NCBI GenBank assembly: GCA_041391465.1
Contig: JAWKNX010000006.1
Span: forward strand, 32,789-96,788
Direction: 5' to 3'
Length of the DNA: 64,000 bases
DNA from: Bdellovibrionales bacterium
GTDB taxonomy: Bacteria; Bdellovibrionota; Bdellovibrionia; Bdellovibrionales; UBA1609
This document shows, one piece after another, positions 1 through 64,000 of the stretch. Position numbers and translations under genes: made by a program. The stretch's first letter is position 1. Every line of letters starts with the position of its first letter. The notes under the pieces are model-generated. The model did not search any database, had not been told where the DNA came from, and saw nothing but the letters and a program-made list of their open reading frames with translations.

Positions 1-626
1 AATTTATCCCCACTAATACAGGTTAACATTTGCCCAGGCGTGTGCCCCTCCGAGTAGATAAACTGGATTTCATTGGGAAGCTCAGGATGAGTGGAGGCCC
101 CTTTTTCAACAACAATGAGCCGACCACTTTTTTCGAGCTTTTCCCACAATCCAGGTATGAAGCTGGCGCGATCTCGCGAGTGGGGCTCACGACTCCTTGC
201 AAAGGCTTCTGCCCCGACAACATACTTAGCCTTTGAAAAATTAAGTTCGGTATCTCCGGCTTCAATTTCGGCATAGGTTTTCAAAAGGCCCCCGGCATGA
301 TCAAAATGCAAATGCGACAGAATCACGAAGTCAATACTATCAGGATCAACACCTATTGCTCGCAAATTTTCTAACAGCATATGCTGCTCTTTATTTTTCA
401 CGCCAAAACGATCAGCCATTTTAGGTTCAAAAAAGGCACCAATACCCGTTTCACAAAGCACCTTTACGCCGTCAATTTCTGCATACAGCGCTCTGCATGC
501 CAGTGGAATACGATCGCGATCATCTGCCGGTACCCATTTTTCCCACACAGCCCGTGGAGCATTTCCAAACATACTCCCCCCATCGAGCAATTGTCCGTTT
601 CCATTCACTGACCAAACTTTTACCAT
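1..626 (-). CDS. MBL-fold metallo-hydrolase (C-terminus runs off the window start)
   Basis: My own translation of the minus strand from the ATG (rc) at 624-626 gives MVKVWSVNGNGQLLDGGSMFGNAPRAVWEKW...ILSHLHFDHAGGLL, which carries the HxHxDH metallo-beta-lactamase motif. The frame stays open to position 1. It is absent from the ORF track because it has no stop inside the window. Confidence 0.8.
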   Translation of the reverse strand, partial: MVKVWSVNGNGQLLDGGSMFGNAPRAVWEKWVPADDRDRIPLACRALYAEIDGVKVLCETGIGAFFEPKMADRFGVKNKEQHMLLENLRAIGVDPDSIDFVILSHLHFDHAGGLLKTYAEIEAGDTELNFSKAKYVVGAEAFARSREPHSRDRASFIPGLWEKLEKSGRLIVVEKGASTHPELPNEIQFIYSEGHTPGQMLTCISGDK

Positions 627-691
627 TTTCTGTGTCTCCTTAGCTGTATCGTAGACTGCAATAAATAAAACGTATGATCAAGGGGGCATTT

Positions 692-3600
692 TTATGCTTT
701 CTGATGACTCGGATCTAACACCTTAAACAATGATACAAGAGCTGGGAGAGCCAAAAGAGTCAGCGCTGATGCCACAAATAACCCCCAACCTAATACGAGA
801 GCGATTGGCTGAACGAAAGTATCGATCCCTCCAACTCCATAAATTGTAGGTAATAACCCCAGCAGCGTCGAAAGAGTCGTCATAACGATTGGTCTAAAAC
901 GGGTGTGACCGGCATCGATGATCGCATCATGAAATGACATCCCACCATTTAAGTCTGTTCCGTACAAACTTTAAATAGATGATCGACACATTCACCACAA
1001 CCCCACTCAAGCCCACTGATACCAATGATCCCCATTAAAGGAGTGACTTCCCATGAAGAACTAAAGACCAAATCACTCCACTCAATCCTGCGGAATCGCC
1101 GTGAGCGCCAAGGAACGGATACAGCAAATCGATTAAACGTCAGGCTAATTACCATAAAAATCAAAATGATAAGCATTCGTACAGTCGCATTGTATCTTTC
1201 AAAGATCGATTCGATCACGCTCGCCCCCACCTGTTACAATTTTTAAAGTGGATGTTCTTTTAAGCTTATCAATATAAGGGGTAATAGCGGCATTGGCTTC
1301 CTTACCGGTAATAATGTCTTCATTGACTTCACCGAACAGCGCAATGGTTCGCAATCCATTGAGCCGTTGATTGATTTAAGCGGCCTCTCTCTTCTTTCAC
1401 TTTCACATAACTAGAAAGTGGTACCGACTGGCCATTAGCGTTTCTGACTTTTAAAAACTTAAAAATATCATCAACGACACTGTTTTCGTCCACCACCGTA
1501 GAGAGTAGGATTTCAACTTTTCATTATTTTTTAATATCTCACTGCTCACTCGTCCCGAGGTGGCCGTAAAATGGTTTCCCGAAATAGCCGAGGGTCCACA
1601 CCCTCGGAAACCGCGTATTCGTTATCAATGATCAAACGGTATTTTATACTATCCCCATCCAAATCGGTTTCTAATGAGTTAACACCCTTGATTTTTGCAA
1701 GCTCTTCTTTGATTTGATCGACGATCTTTGCGCCAAACTCAAATTCCCTAGCTGTCACCTGCAGCTGATGGCTGGACAATTGGTGGGCCTGGTCGGTCCA
1801 AAGTTACTGATGTTTTTGCGCCTGTTTCAGCAGCCCCTTCTCGTACAGCTTTTCTAATTGCATCCACGATACGTTTTTCTTTGTCGTAAAAATCCTCGGG
1901 TCCGTCGTGAAAGTCACGTTGATCATTTGCCAAATGGGATCCACTCTGGCGACTTCCTGAAAAACCACCTGTCGTCACTGTTCCCAAATCCGAAACCACA
2001 TTGTCAAAAGTATCCTCTGAAACCTCGACCAGTTTATGGCTCATAACTTTAACAACTTCTCGGGTTTTATCTAGCGGCGAGTTTTTTGGAAGCTCCACGC
2101 GCACACCAGCCCATTGAGACCTTCTGCCGGGAATAGGCTAAAACGATCAAAGATCAATTTACCTGAAAAAACCGAAAAGATTAAAAAAACTGTTACAGCT
2201 CCAAGAACGTACTTTCTATGAACCAAACTCCATTCTAGAAATTTTGATATATTTTTGTTCTATTTTATGAAAAAAGTGCGTCTTTGGATTTGTTTGCTTG
2301 CGCATAATTTCTTCTGCATGAATCGGCAAATTGTCAGTGCCTCCACCAACGAAACCACCAACATACACACAACAGTACGGGTATAACGCTAAAAACTGCC
2401 CCATTATTCCCTTCATAAACACGATGGGCAAAAAAGCAAAACAGTCATAACAGCAGCGATGACCGGCAAAGCAATTTCCGATGTCCCTTTAATTGCTGCT
2501 TCCCGCGATAAGCCCTTTTCAATATAAGAGTAGATATTTTCACAAACTACAATGGCGTCGTCCATCAACATCCCCAGCACAATAATAACACCGACCACTA
2601 CCAGTGAGTTCATTGTGTTACCTAGAGGTAAACAAGGGTAATTCCGCCTAAAATTGCTATTGGTATACCCACTGCAGTGACGAGAGAGGATCTCCCAGTC
2701 CAGAAATAAAAGCAGAACGCCAAAACTAAAATCAACCCACCAACGGCATTGTTGGTTACAATTCTGAGTTTATTTCTAATGTTAATTGACTGATTTTTGT
2801 ATAATTTCAGTTTCAAATTCTCAGGTAAACTTTCTGCGTAACCATCGATCGAATCCTTGAGATTATCGACCACATCAATGGCATCGTGAAACGGTTTTTT
2901 AACAACCGTAAAAAGTACGGCATCTTGTTCGCCGTAAATCTTGCCTGTCTGCAATGATTCTAAATCATATTTAATTTCAGAAATATCTGCCAATCGAACT
3001 TTATTACCCGAATCATTACTGCGGACGACAAATTGGCCCAATTCGTCCAGTTCATTTAAATCTTCACCAATTGTTAAATTGGCCACTTTTTCACTGTTTT
3101 CGAATAAGCCGCCGGGCTTTTGTTTGGCCCAACCTGTGACCTTATTGGCGATTTCATCTAATGTTATGTCGAACCGGTCCAATTTTTTTGGGTCGGTTTT
3201 TATTTTTAATTGCAAGTCTGAAATCCCAGTGTACTCAACACTTTGGACGCCGTCTTGCAGCTTTAAAAAGTCTCTTAATTTTTCTGTTTCCAACTTAAAA
3301 TCAAAGGCACTCACGTCCCCATATAGAGCCAAATTCAACACCGGGATATTACTGGCTTTGGCCTCTACAACTGTGGGATCTTCCACTTCGGCGGGTAAAT
3401 CCTTAACCTCTGCGATCTTACGGCGGACTTCATCAATGATTTCCTGAGGGTTCGGGTAAGTATCATCAATTTTCACTGAAATGGAGCCAGCACCTACATA
3501 GGAAACTGATCGAAACTCTTCCACACCGTCCACTTCAGAAATCTTCTCCTCAATGGGGTCAATAACCAGCTCTTCGATGTCCGCTGGCGATGCTCCGGGA

Positions 3601-3752
3601 TAAACTGCCGTGATGGCCACTCGGTTAAAATTTACGTTGGGTCGCGCTTCCCGTTGAATCACGGCAAAGGTCATTGCACCGGCAATAACAATGACAATAC
3701 TCAAATAGTGCATCGACAGTTTTTGATTATGTATACCTTTAAAAAAATTCAT
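692..3752 (-). pseudogene. RND efflux permease (AcrB/CzcA-type), reading frame broken several times
   Basis: Collinear minus-strand fragments (2622-3752, 2413-2613, 1748-2104, 1546-1779, 949-1230, 692-967) read as consecutive parts of one RND permease. They cover the N-terminal TM helix plus large periplasmic loop (VAITAVYPGASPADIEELVIDPIEEKI), internal TM segments (VVGVIIVLGMLMDDAIVV) and the C-terminal TM bundle (TTLSTLLGLLPTIYGVGG). Confidence 0.85.
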
Positions 3753-3764
3753 ATGACCCTCGAC

Positions 3765-5294
3765 CTACAAGTATTCGTCAAAGTACTGATAGTAGTCGAG
3801 ATATTCGACCACCCGAATTAAGAATTGAATTCTATGACCAGATAAAGTTCTCTGCGACTGCAATAAACTCTTGCTCAGCTCTGTGAGTGAGTAAAAATCA
3901 AGTCGACCATTATTAAAGTCACGCCGACCTTCGGCGACTATTTTTTCCGACAAGTTCACGTTGTCGACATACTTTTGGTATATTTTAATGTCGTTTTCGA
4001 TTGTCTTTTTTAATGTGGAGTAACGCAGTTGAATTTGTTGCTCTGTCAAATCTTTAGTTTTCTCCAACGCCTGTAGTTTGTATTTATTGGCTAGAGCATT
4101 TCCCTCAGCATCTCGGTCTTTGAGTGGAAAGTCCAACCGAACAGACATATACACGAACGGGTATTCCTGGTCAGAGATTTGCTCTTGTCCTTCCGAGAGC
4201 GTATCGCCCACTCCAGTAAAACCTGTGCTCAATCCCAATTTTAGATTGGTTTTCGCCTTGGCCTCTAATTCAGACTGCTTTTCTTTCAATGCCTCCAGCT
4301 CTGTCTGCACCAACAGCATCTCGTCCTTGTTGCTCAGAGAAACATCTCCAGAACGCGTTTGAAGGCGAAGGTAGCTTTCTTGGAGGTTGCTGAATATTCG
4401 ACCTGGATCGACTCCTGAGTATTTGCTCAATTTTATACCGTAGGTCGACTCGATCGATTCCGATTGTTCGATCAACTTCTTTTTAACGGCTTCAATATTG
4501 GCCTCGCAAACATTTAGCTCTTTAACACTTAATAGATACTCTCGCTGAGAAATGGATTGTCTGCGTCGTTTCTGAGACAACTTTCTTGCCTGGCCTGAGG
4601 TTTTGCTACATTGGTCTTCTAGCAGTGTCTTCTCTTCAATAGATTCCAAATAATTGGCCAAATCGAGGAGTGCTTGCACAACGATGGCTTTTCGCTCAAT
4701 TTTGGTATTAATTTTCAACGCTTTCTCTTCAAGCTCAACATTGTTGAGAAGGTGTTGATACCTTTGAGAGAATATATCTTGAAAAAGGCTCGTCTCGAAA
4801 TCCAACTGTATTGACGGCTGCATGTAATTCACATCTGGGTTGCTGCTGTATTGACGAAAGGTATCTGTCATCGAGTAGGATAGCTCGGTATTTAATCCAA
4901 ATGACCATTGCTTAGCCACCCCGAGCGAATAGGTTGAGATTTCACTATTAATGCTAGAAAATGGAGACGTGGGTGGTAACTCGTCGTTATTTGTAGAGCC
5001 AGAAAAGTACCCCGTCGGTTTCAAAACATTGAGCGATATCTGTTTGCTAATGAGCGATGACTGACTACTGTCGTTAACGATTTTAATTTTAAGTGAGTTT
5101 TCACGGACGTCTGTGAGAAAGTTTCCAATGATACTCTCATCTGCGGCCGGAGAACTCAGAGAAAGTAAAAATCCAGTTAAAAATAAAATAAGTTGAATAT
5201 TTATATCGCGCCCATTTTGAAACATAAAAAATATCCGTTCGCAAATCTTAAACTGGTATACCTTTGCTTCATTCACCGGTCGATGAATGAGCAA
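3765..5294 (-). CDS. TolC-like outer-membrane efflux factor
   Basis: This 509-aa ORF ends 13 bp upstream of the RND gene on the same strand. It has long heptad-like helical stretches and beta-strand segments typical of outer-membrane factors. The internal Met at 5225 (MFQNGRDINIQLILFLTGFLLSLSSPAA) gives a plausible signal peptide and is the likelier start. Confidence 0.6.
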   Translation of the reverse strand: MLIHRPVNEAKVYQFKICERIFFMFQNGRDINIQLILFLTGFLLSLSSPAADESIIGNFLTDVRENSLKIKIVNDSSQSSLISKQISLNVLKPTGYFSGSTNNDELPPTSPFSSINSEISTYSLGVAKQWSFGLNTELSYSMTDTFRQYSSNPDVNYMQPSIQLDFETSLFQDIFSQRYQHLLNNVELEEKALKINTKIERKAIVVQALLDLANYLESIEEKTLLEDQCSKTSGQARKLSQKRRRQSISQREYLLSVKELNVCEANIEAVKKKLIEQSESIESTYGIKLSKYSGVDPGRIFSNLQESYLRLQTRSGDVSLSNKDEMLLVQTELEALKEKQSELEAKAKTNLKLGLSTGFTGVGDTLSEGQEQISDQEYPFVYMSVRLDFPLKDRDAEGNALANKYKLQALEKTKDLTEQQIQLRYSTLKKTIENDIKIYQKYVDNVNLSEKIVAEGRRDFNNGRLDFYSLTELSKSLLQSQRTLSGHRIQFLIRVVEYLDYYQYFDEYL

Positions 5295-5489
5295 TTATAA
5301 TAGCCAGTTGAAAGATCTAATTACCAGGCCATTAACGTCCTGCACAAGAGTTTTATTTCAGAGCAAGTATAAATTGCTTTTGCCTTTTAACTCCCTCCAA
5401 TTTTCGATAAACTTTCAGGTACAAAGAGGTGGTCTATTTCTTACAAATCTAAAAATAAAAAGCCCATTAAAAACCTTCCTACGCTAGAT

Positions 5490-5717
5490 TTGCACGGAGT
5501 TCGAGTTGAGGATGTCTTTGATAAAGTAGATGCCTTTGTCCACAAGCATGTTCAAAATGGCACCGCACGGGTGAAAATAATGCCTGGTAAAGGAACCGGA
5601 GCAGTAAAAGCCGAATTATTGAAATATTTAAAACTGGGAGGATACCCCAGCCAACCAGAAACCCTTCCGAGTGGTAAAAAAAACCCCGGGTCATTGATTG
5701 TGTTTTTAAACGATTAG
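5490..5717 (+). CDS. Smr (small MutS-related) domain protein
   Basis: The 75-aa ORF has a TTG start, and the context LDLHGVRVEDV...MPGKGTGAVKAELLKYL matches the Smr LDLHG / hGkG pattern. The true start may be further upstream, because the frame is open there. Confidence 0.65.
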   Translation: MHGVRVEDVFDKVDAFVHKHVQNGTARVKIMPGKGTGAVKAELLKYLKLGGYPSQPETLPSGKKNPGSLIVFLND

Positions 5718-5726
5718 GAGTCAAAA

Positions 5727-6263
5727 ATGAAGGATGACAGTCTCACCAAACTATTGTGGATTGATATGGAAATGACTGGCCTTGATGTAGAGATTGAAGT
5801 CCCAATTGAGGTCGCCGCCGTGGTCACTGATATGCAGCTCAACCAACTCGGCACCCCCTATCATGCAGTGATTCGCCAACCCGATGATTTTATCGAAAAC
5901 ATGGATGACTGGAATAAAACACATCACTCCCAATCCGGATTATTAGATCGTATTCCAAAAGGCAAGCAACCCGATTTGGTTGAGAAAGAGCTTTGCCAGT
6001 TTATCGATGACCATTTCGATGGGCAAAAAGCTATTCTCTGTGGAAACAGTATTTTTCAAGATAGAAAGTTCATCGATAAGTACATGCCCAAGGTGTCCGA
6101 TCGCCTTCACTATCGCCTATTAGATGTCACTAGTTGGAAAATCATCATGGAAAACTGTTTCGATGTTAGTCATGACAAAAAAGATGCACACAGAGCAACA
6201 GATGATATTTTTGAAAGTATCGAAGAGCTAAAAACTTACTTAAAACACGTCCAAAAGATTTAG
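5727..6263 (+). CDS. orn: oligoribonuclease
   Basis: The 178-aa product contains LLWIDMEMTGLDVE (DEDDh exonuclease motif I), ILCGNSIFQDRKF and HRATDDI (motif III His/Asp). The length and order are typical of Orn. Confidence 0.9.
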   Translation: MKDDSLTKLLWIDMEMTGLDVEIEVPIEVAAVVTDMQLNQLGTPYHAVIRQPDDFIENMDDWNKTHHSQSGLLDRIPKGKQPDLVEKELCQFIDDHFDGQKAILCGNSIFQDRKFIDKYMPKVSDRLHYRLLDVTSWKIIMENCFDVSHDKKDAHRATDDIFESIEELKTYLKHVQKI

Positions 6264-6269
6264 GTCGGT

Positions 6270-6788
6270 TTAACCCCGAATTTCATTGGTCAATGCTTTA
6301 TGTAGCAACATGAGGTCGGTATTCATTTTTCTCAAACGAGCGATCATCAGCTTAAAGATGCTTCTATATATTTCAATACCCCATTTTGGGTGTTCATCAC
6401 AAAATTTTTCGAATTCAATTCGCGATAGAATTAAAAAAGAGCAGTCGGTTTTACATCGGACTGTTGCTGAACGGGCCGAAGCTTCAATGAGCCCACCTTC
6501 ACCTATAGCCGGCTTGTTGGCTCCAGATAGTATGATTACATTATAAACGTCGCCCTCGGGGTTAGATTTTTGTACGAAAACTTCACCTTGCTGTAAAATG
6601 TAAAGATTTTCGGCCTTTTGCCCCTCTTCAAAGATGGCCTCTCCTTTTTTGTAATTCCTAATTATCATATGGGTTGAAATTTCACCGACAAAGTTTTTAT
6701 GGTCAGAGATCTGTTTAAAAAGCTCCACAGCTTCTAAAAAATCTGAAATCTCACGACATTCATCAACCACCTTAAGCTGCGTTGACAC
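6270..6788 (-). CDS. stand-alone cyclic-nucleotide-binding (CAP_ED) domain protein
   Basis: The 172-aa product shows the beta-roll/phosphate-binding-cassette pattern IFEEGQKAENLYILQQGEV...GEGGLIEASARSATVRC. Its start overlaps the stop of the upstream K+ channel gene by 17 nt. Confidence 0.75.
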   Translation of the reverse strand: MSTQLKVVDECREISDFLEAVELFKQISDHKNFVGEISTHMIIRNYKKGEAIFEEGQKAENLYILQQGEVFVQKSNPEGDVYNVIILSGANKPAIGEGGLIEASARSATVRCKTDCSFLILSRIEFEKFCDEHPKWGIEIYRSIFKLMIARLRKMNTDLMLLHKALTNEIRG

Positions 6789-8004
6789 TGTAATTCTCCT
6801 TTTCGCCGCGATTTTCGATAATTATCGCCAAACTTCCTTCACAGATTTCGTAGTCTGGTGGCGGCGAAAAATTCGGGTGATTGAATTTTAAGTTTTTTAC
6901 TGATTGCAAGTTGGCGACCAATTGCTCGATATTTGGTGTCCGCTGTGCTTTTTTAAGGGCTTGGTTTTTCACCGAATGGGTGTTTCCAGAGTTTTCCAGA
7001 ATCCCAAGTGGAGCAAATCGTGGGTTTTCATCTCGCATGAATTTTACATACTCCCCGTAGGTTTTTCCTACAAAAGATTTTGGAATCTCAAGTGTCGTTA
7101 AAAAGTGAAAACCCTCTGGATCTAGCAGTTGGTGAATAATGTTGGGAATACCTGTCCCCTGGGCTGATTTTGCCATCAACATTCTCGAATATAGCCTCGA
7201 ATAGACAATTTCATTCACATTCGCAAGACGTAAATATTGATCCATATCCTGATCAATGATTTCAGCAACGACTGTCACCGACTTCGCCATCTCTTTTAAA
7301 GTCATGGCACACATAATTGTTCTTGCGTCCGCTTCGATGGCGGTAAATGGCTTCCCGTCAACGGAGGGGGTGCTATCTGCGAGGATCAATATCTTGCTCG
7401 CACGATGCGGGACGGCTCTTTCGAGAATTGGCTTTTGAAAAAAGTCACCTTTGACAACTTTAATTTCCGCAAGCAGTGGATCGGCATGAATGGTCTCAAG
7501 GTATTCTGTTGGAGCATTGTTAACCAAAACAATATTTGCTGCTTCCATTTCTGGATTGGCTTCGAGAACTTGTAATAAGAACTCCTCCATATTTTGCTTC
7601 CATCCACATATCACCAAGTGATCATGAATTAGTGTTGGATCCACGACACCCCTCCTATCATTAAGTTCACGTGCTAAAAAAAACGAAGAAATTCGGGCTG
7701 TTAAAATACCCACAGCGGTCACGCCGCAAAACATCAGCATGAGGGCAAACATACGACCCTCAGGTGTCACCGGATATCGATCGCCATACCCAACTGTCAA
7801 TAAAGTAACGATGCCCCACCAAATTGCATCCCAATAGCCGTCAATGTTAGATCCGACGACGCCATCTTCAGCCCAATACACCATGGTGGAAATCGCCACG
7901 CAGGCAAACGAAATGAACACCATCACCGATAAAAATACGTGATGTAAAATCTTATCCCAAAGCCAGTGCGTCCATTTTTTAAATCGCCTTCTCAAAATGC
8001 TCAC
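6772..8004 (-). CDS. potassium channel with RCK/TrkA-N domain
   Basis: The 410-aa product has two N-terminal TM helices flanking the K+ selectivity filter TVGYGD. A Rossmann-like RCK segment follows (HLVICGWKQNMEEFLLQVL...ILILAD). Confidence 0.85.
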   Translation of the reverse strand: MSILRRRFKKWTHWLWDKILHHVFLSVMVFISFACVAISTMVYWAEDGVVGSNIDGYWDAIWWGIVTLLTVGYGDRYPVTPEGRMFALMLMFCGVTAVGILTARISSFFLARELNDRRGVVDPTLIHDHLVICGWKQNMEEFLLQVLEANPEMEAANIVLVNNAPTEYLETIHADPLLAEIKVVKGDFFQKPILERAVPHRASKILILADSTPSVDGKPFTAIEADARTIMCAMTLKEMAKSVTVVAEIIDQDMDQYLRLANVNEIVYSRLYSRMLMAKSAQGTGIPNIIHQLLDPEGFHFLTTLEIPKSFVGKTYGEYVKFMRDENPRFAPLGILENSGNTHSVKNQALKKAQRTPNIEQLVANLQSVKNLKFNHPNFSPPPDYEICEGSLAIIIENRGEKENYSVNAA

Positions 8005-8108
8005 AACCTTTCCTACCTTGATTCTTCGGATATATAAGTGGAAAAAGTTATCACCTTTCGTCGAGAAAACGCTCTTAACTTATGAGAATAAATATGGTTT
8101 TTATCACA

Positions 8109-8835
8109 TCAGGACTGAAGTTGTGTGTTAAGCAGGTCCGAATAGATAGATTTTAGTAATCCCTTGGCATCATTATTTACAATGTTGCCATGACTTAAAA
8201 CTATCGTCTGGAAGTCCAGGTCTAATATATCATAGAGCGAATCCCTGAACTCCCGTTTATTCCAAATACAGGCTTTAAAAATCCGAGAAACTCCTGGGCC
8301 GCGGTCGACTCCAACCAATCTTGAGATGAGTTTCAACATAAAGTTATATTCGGAAAAATTAAAAACAAATCGGCAACAATAAGGACCTTGTCTTCGCGGT
8401 GAAAGTAGACGACCTCGTGAACTTTTGGCATCCCGAAAATGTAGATATGTTGTATATCATTAGACCATTCAAACAGGCTTTTTTCCTCAATGACCCCATC
8501 AAATTCAATGTCTTTTCGCTTTTATGGAGACTTTCCGTCGCGAGATACTTTGCGTTCGGGAAAAACGATTTAAAGTGTTCGATATGCAAATGGTGAAAAT
8601 TATTCGGCGCAACGACAAAATTAACCTCACCAAGATTTTGAATTTCCTTGGCGTCGTGCGCATCAATTTTTACTGGGGAATGTACAAATAATTTGCCTGA
8701 TCGCAACCGAATAATTGTACAGCGGTTTCCAAAATTGGCCCCCATGAGACTAAAAGATTTTTCGAGGGTCCAAATTGACGGGGATATTTGCTGTAACATG
8801 TTCTTTATTATTTCACGAACTGCCCAATGAGACAC
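8109..8835 (-). pseudogene. DUF4336-like (MBL-related) protein, split in two fragments
   Basis: Fragments 8359-8835 and 8109-8339 are collinear. The sequence ...IIRLRSGKLFVHSPVKIDAHDAKEIQNLGEVNFVVAPNNFHHLH... resembles DUF4336 family members as I remember them. I cannot run a search to confirm this. Confidence 0.45.
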
Positions 8836-10157
8836 CCATCCATTTTCGAATGCTGCGAATCATCAATGCCTGTCAACTTAACCTGAAACTCTTCGCCCAA
8901 CGAATAGGAAGAACTCTCAGGCACAACAATATTCCAATAATCCTTCGATAAACACCGAGTCGTATTCGTACTCTTAGATGCAATTTTCATGGTTTGTTTT
9001 ATGGAGCCAATTTGTTTTTTAGCCTCATCCAAATACCGATTCGAACTCAATTCTCTAAGCCGACGCGACCGGGCCATTATTAAAGAACGATCCCACTTAT
9101 CTGGTAAACGATTAGCATAGGTTCCGGGTCTCTCACTGTAAGGGAAAACATGAATGCGGGTCCATGGGCTTGCATTCAAGCGGGAGTAGGTATCAGTAAA
9201 CTCCTCTTCCGTTTCCCCCGGGAACCCAACTATAACATCCATTCCAACATATGCTCCAGGCACCTTTTGTTGAATCCAATTCAACGCGTATTCTACCTGT
9301 TCGGCCGTGTATTTTCTTTTCATATCTGACAAGACTTTTGTATTCGCCGACTGTATGCTCATGTGAAAATGCGGACACATAGCTTCTTCTTGAAACAACT
9401 CCAGCAAACGATCTGAAAGTTCAATGGGCTCCAAACTACTCACTCGAAATCGTGGCATGCTGGTTCGCACTAGCAATTGCTCTATTAAATCCTCTAAACC
9501 TCTTAAATGATCGTTTCCAAAAAAATCATCTTCGTAGTCCCCAATGTGCACCCCCGTAAGCACAACCTCTCGAACCCCCTCTGAATAAAGGTCGTTCACT
9601 CTTTGGACTAATTCATCGATAGGCACGCTTCGGCTCTTACCCCTAGCAAATGGGATCACACAAAACGTACAAAAACTATTGCATCCATCTTGAATTTTTA
9701 AAAATGAACGCGTGTGATCTAGATCCTGACCTCCACCCGCTTCCAGATCTTCTTTCTTAAAGATATTCGATTTAAATACTCGCTCACTCAATTTTCCATC
9801 GATATATTGTTGAACCAGAGATTCCAATTGCCCCTTATGGCTATTGGCAATGACCAAGTCAGCCTGTGAGTCTAATGCAAACCGGTCTGTATCCACCTGT
9901 GCAGCGCAACCTGTGACGACAACAATTTTGTTTGGGTCGTCTGATTTAATTTTTCTTACCCTACGCAGGGCTTCCTTTGTCGCCTCCTCCGTGACCGCAC
10001 AAGAGTTGATAACGTGGACCCGCGCCTTTTCGCTAGTGAACTGGTGCCCTTCACTGACCATTCTTTTTTGTAATAATCCGGTATCGTAGTGGTTGACCTT
10101 ACAACCATAGGTTTCCACTTGAAATTCAAAGAATGCAGAATCACTCACTGAATCCAA
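8808..10157 (-). CDS. mtaB: tRNA methylthiotransferase, MtaB-like (radical SAM MTTase)
   Basis: The 449-aa product has an N-terminal MTTase domain (VETYGCKVNHYDTG), a radical-SAM cluster motif CNSFCTFC and a C-terminal TRAM-like tail. Confidence 0.8.
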   Translation of the reverse strand: MDSVSDSAFFEFQVETYGCKVNHYDTGLLQKRMVSEGHQFTSEKARVHVINSCAVTEEATKEALRRVRKIKSDDPNKIVVVTGCAAQVDTDRFALDSQADLVIANSHKGQLESLVQQYIDGKLSERVFKSNIFKKEDLEAGGGQDLDHTRSFLKIQDGCNSFCTFCVIPFARGKSRSVPIDELVQRVNDLYSEGVREVVLTGVHIGDYEDDFFGNDHLRGLEDLIEQLLVRTSMPRFRVSSLEPIELSDRLLELFQEEAMCPHFHMSIQSANTKVLSDMKRKYTAEQVEYALNWIQQKVPGAYVGMDVIVGFPGETEEEFTDTYSRLNASPWTRIHVFPYSERPGTYANRLPDKWDRSLIMARSRRLRELSSNRYLDEAKKQIGSIKQTMKIASKSTNTTRCLSKDYWNIVVPESSSYSLGEEFQVKLTGIDDSQHSKMDGCLIGQFVK

Positions 10158-11242
10158 CCTCCGCCGAGCAATTGGCTTTCACGGTAAAAAACTGCTGCTT
10201 GCCCCGGTGTAATAGCTCGTTGCGGGGTTTCAAACTCAATGGTCATTGAATCACTCGTATGCGAAATAATTTTAGCCGCGGCTCCGGCGTGGGCAAATCT
10301 GATTTTTACATTAAATCGATCGGTATCGGAAAACTCATCCAACCAATTCATTTTTTTCAAAGTCAGTGTGCTGCTGTACAGGTACTCTTCTTCTCCTAAC
10401 CAAACATCACCATTCTTGGCATCCACTTTAATAACATAGAGTGGGTTTGTATAACTCACTCCCAACCCTTTTCTTTGACCAAAGGTAAAATTATGAATTC
10501 CTGTATGCGATCCCAAAACTTCCCCACCAGGATATAGTTTCAAAGACCTCTGGAACAATTTTTGAGGCATCCGCATGCTTCTCAATAAAATCAGAATATT
10601 TATTTTTACCAATAAAGCAAATTCCCGTTGAATCTTTCTTTTGCCACGGGCAAACCTTTTGCTATGGCGTACTCTCTCACCTTTTGGTTTTTCCCAATCG
10701 CCGACCGGAAATAATAAATGTTTGGAGGTTCTCTTGTTGCATTGTAAACAAGAAGTAGGTTTGGATCTTTCCAATCATCAGAGCTGGTCACAATTCCCAA
10801 TTGCCCATAGGGGCTTTTTTTAATTTGAGCGTAGTGCCCCGTTGCTAGGTAATCACAATCCAACTCTTTCATTTTTTGAAATAGGTGATCAAACTTTAAA
10901 AAAGTATTGCAATTCACACAAGGGATCGGTGTTCGCCCCTCTAAATAGCCTTCGACAAAATCATCAATAACATGAGTTTTGAATTTTGCTTCGCAGTTCA
11001 TTACGTAGAATGGGATACCGAGAACGTCAGCGACTGACCTCGCATCTTCCACATCAATAGAGGAGCAGCAGGTTCCATTCCCTTGTTGAATGTCACAACT
11101 GTTCGCCGAGTAGTCCCAGACCTGCATCGCAATTCCAATGACTTCATACCCTTGTTTCACTAAACAGTGCCGCGGCTACTGAAGAATCCACGCCACCACT
11201 CATTGCCACTCTGGTGACTCTTGGTTTTTCGGAATCAGACAT
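10145..11242 (-). pseudogene. mnmA: tRNA 2-thiouridine(34) synthase MnmA, frameshifted
   Basis: My translation from the ATG (rc) at 11240-11242 gives MSDSEKPRVTRVAMSGGVDSSVAAAL (PP-loop SGGxDS). It continues in fragment 10606-11160 (KQGYEVIGIAMQVWDY...TPIPCVNCN) and fragment 10145-10774 (...GQAAVFY...LLGGGWI). Confidence 0.85.
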
Positions 11243-11248
11243 GGGGCC

Positions 11249-12420
11249 TCAGAACGCTCTTTAAGTTTACGTACCGGTTCATTTCCTTACCGACTCAAAA
11301 TCATCACAAAGGATTCCACTTCTTGTTTTGTTGTTCCCCAACCCAAGCTAAGTCGCAGAGACGCTTGCGCCTCATCACGGCTCAGTCCCATGGCCATCAA
11401 TACGGGACCGGGCTCCGGGTTTCCTGAACTGCAGCAGCCCTCAGCTCACGCTGACTCCTTTGAATGTCCAACGCATTAAAAGAGTCTCTCCATCAACTCC
11501 ATAAATGACAATGCTGAGAGTGTTACTCGCCTTGGAGCTTCTGCTCCATTGACCATGACTCCTGAAATGTTGGCTTCAAAATCAGTTCCTGTAAATGATT
11601 GCGAAGTTTTTCCACTCTCTGCGTTGATTCTTCCAATTGGTCCAACTGGTCCACCATATGTGCCAATGACGAGATAGCCAAAATGTTTTCAGTCCCTGCT
11701 CGGCGCCCCCGCTCTTGGCCCCCGCCACAAATTAAACTGGGTAAGTTGTAATCTGACTTTACAAAAGTCACACCACAACCCTGAGGGCATAAAATTTATG
11801 GGCACTGAAACTGGCAAAGTCCACTCCCCACTGATTGAGATTCACTGGTGCTTTACCAAGAGATTGAACAGCATCACAATGAAAAAGCGCTCCTTTGCTA
11901 TGGGCTCTTTCTGCCCAATTCTTTAATCGGAAAAATATTACCCGTTTCATTGTTTGCATACATGATTGAAACGAGTGCTGTATCTTCATTCAACTTTTGC
12001 TCGAAGTCTTGCCAATCAATATGACCACTTCGATGAACTTTAACGGTATTACTTCTGCACCTTGCTCTGCGTGATCGCTTGCATGGATTTTACAACGCTG
12101 GGGTGTTCAACCGCGCTGTACAAATACCGATTGCGCTCTTCAGCCATTAGCAATGATTGCTGCCTTCAAACACTCCTTGATGACTTTGATTATTGCTTTC
12201 GCTTCCACCACTTGTGTGGTAAACCAACTCCAAAGGGTGGCAGGCAAATGCTGTGGCCAAAGAGGTCCGTGCCATCCTTAGGATTTGTTTTGGCCCCTCG
12301 AGAGGCTTGCGAATTGAGGAGGGTTTCAATTGAACAGCCCACCGAGAAATCTGAGAGTACACGCTGTTTGACAATGGAGTCGTTGCATTGTGATCCAAAT
12401 AAATCCTGTTCGAATTTCAT
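11249..12420 (-). pseudogene. cysteine desulfurase (IscS/NifS family), multiply frameshifted
   Basis: Fragments contain (Y)LDHNATTPL, HTSGGSESNN and FSAHKFY (PLP-Lys region). The C-terminal region reads SSGAACSSG...VLMAMGLSRDEAQASLRLSLGWGTT when frames are joined by hand. The gene lies directly upstream of mnmA. Confidence 0.8.
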
Positions 12421-13036
12421 ACAAAAGTCAGTGTATTCTGCATGACGCACTCAGTACCATAATGTAAATGACTTTTCACCCATTTTTCAGAAAATAGAAA
12501 CATTATTGTCGGAGTAAACCTGAAAATCACAGGCCATCCTAGTGGTAAAAAAATTATACATTGGATCAATCCCTTGGTAGAGGTGAGAACTCCCGACGTA
12601 GATACTTAAAATTATTGAAATAATTTAAAGGGCCCTCCCGGCAAACCGATAATTAAATCGCTGAACTTAGAGCAGTTTTGGGCTCTCGTCTTAGGGATCC
12701 AACCTGAACAATTAACCATGGAAACAAAGTTATCCAGGTGACGTCTTTGCAAGTTGGTGCATTAGCGAAGGTCACATTGACGAACACATGTACCTTGAGT
12801 GGGCGAAAGAATATTTTAAAACCGCCCGTTCTCAGCACTGAGTTTTTGAAAACGAATACAATCCGAATTGGTTACAATAATTGAATCTAAGCCATGGAGC
12901 CAGTGGTTCGTACCTGTTGCTCAGTGATAATCATATTTCCTTTTTTGCTATATTGTGCAGAGCCCGCTCAACTCAATCAGGTCTGGCCTCAGAATGTGAC
13001 TTTTATACTGGCACCGCAAAGTAAATTAAACGAGGT

Positions 13037-14185
13037 ATGGAAAAAACATCACGCGAAACAATTTCGAATCCAAAACTGAATTTAGAAAAAGACAGTGAAT
13101 TACAATCGAGTCTTGCAATGATTCTGAACATGAACTGCCAGAGTCACTTGATTTGGACAATATAGAAATCGGAACAGATCTCAGTCAATTTGACTTCAAC
13201 TTACCAAGTGAAATACCAGAAGACTTAAATGCAGACTCAGAAATGGATGAGGAAGACTTGAAGAGCCTTCCATGCCCGAAGGTTAGATCTTGACGACATT
13301 AGTAAAAGCCAATTTTACCTCTGACCGGGCCTTTCTTCTTGATGTATCGGATGAGGCACCTGCAGGCCTGAAGCAGATGCCGAAGACAGTGAAGAGGATG
13401 TTGGTACCGCACCGGCCTCTGAAAGTCTTGAGGATGCGGCAGCACAACTTTCAAGCCCACAAGCTCCTCCGGCCCTCCCAACAGAAGAAGTTCTCAAATT
13501 TACGGCTGGGCAGAGTTCGCCTAGCGAATTAGAATCATCTTTACTTTAAAGTTGCCCATTACGGCGGATACCCGAATCCGCCTCTGAGGAAAATACAAAT
13601 CCAAAAGTTGAACCACTTTTTGGATGATGAATTTCACAACTCTATCATCACTGAAATTACTAAGACTTCAAAAATGAAGTTACGAAAAAGGAGCGGACAA
13701 ATTACTATTCCTAGCCCGGATGAGTTTTCACAGGCGAAACTTTTGAACAAAAACTCGCGTGGTATTTTTACACAGGCATTGGAGTCTTACAACCGTACGA
13801 TGTTATTGACAGCTGAAAATGATCAATATCGCGTCTGGCACTGGGATCATGTGTGGCAAACTCCCCAATCCGAAAAAATGATGGAAATCGACTGCAACGC
13901 CCCTAGTTTGTTTCCGAATCACTTACAGAACTAAAAATCTTTCATGGACCTGTAACTGACAAAGGCCTCAACGCAGAATTTTTTAAAAGTTGGGGATTTG
14001 ATGAAATGCCAGAAGTGGTCACGGCCGTACCAATTGTTGTCGACAGCAAACTAAAATATTTGTGGCTGTGTGTCGGCACCGCTGAAGAAAATCAAGCTGT
14101 TAAATCGTTAAGTGATATGGAAACCATTGCCATGCAGCTCATTGATACTCTACAAAATGAAACCGAAACTGCTGCTGCCGCCTAA
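13037..14185 (+). pseudogene. hypothetical acidic protein, fragmented; C-terminal part possibly GAF-like
   Basis: An ATG at 13037 follows a GAGG. Joined frames give an acidic N-terminal part with LDLDNIEIG / LDLDDISKS repeats. The C-terminal part is ...FHGPVTDKGLNAEFFKSWGFDEMPEVVTAVPIVVDSKLKYLWLCVG...ETETAAAA, with a stop at 14183-14185. The function is not recognised. Confidence 0.3.
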
Positions 14186-14612
14186 CTAATTGTGATTTCC
14201 CTGGCGTTGTCATCAGCAATAGATTTTTTAAAATGGAGACTTGTCTTGGGCCATTGAGATGGGTAATTTTCAATATCAATACGATCGCCCCATTCAACAA
14301 ATATCCACCCTTCTTCGTTCTCAAATAACTCCCAAAACCCGGTACTTCTTAAATCTCCGTCACTTTCTTGCCGGTAGAGATCTACATGGTCAATGTAATG
14401 ATCTTCTCGGTAGAGTAGGAGTTATGGATGGCAAATGTAGGGGACATGACCTCATGGGCACCTAAAATTTCTGTGACAAATTGAACAATAGAGTTTTACC
14501 AGCCCCCATTTCACCACTGAGAAGAATCAGGTGCCTTTTTTATCGAGCTGGGTAACAAATTTTTTTTGCGAACTCTCTGAGCTCGGTTATTTATGCTTAG
14601 TTGTTTCTATTA
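14182..14612 (-). pseudogene. tsaE: tRNA t6A biosynthesis ATPase TsaE, frameshifted
   Basis: My minus-strand translation gives HLILLSGEMGAGKTLL (Walker A), SPTFAIHNSY and HYIDHVDLYRQES...WIFVEWGDRI. One break lies in the T6 run at 14536-14541. The start is uncertain. Confidence 0.7.
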
Positions 14613-16121
14613 AACGATTGCTCCATGTGAGAGTCGAGACATTAATGTGGGCAAATGATCACGCAGATCTGAAGCGGTTAAGCTCCTCCGATCGTGACCA
14701 GACCGCACCCATTCATCAGCCATTCTTCCGTGAATGTAACTAGCAGTAGCTGTTGCTTGTACGGGCTCCACATTTTGAGCTAACAGGCCGGCTATCATTC
14801 CCGTCAGCACATCCCCAGTCCCTGCCTTTGCTAAAGCGGAATTACTGGAGTTGATAACCATCGTACGGTGTTGATAGGCAAGAACACTTCTAAAGCCCTT
14901 TAATAATAGGTGACAGCCTGTCCTTTCACTTCCTAGAAGCGCCGATAGATAACGATCCGCCTCAATCTGTCCCACAGTTTTATCAACATTCTGAGAAAGC
15001 TCTGCTGTGTGGGGAGTCAAAACCCAATGTTTTGGCAATGAAACAAATCATACTTTTACGCAAGTCGAGATGCCATCTGCATCTATCACGACAGGAAAGT
15101 TCTTTTCCTAAGCATTCGAATCAGGCCCGCCGTCTGTTCGGACACTCCCAGTCCCGGCCCCACTGCTACCACAAGATGGGTAAAAGCTATTCCAAAGTTC
15201 TGGATTATCTATGTGAGATGTTAAAATCTCTGAACCTCTTTGAGGTGCTCCATGGGTTTCAAAACTGGCCCAAGTCACATAACCAGCCCCCACGCGATAG
15301 GCACTTGAAGCACACAAAACTCCAGCCCCCACATACCAGGATGTCCGGCAACTACAACGACATGACCATGACTACTTTTATTTGACCTTGCACCTCGTTT
15401 CCTTCTGGCAAATACCTTCTTGCTAGTTTCTCGTTAAAGCAAAAATGAGTGGTGGCGATAGGACCGAAGGGCTTCATGTGGAACCCTATGGGTAAAACTC
15501 TCAATCGACCGACATACATGGGTCCATCAGATACAAAAAAACCAGGTTTAGCTGGGTTCAAAAGTCACAGTCATTGTTGATTTCACTACGGCCTCAACTA
15601 CTCCGCGATTGCAGTCCAATCCAGAAGGGCAATCCAAACTCACAACAGGAACTTTAGAGGAGTTCATCATTTCAATAACAGCTAAAAAACTCACCTCTAC
15701 TTTTCGGACTTAGGCCGATTCCAAAAAGTGCATCAACAATCAATGAAGCCGATTTAATTTGACTCATTTTTTCTGGATGATCTGTCAAATTCACCCATTT
15801 AATCCCCTGGGCCTCCACCCTTACAAATTGCTTTTTAAACAACTCTGAAGCCATGGATTCATTGCTCAGCGTAAAAATTGTAATGTTTCGATGTCCGGCT
15901 GAATAAAGGTGTCGAGCCAATACAAGACCGTCTCCACCATTATTACCGGGCCCACAAATAACCGCGGTCATACCTCTTTTTAATTCAGGAAAGAAAGATT
16001 GATCGACTTCACGTGCGGCGAGAGCCCCAGCAGCTTCCATTAATATTTCACCGGAAAGATCATAATTTTCTATTGATTCGTCTTCAATTTTTCGACATTG
16101 CTCCACCGTCGCTAATCGCAT
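14610..16121 (-). pseudogene. nnr: bifunctional NAD(P)H-hydrate repair enzyme Nnr (epimerase + dehydratase), fragmented
   Basis: The N-terminal YjeF_N fragment 15672-16121 contains AVICGPGNNGGDGLVLARHL. The middle fragment 15108-15332 contains GAGVLCASSAYRVGAGYVT. The C-terminal kinase-fold fragment 14610-15038 contains LAKAGTGDVLTGMIAGLLAQ. Confidence 0.8.
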
Positions 16122-16141
16122 AATTTCCTCGAATTTTGAAT

Positions 16142-17550
16142 TTACCCTAATGCTTTTTGTAAAAACTGTGCAATCTCTTCAGCATGCGACGTGATCATCC
16201 GCTTATCTGGACCCTCTACAAGTATGCGAACCAGAGGCTCCGTGCCCGAATAACGAACAAATAGACGACCACTTGAACCCAATTCCTTTTGGATTTTTTT
16301 ATACAATTCTGAATATCCGTCAATTTCATCAAACTCAACTCTATGACTCACGCGAGTGTTTATCAATACTTGAGGAACGTCTTGCATTTGCGCATTTAAC
16401 TGGGAAAGAGTCTTGCCTGAGCGAAGCATTACTCCGAGTACATTAAGGGCCGCAACACACCCGTCTCCAGTTGTGGAGTGGTCCATAAAAATAATATGAC
16501 CTGACTGCTCACCGCCAATAGAATAAGTGTGTTTACGCATTTCCTCAACGACGTACTTATCACCTACTTTTGTGCGAACCACTTTAATGCCGTTGGCAAC
16601 CATCAGGTTCTCAAGACCAACATTACTCATTTGCGTGGAAACAACAGTGTTGTGGTTTAATCGACCTTCCTCTTTCATAGAGATAGCACAAACAGCCAAA
16701 ATATGATCACCATTCACAATTTCGCCCATTTCATCAACCATGATAACCCGGTCAGCATCTCCATCTAAACTAATCCCAACGTCAGCCCTATATTTTAGCA
16801 CGGCATCTTGTGTGCGACTTGGATATAGGCACCCATACATCGTTAATGTTAAAGCCATTAGGAGCGTTTCCCTAAAACTGTTACCTCTGCACCTAACTCT
16901 TCAAAATGGCGGGTGCCCCGCTTACTTTATATGCAGCTCCGTTGGCACAATCAAAACGACACGTAATCCATCTAATGTAAAGATCTAATGGGAACGAGTT
17001 TTTCGCCATAAAACCACGTACCTTCCAGCCGCATCTTCTATTCTTTTCGTCCGACCAACAGCTGGGCTATCCACAAGTAAGTCATCTAACTTGTCCGCGG
17101 CGACGATTTCTTTAATTTGTTTTTCCATGTCACTGGAAATTTTAAACCCATCCGGTCCAAAGATTTTATCCCATTGTCATGATAGGCATTGTGCGAAGCG
17201 GATATCACAATCCCCGCATCCGCTCGCATATTGCGTGACAAATATCCAATAGAGTGGAGCGGTCCCACTAAAATCACATTTACACCCATGGAGTTCAAGC
17301 CACTCGATAGGGCTTGTTCCAGCATATAACCTGACAAGCGCGTATCTTTACCGATGAGCACCGTTCTTCGGTCATGGGCACGACGACCAGGTTGCTGTCT
17401 CAACAGGTAACCTTAGCTTGCCCCTACTTTTAAAACCGTACCTGGGGTCATCCGGATGTTGATTGGCCGTGCATCGTATACCATCAGTACCAAACAAGCC
17501 TTTGCGTTTGGACGCACTTTTTGCTTCGAATCCGATTTTATTTTTGACAT
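16142..17550 (-). pseudogene. glmM: phosphoglucosamine mutase GlmM, fragmented
   Basis: Fragments carry LFGTDGIRCTANQHP (N-terminus), [15 protein letters not shown] (active-site Ser loop) and an intact C-terminal 238 aa (GISLDGDADR...GGEQSGHIIF...VRYSGTEPLVRILVEG). Confidence 0.85.
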
Positions 17551-17552
17551 AC

Positions 17553-17961
17553 TCACTCCCCACCCTCATTCGATGGATGAACTTCTTTTAAATTAATCTG
17601 CACCCGACTCGGTGATATCAGCACCGCCTTCACACCTAACGGAAGATTAATGGCCTCTTTAGGTATCTTAACTGTGCGACGCCCTGGTTGGAGTTTTTCT
17701 AAATTCAGTGAAATCACTTCGTCACTTTGAGTGAATTTCTTCAATCCCGATCGAGGCCCAGAAAGTTTAACTTTAACAGCACCCCTCACTTTGTTACTGA
17801 TCACATGGGAGGGGTTGGTTAAACTGCAATTCCATTTCATGATTCATAATTAAATCTTTACGACCAAGGTATAGTTACCCATAATGCTAAACTTACAAAG
17901 AGAGCGACGACCTTATAACTACTGTTATGGGAAATAATTTTTTTATATTCACCCAGCTCAT
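17553..17961 (-). pseudogene. YbbR-like (CdaR-type) domain protein, short and frameshifted
   Basis: It sits between cdaA and glmM. The ATG (rc) at 17959-17961 gives MSWVNIKKLF..KVVALFVSLALWV (TM anchor). Fragment 17553-17840 then has beta-rich YbbR-like repeats (VRGAVKVKLSGPRSGL...VKIPKEAINLPLGVKAV). Confidence 0.45.
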
Positions 17962-17968
17962 TACGCGT

Positions 17969-18767
17969 TCACTCTCTCTGGCTGCCGTCTGATTTGAGGC
18001 TAAATGCTTGAGCCAATTTCTTTCGTATAGCTGCAAGATCCACATCGGGGTAAGTTGTCCCCTGAACTATTCCTACAGAGTGTGTTCTTCACTGACAACA
18101 AATACTAGAGCATCAGGTTTCCTCGGTTAACCCAAGGGCTGCCCCGATGTCGTGTCCTAAGTTTTTATCTAAAATGGGGTTTTTACTCAATGGTAAAAAA
18201 CATCCCGCCGTATGAAACCTTCCGCCTTTCACAATGACCGCACCATCATGTAATGGGCTCGCCGATTTGAAAAACCGAAAGTAGCGTTTCGGCTTTGATA
18301 CCCGCATCAATAGTCGTTCCTGTTTCAACAAAATAATCCAGGGTCGATTTCTCGCTCGATGACGTTACCAAACACCAATTCCTCTTTGCGCCAGAGAAAC
18401 GATCCCCTTGGCTAACTCATCAATGATGTGCGCTTCTTCAGCCAGAGACACACCTGAGAAAAATGGATTCGAGCCAATTTGCGCCAACGCCCGCCGGATT
18501 TCACCTTGAAAAATAAAATGACCGTAATTAAAAGAGGTGAAAGAACTTTTCAAGTAACCAATTAAATGATAAGTTCAAGCCAAATACTAGCCAGTGGAAA
18601 TGTGTTTGAAGTCAAATATTATCTCGGAGATTTTACAGCTCCTGAACGCTGGTTAAAATCAAAACAGATAAACAACAACCCAAACCAATAGGATATCAAG
18701 AATATCTTGAGGCCTTAATTGTTCAATGATGATGGTCAAGAGTTATCAGGTTTTGGATAGGTACCAT
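17969..18767 (-). pseudogene. cdaA: diadenylate cyclase CdaA (DisA_N/DAC domain), fragmented
   Basis: Joined minus-strand frames give LRPQDILDILLVWVVVYL (N-terminal TM region), ELAKGIVSLAQRGIG, LHDGAVIVKGGRFHTAGCFLPLS and GAALGLTEETDALVFVVSEE. These are hallmarks of the DAC domain. Confidence 0.75.
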
Positions 18768-18802
18768 TTCCTTTAACTATACAGTCACAGGCCCCGTATT
18801 CC

Positions 18803-20773
18803 CTACAGGATCACTGCCGCCGCTTTTTTGCTTTTTCGCTTCGCTTCTTTTTGCAGCTTCTTCTGTAGTGACCCACCTCTTTTTTCTGCCTCAGCATCTA
18901 GTTTTTCAGTTTCCTTTTTCTTTACATCACAGGCGTCGATGATATCCTGAACTTTCGAGCCTTCCATTAACATATCCACTTCGACTCCATTGATAGTCTC
19001 TAGCTCCAACAAGGCCTTCGACATCTCATGAAGGATATCGACATTTTCCTTCAGGATTGAAACCGCCGTGTCGTGACCATTGTGAATTAACTTATCAATT
19101 TCTTCATCGATTTCGCGACTTTTGTAATCCGATAGTTCTCGACGACTTTGTTGTTGCATACCAAGAAAAACCTGGCCTTCTCTCTTATCGAGAGAAATGG
19201 GGCCTAGCTTATCACTCATTCCCATTCACAGACCATTGATCGTGCCAGTTCTGTCGCCTTTTCAATATCGTTCCCTGCACCGGTCGTGTAATCTTCAAAG
19301 ATTAATTCTTCCGCGGCACGCCCACCAACTTATAAAGGCAATCATGTTAGTTGCTTTACTTTTGGAGTAATTCAACACTTCCTTTTGCGGGAGGGTTTGA
19401 GTAACACCTAAGACCATTCCTCTAGGAATTATAGTCACCTTATATGAACTGGATCTATTCCCGGCAACTTGCGTCCAACAATAGTATGTCCTGCTTCATG
19501 GTAGGCTGTGATCTTTTTGTCCTCATCACTAATAACAGCAGAGCGCCGTTCTGCCCCCATTAGAATTTTATCTTTAGCCATTTTCAAAGTCATGCATTGT
19601 TACTTTATCTTGATCAAAGCGAGCTGCATTCAATGCCGATTCATTCACCAGATTCTCAAGATCAGCACCCGAAAACCGGGAGTTCCTTTAGCGATAACTG
19701 CTAAGTCAACATCTTGGGAAAGCGGAGTTCTTTTTGCGTGAACTCTTAAAATCTGCTCCCGTCCACCGACATCAAGGTCTATTCACCACAACACGGCGGT
19801 CAAATCGGCCTGGCCTCAATAAAGCCGGATCAGAAATCGTCCGGTCTATTGGTGGCGGCAATCAAAATCACACCCTCAGATCCTTCAAACCCATCCATTT
19901 CAACTAAAAGTTGGTTCAAGGTTTGCTCTCTCTCGTCATGGCCACCGCCCATGCCGGCACCACGGTGTCTACCAACAGCGTCGATTTCATCAATAAATAT
20001 AATGCATGGTGCACTTTTTTTACCTTGTTCAAATAGATCTCGAACGCGGCTGGCACCAACGCCCACAAACATTTCAACAAAGTCCGAACCTGATATTGTG
20101 AAAAAAGGTACGCTTGCTTCACCGGCAATGGCTCTTGCAAGGAGAGTTTTCCCAGTTCCCGGCGGTCCAACCAACAATACACCTTTAGAATTCTGCCACC
20201 AAGCCGAGTGAACTTTTTTTGGGTCCTTTAAAAATGCTACGATTTCACGCAAGTCATCTTTTGCTTCTTCAACTCCAGCCACATCTTTGAATGTAACTTT
20301 GTTTTTATTTTCATTGAGCAGCTTGGCTTTAGACTTACCAAAACTTAATACCTTACCACCACCACTTTTGAAGTTGGCGCATGAAAAACATAAACATTCC
20401 AATGATCAAAAGCAGAGGCAGCCAGTTGATAAAAGCCGACAAAAATGAGTTTCGGAATTCATATACTTTGGATAAATCCACTTTACTAACAACCATCTCA
20501 AAACCCTTGTCATCGAGTGTTTCCGTAGATGGTGAATTTAGATCCTTTATAGATTTCTTCAAACTCAGGCTTTACTTCACCTTCGATTTCGCCAGTGCCA
20601 CGATTAAATGTCACTGATTTGATATGGCCATCATCAAGAACTTTCACAAATTTAGGATAATCAAAATTTCTAATAGAGCACTTGTCTTTGTTGTTCGTAA
20701 ACTTGATAAAGCAACATGGCGACAACAAAAAGTATGGCCATAGAGCTACCGTTTTTGTGCTGAACGCATTCAT
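18803..20773 (-). pseudogene. ftsH: ATP-dependent zinc metalloprotease FtsH, fragmented
   Basis: The fragments include the AAA module ([28 protein letters not shown]...[11 protein letters not shown]), a protease region (HEAGH context in my translation of 19240-19830) and the C-terminal tail 18803-19225. Confidence 0.9.
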
Positions 20774-20844
20774 TTCTCTGGCGTAAATGTACATCGTCTT
20801 GCCTTTGTAAGGATATCAACAGATTCATTTGTGAACAACTAAAC

Positions 20845-21853
20845 TCAATAGATATCGGTTGTTGACTTCTCAATAGGAATCGCTCTGATTCGCTTTGCAT
20901 CAATCTGCCAATGGCAATGCAACAGCCTAAAGTTGTGTTCTCCCTGTAAATTGTCAAGGCGCTTGGGACTTCGTTTATATGATTTTGACTGTAATTTTGC
21001 ATTCTTAACTGCCGCATATATACAGCCAATATTCTGTTTTTCCACGGGACTCAACGTTAAAAATTCAGGCAAATCAATTCCATTTTCAGACAAAATGGCT
21101 CGGTCATTTTTGCCTAGCTCCGCTTGACTTTCAGCCAGTAACTCAGAGACAAACCAATCGATCTATGGCTCCAGTTTGGAACCGCTCCAATTGAGGCAAC
21201 CACTGTCTACGAATCAATTGCCTGAAGTGTGTGGACCGATTGGAAGGGTCCGAAAGGTGACCAACGCGCTTCTCTCTCAAGTAGTGTTCAATTTTTCTTT
21301 TCACTAACACTCAAAAGGGGGCGCCATATTCTTTGATCTTCATCGACACTCTTCATACCAACGAGGCCTTGCAGGCCAACGCCACGAATAAGTCGCATAA
21401 GCCGAGTTTCCAATTGGTCAGACAGGTGGTGTGCTGTAAAAGCACATGTTTTGGATTTTTTCCCATGTATTGACGCATGATTTTCTTTCTGAAACCCCGA
21501 AAATCATTTTCGCTATAGAGTGGAAACTCAGGCATAGTGCCGTCCAAACCAAAAATTCCAAAATCGGCAAGGTTGGAAAAAAGGCACTTTAACTTTTCAC
21601 ACTCCGACTTCACCTTACGCCAAGCCATTAATCTAAATAAACTTTGATTGGGTTCACGCCAATTCCAACCATGAAAAACATGAATACGGTTCACATGCAA
21701 TTTAATGGATCCATAACGGAAACCATCAAATGCAAAGGCGCTATAGAGTCTTTCCCACCCGACCACAGCTAGCCAGGCCTCATCAATAGGGTATTCTGAC
21801 GTCCATTGCTTTAAATCTTTGTAAATTTGGTGCTCTAAATGGGTCCATGCCAT
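20845..21853 (-). pseudogene. tilS: tRNA(Ile)-lysidine synthase TilS, frameshifted
   Basis: The PP-loop motif appears only after a -1 shift: ...DEAWLAV then SGGKDSIAPLHLM, read by hand around 21740-21780. Downstream I read LTAHHLSDQLETRLMRLIRGVGLQGLVGM around 21360-21450. It has the usual position directly upstream of ftsH. Confidence 0.7.
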
Positions 21854-22048
21854 AGTGTCTAACAATAAGACATTTGTATATGGGAGGGGCAACCAAATTC
21901 GTCATAACCGGTGGATTTTACATGGTTTTCTCTCAAGTCGCATCTATTGCATTTGAGCCCCATAATTTGGCCTCCACCTTGCTCATTAAAGGGTAGGAGA
22001 TCCAGGTGAAATTTTTAGAGTAAAATTCTAGTCCATTTTGCTCTTTCC

Positions 22049-22759
22049 TTGCTGGTTTTGGACGCCACAATAGCGACCACTGTGAGCACGGAAGGTCTCC
22101 TTAAGCAAGTCGACCGACTTTTAGGTCATCAACGCCAACTGATTATCGACAATGAAAAGCAAATCACCGAGATCATACAAACGGCCCATCAAATGGATCG
22201 TACAGCGGAGCATTCCCTCAATAGTCACCGATTGGAAACACTCGTCGCAAAGAAAGCTCATGCGTGATCAACAAAAATGCTCTGGCCTCGCCCACAAAGT
22301 GAAGCAATCTATAGGGGTCAAGACCCAACCGCATACGTGATTGGTGAAATAAAAAACATGGCACTCAACGAAGCTCTTGCGGATAACGGAGACCCTCATT
22401 TCATAGAAATTTGTCAGGGAGCCGAATTCACTTTGCTTTTAATCGAAGAACAGGATCAAAATCAACTAGCCTATTTAGAGGTTTTTCAAAAAACCTCAAT
22501 TTGGAAGAGGTCCAACCATCAACTCTCCCGTTAAGTGATTACACCAATAAGGAGCGAATCCTATCAGGCCAACGAGGTCTCTCCAGAACAGGCCTCCGAT
22601 GCTGTGGATGATATGAAAATCACGATTATTCCCACACAATCAGTAATTATGCGGCAGCCAATCCTCAACCCTGTTTTAGGCATCAACGAAAAAAATAGTG
22701 TGTCGAGTGAAAAATTAAAAAAATTCGATAAATGTTTTCGTAGAAATAGTGCACCATAG
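22049..22759 (+). other. three same-frame hypothetical ORFs separated only by in-frame stops (TGA 22265-22267, TAA 22532-22534)
   Basis: ORFs 22049-22267, 22277-22534 and 22535-22759 share one reading frame. The third starts with GTG immediately after the TAA. No family is recognised. Confidence 0.3.
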
Positions 22760-23020
22760 ATATAAATAGAAAAAAGCAGGAAAGACTCCAGGCAAAAATC
22801 TTGTGGCAGCATTTCGATATTCAATGCACTGCGAGTATTCGTTAACCCGAATCCAATCACGAGGTTCGGTGATTGTCCGTAATAAAAAGTGACAAGACAA
22901 ACAAAACAAAGACACAGAAAAAAAAGAAGAATTCCGACAGTCATAGTCTGCCTATCGGCAATCCATGACTCAACTTGAGCACTTATGGTCCAGAGTGTTA
23001 GACTTTGAAGGATTTTCTGA

Positions 23021-23450
23021 CTAAAGGCAGGTCCATTTTATGATGTAAAAAATACATGAGTACACAGATAAGGATGATGCATATCCATAGTAAGGGCCAT
23101 AATAGTAAACGATTGTCCCATAGTCCCCGTCCTCTAAATAATGCCCATAACAGGGGGCAAAGCCACTTAAATTGACTTGTTCAAAAACCAGAAACCCTCG
23201 CACCATACACCAAGACATGGCGAGGATACTGGTTACAACACACAACCAATCGGCCAATATTGTCACGATCTCGATAGCCAATCCACATCAAAAATAATGC
23301 GATGAGATTGATGTAACCAAACCTTACCAGAGCACTATAAAAATAAGAGGCCGTACCATTTTCGCAGGTCTCAAGAGCCAACATGAGAACCGTAAAAAAA
23401 GACGTTGCGAGCAATAGGGCTGCACCAACTTTTCCAATGACCCTACCCAT
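23021..23450 (-). pseudogene. small hydrophobic membrane protein, one frameshift
   Basis: Fragments 23181-23450 and 23021-23281 overlap and are collinear. Both are rich in TM-like segments, and the tail is Tyr/Gly-rich (YYYGPYYGYA). Confidence 0.35.
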
Positions 23451-23481
23451 TTATAATCCACCCATCTTAGCGACCACTTTT

Positions 23482-23835
23482 TTAAGACTTGTCTCTTCGA
23501 ACCACTTCAATTTCAGCATTAATTCTAAATTTATGATTTTCAGCAAATCGAGAGGCCTCTTCTACAAAATCTATACCCTTAATGATTCTTACCACTTCTT
23601 TAGAAACCACACCCATCATTTCTTCTTTGGATTTAGTCGCCCCTTGAACCAGTAACTGTAATACTTCTTTTGGCAGCTTTATCCCCCCAAGGTAAGACCT
23701 AATGCCCTCTTCAGTCATGAATGCCGCTCCAATGCCGGCGCTCACCAATTTTTTTACAAGTTCGCCCACGCCAATGGTATCATCTTGAAAGTTATCTTCG
23801 CTGCTTTCTGATTTTTTTTCTTTTTTATCGGCCAT
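23482..23835 (-). CDS. hypothetical protein (117 aa, Lys/Glu-rich N-terminus)
   Basis: This is an intact ORF that overlaps the upstream SRPBCC gene by 11 nt, which suggests coupling. No motif is recognised. Confidence 0.5.
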   Translation of the reverse strand: MADKKEKKSESSEDNFQDDTIGVGELVKKLVSAGIGAAFMTEEGIRSYLGGIKLPKEVLQLLVQGATKSKEEMMGVVSKEVVRIIKGIDFVEEASRFAENHKFRINAEIEVVRRDKS

Positions 23836-24199
23836 AAACTTCTTTCACCCGTTTGTGATAGGAACTCATCATGTTTGGTAAATTGACATTTACTAAAGTC
23901 TTAGCAATTGGACCGGGCACAAACCCTTTAAATTTAGCTTCCACTTTATAAGTTGCTCTCGTCTTGCCGGCTTCATCTTCCAACTTCCATGAGCCATTTG
24001 ATACTTTAAAAATATCTCCTGAATCCAAATGCCACGTAATGGAGTGTGTGGGCTCCTCTTCCATCCAAAGTTTGTATTTAAAACTTTTCACTACATTCAC
24101 AGAGTATTCTACTAATTTTTTATTGCCATCCGTTTCGACAATTCGGCAGTCAGAGACTTCTGATAAAAACTTAGGGTAGCTCTCATCATCTGATATCAA
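23825..24199 (-). CDS. SRPBCC (polyketide cyclase/dehydrase-like) family protein
   Basis: The pattern YPKFLSEVSDCRIVE...W.L...G...V.G.W.L...G.T...Y.V matches the cyclase/dehydrase fold. The frame is open a further 35 codons upstream without a canonical start, so the N-terminus is uncertain. Confidence 0.55.
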   Translation of the reverse strand: MISDDESYPKFLSEVSDCRIVETDGNKKLVEYSVNVVKSFKYKLWMEEEPTHSITWHLDSGDIFKVSNGSWKLEDEAGKTRATYKVEAKFKGFVPGPIAKTLVNVNLPNMMSSYHKRVKEVYGR

Positions 24200-24311
24200 T
24201 TTAAAAAACTCTTCCGGAGAACAGTTAAAGACTTCCGTTGTTTCTGCAGGTGCCAGTGCATTTTCCTTTTTAAACGTTATTAAAATGTTAAATAATTTAA
24301 TTTTTAAATCT

Positions 24312-24596
24312 CTATTTTTTAAAAAGTGCTTCCGCTGCCGCTAACAGATCTTGTTTGCTTTCTATCGCATTACCATTTCCACCGCCCAATTGAAAATAGT
24401 CACAGAAATTGGCTCTATCCTTTTCTTTAACCACATCGGCCTGAACTTCTTTGCATTCATTGTACGCATTAGCGTCATAGAACTTGCAGTTATAGCAGCA
24501 ATGAATGTCCGCTCCACAATTGTCGCACTCATCTCGACGACCCACTTCAGCGGATATTTCCATTTCAGATTTACAACTAAAGCAATTGTATTTCAC
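24312..24596 (-). CDS. small cysteine-rich (zinc-ribbon-like) protein
   Basis: A GTG (rc) at 24594-24596 gives VKYNCFSCKSEM...CDNCGADIHCCYNCKFY...C...FCDYF, with several CxxC pairs. The longer track ORF (to 24650) would overlap glpX. Confidence 0.5.
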   Translation of the reverse strand: MKYNCFSCKSEMEISAEVGRRDECDNCGADIHCCYNCKFYDANAYNECKEVQADVVKEKDRANFCDYFQLGGGNGNAIESKQDLLAAAEALFKK

Positions 24597-24606
24597 TAGT
24601 GACAAC

Positions 24607-25572
24607 TTAAAACTCCAACAGTTTTTTCTCGAGATGATGCTCAGCTTCAACTCTTCGAATAGTTCCCGTCTTTGAGCGCATAACTATTGAGTGGGTTGTT
24701 GCACGTCTACCAGGCAATACTTTTACCCCTCTCAACAAGGGGCCATCTGTCACGCCTGTGGCGACAAACATAACGTCACCCATAGCGAGTTCGTCTCGGG
24801 TGTAGATTTTATCAGGCTCAGAAACTCCCATTTTAATAGCACGTTCTTTTTCTTCATCACTTCTGAATCGCAACCGTCCCACGAAGTCTCCATCAAGACA
24901 CTTGGCTGCGGCGGCTGTTATTACGCCCTCTGGCGCTCCTCCCGTGCCCATCATGATATCAATTCCAGTTTCCTCCCAACAAGTCGCTATTCCGGCTGAA
25001 ACATCGCCATCGCCAATCAGGTGAATTCGTGCTCCCATTTTTCGAACTCGAGAAATAAGATCCTCATGCCGAGGTCTTTCTAGAATGACGACCGTCAAGT
25101 CCTCAACTGATTTCTCCAACGCCTTAGCAACAGATGTAAGATTGTCCTCGACAGTCGCCTCCAATGAAATGACTCCTTTTGCTTTTGGCCCCACAGCAAT
25201 TTTTTCCATGTAAGTGTCAGGTGCATGCAGAAAATTGCCACGCTCGGCGATGGCAATGACTGAAAGTGCGCCGACATCGCCTGTGGCACATAGGTTCGTA
25301 CCCTCCAACGGATCCAAAGCTATATCTACTTTTGGGTCTTCTGGTAATCTTTTTCCCACGGGCTCACCAATATAAAGCATTGGAGCTTCATCTCGCTCGC
25401 CTTCGCCAATCACCACGATCCCATCAATGTTCACACTATCAAAAGCCTTTCTCATGGCATCGACAGCGGCTTGGTCGGCCGCATCTCGATCACCTCTTCC
25501 GGTAAAACGGGCACATGCAAGGGCTGCAAATTCAGTGATTCGTACAAATTCAAGTGCCAGGTTTCTATCCAT
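24607..25572 (-). CDS. glpX: class II fructose-1,6-bisphosphatase GlpX
   Basis: The 321-aa product contains MDRNLALEFVRITEFAALA, VVIGEGERDEAPML, DPLEGTN and HLIGDGDV, which match GlpX-type FBPase. Confidence 0.9.
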   Translation of the reverse strand: MDRNLALEFVRITEFAALACARFTGRGDRDAADQAAVDAMRKAFDSVNIDGIVVIGEGERDEAPMLYIGEPVGKRLPEDPKVDIALDPLEGTNLCATGDVGALSVIAIAERGNFLHAPDTYMEKIAVGPKAKGVISLEATVEDNLTSVAKALEKSVEDLTVVILERPRHEDLISRVRKMGARIHLIGDGDVSAGIATCWEETGIDIMMGTGGAPEGVITAAAAKCLDGDFVGRLRFRSDEEKERAIKMGVSEPDKIYTRDELAMGDVMFVATGVTDGPLLRGVKVLPGRRATTHSIVMRSKTGTIRRVEAEHHLEKKLLEF

Positions 25573-26347
25573 TTTTGCTCTCCTGTTTTAGGGATGGGGC
25601 TTCATTTAATCTTTCAACTATTGTATCAAACACCGGAGCGAGCTCCGTTTCGAGAGTGTGCAGTTGGACCAACACGCTTAAAACTCGAGTCAAAATTTCC
25701 GTATCGGTTTTTTCCGGTGGTTTTTGCGAGCTCAAATCCCCTTCAGAATAGAGATTTTGCACCTGGCTCGATTCGGCAACTCCACCCACTTTAATATCTC
25801 CATCATTATAGGAAAAGGAGCAATCATCCAACAATACTATCACCTGAGTGACCAGCAATTTGGAATCATTCAACCAAAGGTAAACCTGAAGATCCGAAGG
25901 ACCCTGATACCAGTAGGTACACGTTAATTGATGAGAGTAATACTTTGGTTCAATTTTTCGAAGATGAGCACCGACTAGTTTATCTTTCAAATATTTTTCA
26001 AACAAGAGATGCGCTTTTGCGTCCATATCTTCAAAATAAAGTCCCACCAAGCCATTCTTTATCCACATGACTTCTACCTGTGCTTCACAAACATCTTGAT
26101 TAGAAAATTGGATATGAACAGGGTAACTTTGGCAGGCCTGCAAACTGACATGTTCGGGCACTTCTGCGGCAGCACCACGGTAACTTAAGTCGACTATTTT
26201 TGTCTTTTCACCGTTTCCCCACTCCAACCCAACATCCATAAATGATTGAGCCAAATCGTGGGCAACGTGCGTAGAGATTCGGGTGTACTTTCGACCACTG
26301 GGCCGATTTTGGGTGGCATTCCCTTCTTTTTTTTGACCTTCTGCCAT
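25565..26347 (-). CDS. PilZ domain-containing protein (putative c-di-GMP receptor)
   Basis: The 260-aa product has RKYTR (RxxxR) followed by DLSYRGAA (D/NxSxxG). The gene overlaps the glpX start by 8 nt. Confidence 0.65.
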   Translation of the reverse strand: MAEGQKKEGNATQNRPSGRKYTRISTHVAHDLAQSFMDVGLEWGNGEKTKIVDLSYRGAAAEVPEHVSLQACQSYPVHIQFSNQDVCEAQVEVMWIKNGLVGLYFEDMDAKAHLLFEKYLKDKLVGAHLRKIEPKYYSHQLTCTYWYQGPSDLQVYLWLNDSKLLVTQVIVLLDDCSFSYNDGDIKVGGVAESSQVQNLYSEGDLSSQKPPEKTDTEILTRVLSVLVQLHTLETELAPVFDTIVERLNEAPSLKQESKNG

Positions 26348-26971
26348 TTAACTAAAATCCTCTTCAAGCAGCGCCCTCAATCGTTTCGCAGCCTGTTGCA
26401 TTATGACTTCCATTCCAAACTCGATGAAAAACTTTGGTATTCCTAATGACTTATAGCGGTGGACTCCATAAAGCGCAATCTGTGATTTCCGCCCCTCTAT
26501 AGGGCTAAATACAAATTGAAGTTTCATTCCACTAAAAAATCCGCCAACAACGTTCCAAACTATTCTAGGGGACTTTTCATCCAAATGGTGTTCCACATTA
26601 ATGATAAATCGTGCTGTATAATTGAAGGCTGAGGTGTTTAATACTAGGCGTTTTTGCTTTGCATCATATTGCATGCTGTTTATGACGTTGGAGAGTTTTT
26701 TTAAAGTTTCATATTGAATGGCTGCTTTTGCAGCTTCTGAAGGTGGCATGTGGATCACGCCCATTGCCTGTAGCGTGAGCAATTTACTACCATTAGAGTC
26801 CTCAGACTCATTCACGTAAACTAAAATTTCTCTGCTATCGCGGGTGCGAGCGACCAGCTCAGGTCTTCCCTCCCAAAACCCTTTGTCAGACGATGAGCTC
26901 TCAGCCAATACCGTCGCAGGAATCACCGCAATAAAAACAATTAATAGGATCAATTTCTCAAATAAAATCAT
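26348..26971 (-). CDS. secreted hypothetical protein (possibly SRPBCC/START-like)
   Basis: The Met at 26971 gives the signal peptide MILFEKLILLIVFIAVIPATVLA/ES. The stop abuts the PilZ gene start. Confidence 0.5.
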   Translation of the reverse strand: MILFEKLILLIVFIAVIPATVLAESSSSDKGFWEGRPELVARTRDSREILVYVNESEDSNGSKLLTLQAMGVIHMPPSEAAKAAIQYETLKKLSNVINSMQYDAKQKRLVLNTSAFNYTARFIINVEHHLDEKSPRIVWNVVGGFFSGMKLQFVFSPIEGRKSQIALYGVHRYKSLGIPKFFIEFGMEVIMQQAAKRLRALLEEDFS

Positions 26972-27037
26972 AATATTATCTCTACCCAAGCAAACCGAAT
27001 GTGCTAGGATCGTATCACTAATTGTAAAGAGAAACCA

Positions 27038-27607
27038 ATGTCAGTTTTTAATTCCCAAAATGCACCTATGCTTGCGACCTACTCAAGGATGTTGGCCGCA
27101 ATACCCATAATAATTTTGTATTATATGGGAGGTACATGGGCGGAGTGGCCTATTGTTGTTGTTTTTATGGTGGCGTCTTGGACCGATTGGCTTGATGGGT
27201 ATTTGGCAAGAAAATTTCAAACCGAATCGGACATGGGAAAGTTCATGGACCCCATCGCCGACAAACTCCTCGTGTTAACCTGCTTGATACTTTTAGTGCA
27301 CGCCCGAAAGTTAGACCCTATTTTAGTTGTACTCTTGGTTGGGCGAGATATTTATATCGGCGGCATTCGAGCTGTAGCCGCTAAAGAAAACGTAGTCATT
27401 GCCGCTAAAGCTTTTGGAAAATGGAAAACTGCTTTGCAGATGTTTTCAATCCCTTGCCTGTTTATTTTTAAACCTGAATTGTTTTTTAACCTTCCCATTG
27501 ATCTTATTGGTGTTTATGGCCTTTGGGTGAGTGTAGTTCTCAGCGGCTTTTCTGGTATTCAATACACTATGGGCTATTACAAAGGTTCACGGAGCTTCAC
27601 CCAATGA
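27038..27607 (+). CDS. pgsA: CDP-diacylglycerol--glycerol-3-phosphate 3-phosphatidyltransferase
   Basis: The 189-aa product carries the CDP-alcohol phosphatidyltransferase motif DWLDGYLARKFQTESDMGKFMDPIADK and has multiple TM helices. Confidence 0.9.
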   Translation: MSVFNSQNAPMLATYSRMLAAIPIIILYYMGGTWAEWPIVVVFMVASWTDWLDGYLARKFQTESDMGKFMDPIADKLLVLTCLILLVHARKLDPILVVLLVGRDIYIGGIRAVAAKENVVIAAKAFGKWKTALQMFSIPCLFIFKPELFFNLPIDLIGVYGLWVSVVLSGFSGIQYTMGYYKGSRSFTQ

Positions 27608-28215
27608 TTTTTAAAAAAACTCGATGGGAAATTAATCGTCATTTTGTACTTCGCTTGTTTATTGCCATCATCTCCCTTTTAATGGTGATTCAATGGTATG
27701 AATGGACCACCCTATTTGGAGACGTCATCAGTGATATCGAATATGGCCGTGTCGTTCCTTGGCCACTGGGTTCTGCTTGGGAATCCTTTGTTTCCAATTT
27801 TATTTATGCCAATTTTAACTTAGTAAGGTTTTCTGGGATAGCATTGGCGGTCCTTGCTATATTACTCACATTCAATACTCATACTTATATTGCCGCATTT
27901 TTTGTTTCAATGTTTGCCTTTATTTTGTTGCAGGTCTTCTTTTTCTGCGACTATCGACTGGGCTCGCACGTACATCATGTTTTGAGCCTACTTGGTTTGG
28001 TTTTCTTTTTCCTACCCAATAAAAGAAAATCTATAAAAACTTTAGTGCTACTTATTTTTGTTATTTCTGGATTGTACCAGTTAAACACAGACTATTTGAC
28101 CGCTCGAGCGCACAATATCAACTGGATCCTCAACTTACAGATTCCCTTTGTTGTGGTTATGCTATTTTTACGAATCACGAGCCCGTTTTACTTTTTGGCA
28201 AAAATAAAAAGCTGA
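27604..28215 (+). CDS. multi-pass membrane protein (possibly HTTM-like); may continue, disrupted, to about 28714
   Basis: The ATG at 27604 overlaps the pgsA stop (ATGA). The product is about 200 aa with 5-6 hydrophobic helices. Downstream frames (28221-28380, 28457-28714) look like continuations. Confidence 0.45.
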   Translation: MIFKKTRWEINRHFVLRLFIAIISLLMVIQWYEWTTLFGDVISDIEYGRVVPWPLGSAWESFVSNFIYANFNLVRFSGIALAVLAILLTFNTHTYIAAFFVSMFAFILLQVFFFCDYRLGSHVHHVLSLLGLVFFFLPNKRKSIKTLVLLIFVISGLYQLNTDYLTARAHNINWILNLQIPFVVVMLFLRITSPFYFLAKIKS

Positions 28216-28788
28216 GATATATGGGTGGCATATTATTTTTGTCCTGCCTGGTTTTCGAGTTTTACACGGTGACCTCGCCCTATTTTGTTCTCCTCTCGTC
28301 TTTTTGTTGGCATTTCTTTACTTTGACCAAAAGGAAAAAGAAGAATCGATTCAAGATACCAATCCTTTATACTGCCTGAACCCACCCTGTTTGGCCGTTT
28401 GCCATTGCATTGGCCTATATCGGGGCTCAATTTAGTTTTTATTATTTGCCGCAATCTTGGCCGGATCGATGCGATACTTTGCTTTGCACAGTCGACCCAA
28501 AATCATTTCCTGTGCCACGGCCATAGCAACCTATTCGACCAATTTATCCCAACTGATTAAGTCGGAGATCGGCGTGCCAACAAACAATAGATGCGACATT
28601 GTTGAGGTCTGCCAACTCGTAAAAAACCAGTGCGCCAACCAGCTGTCCGGCGACAACGTAAAAGTTCAAATTATTCATGAAAGTAAATTTTTATCCGGCC
28701 CTTTTTCGCGATAGAGAAGCCGACTTGAAAATGTACGACGTCAATTTTGTGAAAAATTATTGAAAGCATCATTTGTAGAGGTCACTCA

Positions 28789-30110
28789 ATGGATCAAAAT
28801 TCAGGAATCAAAAAGCAAATTCTTTTAGGCTCGTACTTGATATGCCTGGGGTTGTTTGTTTTATTTACACAAGCAATACCCCTCATTTTCAGATTTTTAT
28901 GCGAAGTATGCAACAACCCGATATCGAAAACTCTGAAACCATCAGTACAATCGATTTCAGAGTCAGTGACGTGGAAAAGGCTGTCAACGTGGAGCCTTCC
29001 CACTCAAGCTTTACCTGGAGTGCCAATTTAGAAACAAAAAAACTATAGATCCAGACAACTCAAGCCGAGTCTTTCCCGTGGGTAAAAATCACCTTTTGAG
29101 AGGAGTGGGCAAGAATCAAATCACCCTGCAAGATACTGAAGACAATATTGTTTGGACACTACAGCTTAAAACAGAAAACATAGAAGTTAATGAACAAATT
29201 GTTTCTGAAAAATATATTTTTACGGGTGAATCAATCACAGATACTCGCGGTTGATATTGAAAAGGGCGTTCTCGTATGGCAAAGCCAATTCAATTATAAT
29301 GAAATTAAGTCATTAAAGCTCGTTGGTGGCAGACTATTTATTAACGTTATCGAAGAAAAAGACGGCGTCTACGACAGCGCCTTTGAAAAACTCATTGAAG
29401 TCAAAATTGCAACAGGTGACATTAAAAGCATTAGTCCCGTCATCGGATACCTGGACAACTATGATATCGCAATAAAGGATTCAAATACAATTCTGGGAGT
29501 CAATGGCAAAAACTACTTTTGTCTGGGATCAAAATAAAAATGAAATCAAAAAACAGGACGCTTTTGCATGAAGCATTACTCAGTTTCATTTGTGGGAGAT
29601 CACATCTTTTTTGCAACAATCGATGAAAGCGAGTTGTTTAAATTCAATTCTGCGACCCTTGAAGTGGAATGGCATCACCCCATTCGGTTTAAAACAGAAA
29701 AAGCACCGTATTATGTTGACCATCATAATCTCGTTCTTGCTTTAAGCAATTCCGGATACGTCCAAGCCTTTGATGCCAAAAACGGCGATAGCGAATGGAG
29801 GTACAACTTTAGAAATCAAAACACATTGGATGAATCTTTGATGGTGCGCCTGGGCTCAAAAAGCATTCAAAAATTCGAATTGGGCTGGCGCTATAAAGGC
29901 TATGTCCTTGCAATGCCCTGCCGGTCGGGTCAAATTTGTTTAATGGACCCGCAAAAGGGGCAACTTATTTCAACTCTCAATTTTCACCTCAATGATATTG
30001 TTTCTACACCGCAATTCAACGACTCATGGGCTTGGGCAATAGGTAAAGATGAAACAGATGGGTTGAAACTCGTTAAAATTATTGAGCGAACTGATACAAA
30101 AACTGAATAA
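28789..30110 (+). pseudogene. membrane-anchored PQQ/BamB-like beta-propeller repeat protein, fragmented
   Basis: The N-terminal TM segment is ILLGSYLICLGLFVLF. Fragments 29190-29537 and 29568-30110 carry repeats such as LAVDIEKGVLVWQSQF and VQAFDAKNGDSEWRYNF. Confidence 0.45.
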
Positions 30111-30230
30111 AAAAATTGGAGGCTATGACCCCCAGCTTTTCAATATGTTTAAAATTATTATTTAGAATATTCACTTTTTGAAATATTTGGAGTTAGGGCA
30201 AAAATCACACTAACTCCTAGAAATGTTTGA

Positions 30231-31295
30231 CTAAAACAAATTACAAGTATCGGCACCGTTGCCACATGCAAGGACCTCAGCCCAATCAGATATTACCGGC
30301 AAGATCACTCCATCGGTCAAAGCGTCTTTTACGTTAGCTATATCATTAGCGTCCGTCAAAGTATTTGGCAAAGTGATCATTCCAGCATCTAGCCCCAACT
30401 TGAGCACTTGCGCAAAATGATTCAACGTATCTACTTCTGTACCTGCAAAAAATAAAGCCGCTTGTATTTCTGCAAGTATATTTCCCTCTAACTCAGCCAT
30501 TAGCAATCTTTCAACTGATAGAATAAATTCGCTAAATTCATACCCCGTATATTCAACATCACCATAACTGTAAACGGTGTCGCCGAGATAAGGGTTTGCG
30601 GGCGAACTTCTTGACTGTTCAAAAAACACAGCAACATCTGCATATATATACCCATAAGGATTGTCAGAATAAAAATCCTGAATACTTGCTCCAACTGTAA
30701 TTATAGGATAGGGGCAGGAATCTGCTCCATGCGAGCAAGCTAAAGTTGCTAGCCAATCCTCATGCGGCTGATAATACCCACCACTCAAATCATTGATTGC
30801 TGCAGGAATATCCGTAATAGAATCTGGGAATGTCACAAGCTCAGCCACATATGCTAACGCAATAATCCTACCAAATTGTAAAATGTTATCCATTTCCATT
30901 GCCGCCATGATAATCTTTTGACGGATCTCTTCTTTCAACTCTTCGCTAGGATTATTGTTCAAAGCCACTAACATATCTTGAATAAATTGAGTTAACTCAG
31001 CATCGGTGTACGGCGTACCGTTATTATATACTGTTTCACCGATTTGCGTCGGGCCATTTCTTTCTCCAGCATAAAACACATAGGCGTCGTCAAATGAATT
31101 TTGAAGCTGATTGGCAAACTCCGAATAGAAATTTAATATCGAATCATAATCCGGTGAAGACGACATTCCTTCTACAAGAATTTCTTCACAAAATTCAGCG
31201 TTATCCCCACCAGTCAAACAATCTTGTGCGTTCGCTGTGTTAACCAAGCCGAAGCTTAAAATCAATCCCCATAAAAATGCTAAATATTTTTTCAC
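30231..31295 (-). CDS. secreted two-module paralog 1 (unrecognised family)
   Basis: The product is 354 aa with a GTG start and the signal peptide MKKYLAFLWGLILSFGLVNTANA/QD. It has two about 150-aa modules. Each module has a helix of the form A-x-x-E-[VM]-D-x3-[HQD]-F-[AG], seen as AAMEMDNILQFG and AGTEVDTLNHFA. Each module also has VTFP or ITLP and a terminal C-x5-C pair (LACSHGADSC, LACGNGADTC). Confidence 0.8.
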   Translation of the reverse strand: MKKYLAFLWGLILSFGLVNTANAQDCLTGGDNAEFCEEILVEGMSSSPDYDSILNFYSEFANQLQNSFDDAYVFYAGERNGPTQIGETVYNNGTPYTDAELTQFIQDMLVALNNNPSEELKEEIRQKIIMAAMEMDNILQFGRIIALAYVAELVTFPDSITDIPAAINDLSGGYYQPHEDWLATLACSHGADSCPYPIITVGASIQDFYSDNPYGYIYADVAVFFEQSRSSPANPYLGDTVYSYGDVEYTGYEFSEFILSVERLLMAELEGNILAEIQAALFFAGTEVDTLNHFAQVLKLGLDAGMITLPNTLTDANDIANVKDALTDGVILPVISDWAEVLACGNGADTCNLF

Positions 31296-31344
31296 TCTAC
31301 CACTCCTCTTTGTTTTTATTTTTTATATCTGACGAATTTATTTT

Positions 31345-31382
31345 TTAAGTAAAAATATCTGGAGGCGCTGCCCTCCAGATAT
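31345..31382 (-). terminator. intrinsic terminator after paralog 2
   Basis: There is a perfect 11-bp stem ATATCTGGAGG / CCTCCAGATAT (31355-31365 / 31372-31382) with loop CGCTGC. On the minus strand it is followed by TTTTACTT. It lies 58 bp past the stop at 31440. Confidence 0.75.
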
Positions 31383-31439
31383 TTCGGGTGTAACAAACTT
31401 ATTTTGCAGACATCCTTTTAAAATAATAGTTTTAATCGA

Positions 31440-32021
31440 TTAATATCGAAGGCGGTCCCCACCAACACAGGCCTCAGACTGATGATAACAAGCTACGTAA
31501 GTAACATAGTCATCTGCAATAGTTGGGATTATCCCCAATCCTAACTGCTCTGCAATAGCTTGTCTTTGCGATTCACTCGGGAAAAGGTCTGTAGGAAGAG
31601 TGATCAATCCTGATTCTAACGCTAAACTAAAAATTAGTGCAAAATCATAAGCATAGTCCACTTCAGTACCTGCAAAAAAGATCACTTCATTGAGTTCTGC
31701 AAGCTCTTCTGCGGTAAGGTTACCATCCCGCAACATCTCCCTAACCGTGTATACGAAGTTGTGAAGATCTTCACTTGTATAGTGAATGTCATCATCGGCA
31801 AGCCGAGGGTCTGGGGAAGGGCCTTCTGGCTCACCGGCTTCACCCGCTGGAGTATAATTTCCGCCGTAATACCAAGCGTTCGCAATTCCGTTACCGCCCG
31901 TACCACATGAATAGCCACAAGTAACTAAGATCTCTTCGATGCCACCTTCGGCGTTAGCAACCCCAATTTGGCCGCACACTAAAATAATTGTACTTAATAT
32001 TACATTGATCGATTTTTTCAT
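31440..32021 (-). CDS. secreted single-module paralog 2 (unrecognised family)
   Basis: The product is 193 aa with the signal peptide MKKSINVILSTIILVCGQIGVANA/EG. It has a Gly-rich linker and one module (FFAGTEVDYAYDFALIFSLALESGLITLP ... VACYHQSEAC). Confidence 0.8.
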   Translation of the reverse strand: MKKSINVILSTIILVCGQIGVANAEGGIEEILVTCGYSCGTGGNGIANAWYYGGNYTPAGEAGEPEGPSPDPRLADDDIHYTSEDLHNFVYTVREMLRDGNLTAEELAELNEVIFFAGTEVDYAYDFALIFSLALESGLITLPTDLFPSESQRQAIAEQLGLGIIPTIADDYVTYVACYHQSEACVGGDRLRY

Positions 32022-32068
32022 CCTACCCCCCTAGTTTGTAGATGTTTTAAATTTGTACTTAGAAAGGA

Positions 32069-32084
32069 AGCACACAACATGCCA
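32069..32084 (-). promoter_or_regulatory. putative sigma-54 (-24/-12) promoter for paralog 2
   Basis: The minus strand reads TGGCATGTTGTGTGCT, compared with the consensus TGGCACG-N4-TTGCW. GG and GC have the exact spacing (GG-N10-GC). It lies about 48 nt upstream of the ATG at 32021. Confidence 0.55.
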
Positions 32085-32214
32085 TAGGTACTGCACGTAT
32101 ATTTTAATCCGAGTTAATTTTGTGTTAAGAAAGTGTTCATCGACTAATAGTTCGACGTTTTTTGAAAAATTTGAGTCCTCAAATGGAACATGTTAGAGAT
32201 CATTTTTTAAGCAC
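32069..32214. repeat. conserved intergenic block, copy A (upstream of paralog 2)
   Basis: Hand alignment with copies B and C gives the shared + strand string AGCACA..CATGCCA...GTTAAT.TTGTGTTAAG.A.GT.TTC....GTTCGAC..TTTT.GAAA.TTT.A.TCCTCAAATG.AACAT.TT......TTTTAAGCA. Confidence 0.8.
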
Positions 32215-32418
32215 TTCTTAAGCCTAATGGGGCGCTAACAAATAATATTTGTATGAAACCGTTTCGAAATGAAATTTCATTGGGATGGGGCTCATCAGTT
32301 GAGACCCCCATGTAAGGATGCGTGAAAAACAAATTGCCAAATGGTTACGCCAAAAGCCGGCTTAATTTGCACCCAACCTAATCATTATTTTTCCTATAAA
32401 ACGAGTGTCAGTTTGAGA

Positions 32419-32444
32419 AACAAAAAGGAGGGTTTGCCCCTCCT
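32419..32444 (-). terminator. intrinsic terminator after paralog 3
   Basis: The stem is AGGAGGG / CCCTCCT (32426-32432 / 32438-32444) with loop TTTGC. On the minus strand it is followed by TTTTTG. Confidence 0.7.
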
Positions 32445-32475
32445 CCTACAAAAAACCTATTCTTCAGAAATCTAG

Positions 32476-33507
32476 TTAAGGTACGTCACGGAGAATATCC
32501 AAGTTAGCGTCATAAACGTCCACACCATTGGCTTCTCCTAGATCTGTTGCCCAATCAATAATAAGTGAGTGAATGGATCCAAATGCCAGTGCTCCTCTCA
32601 CAGTCGCCTGTTGCTGCGAAGTTAAACCACTGGGAAGAGTTATCAATCCGAAATCCAGGCCTGCAGAAAGCACTAAAGCAAAATGGGATACCGTATCCAC
32701 TTCAACACCAGCATAAACCAATGCACCTTCAACTTGGCTTCTTACCGAAGAATTCATACCATTGATCAGCATTTCAGTTGCAGAAAGCAAAAAGTCATCT
32801 AGCTGAGCTCCGGTATAAGTCGCACCATTAACTCCATCATAAAATACTTCAACTGTGCCATAGGTTATTCCATAAATATTGTTGGAGTAAAATGTTGACA
32901 AATTTGTAACTAAATGAGGGCAAGCGTCTGAACCCAAAGAGCAAACAAACTCTCTATATTCTATTTGTTGTTCCACACCATAGGCTGGCGATAAGGAACC
33001 ACCATTCATATAAAAGTTTTTTGCCGCAATTACGTCAGATGTAATGCTCGAAGCTGCCGGATGATTTGCATCAATGGCCAAATCTAAAACTTTAGCAAAA
33101 TGAAATAACGTATCTACTTCTGTAGCTGCAAACTCTAACATAGTATAAAGATCTTGTAGTTCTTGACTGCTTGATGCCTGAGCAATTTGGAGAGCCGTAT
33201 CGTCTGCCCATTGATTAAATTCACTTTGAGTATAGGGAAGACCGTTATTAAAAGACGTTTCGCCAAATGGGACTGGTTCATCCCGCTCTTCTGAAAAGAA
33301 AATATTTGATGCAATAAAACTCGTATCAACTTCTGCAGGCTTATCTAGATACCAACGTATAAAGTAATGTGAGGTTGGATCATTACCAACACCCCAATAG
33401 TCACAATATTCTTGTGGGTAGTCTGTCGGACAGCCCTGGGCCAATGCTGACTCGGTAATACCAAAAGCCATTAAACCCATTACGAGTGTTCTTATAAATT
33501 TTTTCAT
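32476..33507 (-). CDS. secreted two-module paralog 3 (unrecognised family)
   Basis: The product is 343 aa with signal ...ITESALA/QGC and Cys pairs CPTDYPQEYC and FVCSLGSDAC. The module helices are AATEVDTLFHFAKVL and AGVEVDTVSHFALVL...ITLP. The C-terminus is NGVDVYDANLDILRDVP. Confidence 0.8.
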   Translation of the reverse strand: MKKFIRTLVMGLMAFGITESALAQGCPTDYPQEYCDYWGVGNDPTSHYFIRWYLDKPAEVDTSFIASNIFFSEERDEPVPFGETSFNNGLPYTQSEFNQWADDTALQIAQASSSQELQDLYTMLEFAATEVDTLFHFAKVLDLAIDANHPAASSITSDVIAAKNFYMNGGSLSPAYGVEQQIEYREFVCSLGSDACPHLVTNLSTFYSNNIYGITYGTVEVFYDGVNGATYTGAQLDDFLLSATEMLINGMNSSVRSQVEGALVYAGVEVDTVSHFALVLSAGLDFGLITLPSGLTSQQQATVRGALAFGSIHSLIIDWATDLGEANGVDVYDANLDILRDVP

Positions 33508-33552
33508 TATTCCCCCATTTTTTAGGTTTATATTTTTATATTTTATTGAATC

Positions 33553-33581
33553 ACAAGAAAAGGAGAGGTTTCCCTCTCCTT
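33553..33581 (-). terminator. intrinsic terminator after paralog 4
   Basis: The stem is AAGGAGAGG / CCTCTCCTT (33560-33568 / 33573-33581) with loop TTTC. On the minus strand it is followed by TTTCTTG. Confidence 0.7.
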
Positions 33582-33606
33582 AATAAAAATTCAATGTCAT
33601 TTATAA

Positions 33607-34716
33607 TTAAGGTAAATCTCTCAAGGTGTCCGTTTGTGCATCATAAATGTCTACGTTATTAACTTCCGCAACATCCTTGACCCACTCATATATCCAACCG
33701 TCGATTTCACCATCAGCAAGACGTTGCTTTCCAACTTGCTTTTGCCATTCTAATATTTCACTCGGCATTTCTACCATTTCATATTCCAAAGCCATATGGA
33801 GAATTTTTGCAAATTGCGCGACAGTATCCACTTCAAGGCCGGCATTGAATAACGCTAGATCAACTTGAGATTTTACAGAACTGCTCATGCCATTTACAAT
33901 CATAGCCTCGGCAGCCGCAAGTAGACTATCGAATTCTCTTTCCGAATAGGCAACTCCTGTGTCGAAAACAATATCGAATGGCTCCTGATTTGGGTAAAGA
34001 GGATCACTTTGCGATCTATTGCCTTCAAAAAACACAGCAACATCCGAGTAGGTAACACCGTCACTATTGGATGAGAAGTATTGAGCTGTAGACGTTATTT
34101 CAGGTGGGCAAGCATCAGCAACACCATTCACATTCTGCAGAGAACAAACAAATTCCCTATAAGCAATCATCTTTTGTGTCGGATCCATCGACTCCGGCGG
34201 AGGAAAACCACCGATCAAATAAAAATATACTGTTTCAACGTCATATGGAATTTGCCCTGCACCGGGGTGATTAATTGTTATTAGAAAGTCGAGTACATAC
34301 GCAAAATGTTCGAACGTGTCCACTTCGAAAAGGGCATACTCGAGCACCTGATATAGATCTAAATATTCGGAAGTGGTTTCCGCTGTGGCAATCATTCCCT
34401 GAACATCGGAAACCCATTGATCAAATTCAGACTGTCTGTAGGTTAGATCACCTACACTATAAATTGGGTCATTCATAAGTATTGGAGCCGTATCGAATCT
34501 CTCTTCGGCAAAGAAAATGCTAGACGCTATAAAACTCTGGTCCGGATCATATCCCGGCTCGAGATACCACCGATAAAAAATGGGGGCTACGTTATTCTGG
34601 TTTAACCCTTGGCAAATTTCATCCGGCCAGTCCTGCGGACAACTTTGTGCGAGCGCTGATTCACTCAAGCTAAAAGCCATCAGGCCCATTGTTAATAGTG
34701 ATAATAGTTTCCTCAT
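33607..34716 (-). CDS. secreted two-module paralog 4 (unrecognised family)
   Basis: The product is 369 aa with signal ...LSESALA/QSC and Cys pairs CPQDWPDEIC and FVCSLQNVNGVADAC. The module helices are ALFEVDTFEHFAYVL and AGLEVDTVAQFAKIL. The C-terminus is NNVDIYDAQTDTLRDLP. Confidence 0.8.
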   Translation of the reverse strand: MRKLLSLLTMGLMAFSLSESALAQSCPQDWPDEICQGLNQNNVAPIFYRWYLEPGYDPDQSFIASSIFFAEERFDTAPILMNDPIYSVGDLTYRQSEFDQWVSDVQGMIATAETTSEYLDLYQVLEYALFEVDTFEHFAYVLDFLITINHPGAGQIPYDVETVYFYLIGGFPPPESMDPTQKMIAYREFVCSLQNVNGVADACPPEITSTAQYFSSNSDGVTYSDVAVFFEGNRSQSDPLYPNQEPFDIVFDTGVAYSEREFDSLLAAAEAMIVNGMSSSVKSQVDLALFNAGLEVDTVAQFAKILHMALEYEMVEMPSEILEWQKQVGKQRLADGEIDGWIYEWVKDVAEVNNVDIYDAQTDTLRDLP

Positions 34717-34751
34717 ACGTCCCCCTGTTTATTGTTTTTTTATTTAATTTT

Positions 34752-34780
34752 AAAAAAGAAACTCTTGCTTGGAGATTTCT
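34752..34780 (-). promoter_or_regulatory. terminator-like hairpin + U-run inside the 5' leader of paralog 4
   Basis: The minus strand reads AGAAATCTCCAAGCAAGAGTTTCT, an imperfect stem of about 9 bp, followed by TTTTTTAAAA. It lies about 36 nt before the start codon. Confidence 0.3.
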
Positions 34781-34820
34781 ATTGTTAACTTAAAAACTCT
34801 CACGGATTATTTCGACAAGA

Positions 34821-35087
34821 CTTATTCCCAACTATTTAGATTCAACCAAAATATCATTTCTTTTTTTGAAACGACTTTATTTAAAACAGCATTTATTTTA
34901 TTTCCCCGTTTACCCGTGCAGTGATTTACTTTAGTTGTTGGAGCACAGGACATGCCATGCGAGCTGGGCGTAGGTTTTATTTCGCGTTAATTTTATGTTA
35001 AGGATGTATTCACCGGCTAAAAGTTCGACAATTTTTGGGAAATTTTAATCCTCAAATGAAACATATTGCAGCTGAAGTTTTAAGCAA
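34821..35087. repeat. conserved intergenic block, copy B (upstream of paralog 4), includes a shared 5' leader segment
   Basis: It aligns with copy C over about 270 bp and with copy A over the 146-bp core (34942-35087). Confidence 0.8.
34942..34957 (-). promoter_or_regulatory. putative sigma-54 (-24/-12) promoter for paralog 4
   Basis: The minus strand reads TGGCATGTCCTGTGCT, with the same GG-N10-GC geometry. It lies about 225 nt upstream of the ATG at 34716. Confidence 0.55.
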
Positions 35088-35242
35088 CGGCCTCTTCTAA
35101 CGCATCGCAAATAAATGCCGATCGGATATTGAGACTCAAAATGAGGTGAATTTATAAGAACAAACTTAAAAAAAAATTGCACCCTCAAGTGCAATTGTAA
35201 AAATACTTAGCGTTTTGTTTTGAAATACTAATGAGCATTGTT

Positions 35243-35270
35243 TTTTAAAAAAGAGAGGGCAATGGCCCTC
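35243..35270 (-). terminator. intrinsic terminator after paralog 5
   Basis: The GC stem is GAGGGC / GCCCTC (35255-35260 / 35265-35270) with loop AATG. On the minus strand it is followed by TCTTTTTTAAAAAA. Confidence 0.7.
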
Positions 35271-35292
35271 CCTTAAATTGATGTCTCTATTA

Positions 35293-36378
35293 TTACTGTA
35301 ATGAAACGTCTAGAAGCATGCCATAATATGAGCTGTAAACATCCACATTGTGAAATTCTGCAATCTCTAAGGCCCAATCATAGATCGCCGGATGAATAAT
35401 CCCTTCAGCCAACCCTTGCGCAACACTTTCTTCTGCTTGAGGAGTAAATCCTGTTGGCAGTGTAATTATCCCAAAATCAAGAGCTGTTCCAAGTACTTTT
35501 GCAAAATGCTCTACTGTATCAACCTCGGTTCCTGCGAAAGCCAATGCTGCTTCAACTTCAGTGCGAGTCGCAGAGTCCATACCATTAATGTGCATGTCAG
35601 TTATTGAACTTAAAAAGTCAACCAGCTCTTCCTCTAAGTATGGCACTCCACTGCTGAACGGTTGATGAAACGGCTCCTGATTCGTTATGATAGTAACGCT
35701 TTCACTGCGATCCTGTTCAAAAAATACGGCCGCAGACTCATAGGAAATTCCATATCGGTTGTTACTATAATAATCGTTTTTATTTGTAATAACTGTCGGG
35801 CAGGCATCTGAGCCCAAATTACATATAAATTCTCTGTACTCAACTTCTTGGTGCACACCTTTTGAAAAAGATAATGCCCCTCCGTTTAGATAATAATTAT
35901 TAGCTGCAATAATGCCTATTGTTAAATCATCCGCCGAGGGGTGATCAGCATCAATTGCTAAGTTGAGTACTCCAGCAAAATGAAAAATTGAATCCACTTC
36001 TACCGCAGCATATGCAAGCATATCCCAAATAGGTTCCAACTCTACGGAGTTAATAGCATCATCAATCATTTTGCCCGTGGACTCGTACCAATCCTCAAAT
36101 TCGTTTTGAGTATAAACAAGACCATTATCATATACTACAGCTCCCAGCGGAGGGGGTGAATTCCATTCCGTCCTGTCTTGCGAATAGAATATGTAAGAAG
36201 ATAGGAACGTATCATATCTATCTGAGGGATGTGTATAATACCACTCAAAGAAGAAATCGACGGAAGCTTGTCCAGTAATAAAGGTATCACATAGATCATT
36301 ACAGTTATCAGCCAAGGCTGATTTGGCAAAGCCCAGCGTAAGTAAGCATGCCACAGCTAGTGTTTTTAATTTTTTCAC
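35293..36378 (-). CDS. secreted two-module paralog 5 (unrecognised family)
   Basis: The product is 361 aa with a GTG start, signal ...GFAKSALA/DNC and Cys pairs CNDLC and FICNLGSDAC. The module helices are AAVEVDSIFHFAGVL and AGTEVDTVEHFAKVL...ITLP. Confidence 0.8.
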   Translation of the reverse strand: MKKLKTLAVACLLTLGFAKSALADNCNDLCDTFITGQASVDFFFEWYYTHPSDRYDTFLSSYIFYSQDRTEWNSPPPLGAVVYDNGLVYTQNEFEDWYESTGKMIDDAINSVELEPIWDMLAYAAVEVDSIFHFAGVLNLAIDADHPSADDLTIGIIAANNYYLNGGALSFSKGVHQEVEYREFICNLGSDACPTVITNKNDYYSNNRYGISYESAAVFFEQDRSESVTIITNQEPFHQPFSSGVPYLEEELVDFLSSITDMHINGMDSATRTEVEAALAFAGTEVDTVEHFAKVLGTALDFGIITLPTGFTPQAEESVAQGLAEGIIHPAIYDWALEIAEFHNVDVYSSYYGMLLDVSLQ

Positions 36379-36412
36379 TCGATTCCCCTTTGTTTGTTTA
36401 TTTATTGTTTAA

Positions 36413-36445
36413 ACAAAAATTAAAAAACCTCTTAAAAAGAGATTT
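36413..36445 (-). promoter_or_regulatory. terminator-like hairpin + U-run inside the 5' leader of paralog 5
   Basis: The minus strand reads AAATCTCTT-TTT-AAGAGGTTT (9-bp stem with one G-U), followed by TTTAATTTTTG. It lies about 40 nt before the start codon. Confidence 0.3.
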
Positions 36446-36486
36446 GTCTTAATGCCCAAATTGACTGATGAATTTATTTGAAAGAT

Positions 36487-36757
36487 GTTATTCTCAACAA
36501 TTATGACTCAACCAAAACGCCGCTTCTTTTTTGAAACGACTCTATCTAGAACGGCATTTATTTTTATTAATTTCCCCAAATGCCCATGTGATCATTCACC
36601 TCTTTTGATAGAGCACAGGTCATGCCACGTGAACTGGTCGTAGATCCCTTCTCACGTTAATATTGTGTTAAGGAAGTGTTCGCCGTCGAAAAGTTCGACA
36701 ATTTTTTGGAAATTTTAATCCTCAAATGAAACATATTGCAGATGAAGTTTTAGGCAG
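36487..36757. repeat. conserved intergenic block, copy C (upstream of paralog 5), includes a shared 5' leader segment
   Basis: It aligns with copy B over about 270 bp and with copy A over the core (36612-36757). Confidence 0.8.
36612..36627 (-). promoter_or_regulatory. putative sigma-54 (-24/-12) promoter for paralog 5
   Basis: The minus strand reads TGGCATGACCTGTGCT, with the same geometry. It lies about 235 nt upstream of the GTG at 36378. Confidence 0.55.
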
Positions 36758-36965
36758 ACTTAACACCTAACGTATGGCAAACAAACAACAATTGTGTAAT
36801 GCGGTCTCTTATTGATGCTCCACAATGACAAGGGGTCCGAGATTTCAAACAAAATTCGAGCGGCTTTGTAAAAAAATTCACTATAGATAGTTGTATCCAT
36901 CTGTTGAAATTACCATTCTTTGCCAAAGTCTTGATGCTCGAGTTTGTTTTACAAATACTGCTTTC

Positions 36966-38636
36966 ATGAAAACAAAACATATCATTTTAATATTTACCAT
37001 TTTTAATTCATTAAACGCTTTAGCCACCCCGTCCACTTCATCACAGCATGCAGTTCCAATAGATATACAAAATGCAGGGCCCGATTTGCCGCCGGTGGGA
37101 AGCTCTTTGTTTGACAAAATATTTTATCAAAAAAACAGCCGTAAATATGAGGTGCCGTTCCCCTTGGCGAATATGGTTGATAAAATTGCAGATTTGAGTG
37201 GGAGCGAAAGTATCGTTCATGGATACTTCCCATTTAGCCGTTCACTGCAAAGACCCGTTGATCTGAGTTATAGCCCTTTAGAAAGTCCTAGAACAGTTTT
37301 TGGCGTGGGTCCAAGTGATAACCCCATGCTTTCCAATCGCCTCTATTGGGCTTATGTAAGAGCAAAAGATCAAATGGAAGTGATTTCTTACAACGAAGAG
37401 GCCGGTCGATTTGAGTTTCAAATTCTTCGCGATTACAGTACCAATCCTCAAATCTTTTATGCTCAACGGGCAAAATGTCTTGCTTGCCACCAAAACCAGG
37501 CACCCATACTTTCCATTGCTCCTTGGAACGATTCTGGTAGTTTTAAAAACGGAACTATGCGAAAGGCTCTTTTGTCCGCGCATTCTATTGATAACGGACC
37601 CGATATTACTCCTAATCCAAATCTTGACTATAAACTCGTAGGTGAAACGGACAACACAAGAGAGGACCTTGTCGAATTGGACCGTCGAATTCGTGACGGT
37701 GATGGGCTCGCGAACTTTCAACGTCTTTATGTCTATGGCTGCACGGACAGGCAGTGTCGATTGCAGCTATTGATGCAAATATTTAATCTCTGTAACTTTG
37801 TAGAGCAAACCGACCCCAGCCTCTGCAGTGAAGACCTTAGATACTCGCCACTGAAGTCAAATTTGAGAGATGCAAAATGGGCCAGCTCGGAGCTAAGTGA
37901 AGTGGTCTCTTATCAAGATGATGCTTTAGTAAAACTCTCTTATGATGTGATTGAGGGGCCAGTCAGTCCTTTTGATCGAGCCAAACTTGCAGCACCCTAT
38001 TTGTTTAGTAGTCCTGATGCCATGCTGCAAATCATAGAATCTCTGAAAACACTTCCGGCTATATCAAACCCAGCATCTTCGCGCTTGACCGGAACTCGGG
38101 GTTTTTTAGGCTCTTTTACAATAGCCAGCTCGGAAGCCAATTTGTTTAACATTATTCGCGGTACACGAACCAATTACATCTATGATGATATCATGGAGAG
38201 TGTGCAAACCGCCCTCCTCAGTCTATACGAAAAAGGGAGTCCCATTTTTGATGCTCGCCCTTTTAATCAAAAAGAGTTCGTGAACCTCATTCGAAAAGAG
38301 TTAAACTATGGGGAAGATCTGCATTTTAACCTACCTAGTCTCAATGCACGAGAATACGCCCGAGTCCTCAGAGAGCCACTGCCACCAATATTCAGCGAGC
38401 CGGTACTTAATCTATTTATCAATCGATGCGGATCGTGCCATCAATCCGGAGAGCCCTACCCAAATCCGTTTTTGTCCGGGAATGAAGAACAAGTGAAGCA
38501 TCAGATTGGTTCCATAAAAGACCTCATTACAAGAAGAATTACCCGCAGTGAAATGCCACCAACCCGTGAGCTACAGAGGGATTTTCAAAATTCTCCTGAT
38601 TATGATGCTATTCTTGATTATTTAGGCGCTGATTAA
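36966..38636 (+). CDS. secreted protein with two CXXCH heme-binding motifs (C-terminal planctomycete-cytochrome-c-like domain)
   Basis: The Met at 36966 gives the signal peptide MKTKHIILIFTIFNSLNALA/TP. The two motifs are KCLACHQNQAPIL and RCGSCHQSGEPYPNPF...SEMPP. The gene is divergent from paralog 5. Confidence 0.7.
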   Translation: MKTKHIILIFTIFNSLNALATPSTSSQHAVPIDIQNAGPDLPPVGSSLFDKIFYQKNSRKYEVPFPLANMVDKIADLSGSESIVHGYFPFSRSLQRPVDLSYSPLESPRTVFGVGPSDNPMLSNRLYWAYVRAKDQMEVISYNEEAGRFEFQILRDYSTNPQIFYAQRAKCLACHQNQAPILSIAPWNDSGSFKNGTMRKALLSAHSIDNGPDITPNPNLDYKLVGETDNTREDLVELDRRIRDGDGLANFQRLYVYGCTDRQCRLQLLMQIFNLCNFVEQTDPSLCSEDLRYSPLKSNLRDAKWASSELSEVVSYQDDALVKLSYDVIEGPVSPFDRAKLAAPYLFSSPDAMLQIIESLKTLPAISNPASSRLTGTRGFLGSFTIASSEANLFNIIRGTRTNYIYDDIMESVQTALLSLYEKGSPIFDARPFNQKEFVNLIRKELNYGEDLHFNLPSLNAREYARVLREPLPPIFSEPVLNLFINRCGSCHQSGEPYPNPFLSGNEEQVKHQIGSIKDLITRRITRSEMPPTRELQRDFQNSPDYDAILDYLGAD

Positions 38637-38652
38637 TTGAATTATCAATTCA

Positions 38653-40892
38653 TCAGGCCGTAATATTTTGATTTCTTTTGTGAACCAGTACAATCAGTGC
38701 TGGAAGGAAAAGTAAATCAAACACCAGTGCCGCTAACACGCCCGTTGTGGTTAAAAGCCCAAAATTTCTAAGTGGAGCAAAAGAAGCGAAGCTTAATACA
38801 GCGAACTGAGAGCTGAGTATCAAAGTGGTTATGATAATAGCCCGTCCAGACTCATTATAAACCTCGTGAATAATATCCTTAATGGGCAATGTTCCAATTC
38901 GTTTTCGATAACCGTTAAAAATATGAATGGTATCGTCAACCGCAATTCCAACTGTGACAGAGGCAATCATTGCCGTTCCCATATCCAGCCATATGCCAAA
39001 CATACCCATCAATATAAACATCGAAAGCACAGGCAAAAAGTTAGGTATAAAACAATATAGGGCGTCTCTAAATGACTGCCACATAATAGCCATGAGCAAC
39101 AAAATTAAACTAAAACTCACCGCTACGCTTTTAAAGAGATCACTGATTATTAAGTTTTCTTGATCAGAGAACATCTTCCCATGCCCTCCGTATCGCCACT
39201 GTACATCAGTAAAACCAATGGACTTTATCCTCTCTTCAACTTGAGCAACCACTCCTTCAATTTCGTTGGCTCCTTGGACATCGAGATTTAGAGTCATTTT
39301 AAGCCTCTTCTGACTCCGAGATAAAAAATTATATAGATCGTCGCCATCGTAAATGAAAAAATATTGCTGAATAAGGCTGTCATCGTCAGGGACGGCAAAA
39401 AATTCTTGTTTCTCTCCGTGAAAGGCCCAATGCATTTGTTTTAAAACATCAGCCGGTGAAAATACACGGCTTATGCCTTCAATAGCCTCGATTTGACCCT
39501 TTAAATCATCCAAATTCTTTAAAAATTTAGAGCTCAGAATACTATCAGGGTCCGAGTCAAAAACCACATTCACTATAGTCGTACCCGAAAATTGATGGGC
39601 GATTGCTTCTGTCGCTTTATTAATTCGGTGATCGTCGCTAAAAAATTTGTAGAGATTGGATTCAGATTCTACTTGAAACGCAAAATAACTTAACACCAAA
39701 GCACCTAGTAAAAGTCCTATCACGATTCTCTTGGGAAATGTTAATGAAAGTTCAATCGCATAGTTTACAATGTTATCCAAGAAAGCTTTCAGTGAAGAGT
39801 TTTGCCTCCACCCCGAAGATGCAAACCGTATTAAAAGTGGAGGCAACACATAAATAACTAACAAATAAACAAGCAGAACACCCATTCCACCTATCACCGC
39901 AATGCTTTTTACCGGGGGAATGTCGCTCATGGCGAGGGAAAACAATCCCACACTTGTTGTGAGCGCGGAATATAAAGAAGGCTTATTAATTGCCTTAACT
40001 GTGTCAACTACGGCTTCCGCATGCTCAACTCCGGAGTTTTTGGCAGCAATATCCCATTATAAAGGTGAACCGTAAAAGCTGTACTCAGCGCCATCATCAG
40101 AGTGGGTATCATCGAGCCGATTAAATTAAACGGCCAGCCAAACACGCCGAAAAATGACATCGTCACGATAGCTGCCAATAAATTAAAACCTGCTCCCAGT
40201 GCAACTGCCCCTAGAGAGTTGAACAGCAAAAACAACAGAGCAATTCCAATCAACAATGTCAACGGCGCCAGAACGAGCATTATATTATTCAATTCATCAA
40301 ACTGAGCTGTATCAACAGCAAATTCACCACCATAAGCGACAAGGGCGTTTTCCAATTCATGTTTTTTAAGCGATTGTAGAACCTTTTCTTCATAGAATTT
40401 TCTCTCAAAGGAAGTTTGAATATCTTTGGGCTCAACCAAAACCCCAAATACCTTAATATCTTTTGAAACAAAAAAGTCCTTAACGAAGTGGTCTACGCTC
40501 ACACTTTCACTGACTTGGTCAAATGAGGAGTTTTCTGGGTCGTCAGAGCTAATTATAGGTCGAATCTGAAAACCCTCGTCCGTTGCTCGAATGGCCTCAT
40601 AGTCAAATATCGAACCGATGTCTTTTGTTTTATCAAAACTTTTAATTTCATTCACAAAGCGAGACAGCTTCGACAAAAACTTGCTTTCAAAAGCGTTTTC
40701 CGATTCAAACATGAAGAACAAGGACTCTTCATTGTTAAATTCTTTGATGAGTTCTTCGGTGAGAATCCGGCTTTCCAACTCGTGTGGTATGTAAGTCATC
40801 GGTGTGTTAGAAACTAATAACTTAGTGAGAAAAAATAACGAGAGTGCGATGAGCACTACAACAATGAAATTAGCATTTTTTAAATTCAACAT
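38653..40892 (-). pseudogene. RND-superfamily exporter, MMPL/COG1033 type, one frameshift near 40050
   Basis: Two collinear halves (40008-40892 and 38653-39951) each have a TM1 / periplasmic loop / 5-TM bundle. Hand-joining gives ...VHLYNG|IAAKNSGVEHAEAVVDTVKAINKPSLYSALTTSVGLFSLAMSD.... Confidence 0.8.
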
Positions 40893-40996
40893 GATTTATT
40901 CTAACAAGGAAACTCGTTGGTTCAACTAATAGAACTGATTCAATTATTGACTCTTCTGCTAAAATCGTCATCATATTGCTAACGAAGGATTTTAAT

Positions 40997-41776
40997 ATGC
41001 GCTTAATACTGGGTATTTTACTATTATTCTCTATAAAAGCACAGGCCCTCACAGGAACTGAAATTGCCCAAAAAGTTTACAACTCCAACAGGGAAGCTGA
41101 TTCTTTTCAAAAAACAAAGATGACCCTCATAGATAAGAGTAAATCAAAAAGAGAGAGGGTATTTATTGTCATTGCTAAGGACAACAATAAATATGACTCC
41201 CAGTCCCTTATCGCATTTTCGGCGCCCAAGAGTATAAAGAGAACTGGACTTCTAATACATAATCATAAAGGGTCTGATGCTGACCAATGGCTTTACCTCC
41301 CCGCCTTGAAAAAAACCCGACGTATAGCTAGTGCCAAAAAACAAGGCCGGTTTGTAGGTTCTGATTTAAGTTATGAGGACCTTGAAGATCGACCGGTATC
41401 AAAAGACAATCACGAACTTATCGGCGAAAAGGTGATTGGGGGCCAAAAATACTATCTTATTAAAAGCACCCCGAAAGACCCTAGCGACTCTATGTATAGA
41501 AAAATTGAGTATTTTGTAGATCCGAATCGGTGGACGATAAAAAAGGCTGATTTTTATACTGAAAAAGAAAAGGTGTATAAAACTTTGCTTGTTAAAGACT
41601 TTAAAAAAGTGGGAAAGACCTGGATTGCAGAACACACTACGATTAAAAACCTTGAGTTGGGCCACACAACTGTTCTCGAAGTTATCGAGACTAAATTCAA
41701 CAATAACTTCAACCCTACATATTTCCAAAAAGGGGCTTTGGAGAATCCAGGAATTTTGATGAAGTATTTAAAATAA
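40997..41776 (+). CDS. LolA-like outer-membrane lipoprotein-sorting family protein
   Basis: The signal peptide is MRLILGILLLFSIKAQA/LTG. The stretch DQWLYLPALKKTRRIASAKKQGRFVGSDLSYEDL is the signature I associate with the LolA_like family. The track ORF starts 21 nt earlier, at 40976. Confidence 0.7.
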   Translation: MRLILGILLLFSIKAQALTGTEIAQKVYNSNREADSFQKTKMTLIDKSKSKRERVFIVIAKDNNKYDSQSLIAFSAPKSIKRTGLLIHNHKGSDADQWLYLPALKKTRRIASAKKQGRFVGSDLSYEDLEDRPVSKDNHELIGEKVIGGQKYYLIKSTPKDPSDSMYRKIEYFVDPNRWTIKKADFYTEKEKVYKTLLVKDFKKVGKTWIAEHTTIKNLELGHTTVLEVIETKFNNNFNPTYFQKGALENPGILMKYLK

Positions 41777-43537
41777 CTTTTGCCAGCGGATTTCCAGAAA
41801 ATCATTTTTGTCATGAAAGCCAAAAAAGCTATCTGCATGGCCATTGAAGATATGGACAGCAACACCAAATGTGCTTGTATCAGACAAGTCATATCCAAAG
41901 TAGGGAGAAAAATAAAGACTGCTGTCGGCTCCATTTAGAATAGCCCTCAATTCCACTCGGAGTTTATCGGCCATCATTAATGTGGAGCTCTGTAGAATGT
42001 ATTGTATTAGATCTGAATTATCTAAGAAGGTTTCCTGGTCCTCTAACAATTGCTCGTGAACCACTTGCCACGTCAAGGTCGTCGTCCAACTAGAAAACTC
42101 AAAGTCACCGCCGATGGCTAGCCGAAACTTTGGGATTTCTGTGACCTCTAAAACTTCATTCAGAACCGCGGAATTTAGAATATAGGCCAACTCCACTTTG
42201 TAAAGCTGGCCATCAAAGGTATTCACGTAGTCCAATCCAAAAACCTGCTCCTTAAAGTATTCAAAATCCACACCTGCCGACAATCCGGTAGCGTCCACTG
42301 AAGCTAATAAAATTTGCTGTCTTAGGGTTTCTGAAAACTGCAGACCGGGCACATCCGGATAGGCATTTAAGTAGGTGAAAGACACATCCCCTTCGCCTGT
42401 TCTTGTTATCCGCACCCCGTAGCTTTGATCCTCACGTTCTCCAAACCCCATACGGACATTTGTAATCAGAGATGGGGCTATGAGTTCCGGATCGCCGCCT
42501 CTTATTGTACCCTCTTCTCTTGAAATACCTGTCCATAGGCTTTCTTCACTTTGCTTTCTGCCCTTTTCCAGCCCAAAATCCACATAGCCATCCCACTTCC
42601 ACGAGCCCGAGTAATGCTGATACCTCATGGCAGTAATAGGCCTGCGATAGCTCGCACCTGAATCAAATACAAATCGAGGCAGGTTTTTAATGTTAACCCG
42701 ATCGAAACTAGATAACTCGTCAAACACACCCCAGGAGAACAATTGTTTGCCAACTGTCAATTGACCCATCGAAAAGGGCTTATTCAAATAGGCTTCGTCC
42801 AATTCAATTATATTTTTATGAAAATTCATGTTGGCGCTTTCTTCATTCCAAATCTCAATGCGCCCCATTAATTTACCCGTAACTTCATCACCGAAATAAT
42901 CAAACCCCACCAAAGCATTGACATAACCCGACTGATATTCGCTGTCGCCAACATGTCCCTCTACAAATAGTTTAGACTGAGCCATGGAAAAGGCAGAGAA
43001 ATAATCAGATAATTTTAGATCCGGTGTCTTTTCAGTTTCATTGACTGAAATTATATACACCGGAATTTCTTTTCTCTTCTTTATACGGATAATATGATTC
43101 GGCCTCACGCCTGCCGCCAGTAGCTCCTGCCGACGCTGATCCGTCTTCTCCCTTTTAAGAGTGATCAACTGGATAAAGTAACTTTTTTTCTTAAATGTAA
43201 CCTTTTGCTGTCGCTTAAGATTTATTGATGAATATTGTTTGGAGTCTTGAACCAATAAATAATAGACATCCTTCTCTTCTTTGGATTTTTTCAATTCATA
43301 ATCGATATTTTGTTCTTTTAGCCTTTCCACATAGGCCTGTGCTTTCTTTAAATTATAGCCTCGAACAATTTTTGCCATCGAAGAACTCGAATAAATGGTG
43401 ATAAGAGAGATTATAATTAGGGATCTCAAATGGCTCTCCAAAAGGTGTAAGTTGAAGCATATCTCAATCCAAATACAATGTGAAGAGTCACCAGATGTAC
43501 ACACGTGCTTTGATTTTTGAATTTGGATTTGAACCAT
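41768..43537 (-). CDS. putative outer-membrane beta-barrel protein
   Basis: The ORF is up to 589 aa and has alternating-hydrophobic beta-strand patterning. The C-terminus ...FLEIRWQKLF ends in an aromatic residue, as in an OMP beta-signal. The likely true start is the TTG at 43429, giving the signal MRSLIIISLITIYSSSSMA. Confidence 0.55.
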   Translation of the reverse strand: MVQIQIQKSKHVCTSGDSSHCIWIEICFNLHLLESHLRSLIIISLITIYSSSSMAKIVRGYNLKKAQAYVERLKEQNIDYELKKSKEEKDVYYLLVQDSKQYSSINLKRQQKVTFKKKSYFIQLITLKREKTDQRRQELLAAGVRPNHIIRIKKRKEIPVYIISVNETEKTPDLKLSDYFSAFSMAQSKLFVEGHVGDSEYQSGYVNALVGFDYFGDEVTGKLMGRIEIWNEESANMNFHKNIIELDEAYLNKPFSMGQLTVGKQLFSWGVFDELSSFDRVNIKNLPRFVFDSGASYRRPITAMRYQHYSGSWKWDGYVDFGLEKGRKQSEESLWTGISREEGTIRGGDPELIAPSLITNVRMGFGEREDQSYGVRITRTGEGDVSFTYLNAYPDVPGLQFSETLRQQILLASVDATGLSAGVDFEYFKEQVFGLDYVNTFDGQLYKVELAYILNSAVLNEVLEVTEIPKFRLAIGGDFEFSSWTTTLTWQVVHEQLLEDQETFLDNSDLIQYILQSSTLMMADKLRVELRAILNGADSSLYFSPYFGYDLSDTSTFGVAVHIFNGHADSFFGFHDKNDFLEIRWQKLF

Positions 43538-43636
43538 CTATTGATTTGACTCATTTTGATACAATTTCCTCTGGGCACAGTGTCCCTGCCAAACTAAGAC
43601 ACTCAACTTTGGTCTAGGTTTGGTCGATAAGTCTCT

Positions 43637-44919
43637 ATGAACCAAAAAGCACTTCAAAAGCTTTTAAAAAAGGTGATGTTTCATCTTCCTAAGCCCTTGC
43701 GTGACCCAATGATTCGATCTCAGGTCAAGATCTCCTATGACTTGGGAGAAGACTTGATCATTAAAACGGCTGAAACCCAAGAAGAACTCGAGAGCGCTTT
43801 TAGACTTCTGCATGATGCCTATGTTGAAAATCAACTTATTAATAAGAACTCCTCAGGGTACAGAATCACCAAATACCACTACTCCCATCCACAACAACCG
43901 TCGTGGCCAAATATAAGGGTCAAGTGGTTGGGACGCTCTCAATCATTCTAGATGGCCCTCTGGGTTTACCTATTGATGAGTTTATAAATATTGATGGCCA
44001 AAGACGACAAGGGCAAAGAATCGTCGAGCTTTCGGCTCTCGCCGTTCGAAACTCTACTGAATTTAGAGGAACTAAGCTCTATTTTCCACTCGCCAATTAT
44101 GTTTACCGCTACAGCAAGCGATTTTTACAAGCCGATACTGTTGTTTGTGTCCTAAAAAATACCGCAGCCCCCTTTATGAGGCATTTTTGGTTTCAAGGAA
44201 ATTAAAGGAAATGTTTCCAACAATTACAAGTTTGTTAAAGATCATGGGTCAAAAGCTTTATACATACCAATCAATGGGTATGATCAAGAGTTTCGGCAAA
44301 AACACTTCTTCAAAGGTAATGACATCAAGAATATTGCAAAGTTGAACTGCATGAATTCACAGATCAATTTATTTTCCCCAAACGACCTTTTTTTTCGGCC
44401 TCTAACAACTGCCTAAGTGTGGAAGTTATAGAAAACCTTTTTGCCAAATGCCCTGAGCTTAAAGAAAATTTGACAGATAATGAGCTTGAAATTTTACAAT
44501 ATGTTTTTAATAGAAAAAGAGTATAAAAAGCTGTTTAGCTCATCAAACCCATTTTTTCATGTCCAGAGCAAAGTATTCGTTACCCCTCAACCTGTCATGC
44601 TTATTTTGTTGATGACGAAAAAATAAAGCACCAATTTAAAGTCATTGATATTTCAGAAAATGGCGCCTCCGTATTAACTGACACAAATGAGATGTTTAAT
44701 GCTTTTGAAGAAAATCAGACGATCTCACTTAAAATCTATATTCGCCAAGACAGCTTCGTTCACGTACAATCAAGAATTGCCTCGAAAAACGACATCAATA
44801 AACTAATTGGTCTAGAGTTTGTTTCCGTCAAAGGCGAGCTGTGGGAGGAGTTTCTTGAATATCTAAAATCCACGTATGTAAATGATCTCCACCTAATTCC
44901 AAAACAAAAAGCCTCTTAG
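43637..44919 (+). pseudogene. FeeM-like N-acyl amino acid synthase (GNAT-related) fused to a C-terminal PilZ-like domain, several frameshifts
   Basis: The N-terminal fragments contain ELESAFRLLHDAYVE, VVGTLSIILDGPLGLPIDE and IVELSALAV. The C-terminal part contains FKVIDISENGASVL (DxSxxG) and ...GLEFVSVKGELWEEFLEYL. Confidence 0.5.
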
Positions 44920-45795
44920 GGGCAAAAAGTTATCTTGTTTGGTCGGTTAAATCCTGACGATCGATCGGCAAAAACTGCCATCTCCACTTCAAGGTCCTTT
45001 TCGCTGACCACGAGTCCTTTTATCAGACTAGTACTTTGCATGCCTTTATATTTTAAAGAGTTTTGTACGGTATTAAACTCGTTAACTTCAACTTTGTCAT
45101 AACCTAATAGCTCATCTTGTATGGTTTTTTGTGTGAATATCGGTAACTCAAATTGTGGCGTCGTCATAATTGAAGAGGATTTCAATTTGCCGGCAGGGTA
45201 AACCTGAAATAACGTGGGTAAAATATTTCGAGCATATTCGACAACTTGATCGTCATCTGTTGCCGTATTGAATCTCCATTTAACTGATCTCTATTATTCC
45301 GATTCACCAAAAATAATGCACCATTGCTTTTCAAAGATTTCTGATTCCTTCAAAACAAAGCCGCAATTCCTCAATATCTGAGATCTTTTCTAAAAAAGTC
45401 TCTGACACCACACCATCAAATCGATTTTCCTTTATGGTACTGAGGTTTAAAACATTTGCATGGTAAAAGCGCACATTTCTCAACCCCAATTTCTTTAATT
45501 CCTTTCGGCCCTCTGCAATTAGGTCTTCACGGGCTTCAAAGCACAATAAAATATGTGGATTCGCTTGCGCTGCTAACTTAAGTAGGACTTCTCCCCTTCC
45601 GGGGCTAACAAAGGCAACCGTCTTGCAGTGCTGAATAGCTCTAGAAATCTGAATGGTTAAAAAGATGTGTAGGGTTTAGGTTCTTAGCTGGTGCTTACCT
45701 GCATTTTGGAGTCTTTCGAACCTTTCATTTATAAGAAATGATTTGATATGAGACGCAAATTTCTTGAGTCTATTCATCCACCTTTTTTGTCTCAT
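44916..45795 (-). pseudogene. class I SAM-dependent methyltransferase-like protein, fragmented
   Basis: The ATG (rc) at 45793-45795 lies behind AGGGGGGA. The fragments show ...VAFVSPGRGEVLLKLA..., FEAREDLIAEGRKELKKLGLRNVRFYHANV...RFDGVVSE and ...NGALFLV. Confidence 0.45.
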
Positions 45796-45961
45796 GATAT
45801 CCCCCCTAACTTAATTCAGGATATCCGCTGAGCACCACTAAAAATATTTAGATAAAACAGTACAAAAAAGTAAAAACTATAGGTGAAATCAAGTTGTTAA
45901 GTTCAATGTTTCATAATGAGAATAACGGGATTAACTAACGTATTGTTGATATACTATTTTT

Positions 45962-47144
45962 ATGAGTGAATTCAGCTTACAACACAGATTCTCTAGGATT
46001 CATAATTACATCCAACAAGGCCATAGCAAACAGGCCAAGAAGGAGTTTAACTCTGTACGGTATGATAATATTCCTAGAGAACATCTAGTAACGTTCGCGG
46101 ATCTCGCTCGAAGAATTGGACAACCTTATATTGCTCTTAAAAAGCTTCAGCCCATTATTCGTCCGGAAAAAACTCTCGTAACTCCCCCAACTCCCAAGAG
46201 TTAGCGATTTATGCGGCTCTATTGGTAAAAGTCGGTGCCATAAATGAGGCCATAAATATTTTAAAATTACTCCCTTACGGTGGAGCTCCCGAAACCTCAC
46301 TCTATTTGGCATACGCCTATATCGCCCAATGGGATTACAAGAAAGCGATTCGCCCACTCAAAAGATTTATCAAACATAAAAACATTAGTGATTACCAATT
46401 GTTGGTCAGCTTAACTTAAGTGCCGCCTTTGTTCGAGTCGGATATCACAATAAAGCCAAAGAACTATTGAAAATAATCTTAAATGAATCCGAACAAAATA
46501 ATTGGAAGCTAATCCACGCTAACGCCCTTGAAGTGTCGGCTCAGTTGGCTGTCAATGAAAACGATTGGGCAGAAGCGCAACAGCTTCTCAATACTGCAAA
46601 ATCGTTTTTGAAAGGCCAACAGAACTCTTCGAGTTTATTTATTCAAAAATGGCTTGCTATCGTTCAAATGTTCAATGGTAACAATAAAGTGAACTCGACG
46701 CTGAAACTACAGGGGGTACGTGAACAAGCCATAAAAAATAGGCATTGGGAAACTGTGCGAGAATGTGACTTATATATAGCAAAATATCTTAATGATTTTA
46801 ATCTATTGAACAAGGTTTACTTGGGCACTCCTTATCGTGAATACCGCAAAAGCATGCTTGAAAGTTTTCAGAAAAATAAAAATCCCAAAGAGAATTTTTG
46901 TTGGAACCCTTCTCTGATTATTGATTAAAGTCAGCTCAATCCACACCCGGTCCTTTTGCCCTCAAAATTGGACAGGGCCCGCACAAGGGTGCTCTTAGCT
47001 CTTACAAAAGACCTGTATAAACCTATCTCCACAGGCGAACTCTTCTCAATCCTTTACCCAAATGAGTATTTCAACCCTTACTCTTCTCCTCAGCGCGTGT
47101 TTCAACAGGTAAAACGTTTAAGAGACGAGTTCAAAAAATTTTAA
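45962..47144 (+). pseudogene. TPR-like repeat protein with a C-terminal winged-helix (OmpR/PhoB-type) DNA-binding segment, fragmented
   Basis: There are four collinear fragments. The helical repeats include YLAYAYIAQWDYKKAIRPLKRFI. The last fragment, RTRVLLALTKDLYKPISTGELFSILYP...RVFQQVKRLRDEF, resembles a trans_reg_C domain. Confidence 0.4.
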
Positions 47145-47668
47145 AATTTCCAATAGATATAAACATGGATAATGGATCTTTCTCGCTAAATGTGAACAAT
47201 GGTGTCAGGTTTATCTTTACAACCTAAACCTTATTAACAAAGACGACCTTTATCTTGAACAACTCCATCATAATTTAAAATCTTTGTGGCCCTATCAAGC
47301 ATTTCGAACAAAGCAGGCTGCCATTCAATTAAAAACACCCCAACGTCGTTTAAATAGAGAAATTTTTGGCACTTGAGAAAAGGAAGCTGATCTCAAAGGG
47401 GCGCGGAAAGGGTAAAGAGTATAAAGTTGCTAGCTGAGTCTATTCACTGTACTCAACGGCTCCAATATCACATGCGCCATTTGAACCTCGAGAGACTTCT
47501 CTTTGATCTTGGGCAACAAAACATTTGCTCTATGGGTACCGCACCTAAGAGAGGAGAATTGGAGTTATCAACTTTAGGGTTTCCGTCGGCCCATTGTCGA
47601 CTAGAAATGGCTGAAGCGTGAGTCAACGCCCACAAGGTCAGATGAATGAGGAGCACAAGAATAATCAC

Positions 47669-49143
47669 TTAAAAGGTTGTATCCACTTGTTTCGGCAACC
47701 CGGTATCTACATCAGCACCGATGAACATGAAATTGCAAAAGCTGGCCCGTACCTGCATTGTAAAGAATGTTTCCAGAAAATTGAGGCATCGTAGTGTTTA
47801 TTAAGTAAAAACATACCACCGGTATTTTCTGATCATTGCATAAAATGTATTGTGCAGTAAATTTATTTCATACAGGAACAAAGGGAGCCGTAAGATTTGT
47901 TGCCAACATAATGATGTTACCAGCTTCCGACAGAGGACAAGTTAATAATGTTGTGCTCGCAGGCTTCACCACATCTCGATCATTCAACACGACGTGATTA
48001 TTGGCAGCGAGATTTGGATAACCTTCGACTTGAAATCTGTTGTTATAAAATGTTGAAGACTCAATATGGTATGGCCATCAGAATATAAAGCGCCTCCCCC
48101 ATAATTAGTTCCAGAAATATTATTTTTAAACGAGCTGGCATAGACTATGAGGCGCTCCCCTCTAAATGAAACCGCACCACCCCATCTATTGGAAATACGG
48201 GCTTTCGAACAGTTTCGGTTACTTTCAAACTGCGAGTAAGTGATAATCATCTGGTTGTAATACGCGGAGATAGCTCCACGGAGTCGTTGTTGGTTGTCGT
48301 TTGATTATTCTCGAAGCGGCAATTGGACACCTCTAACAACTTTCGCTCAACCGATATATCGTTGTAGGTTGAAATGGCTCCGCCAGGACCTTGTCTTGAG
48401 AAATTTTTAATGGTTAGGTTTCGAAAAACAACATGTCCACTCGCAATATTAAAGAGCCCATAGTTTTCACCAGAAGCCTGAATAATTGTTTGATCTCTTG
48501 ATTGCCCCGCTACAGTAATTGGGTGCGACAATGGTTCTATGTCTCGATGAATGGTGTATACACCTTTAGGAAGTTGAATAAGAATAGGAACATTATTTTT
48601 TTCAGCGTTAGCTTCTTCAATTGCAGCCCGCAGTGTGCACTGACCCTGGCCATTGTCACAAACTCTATCTCCCGGACTAGCATCCCCACTATCAGGTAAA
48701 GGGTCACCCCCCGTTACGCGATACGTGTACCCTTCATTAAATGTTCTTGTATAAATTTGATTTTCATATTCTAAACTGCTCGACACCGGATCATAACTTA
48801 ACCCCTCTACGACAGCCGCTACATCCCCTATTTCTGAACACTTTTCGGGAGTGTTTACAATCAAAGACCATTTAGTATTTTTATCGATGCTATCTTTAGT
48901 TATAGGAAGCGGACCAAAATAAGTGGTAAAAAGAATTCTCTCTGGCCGCTGTTTGCCCTCACAGGTAAATCCGTCCGATGAATTTTCAACCACGACCAAT
49001 TTTCCGTCATAGCCTTCACCATTACCAGCGCTGGCGGCGATAGTCCCCACAACAGTAATCCCCACTCCAATGGGCCCAAGACAGCCCTGACCCAAGGTGG
49101 CTATTGTTATTGCTAAAGAGAGGAAAACAAGAAACACTTTCAC
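47669..49143 (-). pseudogene. secreted right-handed beta-helix protein with CSLREA-type motif, fragmented
   Basis: The signal peptide is MKVFLVFLSLAITIATLG... and the motif GQCTLRAAIEEANAEKN is CSLREA-like. Repeats such as FRNLTIKNF, GGAISTYN, GGALYSD and SGNILYNAGTG suggest a parallel beta-helix. The stop (rc) is at 47669-47671. Confidence 0.55.
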
Positions 49144-49279
49144 AGTTTATCTTATCGAAATAAGACACACTTTTCTTAAGACTTAAGTCCTGTCGCTTCA
49201 AAAATACTCGAGCCATTGTCTCAATATGAAGCATATGAATTTCAAATTAAAAATACTCCAACAAAAAGACACGAGAATT

Positions 49280-52015
49280 TTAAGGCTTTATTGTTTTTGT
49301 GATTAACCTTCGTACGAGGATCTTTCTGAGCTCTTCAACCCAAAGCACCAAACTTGCAACTATACCAATGGCAAAAAAATGCTCTACGTCTATTGGCACA
49401 GTATGAAAGAACTGACTTAGTGGAGGCCAGTAAATCACGGCCAAATGAAATATAATACCCAACGAAGCCCACCTAAAAGCCATGGATTTTTAAATATTTT
49501 CAGGAAAATGCTGAGTTTAAACCAGAGCGACAGTTAAGAACATTATACCATTGGCAAACTGCAAGAATGGTAAAAGTTTCGGTTGCACTAGAGCAAATGA
49601 TGCGCCCTCAAAAGAGCGATACAAAAACCAACCAAATGTAGAAGTCACAGGTGCCAATACCATTAGTGGCACCCTTGACAAAAGTGCTCTATCTAAAAGC
49701 GGTTGGTTTGTGGGTATAGGAGGCCTCTCCATTTCATCCCCCTCAGGCGGCTCCATAATAAGGTTAACTGTGAGAGTTCCTTCGGTTACGAGATTAATCC
49801 AAAGAATTTGGACTGCTGCAAGGGGTGGGGCAAAGCCAAAAATTAAAGCTAAAAATAAAACTATGACTTCATCAATTGAAGTTACAAATAAAAATAAAAT
49901 CAGCTTTTTAATATTTTGATAAACTAGCCGCCCCTCTTTTATTGCTGTAACAATCGTAGAAAAATTATCGTCAGTTATAACAATTTTGGCGGCCTCCTTA
50001 GCGACTTCGGTACCGGTGATTCCCATAGCTACGCCAACATTAGCCTTCACCAAGGCGGGTGCATCATTGACCCCATCGCCTGTCATGGCAACAACATCTC
50101 CTTTTTTTTGGTAGGCTGAAACGATTCGAAGCTTTTGCGCGGGATGGACGCGTGCAAAAACACTGATTCTATCTAATTTACTTATTAATTCCTGCTCAGA
50201 TAGAGCATCTAATTCATTACCATCTATTGCTAAATCATTGTTTTGGCTTATGCCCAAGGCCTTTGCAATGGCCAGCCCTGTTTCTTTGTGGTCGCCAGTT
50301 ACCATTACAGGTTTAATGCCCGCTTGTTGACATAGTCGAACCGAGTCCGCAACCTCATCTCTTGGGGGGTCGAGCTGTCCCACCAAACCTATTAATGTTA
50401 CTTTCTTTGCATAGGGTTCATAGCCCTTAGCGCTATCTATATAGGCATCTTCTACAAACCCTAAAGCTAATAATCGTAAGGCAGAGTTGGCCATTCTTTT
50501 TGACGCCAATTGAATATTTATAATTATATCACTAGTAAGTGGCTCAATTTGACCATCTTGATAAATAGAACCACAAATCTCTAGCAACGACTCCGGAGCA
50601 CCTTTAATGTAAATGACACTTTTTCCCTCAACATCATACTGTGTTGCCATCATTTTAGAATCTGAATTAAAAGGTAACTCTGCATTTCGGGTGTATCGCT
50701 CTCTAAGTTCTAAGGTGTCTAAACCGCCTTTTGCAGCAAGGGTGAGAAGTGCTCCTTCGGTTGGATCTCCTAGTATGCGCCAGTTATTATTTGAAGCATC
50801 AGGCCCCAGCAGTTGGGCATCATTGCAAAGAATACTTGCCTCTAAAACTTTACCTAAAGTTTTGTCGTTTCCGGGGTTCAGGTCATGTCCGGCTACTGAA
50901 AAATGTCCTTCTGGAATATAACCTACCCAGAGACAGTAATATCCCTGTTACCAAAGGGCAGGTAAAACCGTAGTCACGGCCATTTCGTTTCGAGTGAGCG
51001 TACCTGTTTTATCACTACAAATTACAGTGGTAGAGCCCAGTGTTTCCACGGTACAACCGTCTGACAATAGTTCCCGGCGCGCCATTCTCTGTACTCCAAC
51101 CGCGAGGGCGATTGTCATTGCTACTGGTAAGCCTTCTGGAACCAATGAGACCATTTGACTAATTGCAATCATAAAAATTTCTATAAACGAAATTCCACGC
51201 CATAGCCCTATAGTGATGACCAGCAAGAACATTAAAAACGAAGCGACGACAAGAACCTTGCCAAATTTTTGAATTCGAACTTCCAGCTGGGTTTTTGGCT
51301 CGACTGTGGTCGTTGTAAGATGGGCGATCTTGCCGATCTCATTATTAACTCCAGTGGCTGTAACTATTGCAAGCCCCTGCCCTGAAGTAATATGAGTGCC
51401 AGCATAAATCATATTGTGGCGGTCGACGAGTAAGGTGTTTTTATCTACGACACCAATAGTCTTAATAACCGAAAGGGATTCTCCCGTTAGTGCGGCCTCC
51501 GCTACAGATATCATTGACGCCTCAATTAACCTTGCATCAGCAGGCACAGCATCACCTGAATTGAGTACCAGAATGTCCCCCGGCACTATTTCACTGGCCT
51601 CAACGAGGTGTTCATGGCCATCCCGAATCACTCGTGCATTTAATTTGGAAAGTCGCCGTAAGGCTCTAAGGGAATTTTCAGCTCGACCTTCTTGGTAGGC
51701 TCCTATAACTGCGTTTGTAAAAACAACCACAAAGATTACGACGGCGTCACGGGCCTCCCCAATAAATAGAGCAATTCCAGCGGCGCCCAAAAGAAGGTAA
51801 ATCAGCGGACTTAAAAACTGATGAGCGAAAATTGAAAAAAGAGAGCGTTTTTTTGGCTCTGGTAGAGTGTTCGTTCCATACTCGGCCAGTCGACGAGTAA
51901 CCTCTGCAGAAGATAGGCCCGCTGCAATATTTGATCTGAGGCTTGATACTGCATCACTGGCACTTTTGGAGTGCCAAGGCGTATTAACTTCTGTGTTCAT
52001 GAACTGGTTCTGCAT
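49280..52015 (-). pseudogene. cation-translocating P-type ATPase (P2-like, Ca2+/Mg2+ type), fragmented
   Basis: N-terminal fragment 50948-52015 contains ICSDKTGTLTRNEM (phosphorylation site). Fragment 49517-50653 contains MVTGDHKETG and TGDGVNDAPALVKANVGVAMG. The C-terminal TM fragment is 49280-49483. Confidence 0.85.
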
Positions 52016-52265
52016 TGATTATTCCAATCTGTCCATAGCAAAATTGGCGGCGCTAACGGGACTTTCTGGCACAATCATTGATACATTTTGCACTCCATTA
52101 TCAACCCTAATAATCACTTTGAATCAATGGTATTAAAACTGCAAACTTGCTGGAGTTTCCGGACTTAATTAAAAGAATCTTTTAGTAGGTCCAAAGTCAA
52201 CGATCCTATTAAGTGAAAAAGCACAAACTGCTCAGGCTTAAGCCCTTAGTAAGTGGGAGGAAATA

Positions 52266-52532
52266 GTGAATGAATTATATTTTATAAAGTGGTTTGAAAA
52301 TATATCAAAAAAAGATATTCCGGAAGTTGGTGGGAAAAGTGCATCATTAGGAGAGATGTTTCAAGCTCTTGCGCCAAAAGGAATTCAAGTCCCTCCAGGA
52401 TTTGCAGTGACTGCACATGCTTCAGCGAGAAGTACACAAGTGGCGAGGACATTGGTACGAAGCGAGGGAATGCGTGACAGAATTAAAAATGGAATTCGTA
52501 AAGCGTATCGCCAACTCTGTGAGCCGTCATGA
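52266..52532 (+). pseudogene. remnant of phosphoenolpyruvate synthase / PEP-utilising enzyme N-terminus (88 codons only)
   Basis: ISKKDIPEVGGKSASLGEMFQALAPKGIQVPPGFAVTAHA matches the PpsA N-terminal ATP-grasp start (compare E. coli VDRVGGKNASLGEM...GVSVPNGFATTA). The ORF ends after 88 codons and overlaps the ldhA start. Confidence 0.6.
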
Positions 52533-53539
52533 AAGTAGCGTTCTTTGATGCTCACGAATTTGAAAAAAATATTTTTCTAAAAGAAAATGAAAAGTACCTC
52601 CATGAGATTACTTTTTTTGAAACAAGGCTTACAAAAGAAACAGCCGGTTTGGCTGAGGGGTTTTTATGTGTTTGTGCCTTTGTTAATGATCAACTTGATG
52701 AAGATACATTGCAGACCCTCTCGGCTTCAGGAGTTAAATTAATCGCTCTTAGGTCAGCAGGCTTTAATAATGTTGATTTGAAATCGGCAAATCATCTTGA
52801 TTTAAAAGTTGTTCGTGTGCCGGAGTATTCCCCTCATGCCGTGGCAGAACATGCTGTTACTTTGATTCTTTCACTAAATCGAAAAATTCATAGGGCTTAC
52901 AACCGCGTGAAAGATGGTAACTTTTCTTTAGGCGGGCTTGTCGGCTTTGATCTAAATAAAAAAACGATTGGAATCATTGGGACTGGGCGAATTGGAACAG
53001 TTATGGCTAAAATATCAAAAGGGTTTGGTTGCCACATTCTTGCTTATGACCTTGTCCAAAATTCGAATTTGATTGCTGATGGGGTTGAATACGTAAATTT
53101 GGATGAATTACTGCAAAGGTCGCATGTCATTTCTCTACATATCCCACTCACACCGGAGACCAAATATTTAATTAATGAAAGAGCCCTTTCAATGACCAAA
53201 CCGGGAGTTATGCTTATTAATACAAGCCGGGGCGCACTTATTGATACAAAAGCACTTATACAGTACTTGAAATCGGGTCACATTGGATATGCAGGACTTG
53301 ACGTCTACGAAGAAGAGGAAGGTATTTTTTTTGAAAATCTATCCGACCAGATACTTCAGGACGATCAGTTGGTTCGCTTACTGACGTTTCCAAATGTTCT
53401 TTTGACAGCTCACCAGGCCTTTTTAACCAACGAGGCTTTAGAAAATATTGCCCAAACGACGCTTCAAAATATTGCTGATTTTGAAAGTGGAAATCATCTG
53501 GTTCATGAAGTAAGCGCAGAGAAAAACTTAAAGACATGA
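52529..53539 (+). CDS. ldhA: D-lactate dehydrogenase / D-isomer-specific 2-hydroxyacid dehydrogenase
   Basis: The 336-aa product has MKVAFFDAHEFEK..., the NAD-binding motif GIIGTGRIG, and the catalytic-region pattern LINTSRGALID...LDVYEEE...LTAHQAF. Confidence 0.85.
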   Translation: MKVAFFDAHEFEKNIFLKENEKYLHEITFFETRLTKETAGLAEGFLCVCAFVNDQLDEDTLQTLSASGVKLIALRSAGFNNVDLKSANHLDLKVVRVPEYSPHAVAEHAVTLILSLNRKIHRAYNRVKDGNFSLGGLVGFDLNKKTIGIIGTGRIGTVMAKISKGFGCHILAYDLVQNSNLIADGVEYVNLDELLQRSHVISLHIPLTPETKYLINERALSMTKPGVMLINTSRGALIDTKALIQYLKSGHIGYAGLDVYEEEEGIFFENLSDQILQDDQLVRLLTFPNVLLTAHQAFLTNEALENIAQTTLQNIADFESGNHLVHEVSAEKNLKT

Positions 53540-53557
53540 TTGTTTTGTGAGGAAAGC

Positions 53558-53866
53558 ATGGGCCTAGCATTGATTCAATTTTTAATCACCACACTAGTGA
53601 TTGTTGTGGCGGGCACTTTTTTAACTAAGTTTGCAGACCGAATTGCGGAAATTACAGGCTGGGGCCGGGTTTTTTTAGGCAGTTTGCTATTAGCTGGCGC
53701 CACGTCTATGCCGGAGTTAATGACAGCTTTAGAAAATAAATTTAACAGGTATGACGCAGTTATTTTTTTAGAGACAGCTGCAGTTGGCGATATTTCTATC
53801 GAAGGCGGAAATCCAATTAGGATTGCAAGCAATAAAAAAGCTATAGAATTAATGGGGCGAGGATGA
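53558..53866 (+). pseudogene. N-terminal fragment of a Ca2+/cation antiporter (CaCA/YrbG-like)
   Basis: The ATG at 53558 follows GAGGAAAG. The sequence MGLALIQFLITTLVIVVAGTFLTKFADRIAEITGW...LLLAGATSMPEL carries the alpha-1 repeat GxSxPE. The ORF stops after about 100 codons, whereas full-length members are about 320 aa. Confidence 0.5.
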
Positions 53867-55466
53867 AGGACTTCCAGATATTATTAGCAGCTTTGACCAG
53901 TATTATATTGTTCGTATTTGGGTTAGAACATTTTTCTAAGGAAATTCAACGGATTACTGGTGAAAAGTTTCGAAAAGCCCTAAGCCAAGCTACAAAATAT
54001 TCTGGATTTGGAGTGCTATTAGGAGCTGTAGTGACTGCCTTCATTCAGTCTAGCTCAGCAACGTCCGTTATTGCTATTAGCTTAGTTAATGCGGGAGTTC
54101 TTTCTTTCAAAAGTAGTATAGGGATAATTTTTGGAGCAAACATTGGAACATCTGTGACGGCTCAGTTGGTGGCCTTCAAGCTTACATCATTTGCACCCAT
54201 TTTTATTATTGCTGGTTTTTTTCTCTCTTTCATAAAATCCAGATATTCTGTTTTTTGCAAAGACATTGTTTTATTTGGATTTGTATTTTTCAGTTTAAAC
54301 CTAATTTCTTCCACTTTTCTCCATTACAGGAGGACCAAAGATTTCTGATGTTTTGACAGCAGATCAAAACTTATATTTGGGCATTTTAGCAGGAGCCTTG
54401 ATAACGGCTATTATTCAATCCAGCTCGGTAACAACTGGATTGGCAATTATATTTGCTCAGCAAGGCATTATAAGCCTAGGAAAACGCAATCCCCATATTA
54501 ATGGGGCAAACATTGGAACCACGACTACTGCATTAATTTCGATAGTTAACATGGATATTTCGGCCAAAAAAGACAGCATTAGCACATTTTTTATTTAACT
54601 TCGGTGGCGTTTATTATTTATTCTCTAGTTAAATATTTTGGAAAAGAATTGCCCTTATTTTCAAAGGATCCCGCCGTTGCATTGGCAAATTTTCATCTAA
54701 TTTTTAATTTAACCACGACAGTTATATTTGTTTCTGTCCTTAAGCCATTTACGAACCTGTCGATAAAATTTTAGGCGAAGGCAGATGGATTTTAATAGAT
54801 TTGACCTCAGCCTTTTCAAAATGAAGATTTTGAAAAATTAACAAGCAGCTTCTTTTAAATCTTGATAAGATCTATGATTTCGCTCAAGAGAACTATAACT
54901 TCTTAATTACTTTAAGTATCGAAAAGTAATTACAGAGGTGTTTATGAGGCAGCTGCTAAGCGTATAGAGTATTTAGATTTTGTTAAATCTGAGCTTTGAG
55001 TTTCTTTTCTCGTTTTGTTGGTAACTGTACACAGGAAAATGAAATAGCAAAATCAGGAAGAGATAATGGGTCTCTACGAATATATATTCCAGATTCATGA
55101 TTCAGTGAAAGATATTTCTTCAATCAAGGAGCAGTTAGATGAACAATATATTGAGTTGCATAGTGACCTTTTGATTGTAGTAGAGAGCTTTCTGGAAAGA
55201 CGTTAGCTTTTTTTGAAAATGTATCACCCTCTTCTTTGAAGAAGGATGCTGAAGAGCTTCAGGGCGATTTGGAAGAGTTTAATAAGGTGATTCTTAAGCT
55301 GATGTCACAGCCAAACAGGAATGATGCTGGAGTCATTTTGCGCCTCGTAACCTACTCACAGCGCTTGAAGGATAAGTTGGTCAACTATCATATTCTTTAC
55401 GAAGCGTTCTTATCAAACAATGGTAAGTTTGCAAATAATGAAGACAGGAACAACGTTGAAAAATAG
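53863..55466 (+). pseudogene. Na/Pi cotransporter family protein with PhoU-like C-terminal region, fragmented
   Basis: Fragments carry FIQSSSATSVIAISLVNAGVLSF...GANIGTSVTAQLVAF and the second repeat IIQSSSVTTGLAIIFAQQG...GANIGTTTTALI. The helical C-terminal fragment is 55236-55466. Confidence 0.75.
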
Positions 55467-55715
55467 TTCACATAAAAAGGTGGTTTAAGTTTTATGACCC
55501 TGCGAACTCTTTAGCCCCCGAACAATCTTTGCACCGTATTAGCCCATGTGGGCGCGATTATTATACTAAAAGTGCCGCTTCTTCATGCTATCAAACTTTG
55601 AATTGCGCTGAAAACTTAGGGAGCGCCATCTGGATTTTAGTTTATATACTATAATATTTTAAGTGTACGAATCCTTTTTGGGTTCTCGGTTGGACCATAA
55701 ACTAAAGTGACTACC

Positions 55716-55734
55716 TGGAGCGGGTGATGGGATT
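55716..55734 (-). repeat. 19-nt duplicate of the tRNA-Gly 3' end (TGGAGCGGGTGATGGGATT on the + strand)
   Basis: It is identical to 55999-56017. The sequence diverges immediately afterwards (GTTTCGG versus CGAACCC), so no T-arm or complete tRNA is formed. Confidence 0.8.
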
Positions 55735-55998
55735 GTTTCGGCTCCAGCCTCAACCCTTCGGGCTCGCCCACCTTCGGCTCGTCTCGGTCTCTCCGGCCAT
55801 CATGGCCTTCGAGTCGAACCCGCGCTTCGCGCTTTCACCCTCAACTCCCATTAACAAATCCAAAACAAAAGATGAGCGCAAACAAAAAGACACGAAAAGT
55901 TTGGAAATAGAGGGCCGAGCGGTGACGGGAGCGTACGAACAGTACGTGACCAAACCCGAAGGCACTCTAGTTTTCAAAATTTGAAGTGGATTTGATGT

Positions 55999-56075
55999 TG
56001 GAGCGGGTGATGGGATTCGAACCCACGGCCTCGACCTTGGCAAGGTCGCGCTCTAGCCAGCTGAGCTACACCCGC
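55999..56075 (-). tRNA. tRNA-Gly (anticodon GCC), CCA encoded
   Basis: The reverse complement is GCGGGTGTAGCTCAGCTGGCTAGAGCGCGACCTTGCCAAGGTCGAGGCCGTGGGTTCGAATCCCATCACCCGCTCCA. It folds by eye into a cloverleaf with a 7-bp acceptor stem, anticodon loop UUGCCAA and T-loop GGTTCGAATCC. Confidence 0.9.
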
Positions 56076-56215
56076 AGCATGTGCGAACAACGTTTTTATA
56101 TCCGGAGTCGGGTTGTGTCAACGACTCGAATTCAATCTCATAAAAAGTGGCGATTTGTCTCACAACCTACTGAAATAACCAATGTTTTTGGAATTGCTGC
56201 GTTGACCTGTGCCGA

Positions 56216-57852
56216 TTGGCTCAGTACCGTATTCTAGTTAACCCTCTTGAAATGGAATTCAAAATGGATTTTCTCGACAAACACATCATCTCAAAGTTCG
56301 AAATCGATATCGACCCCAACTATCTACGTCGATTTGTCGAATTAAGTCGCATTATTTTTGGCCTCATACTGACTCATCGATTTATCAATCTCTACGGCAT
56401 GTCGGTTTTGTGGCTTCCTGGCGACTTCAAACACAGTTTAATCCCGATTATGATTTTAGCATCGATATTTTTGTCCATTGGCTTTTTGACTCCAATTGCA
56501 ATTACCCTGTTGGCAATCAATTTTATTTTTCAATTTTTTGCTGGGACGTTAGGCAGCCAAGTGGCATTGCTCATGTTGTATTTGTACTTGTTTGCCGGTG
56601 CCGGACAAACTTTATCTGTCGACGGTTGGATAAAATCTCGATTTTCCGACTGTAAACGAATCTATGAAAAACTGTATTTTTTTGCAATTGAACTGACCAC
56701 CAAAAACTTCGCTCGCCTTAGATGCTTTGCCCTGTTTGTGTTCTGGTTAATTTGCTACAATGCAGTTTTATTTCATTTTTTTGATCCACTTTGGATTATG
56801 GGTAAAAACCTCCATTTACACTTTGGGACACCCTACTTGTCCGACTTCTATATGGAGCACAATCTTATGCGGTTTACCTCCGCAACCTACTCATCACTTT
56901 TAAGAACAGGGATGTATGTTCAAGGGGTTTGGGAACTATTTCTTTTTCCCCTCATGTTTTTTCGTATGGGACGAGTTTTTATCGGACTCCAGGGTTTTGC
57001 TTTTTTCGCAATCTCTGCCATTTTTATGAATTTAGGCTACTTGCCTGTTTACGAGTTAGTGCTTTGGGCACTGTTGTTTCTAATTTAAACGCTCTTAAGG
57101 GCAAAGCTCGTTCAGCCACGCCTTCACTGCAAAAAAATCAAAAAGAAATTCTGTTCGTAAGATTTGCCCAATTCATTTGTGCATTTGGATTTTTGTGGAA
57201 TGGTGTTGTTTCAATGGGGGTAATATTTCAAATGCCCGGAACTAGAGCTATTATTGCAAATCCCGTCGTGGATATGATTTCTCGAGTGGCGGCTCAAGAA
57301 ATAATTGATGTTTTTAATCTTAGTGATTTAACGGCTGGAGGTGGACCAAATATCATTTTGGCCGAAATTAACGAGAATGATGAACCCATTCGGGTCGTGC
57401 CATTCACTGATGTCAATGGCGGCCGTCTGGCGTTTCATTCTAACCCCCATTTGTATTTTTCGAACTCCCTACAGTTTTTGCGTTTGCCTTATGAGTTTAA
57501 ATTTATTGGCGATCAATTGAGCCCCTACTCAAAAGAGCTCATAACAAAAATTTTGCGACTGGATAATTGCTTGGTCAGCCCCGATAAACCTCTTCGCTAT
57601 TTGCTGGTGATCGGACAAAGAGAGCTGATGCAAAATAACAATAACGAGTACGTCTGGTCACCGACACGTCCTATGCTTCATCGCTGGGTCGACGGACAAC
57701 CATCAGACATATCTCACCCAAAGTGCGGTAGTACTTTTCTTGTTAGAAACTATCGTCACAATCACGATGAAAGGGCAGAGATGACCTTAGCCCAAATGAA
57801 AATTTGGGCTGAAGAATTTAAAAATACGCGAACATCTCAGCCGTCAGAATGA
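56216..57852 (+). pseudogene. multi-pass membrane protein (HTTM-like, tentative) with soluble C-terminal domain; one frame break near 57085
   Basis: ORF 56216-57088 has 6-7 TM helices and LRRFVELSRIIFGLILTHRF. After 57090 the gene continues in the frame of ORF 56929-57852 (...FLWNGVVSMGVIF... then a soluble domain). The earlier part of that second ORF overlaps the first out of frame. Possible starts are 56216, 56252 and 56264. Confidence 0.4.
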
Positions 57853-57997
57853 ACTGAATGCCACTCACCTTTGAAAAATTTATTGAATCTGTTGTTTATT
57901 CGCAAAAATGGCCCCATTACGCGTGGCACTAGTGGCATTAAAGTCAGAGACTCCATTTCAAATCGAGAAGAGAAACAGGTGACAATTATAAAGCAAT

Positions 57998-59127
57998 ATG
58001 TCAAACTGGTGGTTTCAAGAGGAGAATCAGGACATTATGGAAATTGAGCGTACGCCCGATGTGGCACCGGATCACCAAAATAAAAAAACGAAATCAGTTC
58101 ATTCTCAACTAAACAACACTGAAGAAAAAAACATTTCGGTTTATTTGAAAGCCGTTATGCCAGAGCTTCCAAAAGGCTTCATGAAAAACAACCCTTGGCG
58201 TATCGTTAATGCATTTGTTGCTTATGGTATTATTGCCGCAGGAGCCTTTGTTTTAATTTCCTATGAATTACCCGTACTAGTTAAGGTCTTTCTTGGCTTG
58301 GCCATGGGTTCTTGCTTTGCCATTAACGGATTCCTGGCACACGAAGCTTTGCATGGCTCTATTTTTCAAAAGAAATTTCTGCAGGACTTGGTTGGTTTTT
58401 TTGGCTTTGCGCTTGTGTTTAATGCCCCTACGTTTTGGCGCCATGAACACAATAAAATGCACCATGGGAACACCCAAAAGCTTTTGATTGATCCAGACGC
58501 GTTCCCGACAAAGAGAATTTTCAAACAATCCAAATACTCACAAAGAGTTTATAAATTTTTGCCCGGCAGTAAGACTCTTCGGTCTTACCTTTACTTTTTT
58601 TATTGGTTCACTTTTCACAACCTTATGGCTCAAACCTATTTTAGATTTCGCAACAAAACCTACGACGGTGTCGATCACACACGATGTACTGTAGAGTTGA
58701 TTCTCCAATTTGCAGTAATTGGTGGGTATGGATATTTACTCGGGTGGCCTAACTTAATCTATGGCTTGGTAATCCCATTCTTTGTTATGAACTATACCTT
58801 GATGAGTTATATTTCGACCAATCACAACTTTTTGCCATTGGTTCGTGAAAATGACCCCTTCGAAGCTCTTTGACGGTAACGAATCATCCTATTTTAGAGT
58901 TTCTTCATATGAACTTTGGTTATCATACAGAACACCATTTGATGCCAAAGATGTGCATGTCTAAAGCAAAAGTATTACATAAAGCCCTTAAAGAGAAATT
59001 CCCCAACGACTATAAATACATGTCTAAGCGAGAAGCTCTGGTTCGGCTTTATAACACCCCAAGAATCTATAAAAACCGGACTACACTTGTTGATCCGTAT
59101 ACGGGTGAGGAAGTTCCAACCTATTAA
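57998..59127 (+). pseudogene. membrane fatty-acid desaturase family protein, one break at about 58870
   Basis: Three His boxes occur in order: HEALHGS, HNKMHH and, after the break, HTEHHLMP. Confidence 0.75.
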
Positions 59128-59825
59128 ACAATACTCTGGAGTTTGAGCTCAATAACGAGCATCAGTACCAAAAAAGAAGCCACAAAAAAGGGAACAATAT
59201 TAAATTTGGTTGTTCCCAATTCAAATTCTAACTGATTGTCGTTACAAAACTTTCGAAGAACTCTCAAACCATACTCACTAGCATCATCCAAAATTATATA
59301 TCTTTGCCCGCCGTCATGTAACTCCACTTGAAAATTCACCACGTAATGATTTTTTCCGTCAACTCGGAATGCTTTTTTCGTCCGGTAAACTATAAACTTA
59401 AAATGCGGACTGAGTTTAAAAGCCCTTTTCCGGAGCCTTTCGAAAACTTTATCTTCTATGAATATTCCCATCCTGTGCAATTTTACTGTGACTTTTTGTG
59501 GGCGAAAAATAAGATAGCCTCCAAATATTTTCAAAAAATACCCAAGAAGAACCAAGCCTGAAGCATAGATCGTGTAAGGCAGAAGAATCACTTCCAGTGA
59601 TGCCAGGTAGATGGTCATGGTAAGAATGGACCCGGATAGAAAAAGTGACACCAATAACGTGGTCCAAATAGACCACTTGTTGGAGGGGTAAAACGTGATG
59701 GTACCGCCATTGACCTCAATACCATGCTCAACAGTAGAGTCCGCATTCGGATCATAATCTGGATCAAATTTAAAATATTCATCGAATTCTGATGAACTAC
59801 TCGCATTTGAATCATCCGCCGTCAT
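59124..59825 (-). CDS. hypothetical membrane protein
   Basis: This is an intact 233-aa ORF with an acidic N-terminus, two central TM helices and one C-terminal TM helix. No family is recognised. Confidence 0.45.
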   Translation of the reverse strand: MTADDSNASSSSEFDEYFKFDPDYDPNADSTVEHGIEVNGGTITFYPSNKWSIWTTLLVSLFLSGSILTMTIYLASLEVILLPYTIYASGLVLLGYFLKIFGGYLIFRPQKVTVKLHRMGIFIEDKVFERLRKRAFKLSPHFKFIVYRTKKAFRVDGKNHYVVNFQVELHDGGQRYIILDDASEYGLRVLRKFCNDNQLEFELGTTKFNIVPFFVASFLVLMLVIELKLQSIV

Positions 59826-60099
59826 AGACCCTCAACAACTTTTACCAAAAGTATTGTTTGATATTCTGTTCATTTTCACACTGTGCCATTGGTGTGTCAT
59901 CGAGCCAATGGTCGGGGTTTGCCCAACAAACATAGCCATTGCTTTTCATTCTTTTCTTTAAAACCGGCCAAAACATCCCATCTTTGTAATTAAAACCGCC
60001 GTAATTTCAGCATTTTGCATGCTAATTAACAACGATTATCAAAAAAATTGACCCCAACTATGGGTTGAATTACACCATGGACCTCGGAGGACACCCCCT

Positions 60100-60345
60100 A
60101 TGGGCATTAATTTATGGACATTAGAGCCTAATAAATCTGCTGTAATACGATCCATTGAAGCAGGCGTTCCTGAATCTATTTTACATCGATTGAAAGAGCT
60201 GGGGTTTTCCGCTGGGCATCCCGTCATTTGCCTAATGCAACCAAGCTTCGGTGCCCCTCGAGTTTATCAAATTAATCAGTCTGTATATTCATTGGACCAA
60301 GACATCGCTCAATGTGTTCAAGTCGATTTAGTAGAAGGAGCCTAA
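60100..60345 (+). CDS. feoA: ferrous iron transport protein A
   Basis: This 81-aa SH3-like FeoA pattern (L..L..G....I..I.....RL.ELGF..G..V) lies directly upstream of feoB. Confidence 0.8.
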   Translation: MGINLWTLEPNKSAVIRSIEAGVPESILHRLKELGFSAGHPVICLMQPSFGAPRVYQINQSVYSLDQDIAQCVQVDLVEGA

Positions 60346-60349
60346 GATC

Positions 60350-62186
60350 GTGTCACAAGCCATAATCATTGGGAGCCCTAATTCTGGAAAAAGTCTATTA
60401 TTTAACCGGTTAACAGGACTCAATCAGCGCGTCGCCAACTTCCCTGGAATCACGGTGGATATACATACTGGACAATCTATTTTAACAGAGTCACCAGTGG
60501 AGCTTATAGATTTGCCTGGTACGTATTCACTCACTCCCCTCTCAGAAGAAGAAAGAGTAGCCGTACAGCAATTTAAATCTGCCGTTTCAAAAGAGGAGCT
60601 GCGCCTGGTTATTTGCCTAATAGATAGCACTCGGTTGGAGCGAGGACTGTACTTCGCCCAACAAGTCATTGCCGAAGCCCATAAAAATAATAAACCTGTC
60701 ATTGTGGTAGCAAATATGATCGATACTTTGAACTTTCATAATCTGCACCTTGATATTGAAGGGTTGAGCGATGCTTTGGGAGTCTACGTCAGTGCTGTGT
60801 CGGCAAAAACCAAAGAAGGTCTTGAACGGTTGGTGCAACAACTCAACTCATTGGAATCAGTTTTACCTAATAAATATGGTGAAATCTATGCAAACGACAG
60901 TATAGATGAGTTAAAGGAGCGTGCTAAAGACCTAACTCATCGATTTGGACCGAAGGGAGATCTACTCATTCGGGCACAAAACAAAATAGACAATGTGATT
61001 CTTCACTCCATTTTTTGGAGGAGTTGTATTTTTCGCGGTCATGTTTTTACTGTTTCAATCCATCTTTACCTGGGCGGGCCCATTCATGGACGCAATTGAA
61101 GGTGGAATTGAGATGATCGCTGGTGCTGTGACTCCACATGTTGGCTCCCAGCTGCTTCAAGACTTTCTTAATGATGCAATTTTTGGAGGTTTTGGAGCAT
61201 TTCTTGTTTTTATCCCACAGATATTTATCCTTACATTTTTAGTCGGCCTAATGGAGGACTCTGGGTATATAGCCAGAGCGGCCATCATCTGTCATCGACC
61301 CTTGAAGTTTTTTGGACTCACTGGAAAAAGCTTTGTCCCCATGCTTTCTGGAGTAGCTTGCGCAATCCCTGGAATTTATGCGGCACGTACAATTGAGTCA
61401 CCCTTTCGCCGATGGCTTACCTATTTCGCCATTCCTCTTATGCCCTGCTCAGCTCGACTGCCCGTCTATGCGTTACTCATTGCTGCGTTTATTCCAGCAC
61501 ATACCGTCGCTGGTGGATTCATTGGGTTACAGGGTCTTGTTATGTTTTTCATCTACTTTTTTGGGATTGTTGTTGGCCTGCTAGTCACAGCGCTCCTATC
61601 GCGTACCCGTACTGTTAATAACGATAGCAAAACCGACATCCCTTTTATCATTGAGCTGCCCCCATACCGATTGCCAGGGCTTAAACCTCTTATATTTAAA
61701 TCACTGCAACGAAGTAAACTTTTTGTAACTAAAGCCGGAGGAATCATTTTCACCGTCACTGTTGTCGTTTGGTTTTTAGGTTATTTTCCAAACGGTGGTG
61801 AAGATCTAGGGACTTCCTACCTAGGGTATTTAGGTAAATTTTTAGAGCCCATATTTCAACCTTTGGGCCTGGATTGGAAGTACGGTGTTGCAATTTTAAC
61901 TTCATTTCTAGCTCGTGAAGTTTTTGTGGGTACGCTTGGAACACTCTTTGGAATTGAGGGTGCGGATGAAAATATTGCCGGCCTAGCAGAATCCATCCAA
62001 AACTCTGGATTAAGTTTTGGCTCTGGTATTGCCCTCATCGCCTTCTTTGCCATTGCCATGCAATGTGTATCCACACTTGCTGTGCTAAGAAGAGAAACTG
62101 GCAGCTGGAGAATGCCCTCGCAAATTTTTATCGGGTACAGCTTACTCGCATATGCGACAGCCTATTTAGCCACTTTGATTTTTTAA
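60350..62186 (+). pseudogene. feoB: ferrous iron transporter FeoB, single frameshift in the T6 run at 61011-61016
   Basis: The G-domain contains IIGSPNSGKSLLFNRLTG...DLPGTYSL...NMID. Removing one T from the run joins ...LHSIFGGVVFFAVMFLLFQSIFTWAGPFMD... to the membrane domain ORF 61041-62186. Confidence 0.9.
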
Positions 62187-62297
62187 TCTTCATTTTATTC
62201 TGAAATGTAATCTTGATTTAAATACTTTTCGACAAGATCTCTCGCATAGATATTGCATTCCAGTTTTGCTAATACAACAAACGTTCCGCCTAGTTTT

Positions 62298-63539
62298 CTA
62301 TCCAAAAAAACTAACTGCGGAGGGTGTTCTAAATTTAAATCGCGTCACCATTTCTTTACCCATGGTGAATACTTTTTGAGGTAGGTCAGAGTTTTTATAA
62401 TCAAAACCCGTTTTTTCATATTTTTCACTAAAAGGTTCGACCATGACTTGGCAAAATTCATAAAAATATTCTTTATGTTCAGCCGCATCGTCGGGCAGAA
62501 TAAATCCCAGTTTTTCCGCTGCCGCAAAAAAGTCAGACCGTTGCTTAAAAAAGGCGGACTTAATCATTTGTTTATAAGGGAATTTAAAATGATCCTCTAA
62601 TATTTTAACCGCTCCAAAGTCCAAGAGAACAATTTTAGATTTACCTTCACTCAACTGAATACGAAAGTTACCAAAATGGGGGTCTGTCTGAACTCTTCCC
62701 CAAACAAACAATTCATTATAGTAATAATCGAGAAAAATACGCCCTAGCTTATTGCGATCGTCTTGGGGTAACTGCAATACCTTAGGGTCGTCAAATGGCA
62801 CAGAGTCAATAAATTCGGTGGCCAGTACTTTTTTGGTAGAGAACTTTCTGTTTACAGTAGGGATTACCAATCTCTCGTTGTCGGAAAAATACTTTCTATA
62901 TTCTTCCGTTTGTTGGGCTTCTTGAATGTAATCCACCTCTTGATGGAGCATGGTTTTTATTTCAGCGATAACAACATCCGCGTCGTAATTGGGAGATATG
63001 GTACCAAATGTTTTTAACAGCTTTCTTAAAAACCGAATGTCAGCATCAATCGCTTTATCCACTTCTGGGTATTGGACCTTCAATGCCAGTTTTTCGCCGG
63101 TTTCTTTGACATGCGCTATATGCACTTGCCCTAGTGAAGCCGCAGCAAAAGGCTCTGGGTCAATTTCCAATTCATCCAATTTATCAGCCAGTTCTCGCTT
63201 AAGCTGCTTTTCAATTACAGAATACTCCAAGGGTGGAGATTGAAACTGGAGAGTTTTTAAAAACTCATTGGCTTTTTCAGGGAGAAAGTGCTCGCCATAT
63301 ACGGACAACATCTGCCCGGCTTTCATCACCGAACCCTTCAGCTGCCCCATTTCTTTAGTGAGAGATTCCAATTGGGCAATTAAAAACTCTTCTAACAATT
63401 CATTTTTTCGAATTTGATCCGCAAAGCTTTGTTTGATTTTATTGCCAGCCCATTTCGCTCCCGTTTTCGCGGTCCAAGAGGCTAATTTGAAACTACGTTC
63501 AAATCCTGCCGAAGTTATTTTTTTTAACTTTTTACTCAT
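62298..63539 (-). CDS. ABC1/UbiB-family atypical kinase
   Basis: The 413-aa product contains MKAGQMLS, PFAAASLGQVHIAHVK (the ABC1 AASxGQVH motif) and the kinase-like core VQTDPHFGNF...LDFG. Confidence 0.8.
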   Translation of the reverse strand: MSKKLKKITSAGFERSFKLASWTAKTGAKWAGNKIKQSFADQIRKNELLEEFLIAQLESLTKEMGQLKGSVMKAGQMLSVYGEHFLPEKANEFLKTLQFQSPPLEYSVIEKQLKRELADKLDELEIDPEPFAAASLGQVHIAHVKETGEKLALKVQYPEVDKAIDADIRFLRKLLKTFGTISPNYDADVVIAEIKTMLHQEVDYIQEAQQTEEYRKYFSDNERLVIPTVNRKFSTKKVLATEFIDSVPFDDPKVLQLPQDDRNKLGRIFLDYYYNELFVWGRVQTDPHFGNFRIQLSEGKSKIVLLDFGAVKILEDHFKFPYKQMIKSAFFKQRSDFFAAAEKLGFILPDDAAEHKEYFYEFCQVMVEPFSEKYEKTGFDYKNSDLPQKVFTMGKEMVTRFKFRTPSAVSFFG

Positions 63540-63725
63540 TCGAATATTTTAAAAGGTTTCTTCCAAAAAGGCTAACCCAACTACCTCGTGAGAACGAAAA
63601 GACGACCAACTGACAATGACCATCAATTCACTCATTTACAATGGCATTGATTTAGCTACCGAATCAGAACAAATTATCGATAATTGCATTTAATGCCTGC
63701 AGATTTGATCTAAGGAGTTGATTCA

Positions 63726-64000
63726 ATGCGATTTTGCCTTTCAACCAGCCTAGCCCTTGCCGTTTCTAGCATGTTTTTCAGCTCGTCCTGGGCTCAAAGC
63801 ATCGACTGTGGCCCGATTGCTCGAAGTATTCAATCACAATCAGAAATCCATCATGTCTTAAACTGTTTAGAGGCCTATGCCATGGAAACTTTAAAACCTG
63901 GAGGCATTGGTTTTGAAGAAATGCAGTTCTTCACTAACGATATTTACGACAAGCATGGAGCACGCTTAAAAACCGATGGAACATATGGGCGGGGTCTCCA
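63726..64000 (+). CDS. secreted hypothetical protein (N-terminal part; runs off the window end)
   Basis: The ATG at 63726 gives the signal-like sequence MRFCLSTSLALAVSSMFFSSSWA/QS. The frame is open to the window end. Confidence 0.4.
   Translation, partial: MRFCLSTSLALAVSSMFFSSSWAQSIDCGPIARSIQSQSEIHHVLNCLEAYAMETLKPGGIGFEEMQFFTNDIYDKHGARLKTDGTYGRGL

Follow-up and report, generated by a model that had tools for sequence, protein, structure and literature searches.

A conserved intergenic block with a sigma-54-type -24/-12 motif precedes three of five tandem secreted-protein paralogs in an uncultured Bdellovibrionales genome

Paralogous surface-protein families of a single genome can carry upstream homology boxes, as in the conserved 5′ regions of the erp/ospEF/mlp genes of Borrelia burgdorferi and in the vlp/vsp promoters of Mycoplasma, where the promoters are of the sigma-70 type and the loci are plasmid-borne or phase-variable. 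Multi-copy small RNAs that depend on sigma-54 are also known, namely Qrr1-5 of Vibrio and GlmY and GlmZ of the enterobacteria. The sigma-54 sites of GlmY and GlmZ are listed in PMC3844500, and enhancer-dependent sigma-54 promoters in which an activator binds upstream and IHF bends the DNA include Pseudomonas putida Pu, Klebsiella nifH and the Desulfovibrio vulgaris orp operons (PMC3897727, PMC2709558, PMC3844500). Here we analyze a 64-kb window (the whole stretch of DNA examined) of an uncultured Bdellovibrionales genome, in which a conserved block ending in a sigma-54-type motif lies 5′ of three of five tandem orphan genes for secreted proteins (P1-P5).

Three co-oriented copies of a conserved block

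The block comprises 145 nt of non-coding DNA and occurs in three gap-free copies on the minus strand, all in the same orientation and directly 5′ of paralogs of one family. Block A (32069..32214) precedes P2 (R2827_05400, 193 aa, 31440..32021), a single-domain paralog; block B (34942..35087) precedes P4 (R2827_05410, 369 aa, 33607..34716); and block C (36612..36757) precedes P5 (R2827_05415, 361 aa, 35293..36378). The other two minus-strand paralogs, P1 (R2827_05395, 354 aa, 30231..31295) and P3 (R2827_05405, 343 aa, 32476..33507), lack the block. Weaker similarity continues from block A to ~32250, and block C occupies a divergent intergenic region bounded on its other side by a plus-strand gene starting at ~36967.

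Alignment with MAFFT and blastn bore out the coordinates, strand and similarity that a first-pass annotation had given for the three copies, with 76.6% identity over 145 nt for A and B (E 3e-26), 74.5% over 141 nt for A and C, and 77% over 301 nt for B and C. Over the 145-nt core the identities were 77% (A-B), 72% (A-C) and 85% (B-C); 98 of the 145 columns were invariant, and the absence of any indel among the three copies fits a constraint on helical phasing. The search for additional copies that the annotation had proposed was run on the 64-kb window (blastn, nhmmer) and found none beyond these three. The reported extra similarity of B and C toward the genes is also real, but it is a second conserved module beyond a less conserved stretch: three-way homology stops ~10-20 nt past -12, and B-C identity dips to ~62% from roughly -10 to +30 between two modules of 75-100%, a pattern that a promoter edge fits better than does a single gene-conversion tract.

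The block is far better conserved than the genes behind it. The P2, P4 and P5 coding regions share 21-36% amino-acid identity, below the 40-50% estimated earlier, and 42-48% nucleotide identity, compared with 72-85% for the block. Four-fold degenerate sites in their identical codons are only ~30% identical, which is saturation, so the block is indeed conserved beyond what neutral sequence would retain, as the annotation had proposed, and the excess of upstream over coding conservation is that of an upstream homology box. Part of this conservation may nevertheless reflect later copying rather than motif-specific selection, because the variable columns are only weakly clustered (runs test P = 0.04). 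Beyond chance level, the block had no match in 185,579 species genomes or among JGI metagenomes. In the collections searched, both it and the gene family are confined to this metagenome-assembled genome, and there were no orthologous loci in which conservation of the GG and GC dinucleotides could be compared.

A sigma-54-type element with conserved upstream DNA

Each block ends on its gene side in TGGCATG-N4-GTGCT, which points at the gene and has the exact GG-N10-GC spacing. The putative -24/-12 elements read TGGCATGTTGTGTGCT in copy A (32069..32084), TGGCATGTCCTGTGCT in copy B (34942..34957) and TGGCATGACCTGTGCT in copy C (36612..36627), all on the minus strand and letter for letter as first quoted. 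The 14-of-16 match to TGGCACG-N4-TTGCW previously assigned to them counts four free spacer positions; the actual match is to 10 of 12 specified positions, and sequences with two mismatches to this consensus are not in themselves rare in the 64-kb window (9 found, 8.3 expected). In the window, the core TGGCAY-N6-TGCW is confined to the three blocks (3 matches, 0.68 expected per window), and TGGCATGNNNTGTGCT has 3 matches in the window where 0.07 are expected.

For a quantitative estimate of motif quality, we used a sigma-54 position weight matrix drawn from 29 Salmonella intergenic sites (Table 3 of PMC3844500). All three cores scored 16.4 bits, about the median of the real Salmonella sites, whose leave-one-out scores ranged from 13.3 to 19.7 bits (median 16.8; 13 of 29 below 16.4). 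At this score 0.17 matches are expected per 64 kb on both strands, and by our own arithmetic the chance of such a core in one 145-185-nt block in one orientation is ~2-3 in 10,000. With the full 18-nt matrix, copy C scored 18.0 bits, within the range of the training sites, whereas A (12.2 bits) and B (11.0 bits) fell under all 29, at scores for which 2.5-4.7 matches are expected per 64 kb. This shortfall is due almost entirely to a C at -9, a base absent from the small training set. The putative element does not match the flanking positions that the extended consensus gives in lower case; both deviations from the consensus itself occur in real promoters, TGGCATG for example at hycA and pspG, and GTGC at glmZ (PMC3844500).

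The pattern of substitution follows the same motif. The three copies of the 16-mer agree at every one of the 12 specified positions and differ at three of the four spacer positions, an outcome given by 4 of 560 possible arrangements (p = 0.007, calculated by hand), and conservation falls directly after -12. The -12 element lies 48 nt before the ATG in copy A; in B and C it lies 226-234 nt before the start codon, a distance that is long yet within known ranges. Conservation, motif quality, orientation and geometry are all read directly from the three copies.

The DNA upstream of the element is organized at fixed offsets as well. Counted with the C of GC as -12, CATTTGAGGAYTMAAATTT, GTCGAAC and TTAAC-N6-TTAAC, all three singled out in the annotation, are present in every copy at -127, -98 and -70/-59, respectively. 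The direct repeat TTAACA-N5-TTAAC (-70 to -55; minus strand, A 32113..32128, B 34986-35001, C 36656-36671) overlaps an IHF-like match, WATCAANNNNTTR, with two mismatches at -69 to -57. The most conserved distal part (minus strand, A 32150..32185, B 35023-35058, C 36693-36728) is a candidate activator-binding region; it holds CATTTGAGGAYTMAAATTT at -127 to -109 and GTCGAAC at -98 to -92, and enhancers usually lie at a distance of 70-150 bp (PMC3844500). No clear dyad-symmetric element was found in the conserved block sequences of the three copies. We infer that these sequences may serve as activator and IHF sites.

Our best reading, to which we give a probability of roughly 60%, is that the block is a sigma-54 promoter with upstream enhancer sequences, because the invariant core is good and the searches for a conserved sigma-70 site, an ORF, an Rfam family, a stable RNA fold, a gene remnant or the end of a mobile element all gave negative results. 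It is most likely an ordinary enhancer-dependent promoter that was duplicated along with the genes, each block being a copy of one promoter cassette. Sigma-54 RNA polymerase would bind TGGCATG-N4-GTGCT as a closed complex, and an AAA+ activator, bound to conserved DNA between about -90 and -150, would loop the DNA, contact the polymerase and open the promoter, with looping aided by the A/T-rich TTAAC repeat and IHF-like site at -70 to -55. Transcription into P2, P4 and P5 is predicted to start ~12 nt past the GC, that is, at ~32058, ~34931 and ~36601, which lie 36, 215 and 223 nt ahead of the P2 ATG (32021), the P4 ATG (34716) and the P5 GTG (36378), respectively, so that the 5′ UTR would be 36 nt for P2 and a leader of ~220 nt for P4 and P5. 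The cassette has stayed almost the same, its spacing exactly so, even as substitutions in the orphan secreted-protein genes downstream reached saturation; P2, P4 and P5 are therefore probably turned on together by one signal. Among cultured BALOs, rpoN is known from both lineages: from B. bacteriovorus HD100, as bd0843 (PMC3464611), and from Bacteriovorax marinus SJ (PMC3526173). No protein with a GAFTGA motif or RpoN box is encoded in the 64-kb window, and the window contains no activator gene.

One alternative explanation, unlikely but worth weighing, is that the block is a conserved regulatory region for another sigma factor or for ordinary repressors and activators and that the GG-N10-GC is fortuitous. 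With 98 of 145 columns invariant, a chance match to some known motif is possible. One version is an ECF-type promoter with GTCGAACTT as its -35, and an ECF-like -35, GAACTT, is in fact invariant at -95; however, no ECF-type -10 (CGT or TCTGA) occurs 16-17 nt past either GAAC. Copy A contains TTAACA-16-TAAAAT, a 10 of 12 match to sigma-70, but the -10 is lost in B (TAAAAC) and C (AGGGAT). No TTGACA-like -35 with a TATAAT-like -10 at a spacing of 16-18 nt is common to the three copies, the only good match being that in A. The sigma-28-like GCCGATAA is partly kept, by eye, in A and B only. A second version places a proximal A/T-rich promoter near the genes, and the common layout of P1, P3, P4 and P5 (a hairpin with T-run, a 40-58-nt A/T-rich spacer and a Shine-Dalgarno sequence) hints at such a promoter independent of the block. 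Against all of these stand the low chance of a sigma-54 core of such quality and the invariance pattern of the 16-mer, which tracks the sigma-54 consensus.

Leaders, terminators and the remaining alternatives

Between motif and start codon, copies B and C have ~230 nt of leader with two hairpins and U-runs, a feature left out when three transcription units (P5 alone, P4-P3 and P2-P1) were first proposed. Two of these units would require read-through of the strong terminators that follow P4 (33560-33581, -15.5 kcal/mol) and P2 (31354-31383, -18.5 kcal/mol), behind which P3 and P1 lie. Because of these terminators the three-operon model is doubtful, and it is unlikely that P4-P3 and P2-P1 each form a single sigma-54 unit.

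The leaders contain a second module, found in copy B (34798..34941) and shared only with C (36464..36611), with none elsewhere in the 64-kb window; like the other leader elements it is on the minus strand. Its conservation lies at about +35 to +115 (75-93% identity) and includes hairpin 1, which in leader B (34853-34875) reads GUCGUUUC-A7-GAAAUGAU and in both leaders (C, 36519-36540) is followed by UUUUGGUUG. Folding energies of hairpin 1 are -10.3 kcal/mol (C) and -6.8 kcal/mol, with z-scores of -3.1 and -2.7, and its four substitutions between B and C all fall in the 3′ arm and keep the pairing. Hairpin 2 with its U-run (B, 34757..34780, -4.2 kcal/mol; C, 36425..36445, -6.4 kcal/mol) lies ~40 nt before the P4 start and ~47 nt before the P5 start; in leader B this is the position of the upstream-gene terminators before P1 and P3.

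These features raise the possibility, slightly less probable than a different regulator, that transcription from the sigma-54-type promoter of B and C mostly terminates early, yielding an RNA of ~155-185 nt (module 2) instead of the mRNA. Such RNAs could be a paralogous small RNA pair or attenuated leaders; expression of P4 and P5 would then depend on regulated read-through or on promoters of their own, and only copy A, which looks like B and C minus ~190 nt, would be a plain mRNA promoter. The conserved module, the pairing-preserving hairpin 1 with its run and the placement of hairpin 2 where real terminators sit are consistent with this idea. However, hairpin 2 is weak, module 2 has no other copy in the window, and folding of the whole leader is significant in C (z -3.4) but not in B (z +0.5), while covariation has no power with two sequences only. 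Neither block nor leaders matched an Rfam family, whether at gathering thresholds or with E values as high as 5. On neither strand did the block itself show a stable or covarying fold (weak consensus folds of -9 and -11 kcal/mol); one short hairpin in the B and C leaders is the only conserved structure.

It is quite improbable that the blocks are non-functional or selfish DNA (a segment copied recently or by gene conversion, or what is left of a small mobile element) that looks conserved because it is young. The fairly even spread of substitutions noted above would suit such an origin, as would the disagreement between the block tree, in which B and C are closest and A is further, and the gene tree, where both P4 and P5 have P3, a gene that lacks the block, as their nearest relative. 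On the other hand, the copies are co-oriented, directly 5′ of one paralog family and nowhere else in the 64 kb, have no counterpart in the genome and metagenome collections, and are free of indels in an assembly that is otherwise indel-rich; the two B-C modules with a dip between them are also unlike one conversion tract. A miniature mobile element or dispersed repeat was rejected since the blocks have no terminal inverted repeats and all three copies in the 64 kb lie 5′ of paralogs.

A small protein, encoded by a 12-33-codon plus-strand frame (...NPQM(K/E)H(I/V)...) or a 15-25-codon minus-strand frame (MFHLR(I/T)(K/Q)I...), is very improbable: both frames are open in all three copies, but they lack a Shine-Dalgarno sequence, unlike the neighboring genes with their strong ones, their stops differ in position among copies and, read codon by codon, substitutions have no third-position bias. 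We found no ORF conserved across the three copies and no gene remnant in the block.

Comparison with known systems

The block has much in common with promoters of the Pu, nifH and orp type: a GG-N10-GC core that scores near the median of real sites, conserved DNA between -90 and -150, A/T-rich DNA with an IHF-like site from -70 to -55, elements at fixed distances from one another, no conserved -35/-10 and, in copy A, a short predicted 5′ UTR. It differs from them in that it has no recognizable dyad-symmetric activator site and that, in two of the three copies, the element is followed by a hairpin-bearing leader of 220 nt.

As with the Borrelia and Mycoplasma boxes, similarity among paralogs of one genome is much higher in the non-coding upstream DNA than in the coding regions for the secreted proteins. 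In contrast to those boxes, the block has a sigma-54-type motif, belongs to chromosomal tandem genes and is present at only three of five copies.

Blocks B and C also resemble the Qrr, GlmY and GlmZ loci in being putative paralogous sigma-54-type promoters followed by a conserved segment and a hairpin with U-run, and they share the GTGC variant at -12 with glmZ. Unlike in those small RNAs, the segment has no Rfam match or robust fold and its candidate terminators are weak; because it directly precedes a gene, a 5′ leader is an equally likely identity for it as a small RNA.

Three conserved blocks in an orphan paralog array

P1-P5, five tandem minus-strand paralogs for orphan secreted proteins (locus tags R2827_05395 to 05415), lie at 30231-31295 (P1), 31440-32021 (P2, a single-domain version), 32476-33507 (P3), 33607-34716 (P4) and 35293-36378 (P5). 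The first-pass annotation had described an alignable block upstream of P2, P4 and P5, and the three copies, all on the minus strand, are indeed present: A at 32069-32214, B at 34942-35087 and C at 36612-36757. Pairwise matches were 76.6% over 145 nt for A and B (E 3e-26), 74.5% over 141 nt for A and C, and 77% over 301 nt for B and C. Identity over the 145-nt core was 77, 72 and 85%, with 98 of 145 columns invariant and no indels, and landmark motifs stood at identical offsets in all three copies (relative to the C of the GC, set at -12): CATTTGAGGA at -127, GTCGAAC at -98, TTAACA at -70, TTAAC at -59 and TGGCATG at -26. Neither blastn nor nhmmer found a fourth copy in the window. A 17-base block motif gave only chance matches, without extended similarity, in 185,579 species genomes, and two composite block patterns gave 0 matches and 3 chance matches in JGI metagenomes, all three of the latter lacking the -12 GC.

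The P1-P5 proteins have signal peptides and matched nothing in Pfam, NCBIfam, PHROGs or PDB sequences. An internal duplication of ~150 residues relates their N-terminal to their C-terminal half (BLASTP E 1e-10 to 1e-15), and an AlphaFold2 model of a paralog is all-alpha (pLDDT 76), with no significant fold neighbours in the PDB. An exhaustive HMMER search of 1.84e9 representative proteins returned a family of nine proteins, all from this MAG, where the family occupies the five loci in the window and two more, both split, elsewhere in the assembly on other contigs. Word-index protein searches added no members, and the 185,579 species genomes held no orthologous loci of the array. The family is an orphan, and within the collections searched both it and the block occur in this MAG alone.

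The window (41% G+C) lies inside a 139.7-kb contig of an NCBI MAG labelled "Bdellovibrionales bacterium", and no compositional island signal was found around the array. Under the standard bacterial code, frameshifts split many window genes into adjacent ORFs, among them AcrB (695-3764), an HAE3/MMPL RND transporter (38653-40892), a FeeM homolog (FeeM-like acyltransferase; 43631-44202) and a P-type ATPase (49517-52015). Because conserved genes are split in this way, the assembly probably contains indel errors or the organism carries many pseudogenes. The gene divergent from P5 (36967-38636, plus strand) encodes two CxxCH motifs with only a weak cytochrome c match, and beyond it, at 38653-43537, lie the HAE3 RND transporter, a LolA-like/DUF1329 protein and a 589-aa protein without any Pfam match. 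The window also encodes two PilZ-domain proteins (c-di-GMP receptors; 25565-26347 and 44539-44916) and a tRNA-Gly(GCC) (55999-56075).

The sigma-54-like core motif

Each block carries TGGCATG-N4-GTGCT on the minus strand. The earlier count of 14 matching positions out of 16 had included the free spacer; of the 12 positions that TGGCACG-N4-TTGCW specifies, 10 agree. Such matches are not rare by themselves (9 with two mismatches in the window vs 8.3 expected), but both the GG and the GC are kept only in the three blocks, and the core TGGCAY-N6-TGCW occurs three times, always in a block, vs 0.68 expected. We scored core positions -26 to -20 and -15 to -11 with a matrix from 29 intergenic Salmonella sigma-54 binding sites (Table 3 of PMC3844500). 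All three copies scored 16.4 bits on this Salmonella matrix, and the 29 real sites scored 13.3-19.7 when left out one at a time (median 16.8). Matches of this core quality are expected 0.17 times per 64 kb on both strands, and by hand arithmetic the chance of such a core in one block and one orientation is ~2-3 in 10,000. Both deviations from the consensus are found in real Salmonella sites, TGGCATG at hycA, pspG and others and GTGC at glmZ (PMC3844500).

The full 18-mer was less uniform. Copy C scored 18.0 bits, the highest value in the window and equal to the median for the real sites, and copies A (12.2) and B (11.0) fell below all training sites, at a level where 2.5-4.7 matches are expected per 64 kb, almost entirely because of a C at -9 that is absent from the small training set. 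We take this shortfall as evidence neither for nor against the assignment. The blocks could be considered a regulatory region of another type in which the GG/GC match is fortuitous, a reading that we regard as unlikely given the expected frequency of the core. None of the sigma-70, sigma-28 and ECF alternatives is conserved throughout the three copies. Copy A has a sigma-70-like pair, TTAACA-16-TAAAAT, whose second element reads TAAAAC in B and AGGGAT in C, leaving no conserved pair. Judged by eye, the sigma-28-like and ECF-like resemblances (GTCGATGA, GAACTT) either do not persist in every copy or have no -10 to go with them.

Conservation within the 16-mer also bears on the sigma-54 assignment. 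All 12 specified positions are invariant and three of the four spacer positions vary, an outcome given by 4 of 560 possible arrangements (p = 0.007, hand calculation); the pattern of conservation follows the sigma-54 consensus. Three-way homology stops 10-20 nt past -12, and identity between B and C dips to ~62% from roughly -10 to +30, then climbs again further down. Read from the alignment, a promoter edge would predict exactly this dip, and a single gene-conversion tract would not. In copy A the -12 sits 48 nt upstream of the P2 start codon, so that the predicted start site would fall near 32058 and give P2 a 36-nt 5' UTR.

Leaders and terminators

Copies B and C lie ~230 nt from their start codons, a distance that the first-pass annotation had missed; copy A resembles them minus ~190 nt. 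Their leaders alone share a second conserved segment, module 2 (~+35 to +115; 75-93% identity). Hairpin 1, on the minus strand at 34853-34875 in the P4 leader and 36519-36540 in the P5 leader, reads GUCGUUUC-A6/7-GAARYGRY followed by a UUUUGGUUG run; its four substitutions all fall on the 3' arm and keep pairing (-6.8 kcal/mol in the P4 leader, -10.3 kcal/mol in the P5 leader). No Rfam family covers this hairpin, which might serve as an attenuator or as a site for protein binding. A weaker hairpin 2, also with a U-run, precedes the start codons of P4 (-4.2 kcal/mol) and P5 (-6.4 kcal/mol) by 40-47 nt, the position at which upstream-gene terminators sit before P1 and P3.

These features suggest that B and C may specify attenuated leaders, or even short terminated RNAs. 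Since there are two sequences to compare, Rfam gave no match and the whole leaders fold inconsistently (z -3.4 for C, +0.5 for B), we treat this as a minority reading, and a promoter whose main product in B and C is a short RNA or attenuated leader seems to us rather improbable. A KINAVL...VVSKKE reading frame, seemingly conserved in the two leaders, was rejected, as its start differs between them and it can be read only with a frameshift.

A terminator-like hairpin follows each of P1-P5, those after P5, P4 and P2 being strong (-16.3, -15.5 and -18.5 kcal/mol), and between the P5 terminator and block B there is a second one, at 35175-35196 on the minus strand (AATTGCACTTGAGGGTGCAATT then T9). 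The proposal that P4-P3 and P2-P1 each form a single sigma-54 unit across an internal terminator would require substantial read-through past the -15.5 and -18.5 kcal/mol hairpins, respectively. P3 and P1 start 55-58 nt past the strong terminators, and their A/T-rich spacers (33508-33606 and 31296-31439) contain ATATAAAAA. Promoters of their own in these 55-58-nt spacers are more likely than read-through, and no convincing promoter was found there. P4 and P5 each have P3 as their closest relative, and P3 nevertheless lacks a block.

Regulatory reading and comparison with known promoters

The repetition of the blocks might also reflect young, non-functional repeated DNA. P2, P4 and P5, the genes behind the blocks, share 21-36% protein identity and 42-48% nucleotide identity, and four-fold degenerate sites at their identical codons match at ~30%, that is, at saturation. 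Against this standard the block (72-85%) is conserved above neutral DNA, as had been suggested by eye. Because the four-fold sites are saturated, the block either evolves several times slower than synonymous sites or was copied after the genes diverged. We judge a young, non-functional repeat very unlikely. No inverted repeats flank the blocks as in a mobile element, and tblastn with the paralogs found no gene remnant in intergenic DNA. Rfam searches with the block came back empty at both gathering and permissive thresholds, and RNAalifold consensus folds were weak on both strands (-9 and -11 kcal/mol over 166 nt), so that a structured RNA was rejected. A small ORF is scarcely credible, since neither a conserved start nor a Shine-Dalgarno sequence nor third-position bias was seen for any frame in the six-frame translations or the small-ORF lists.

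The explanation that fits best, with a probability of about 0.6, is an enhancer-dependent sigma-54 promoter cassette present in triplicate. Such a cassette would act as an upstream homology box through which three orphan secreted-protein genes stay under common control despite their divergence. If confirmed, it would offer a first handle on the regulation of this family (one genome has seven loci, with no others among ~15 billion proteins) in an uncultured Bdellovibrionales bacterium, and a clear small example of regulatory DNA held constant while the controlled genes diverged to saturation. A more elaborate version, which we consider speculative and improbable, is a lineage-specific regulon in which one sigma-54 activator controls the orphan secreted, internally duplicated all-alpha family, and in two copies the same promoter yields a conserved ~150-190-nt RNA (a small RNA or regulated attenuator) that gates expression. 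If true, the RNA would count as a new element driven by sigma-54 and lacking an Rfam family, together with a protein family restricted to this predatory-bacterium lineage.

No GAFTGA or RpoN-box proteins are encoded in the 64-kb window. The presence of rpoN in this organism is likely, since B. bacteriovorus HD100 (bd0843; PMC3464611, PMC11209729) and Bacteriovorax marinus SJ (PMC3526173) are both reported to carry the gene.

The proposed sigma-54 cassette leaves current views of such promoters unchallenged. The best-conserved stretch of the block, -92 to -127, is covered by the usual enhancer distance of 70-150 bp (PMC3844500), and in each copy the A/T-rich TTAAC direct repeat overlaps an IHF-like match at -69 to -57 that has two mismatches. 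Because no dyad-symmetric activator site was recognisable upstream of the core, both the activator-site and the IHF-site assignments are putative. The geometry of the block and its absence of indels fit the activator-IHF-promoter layout known, for example, from the deltaproteobacterium Desulfovibrio vulgaris (PMC3897727).
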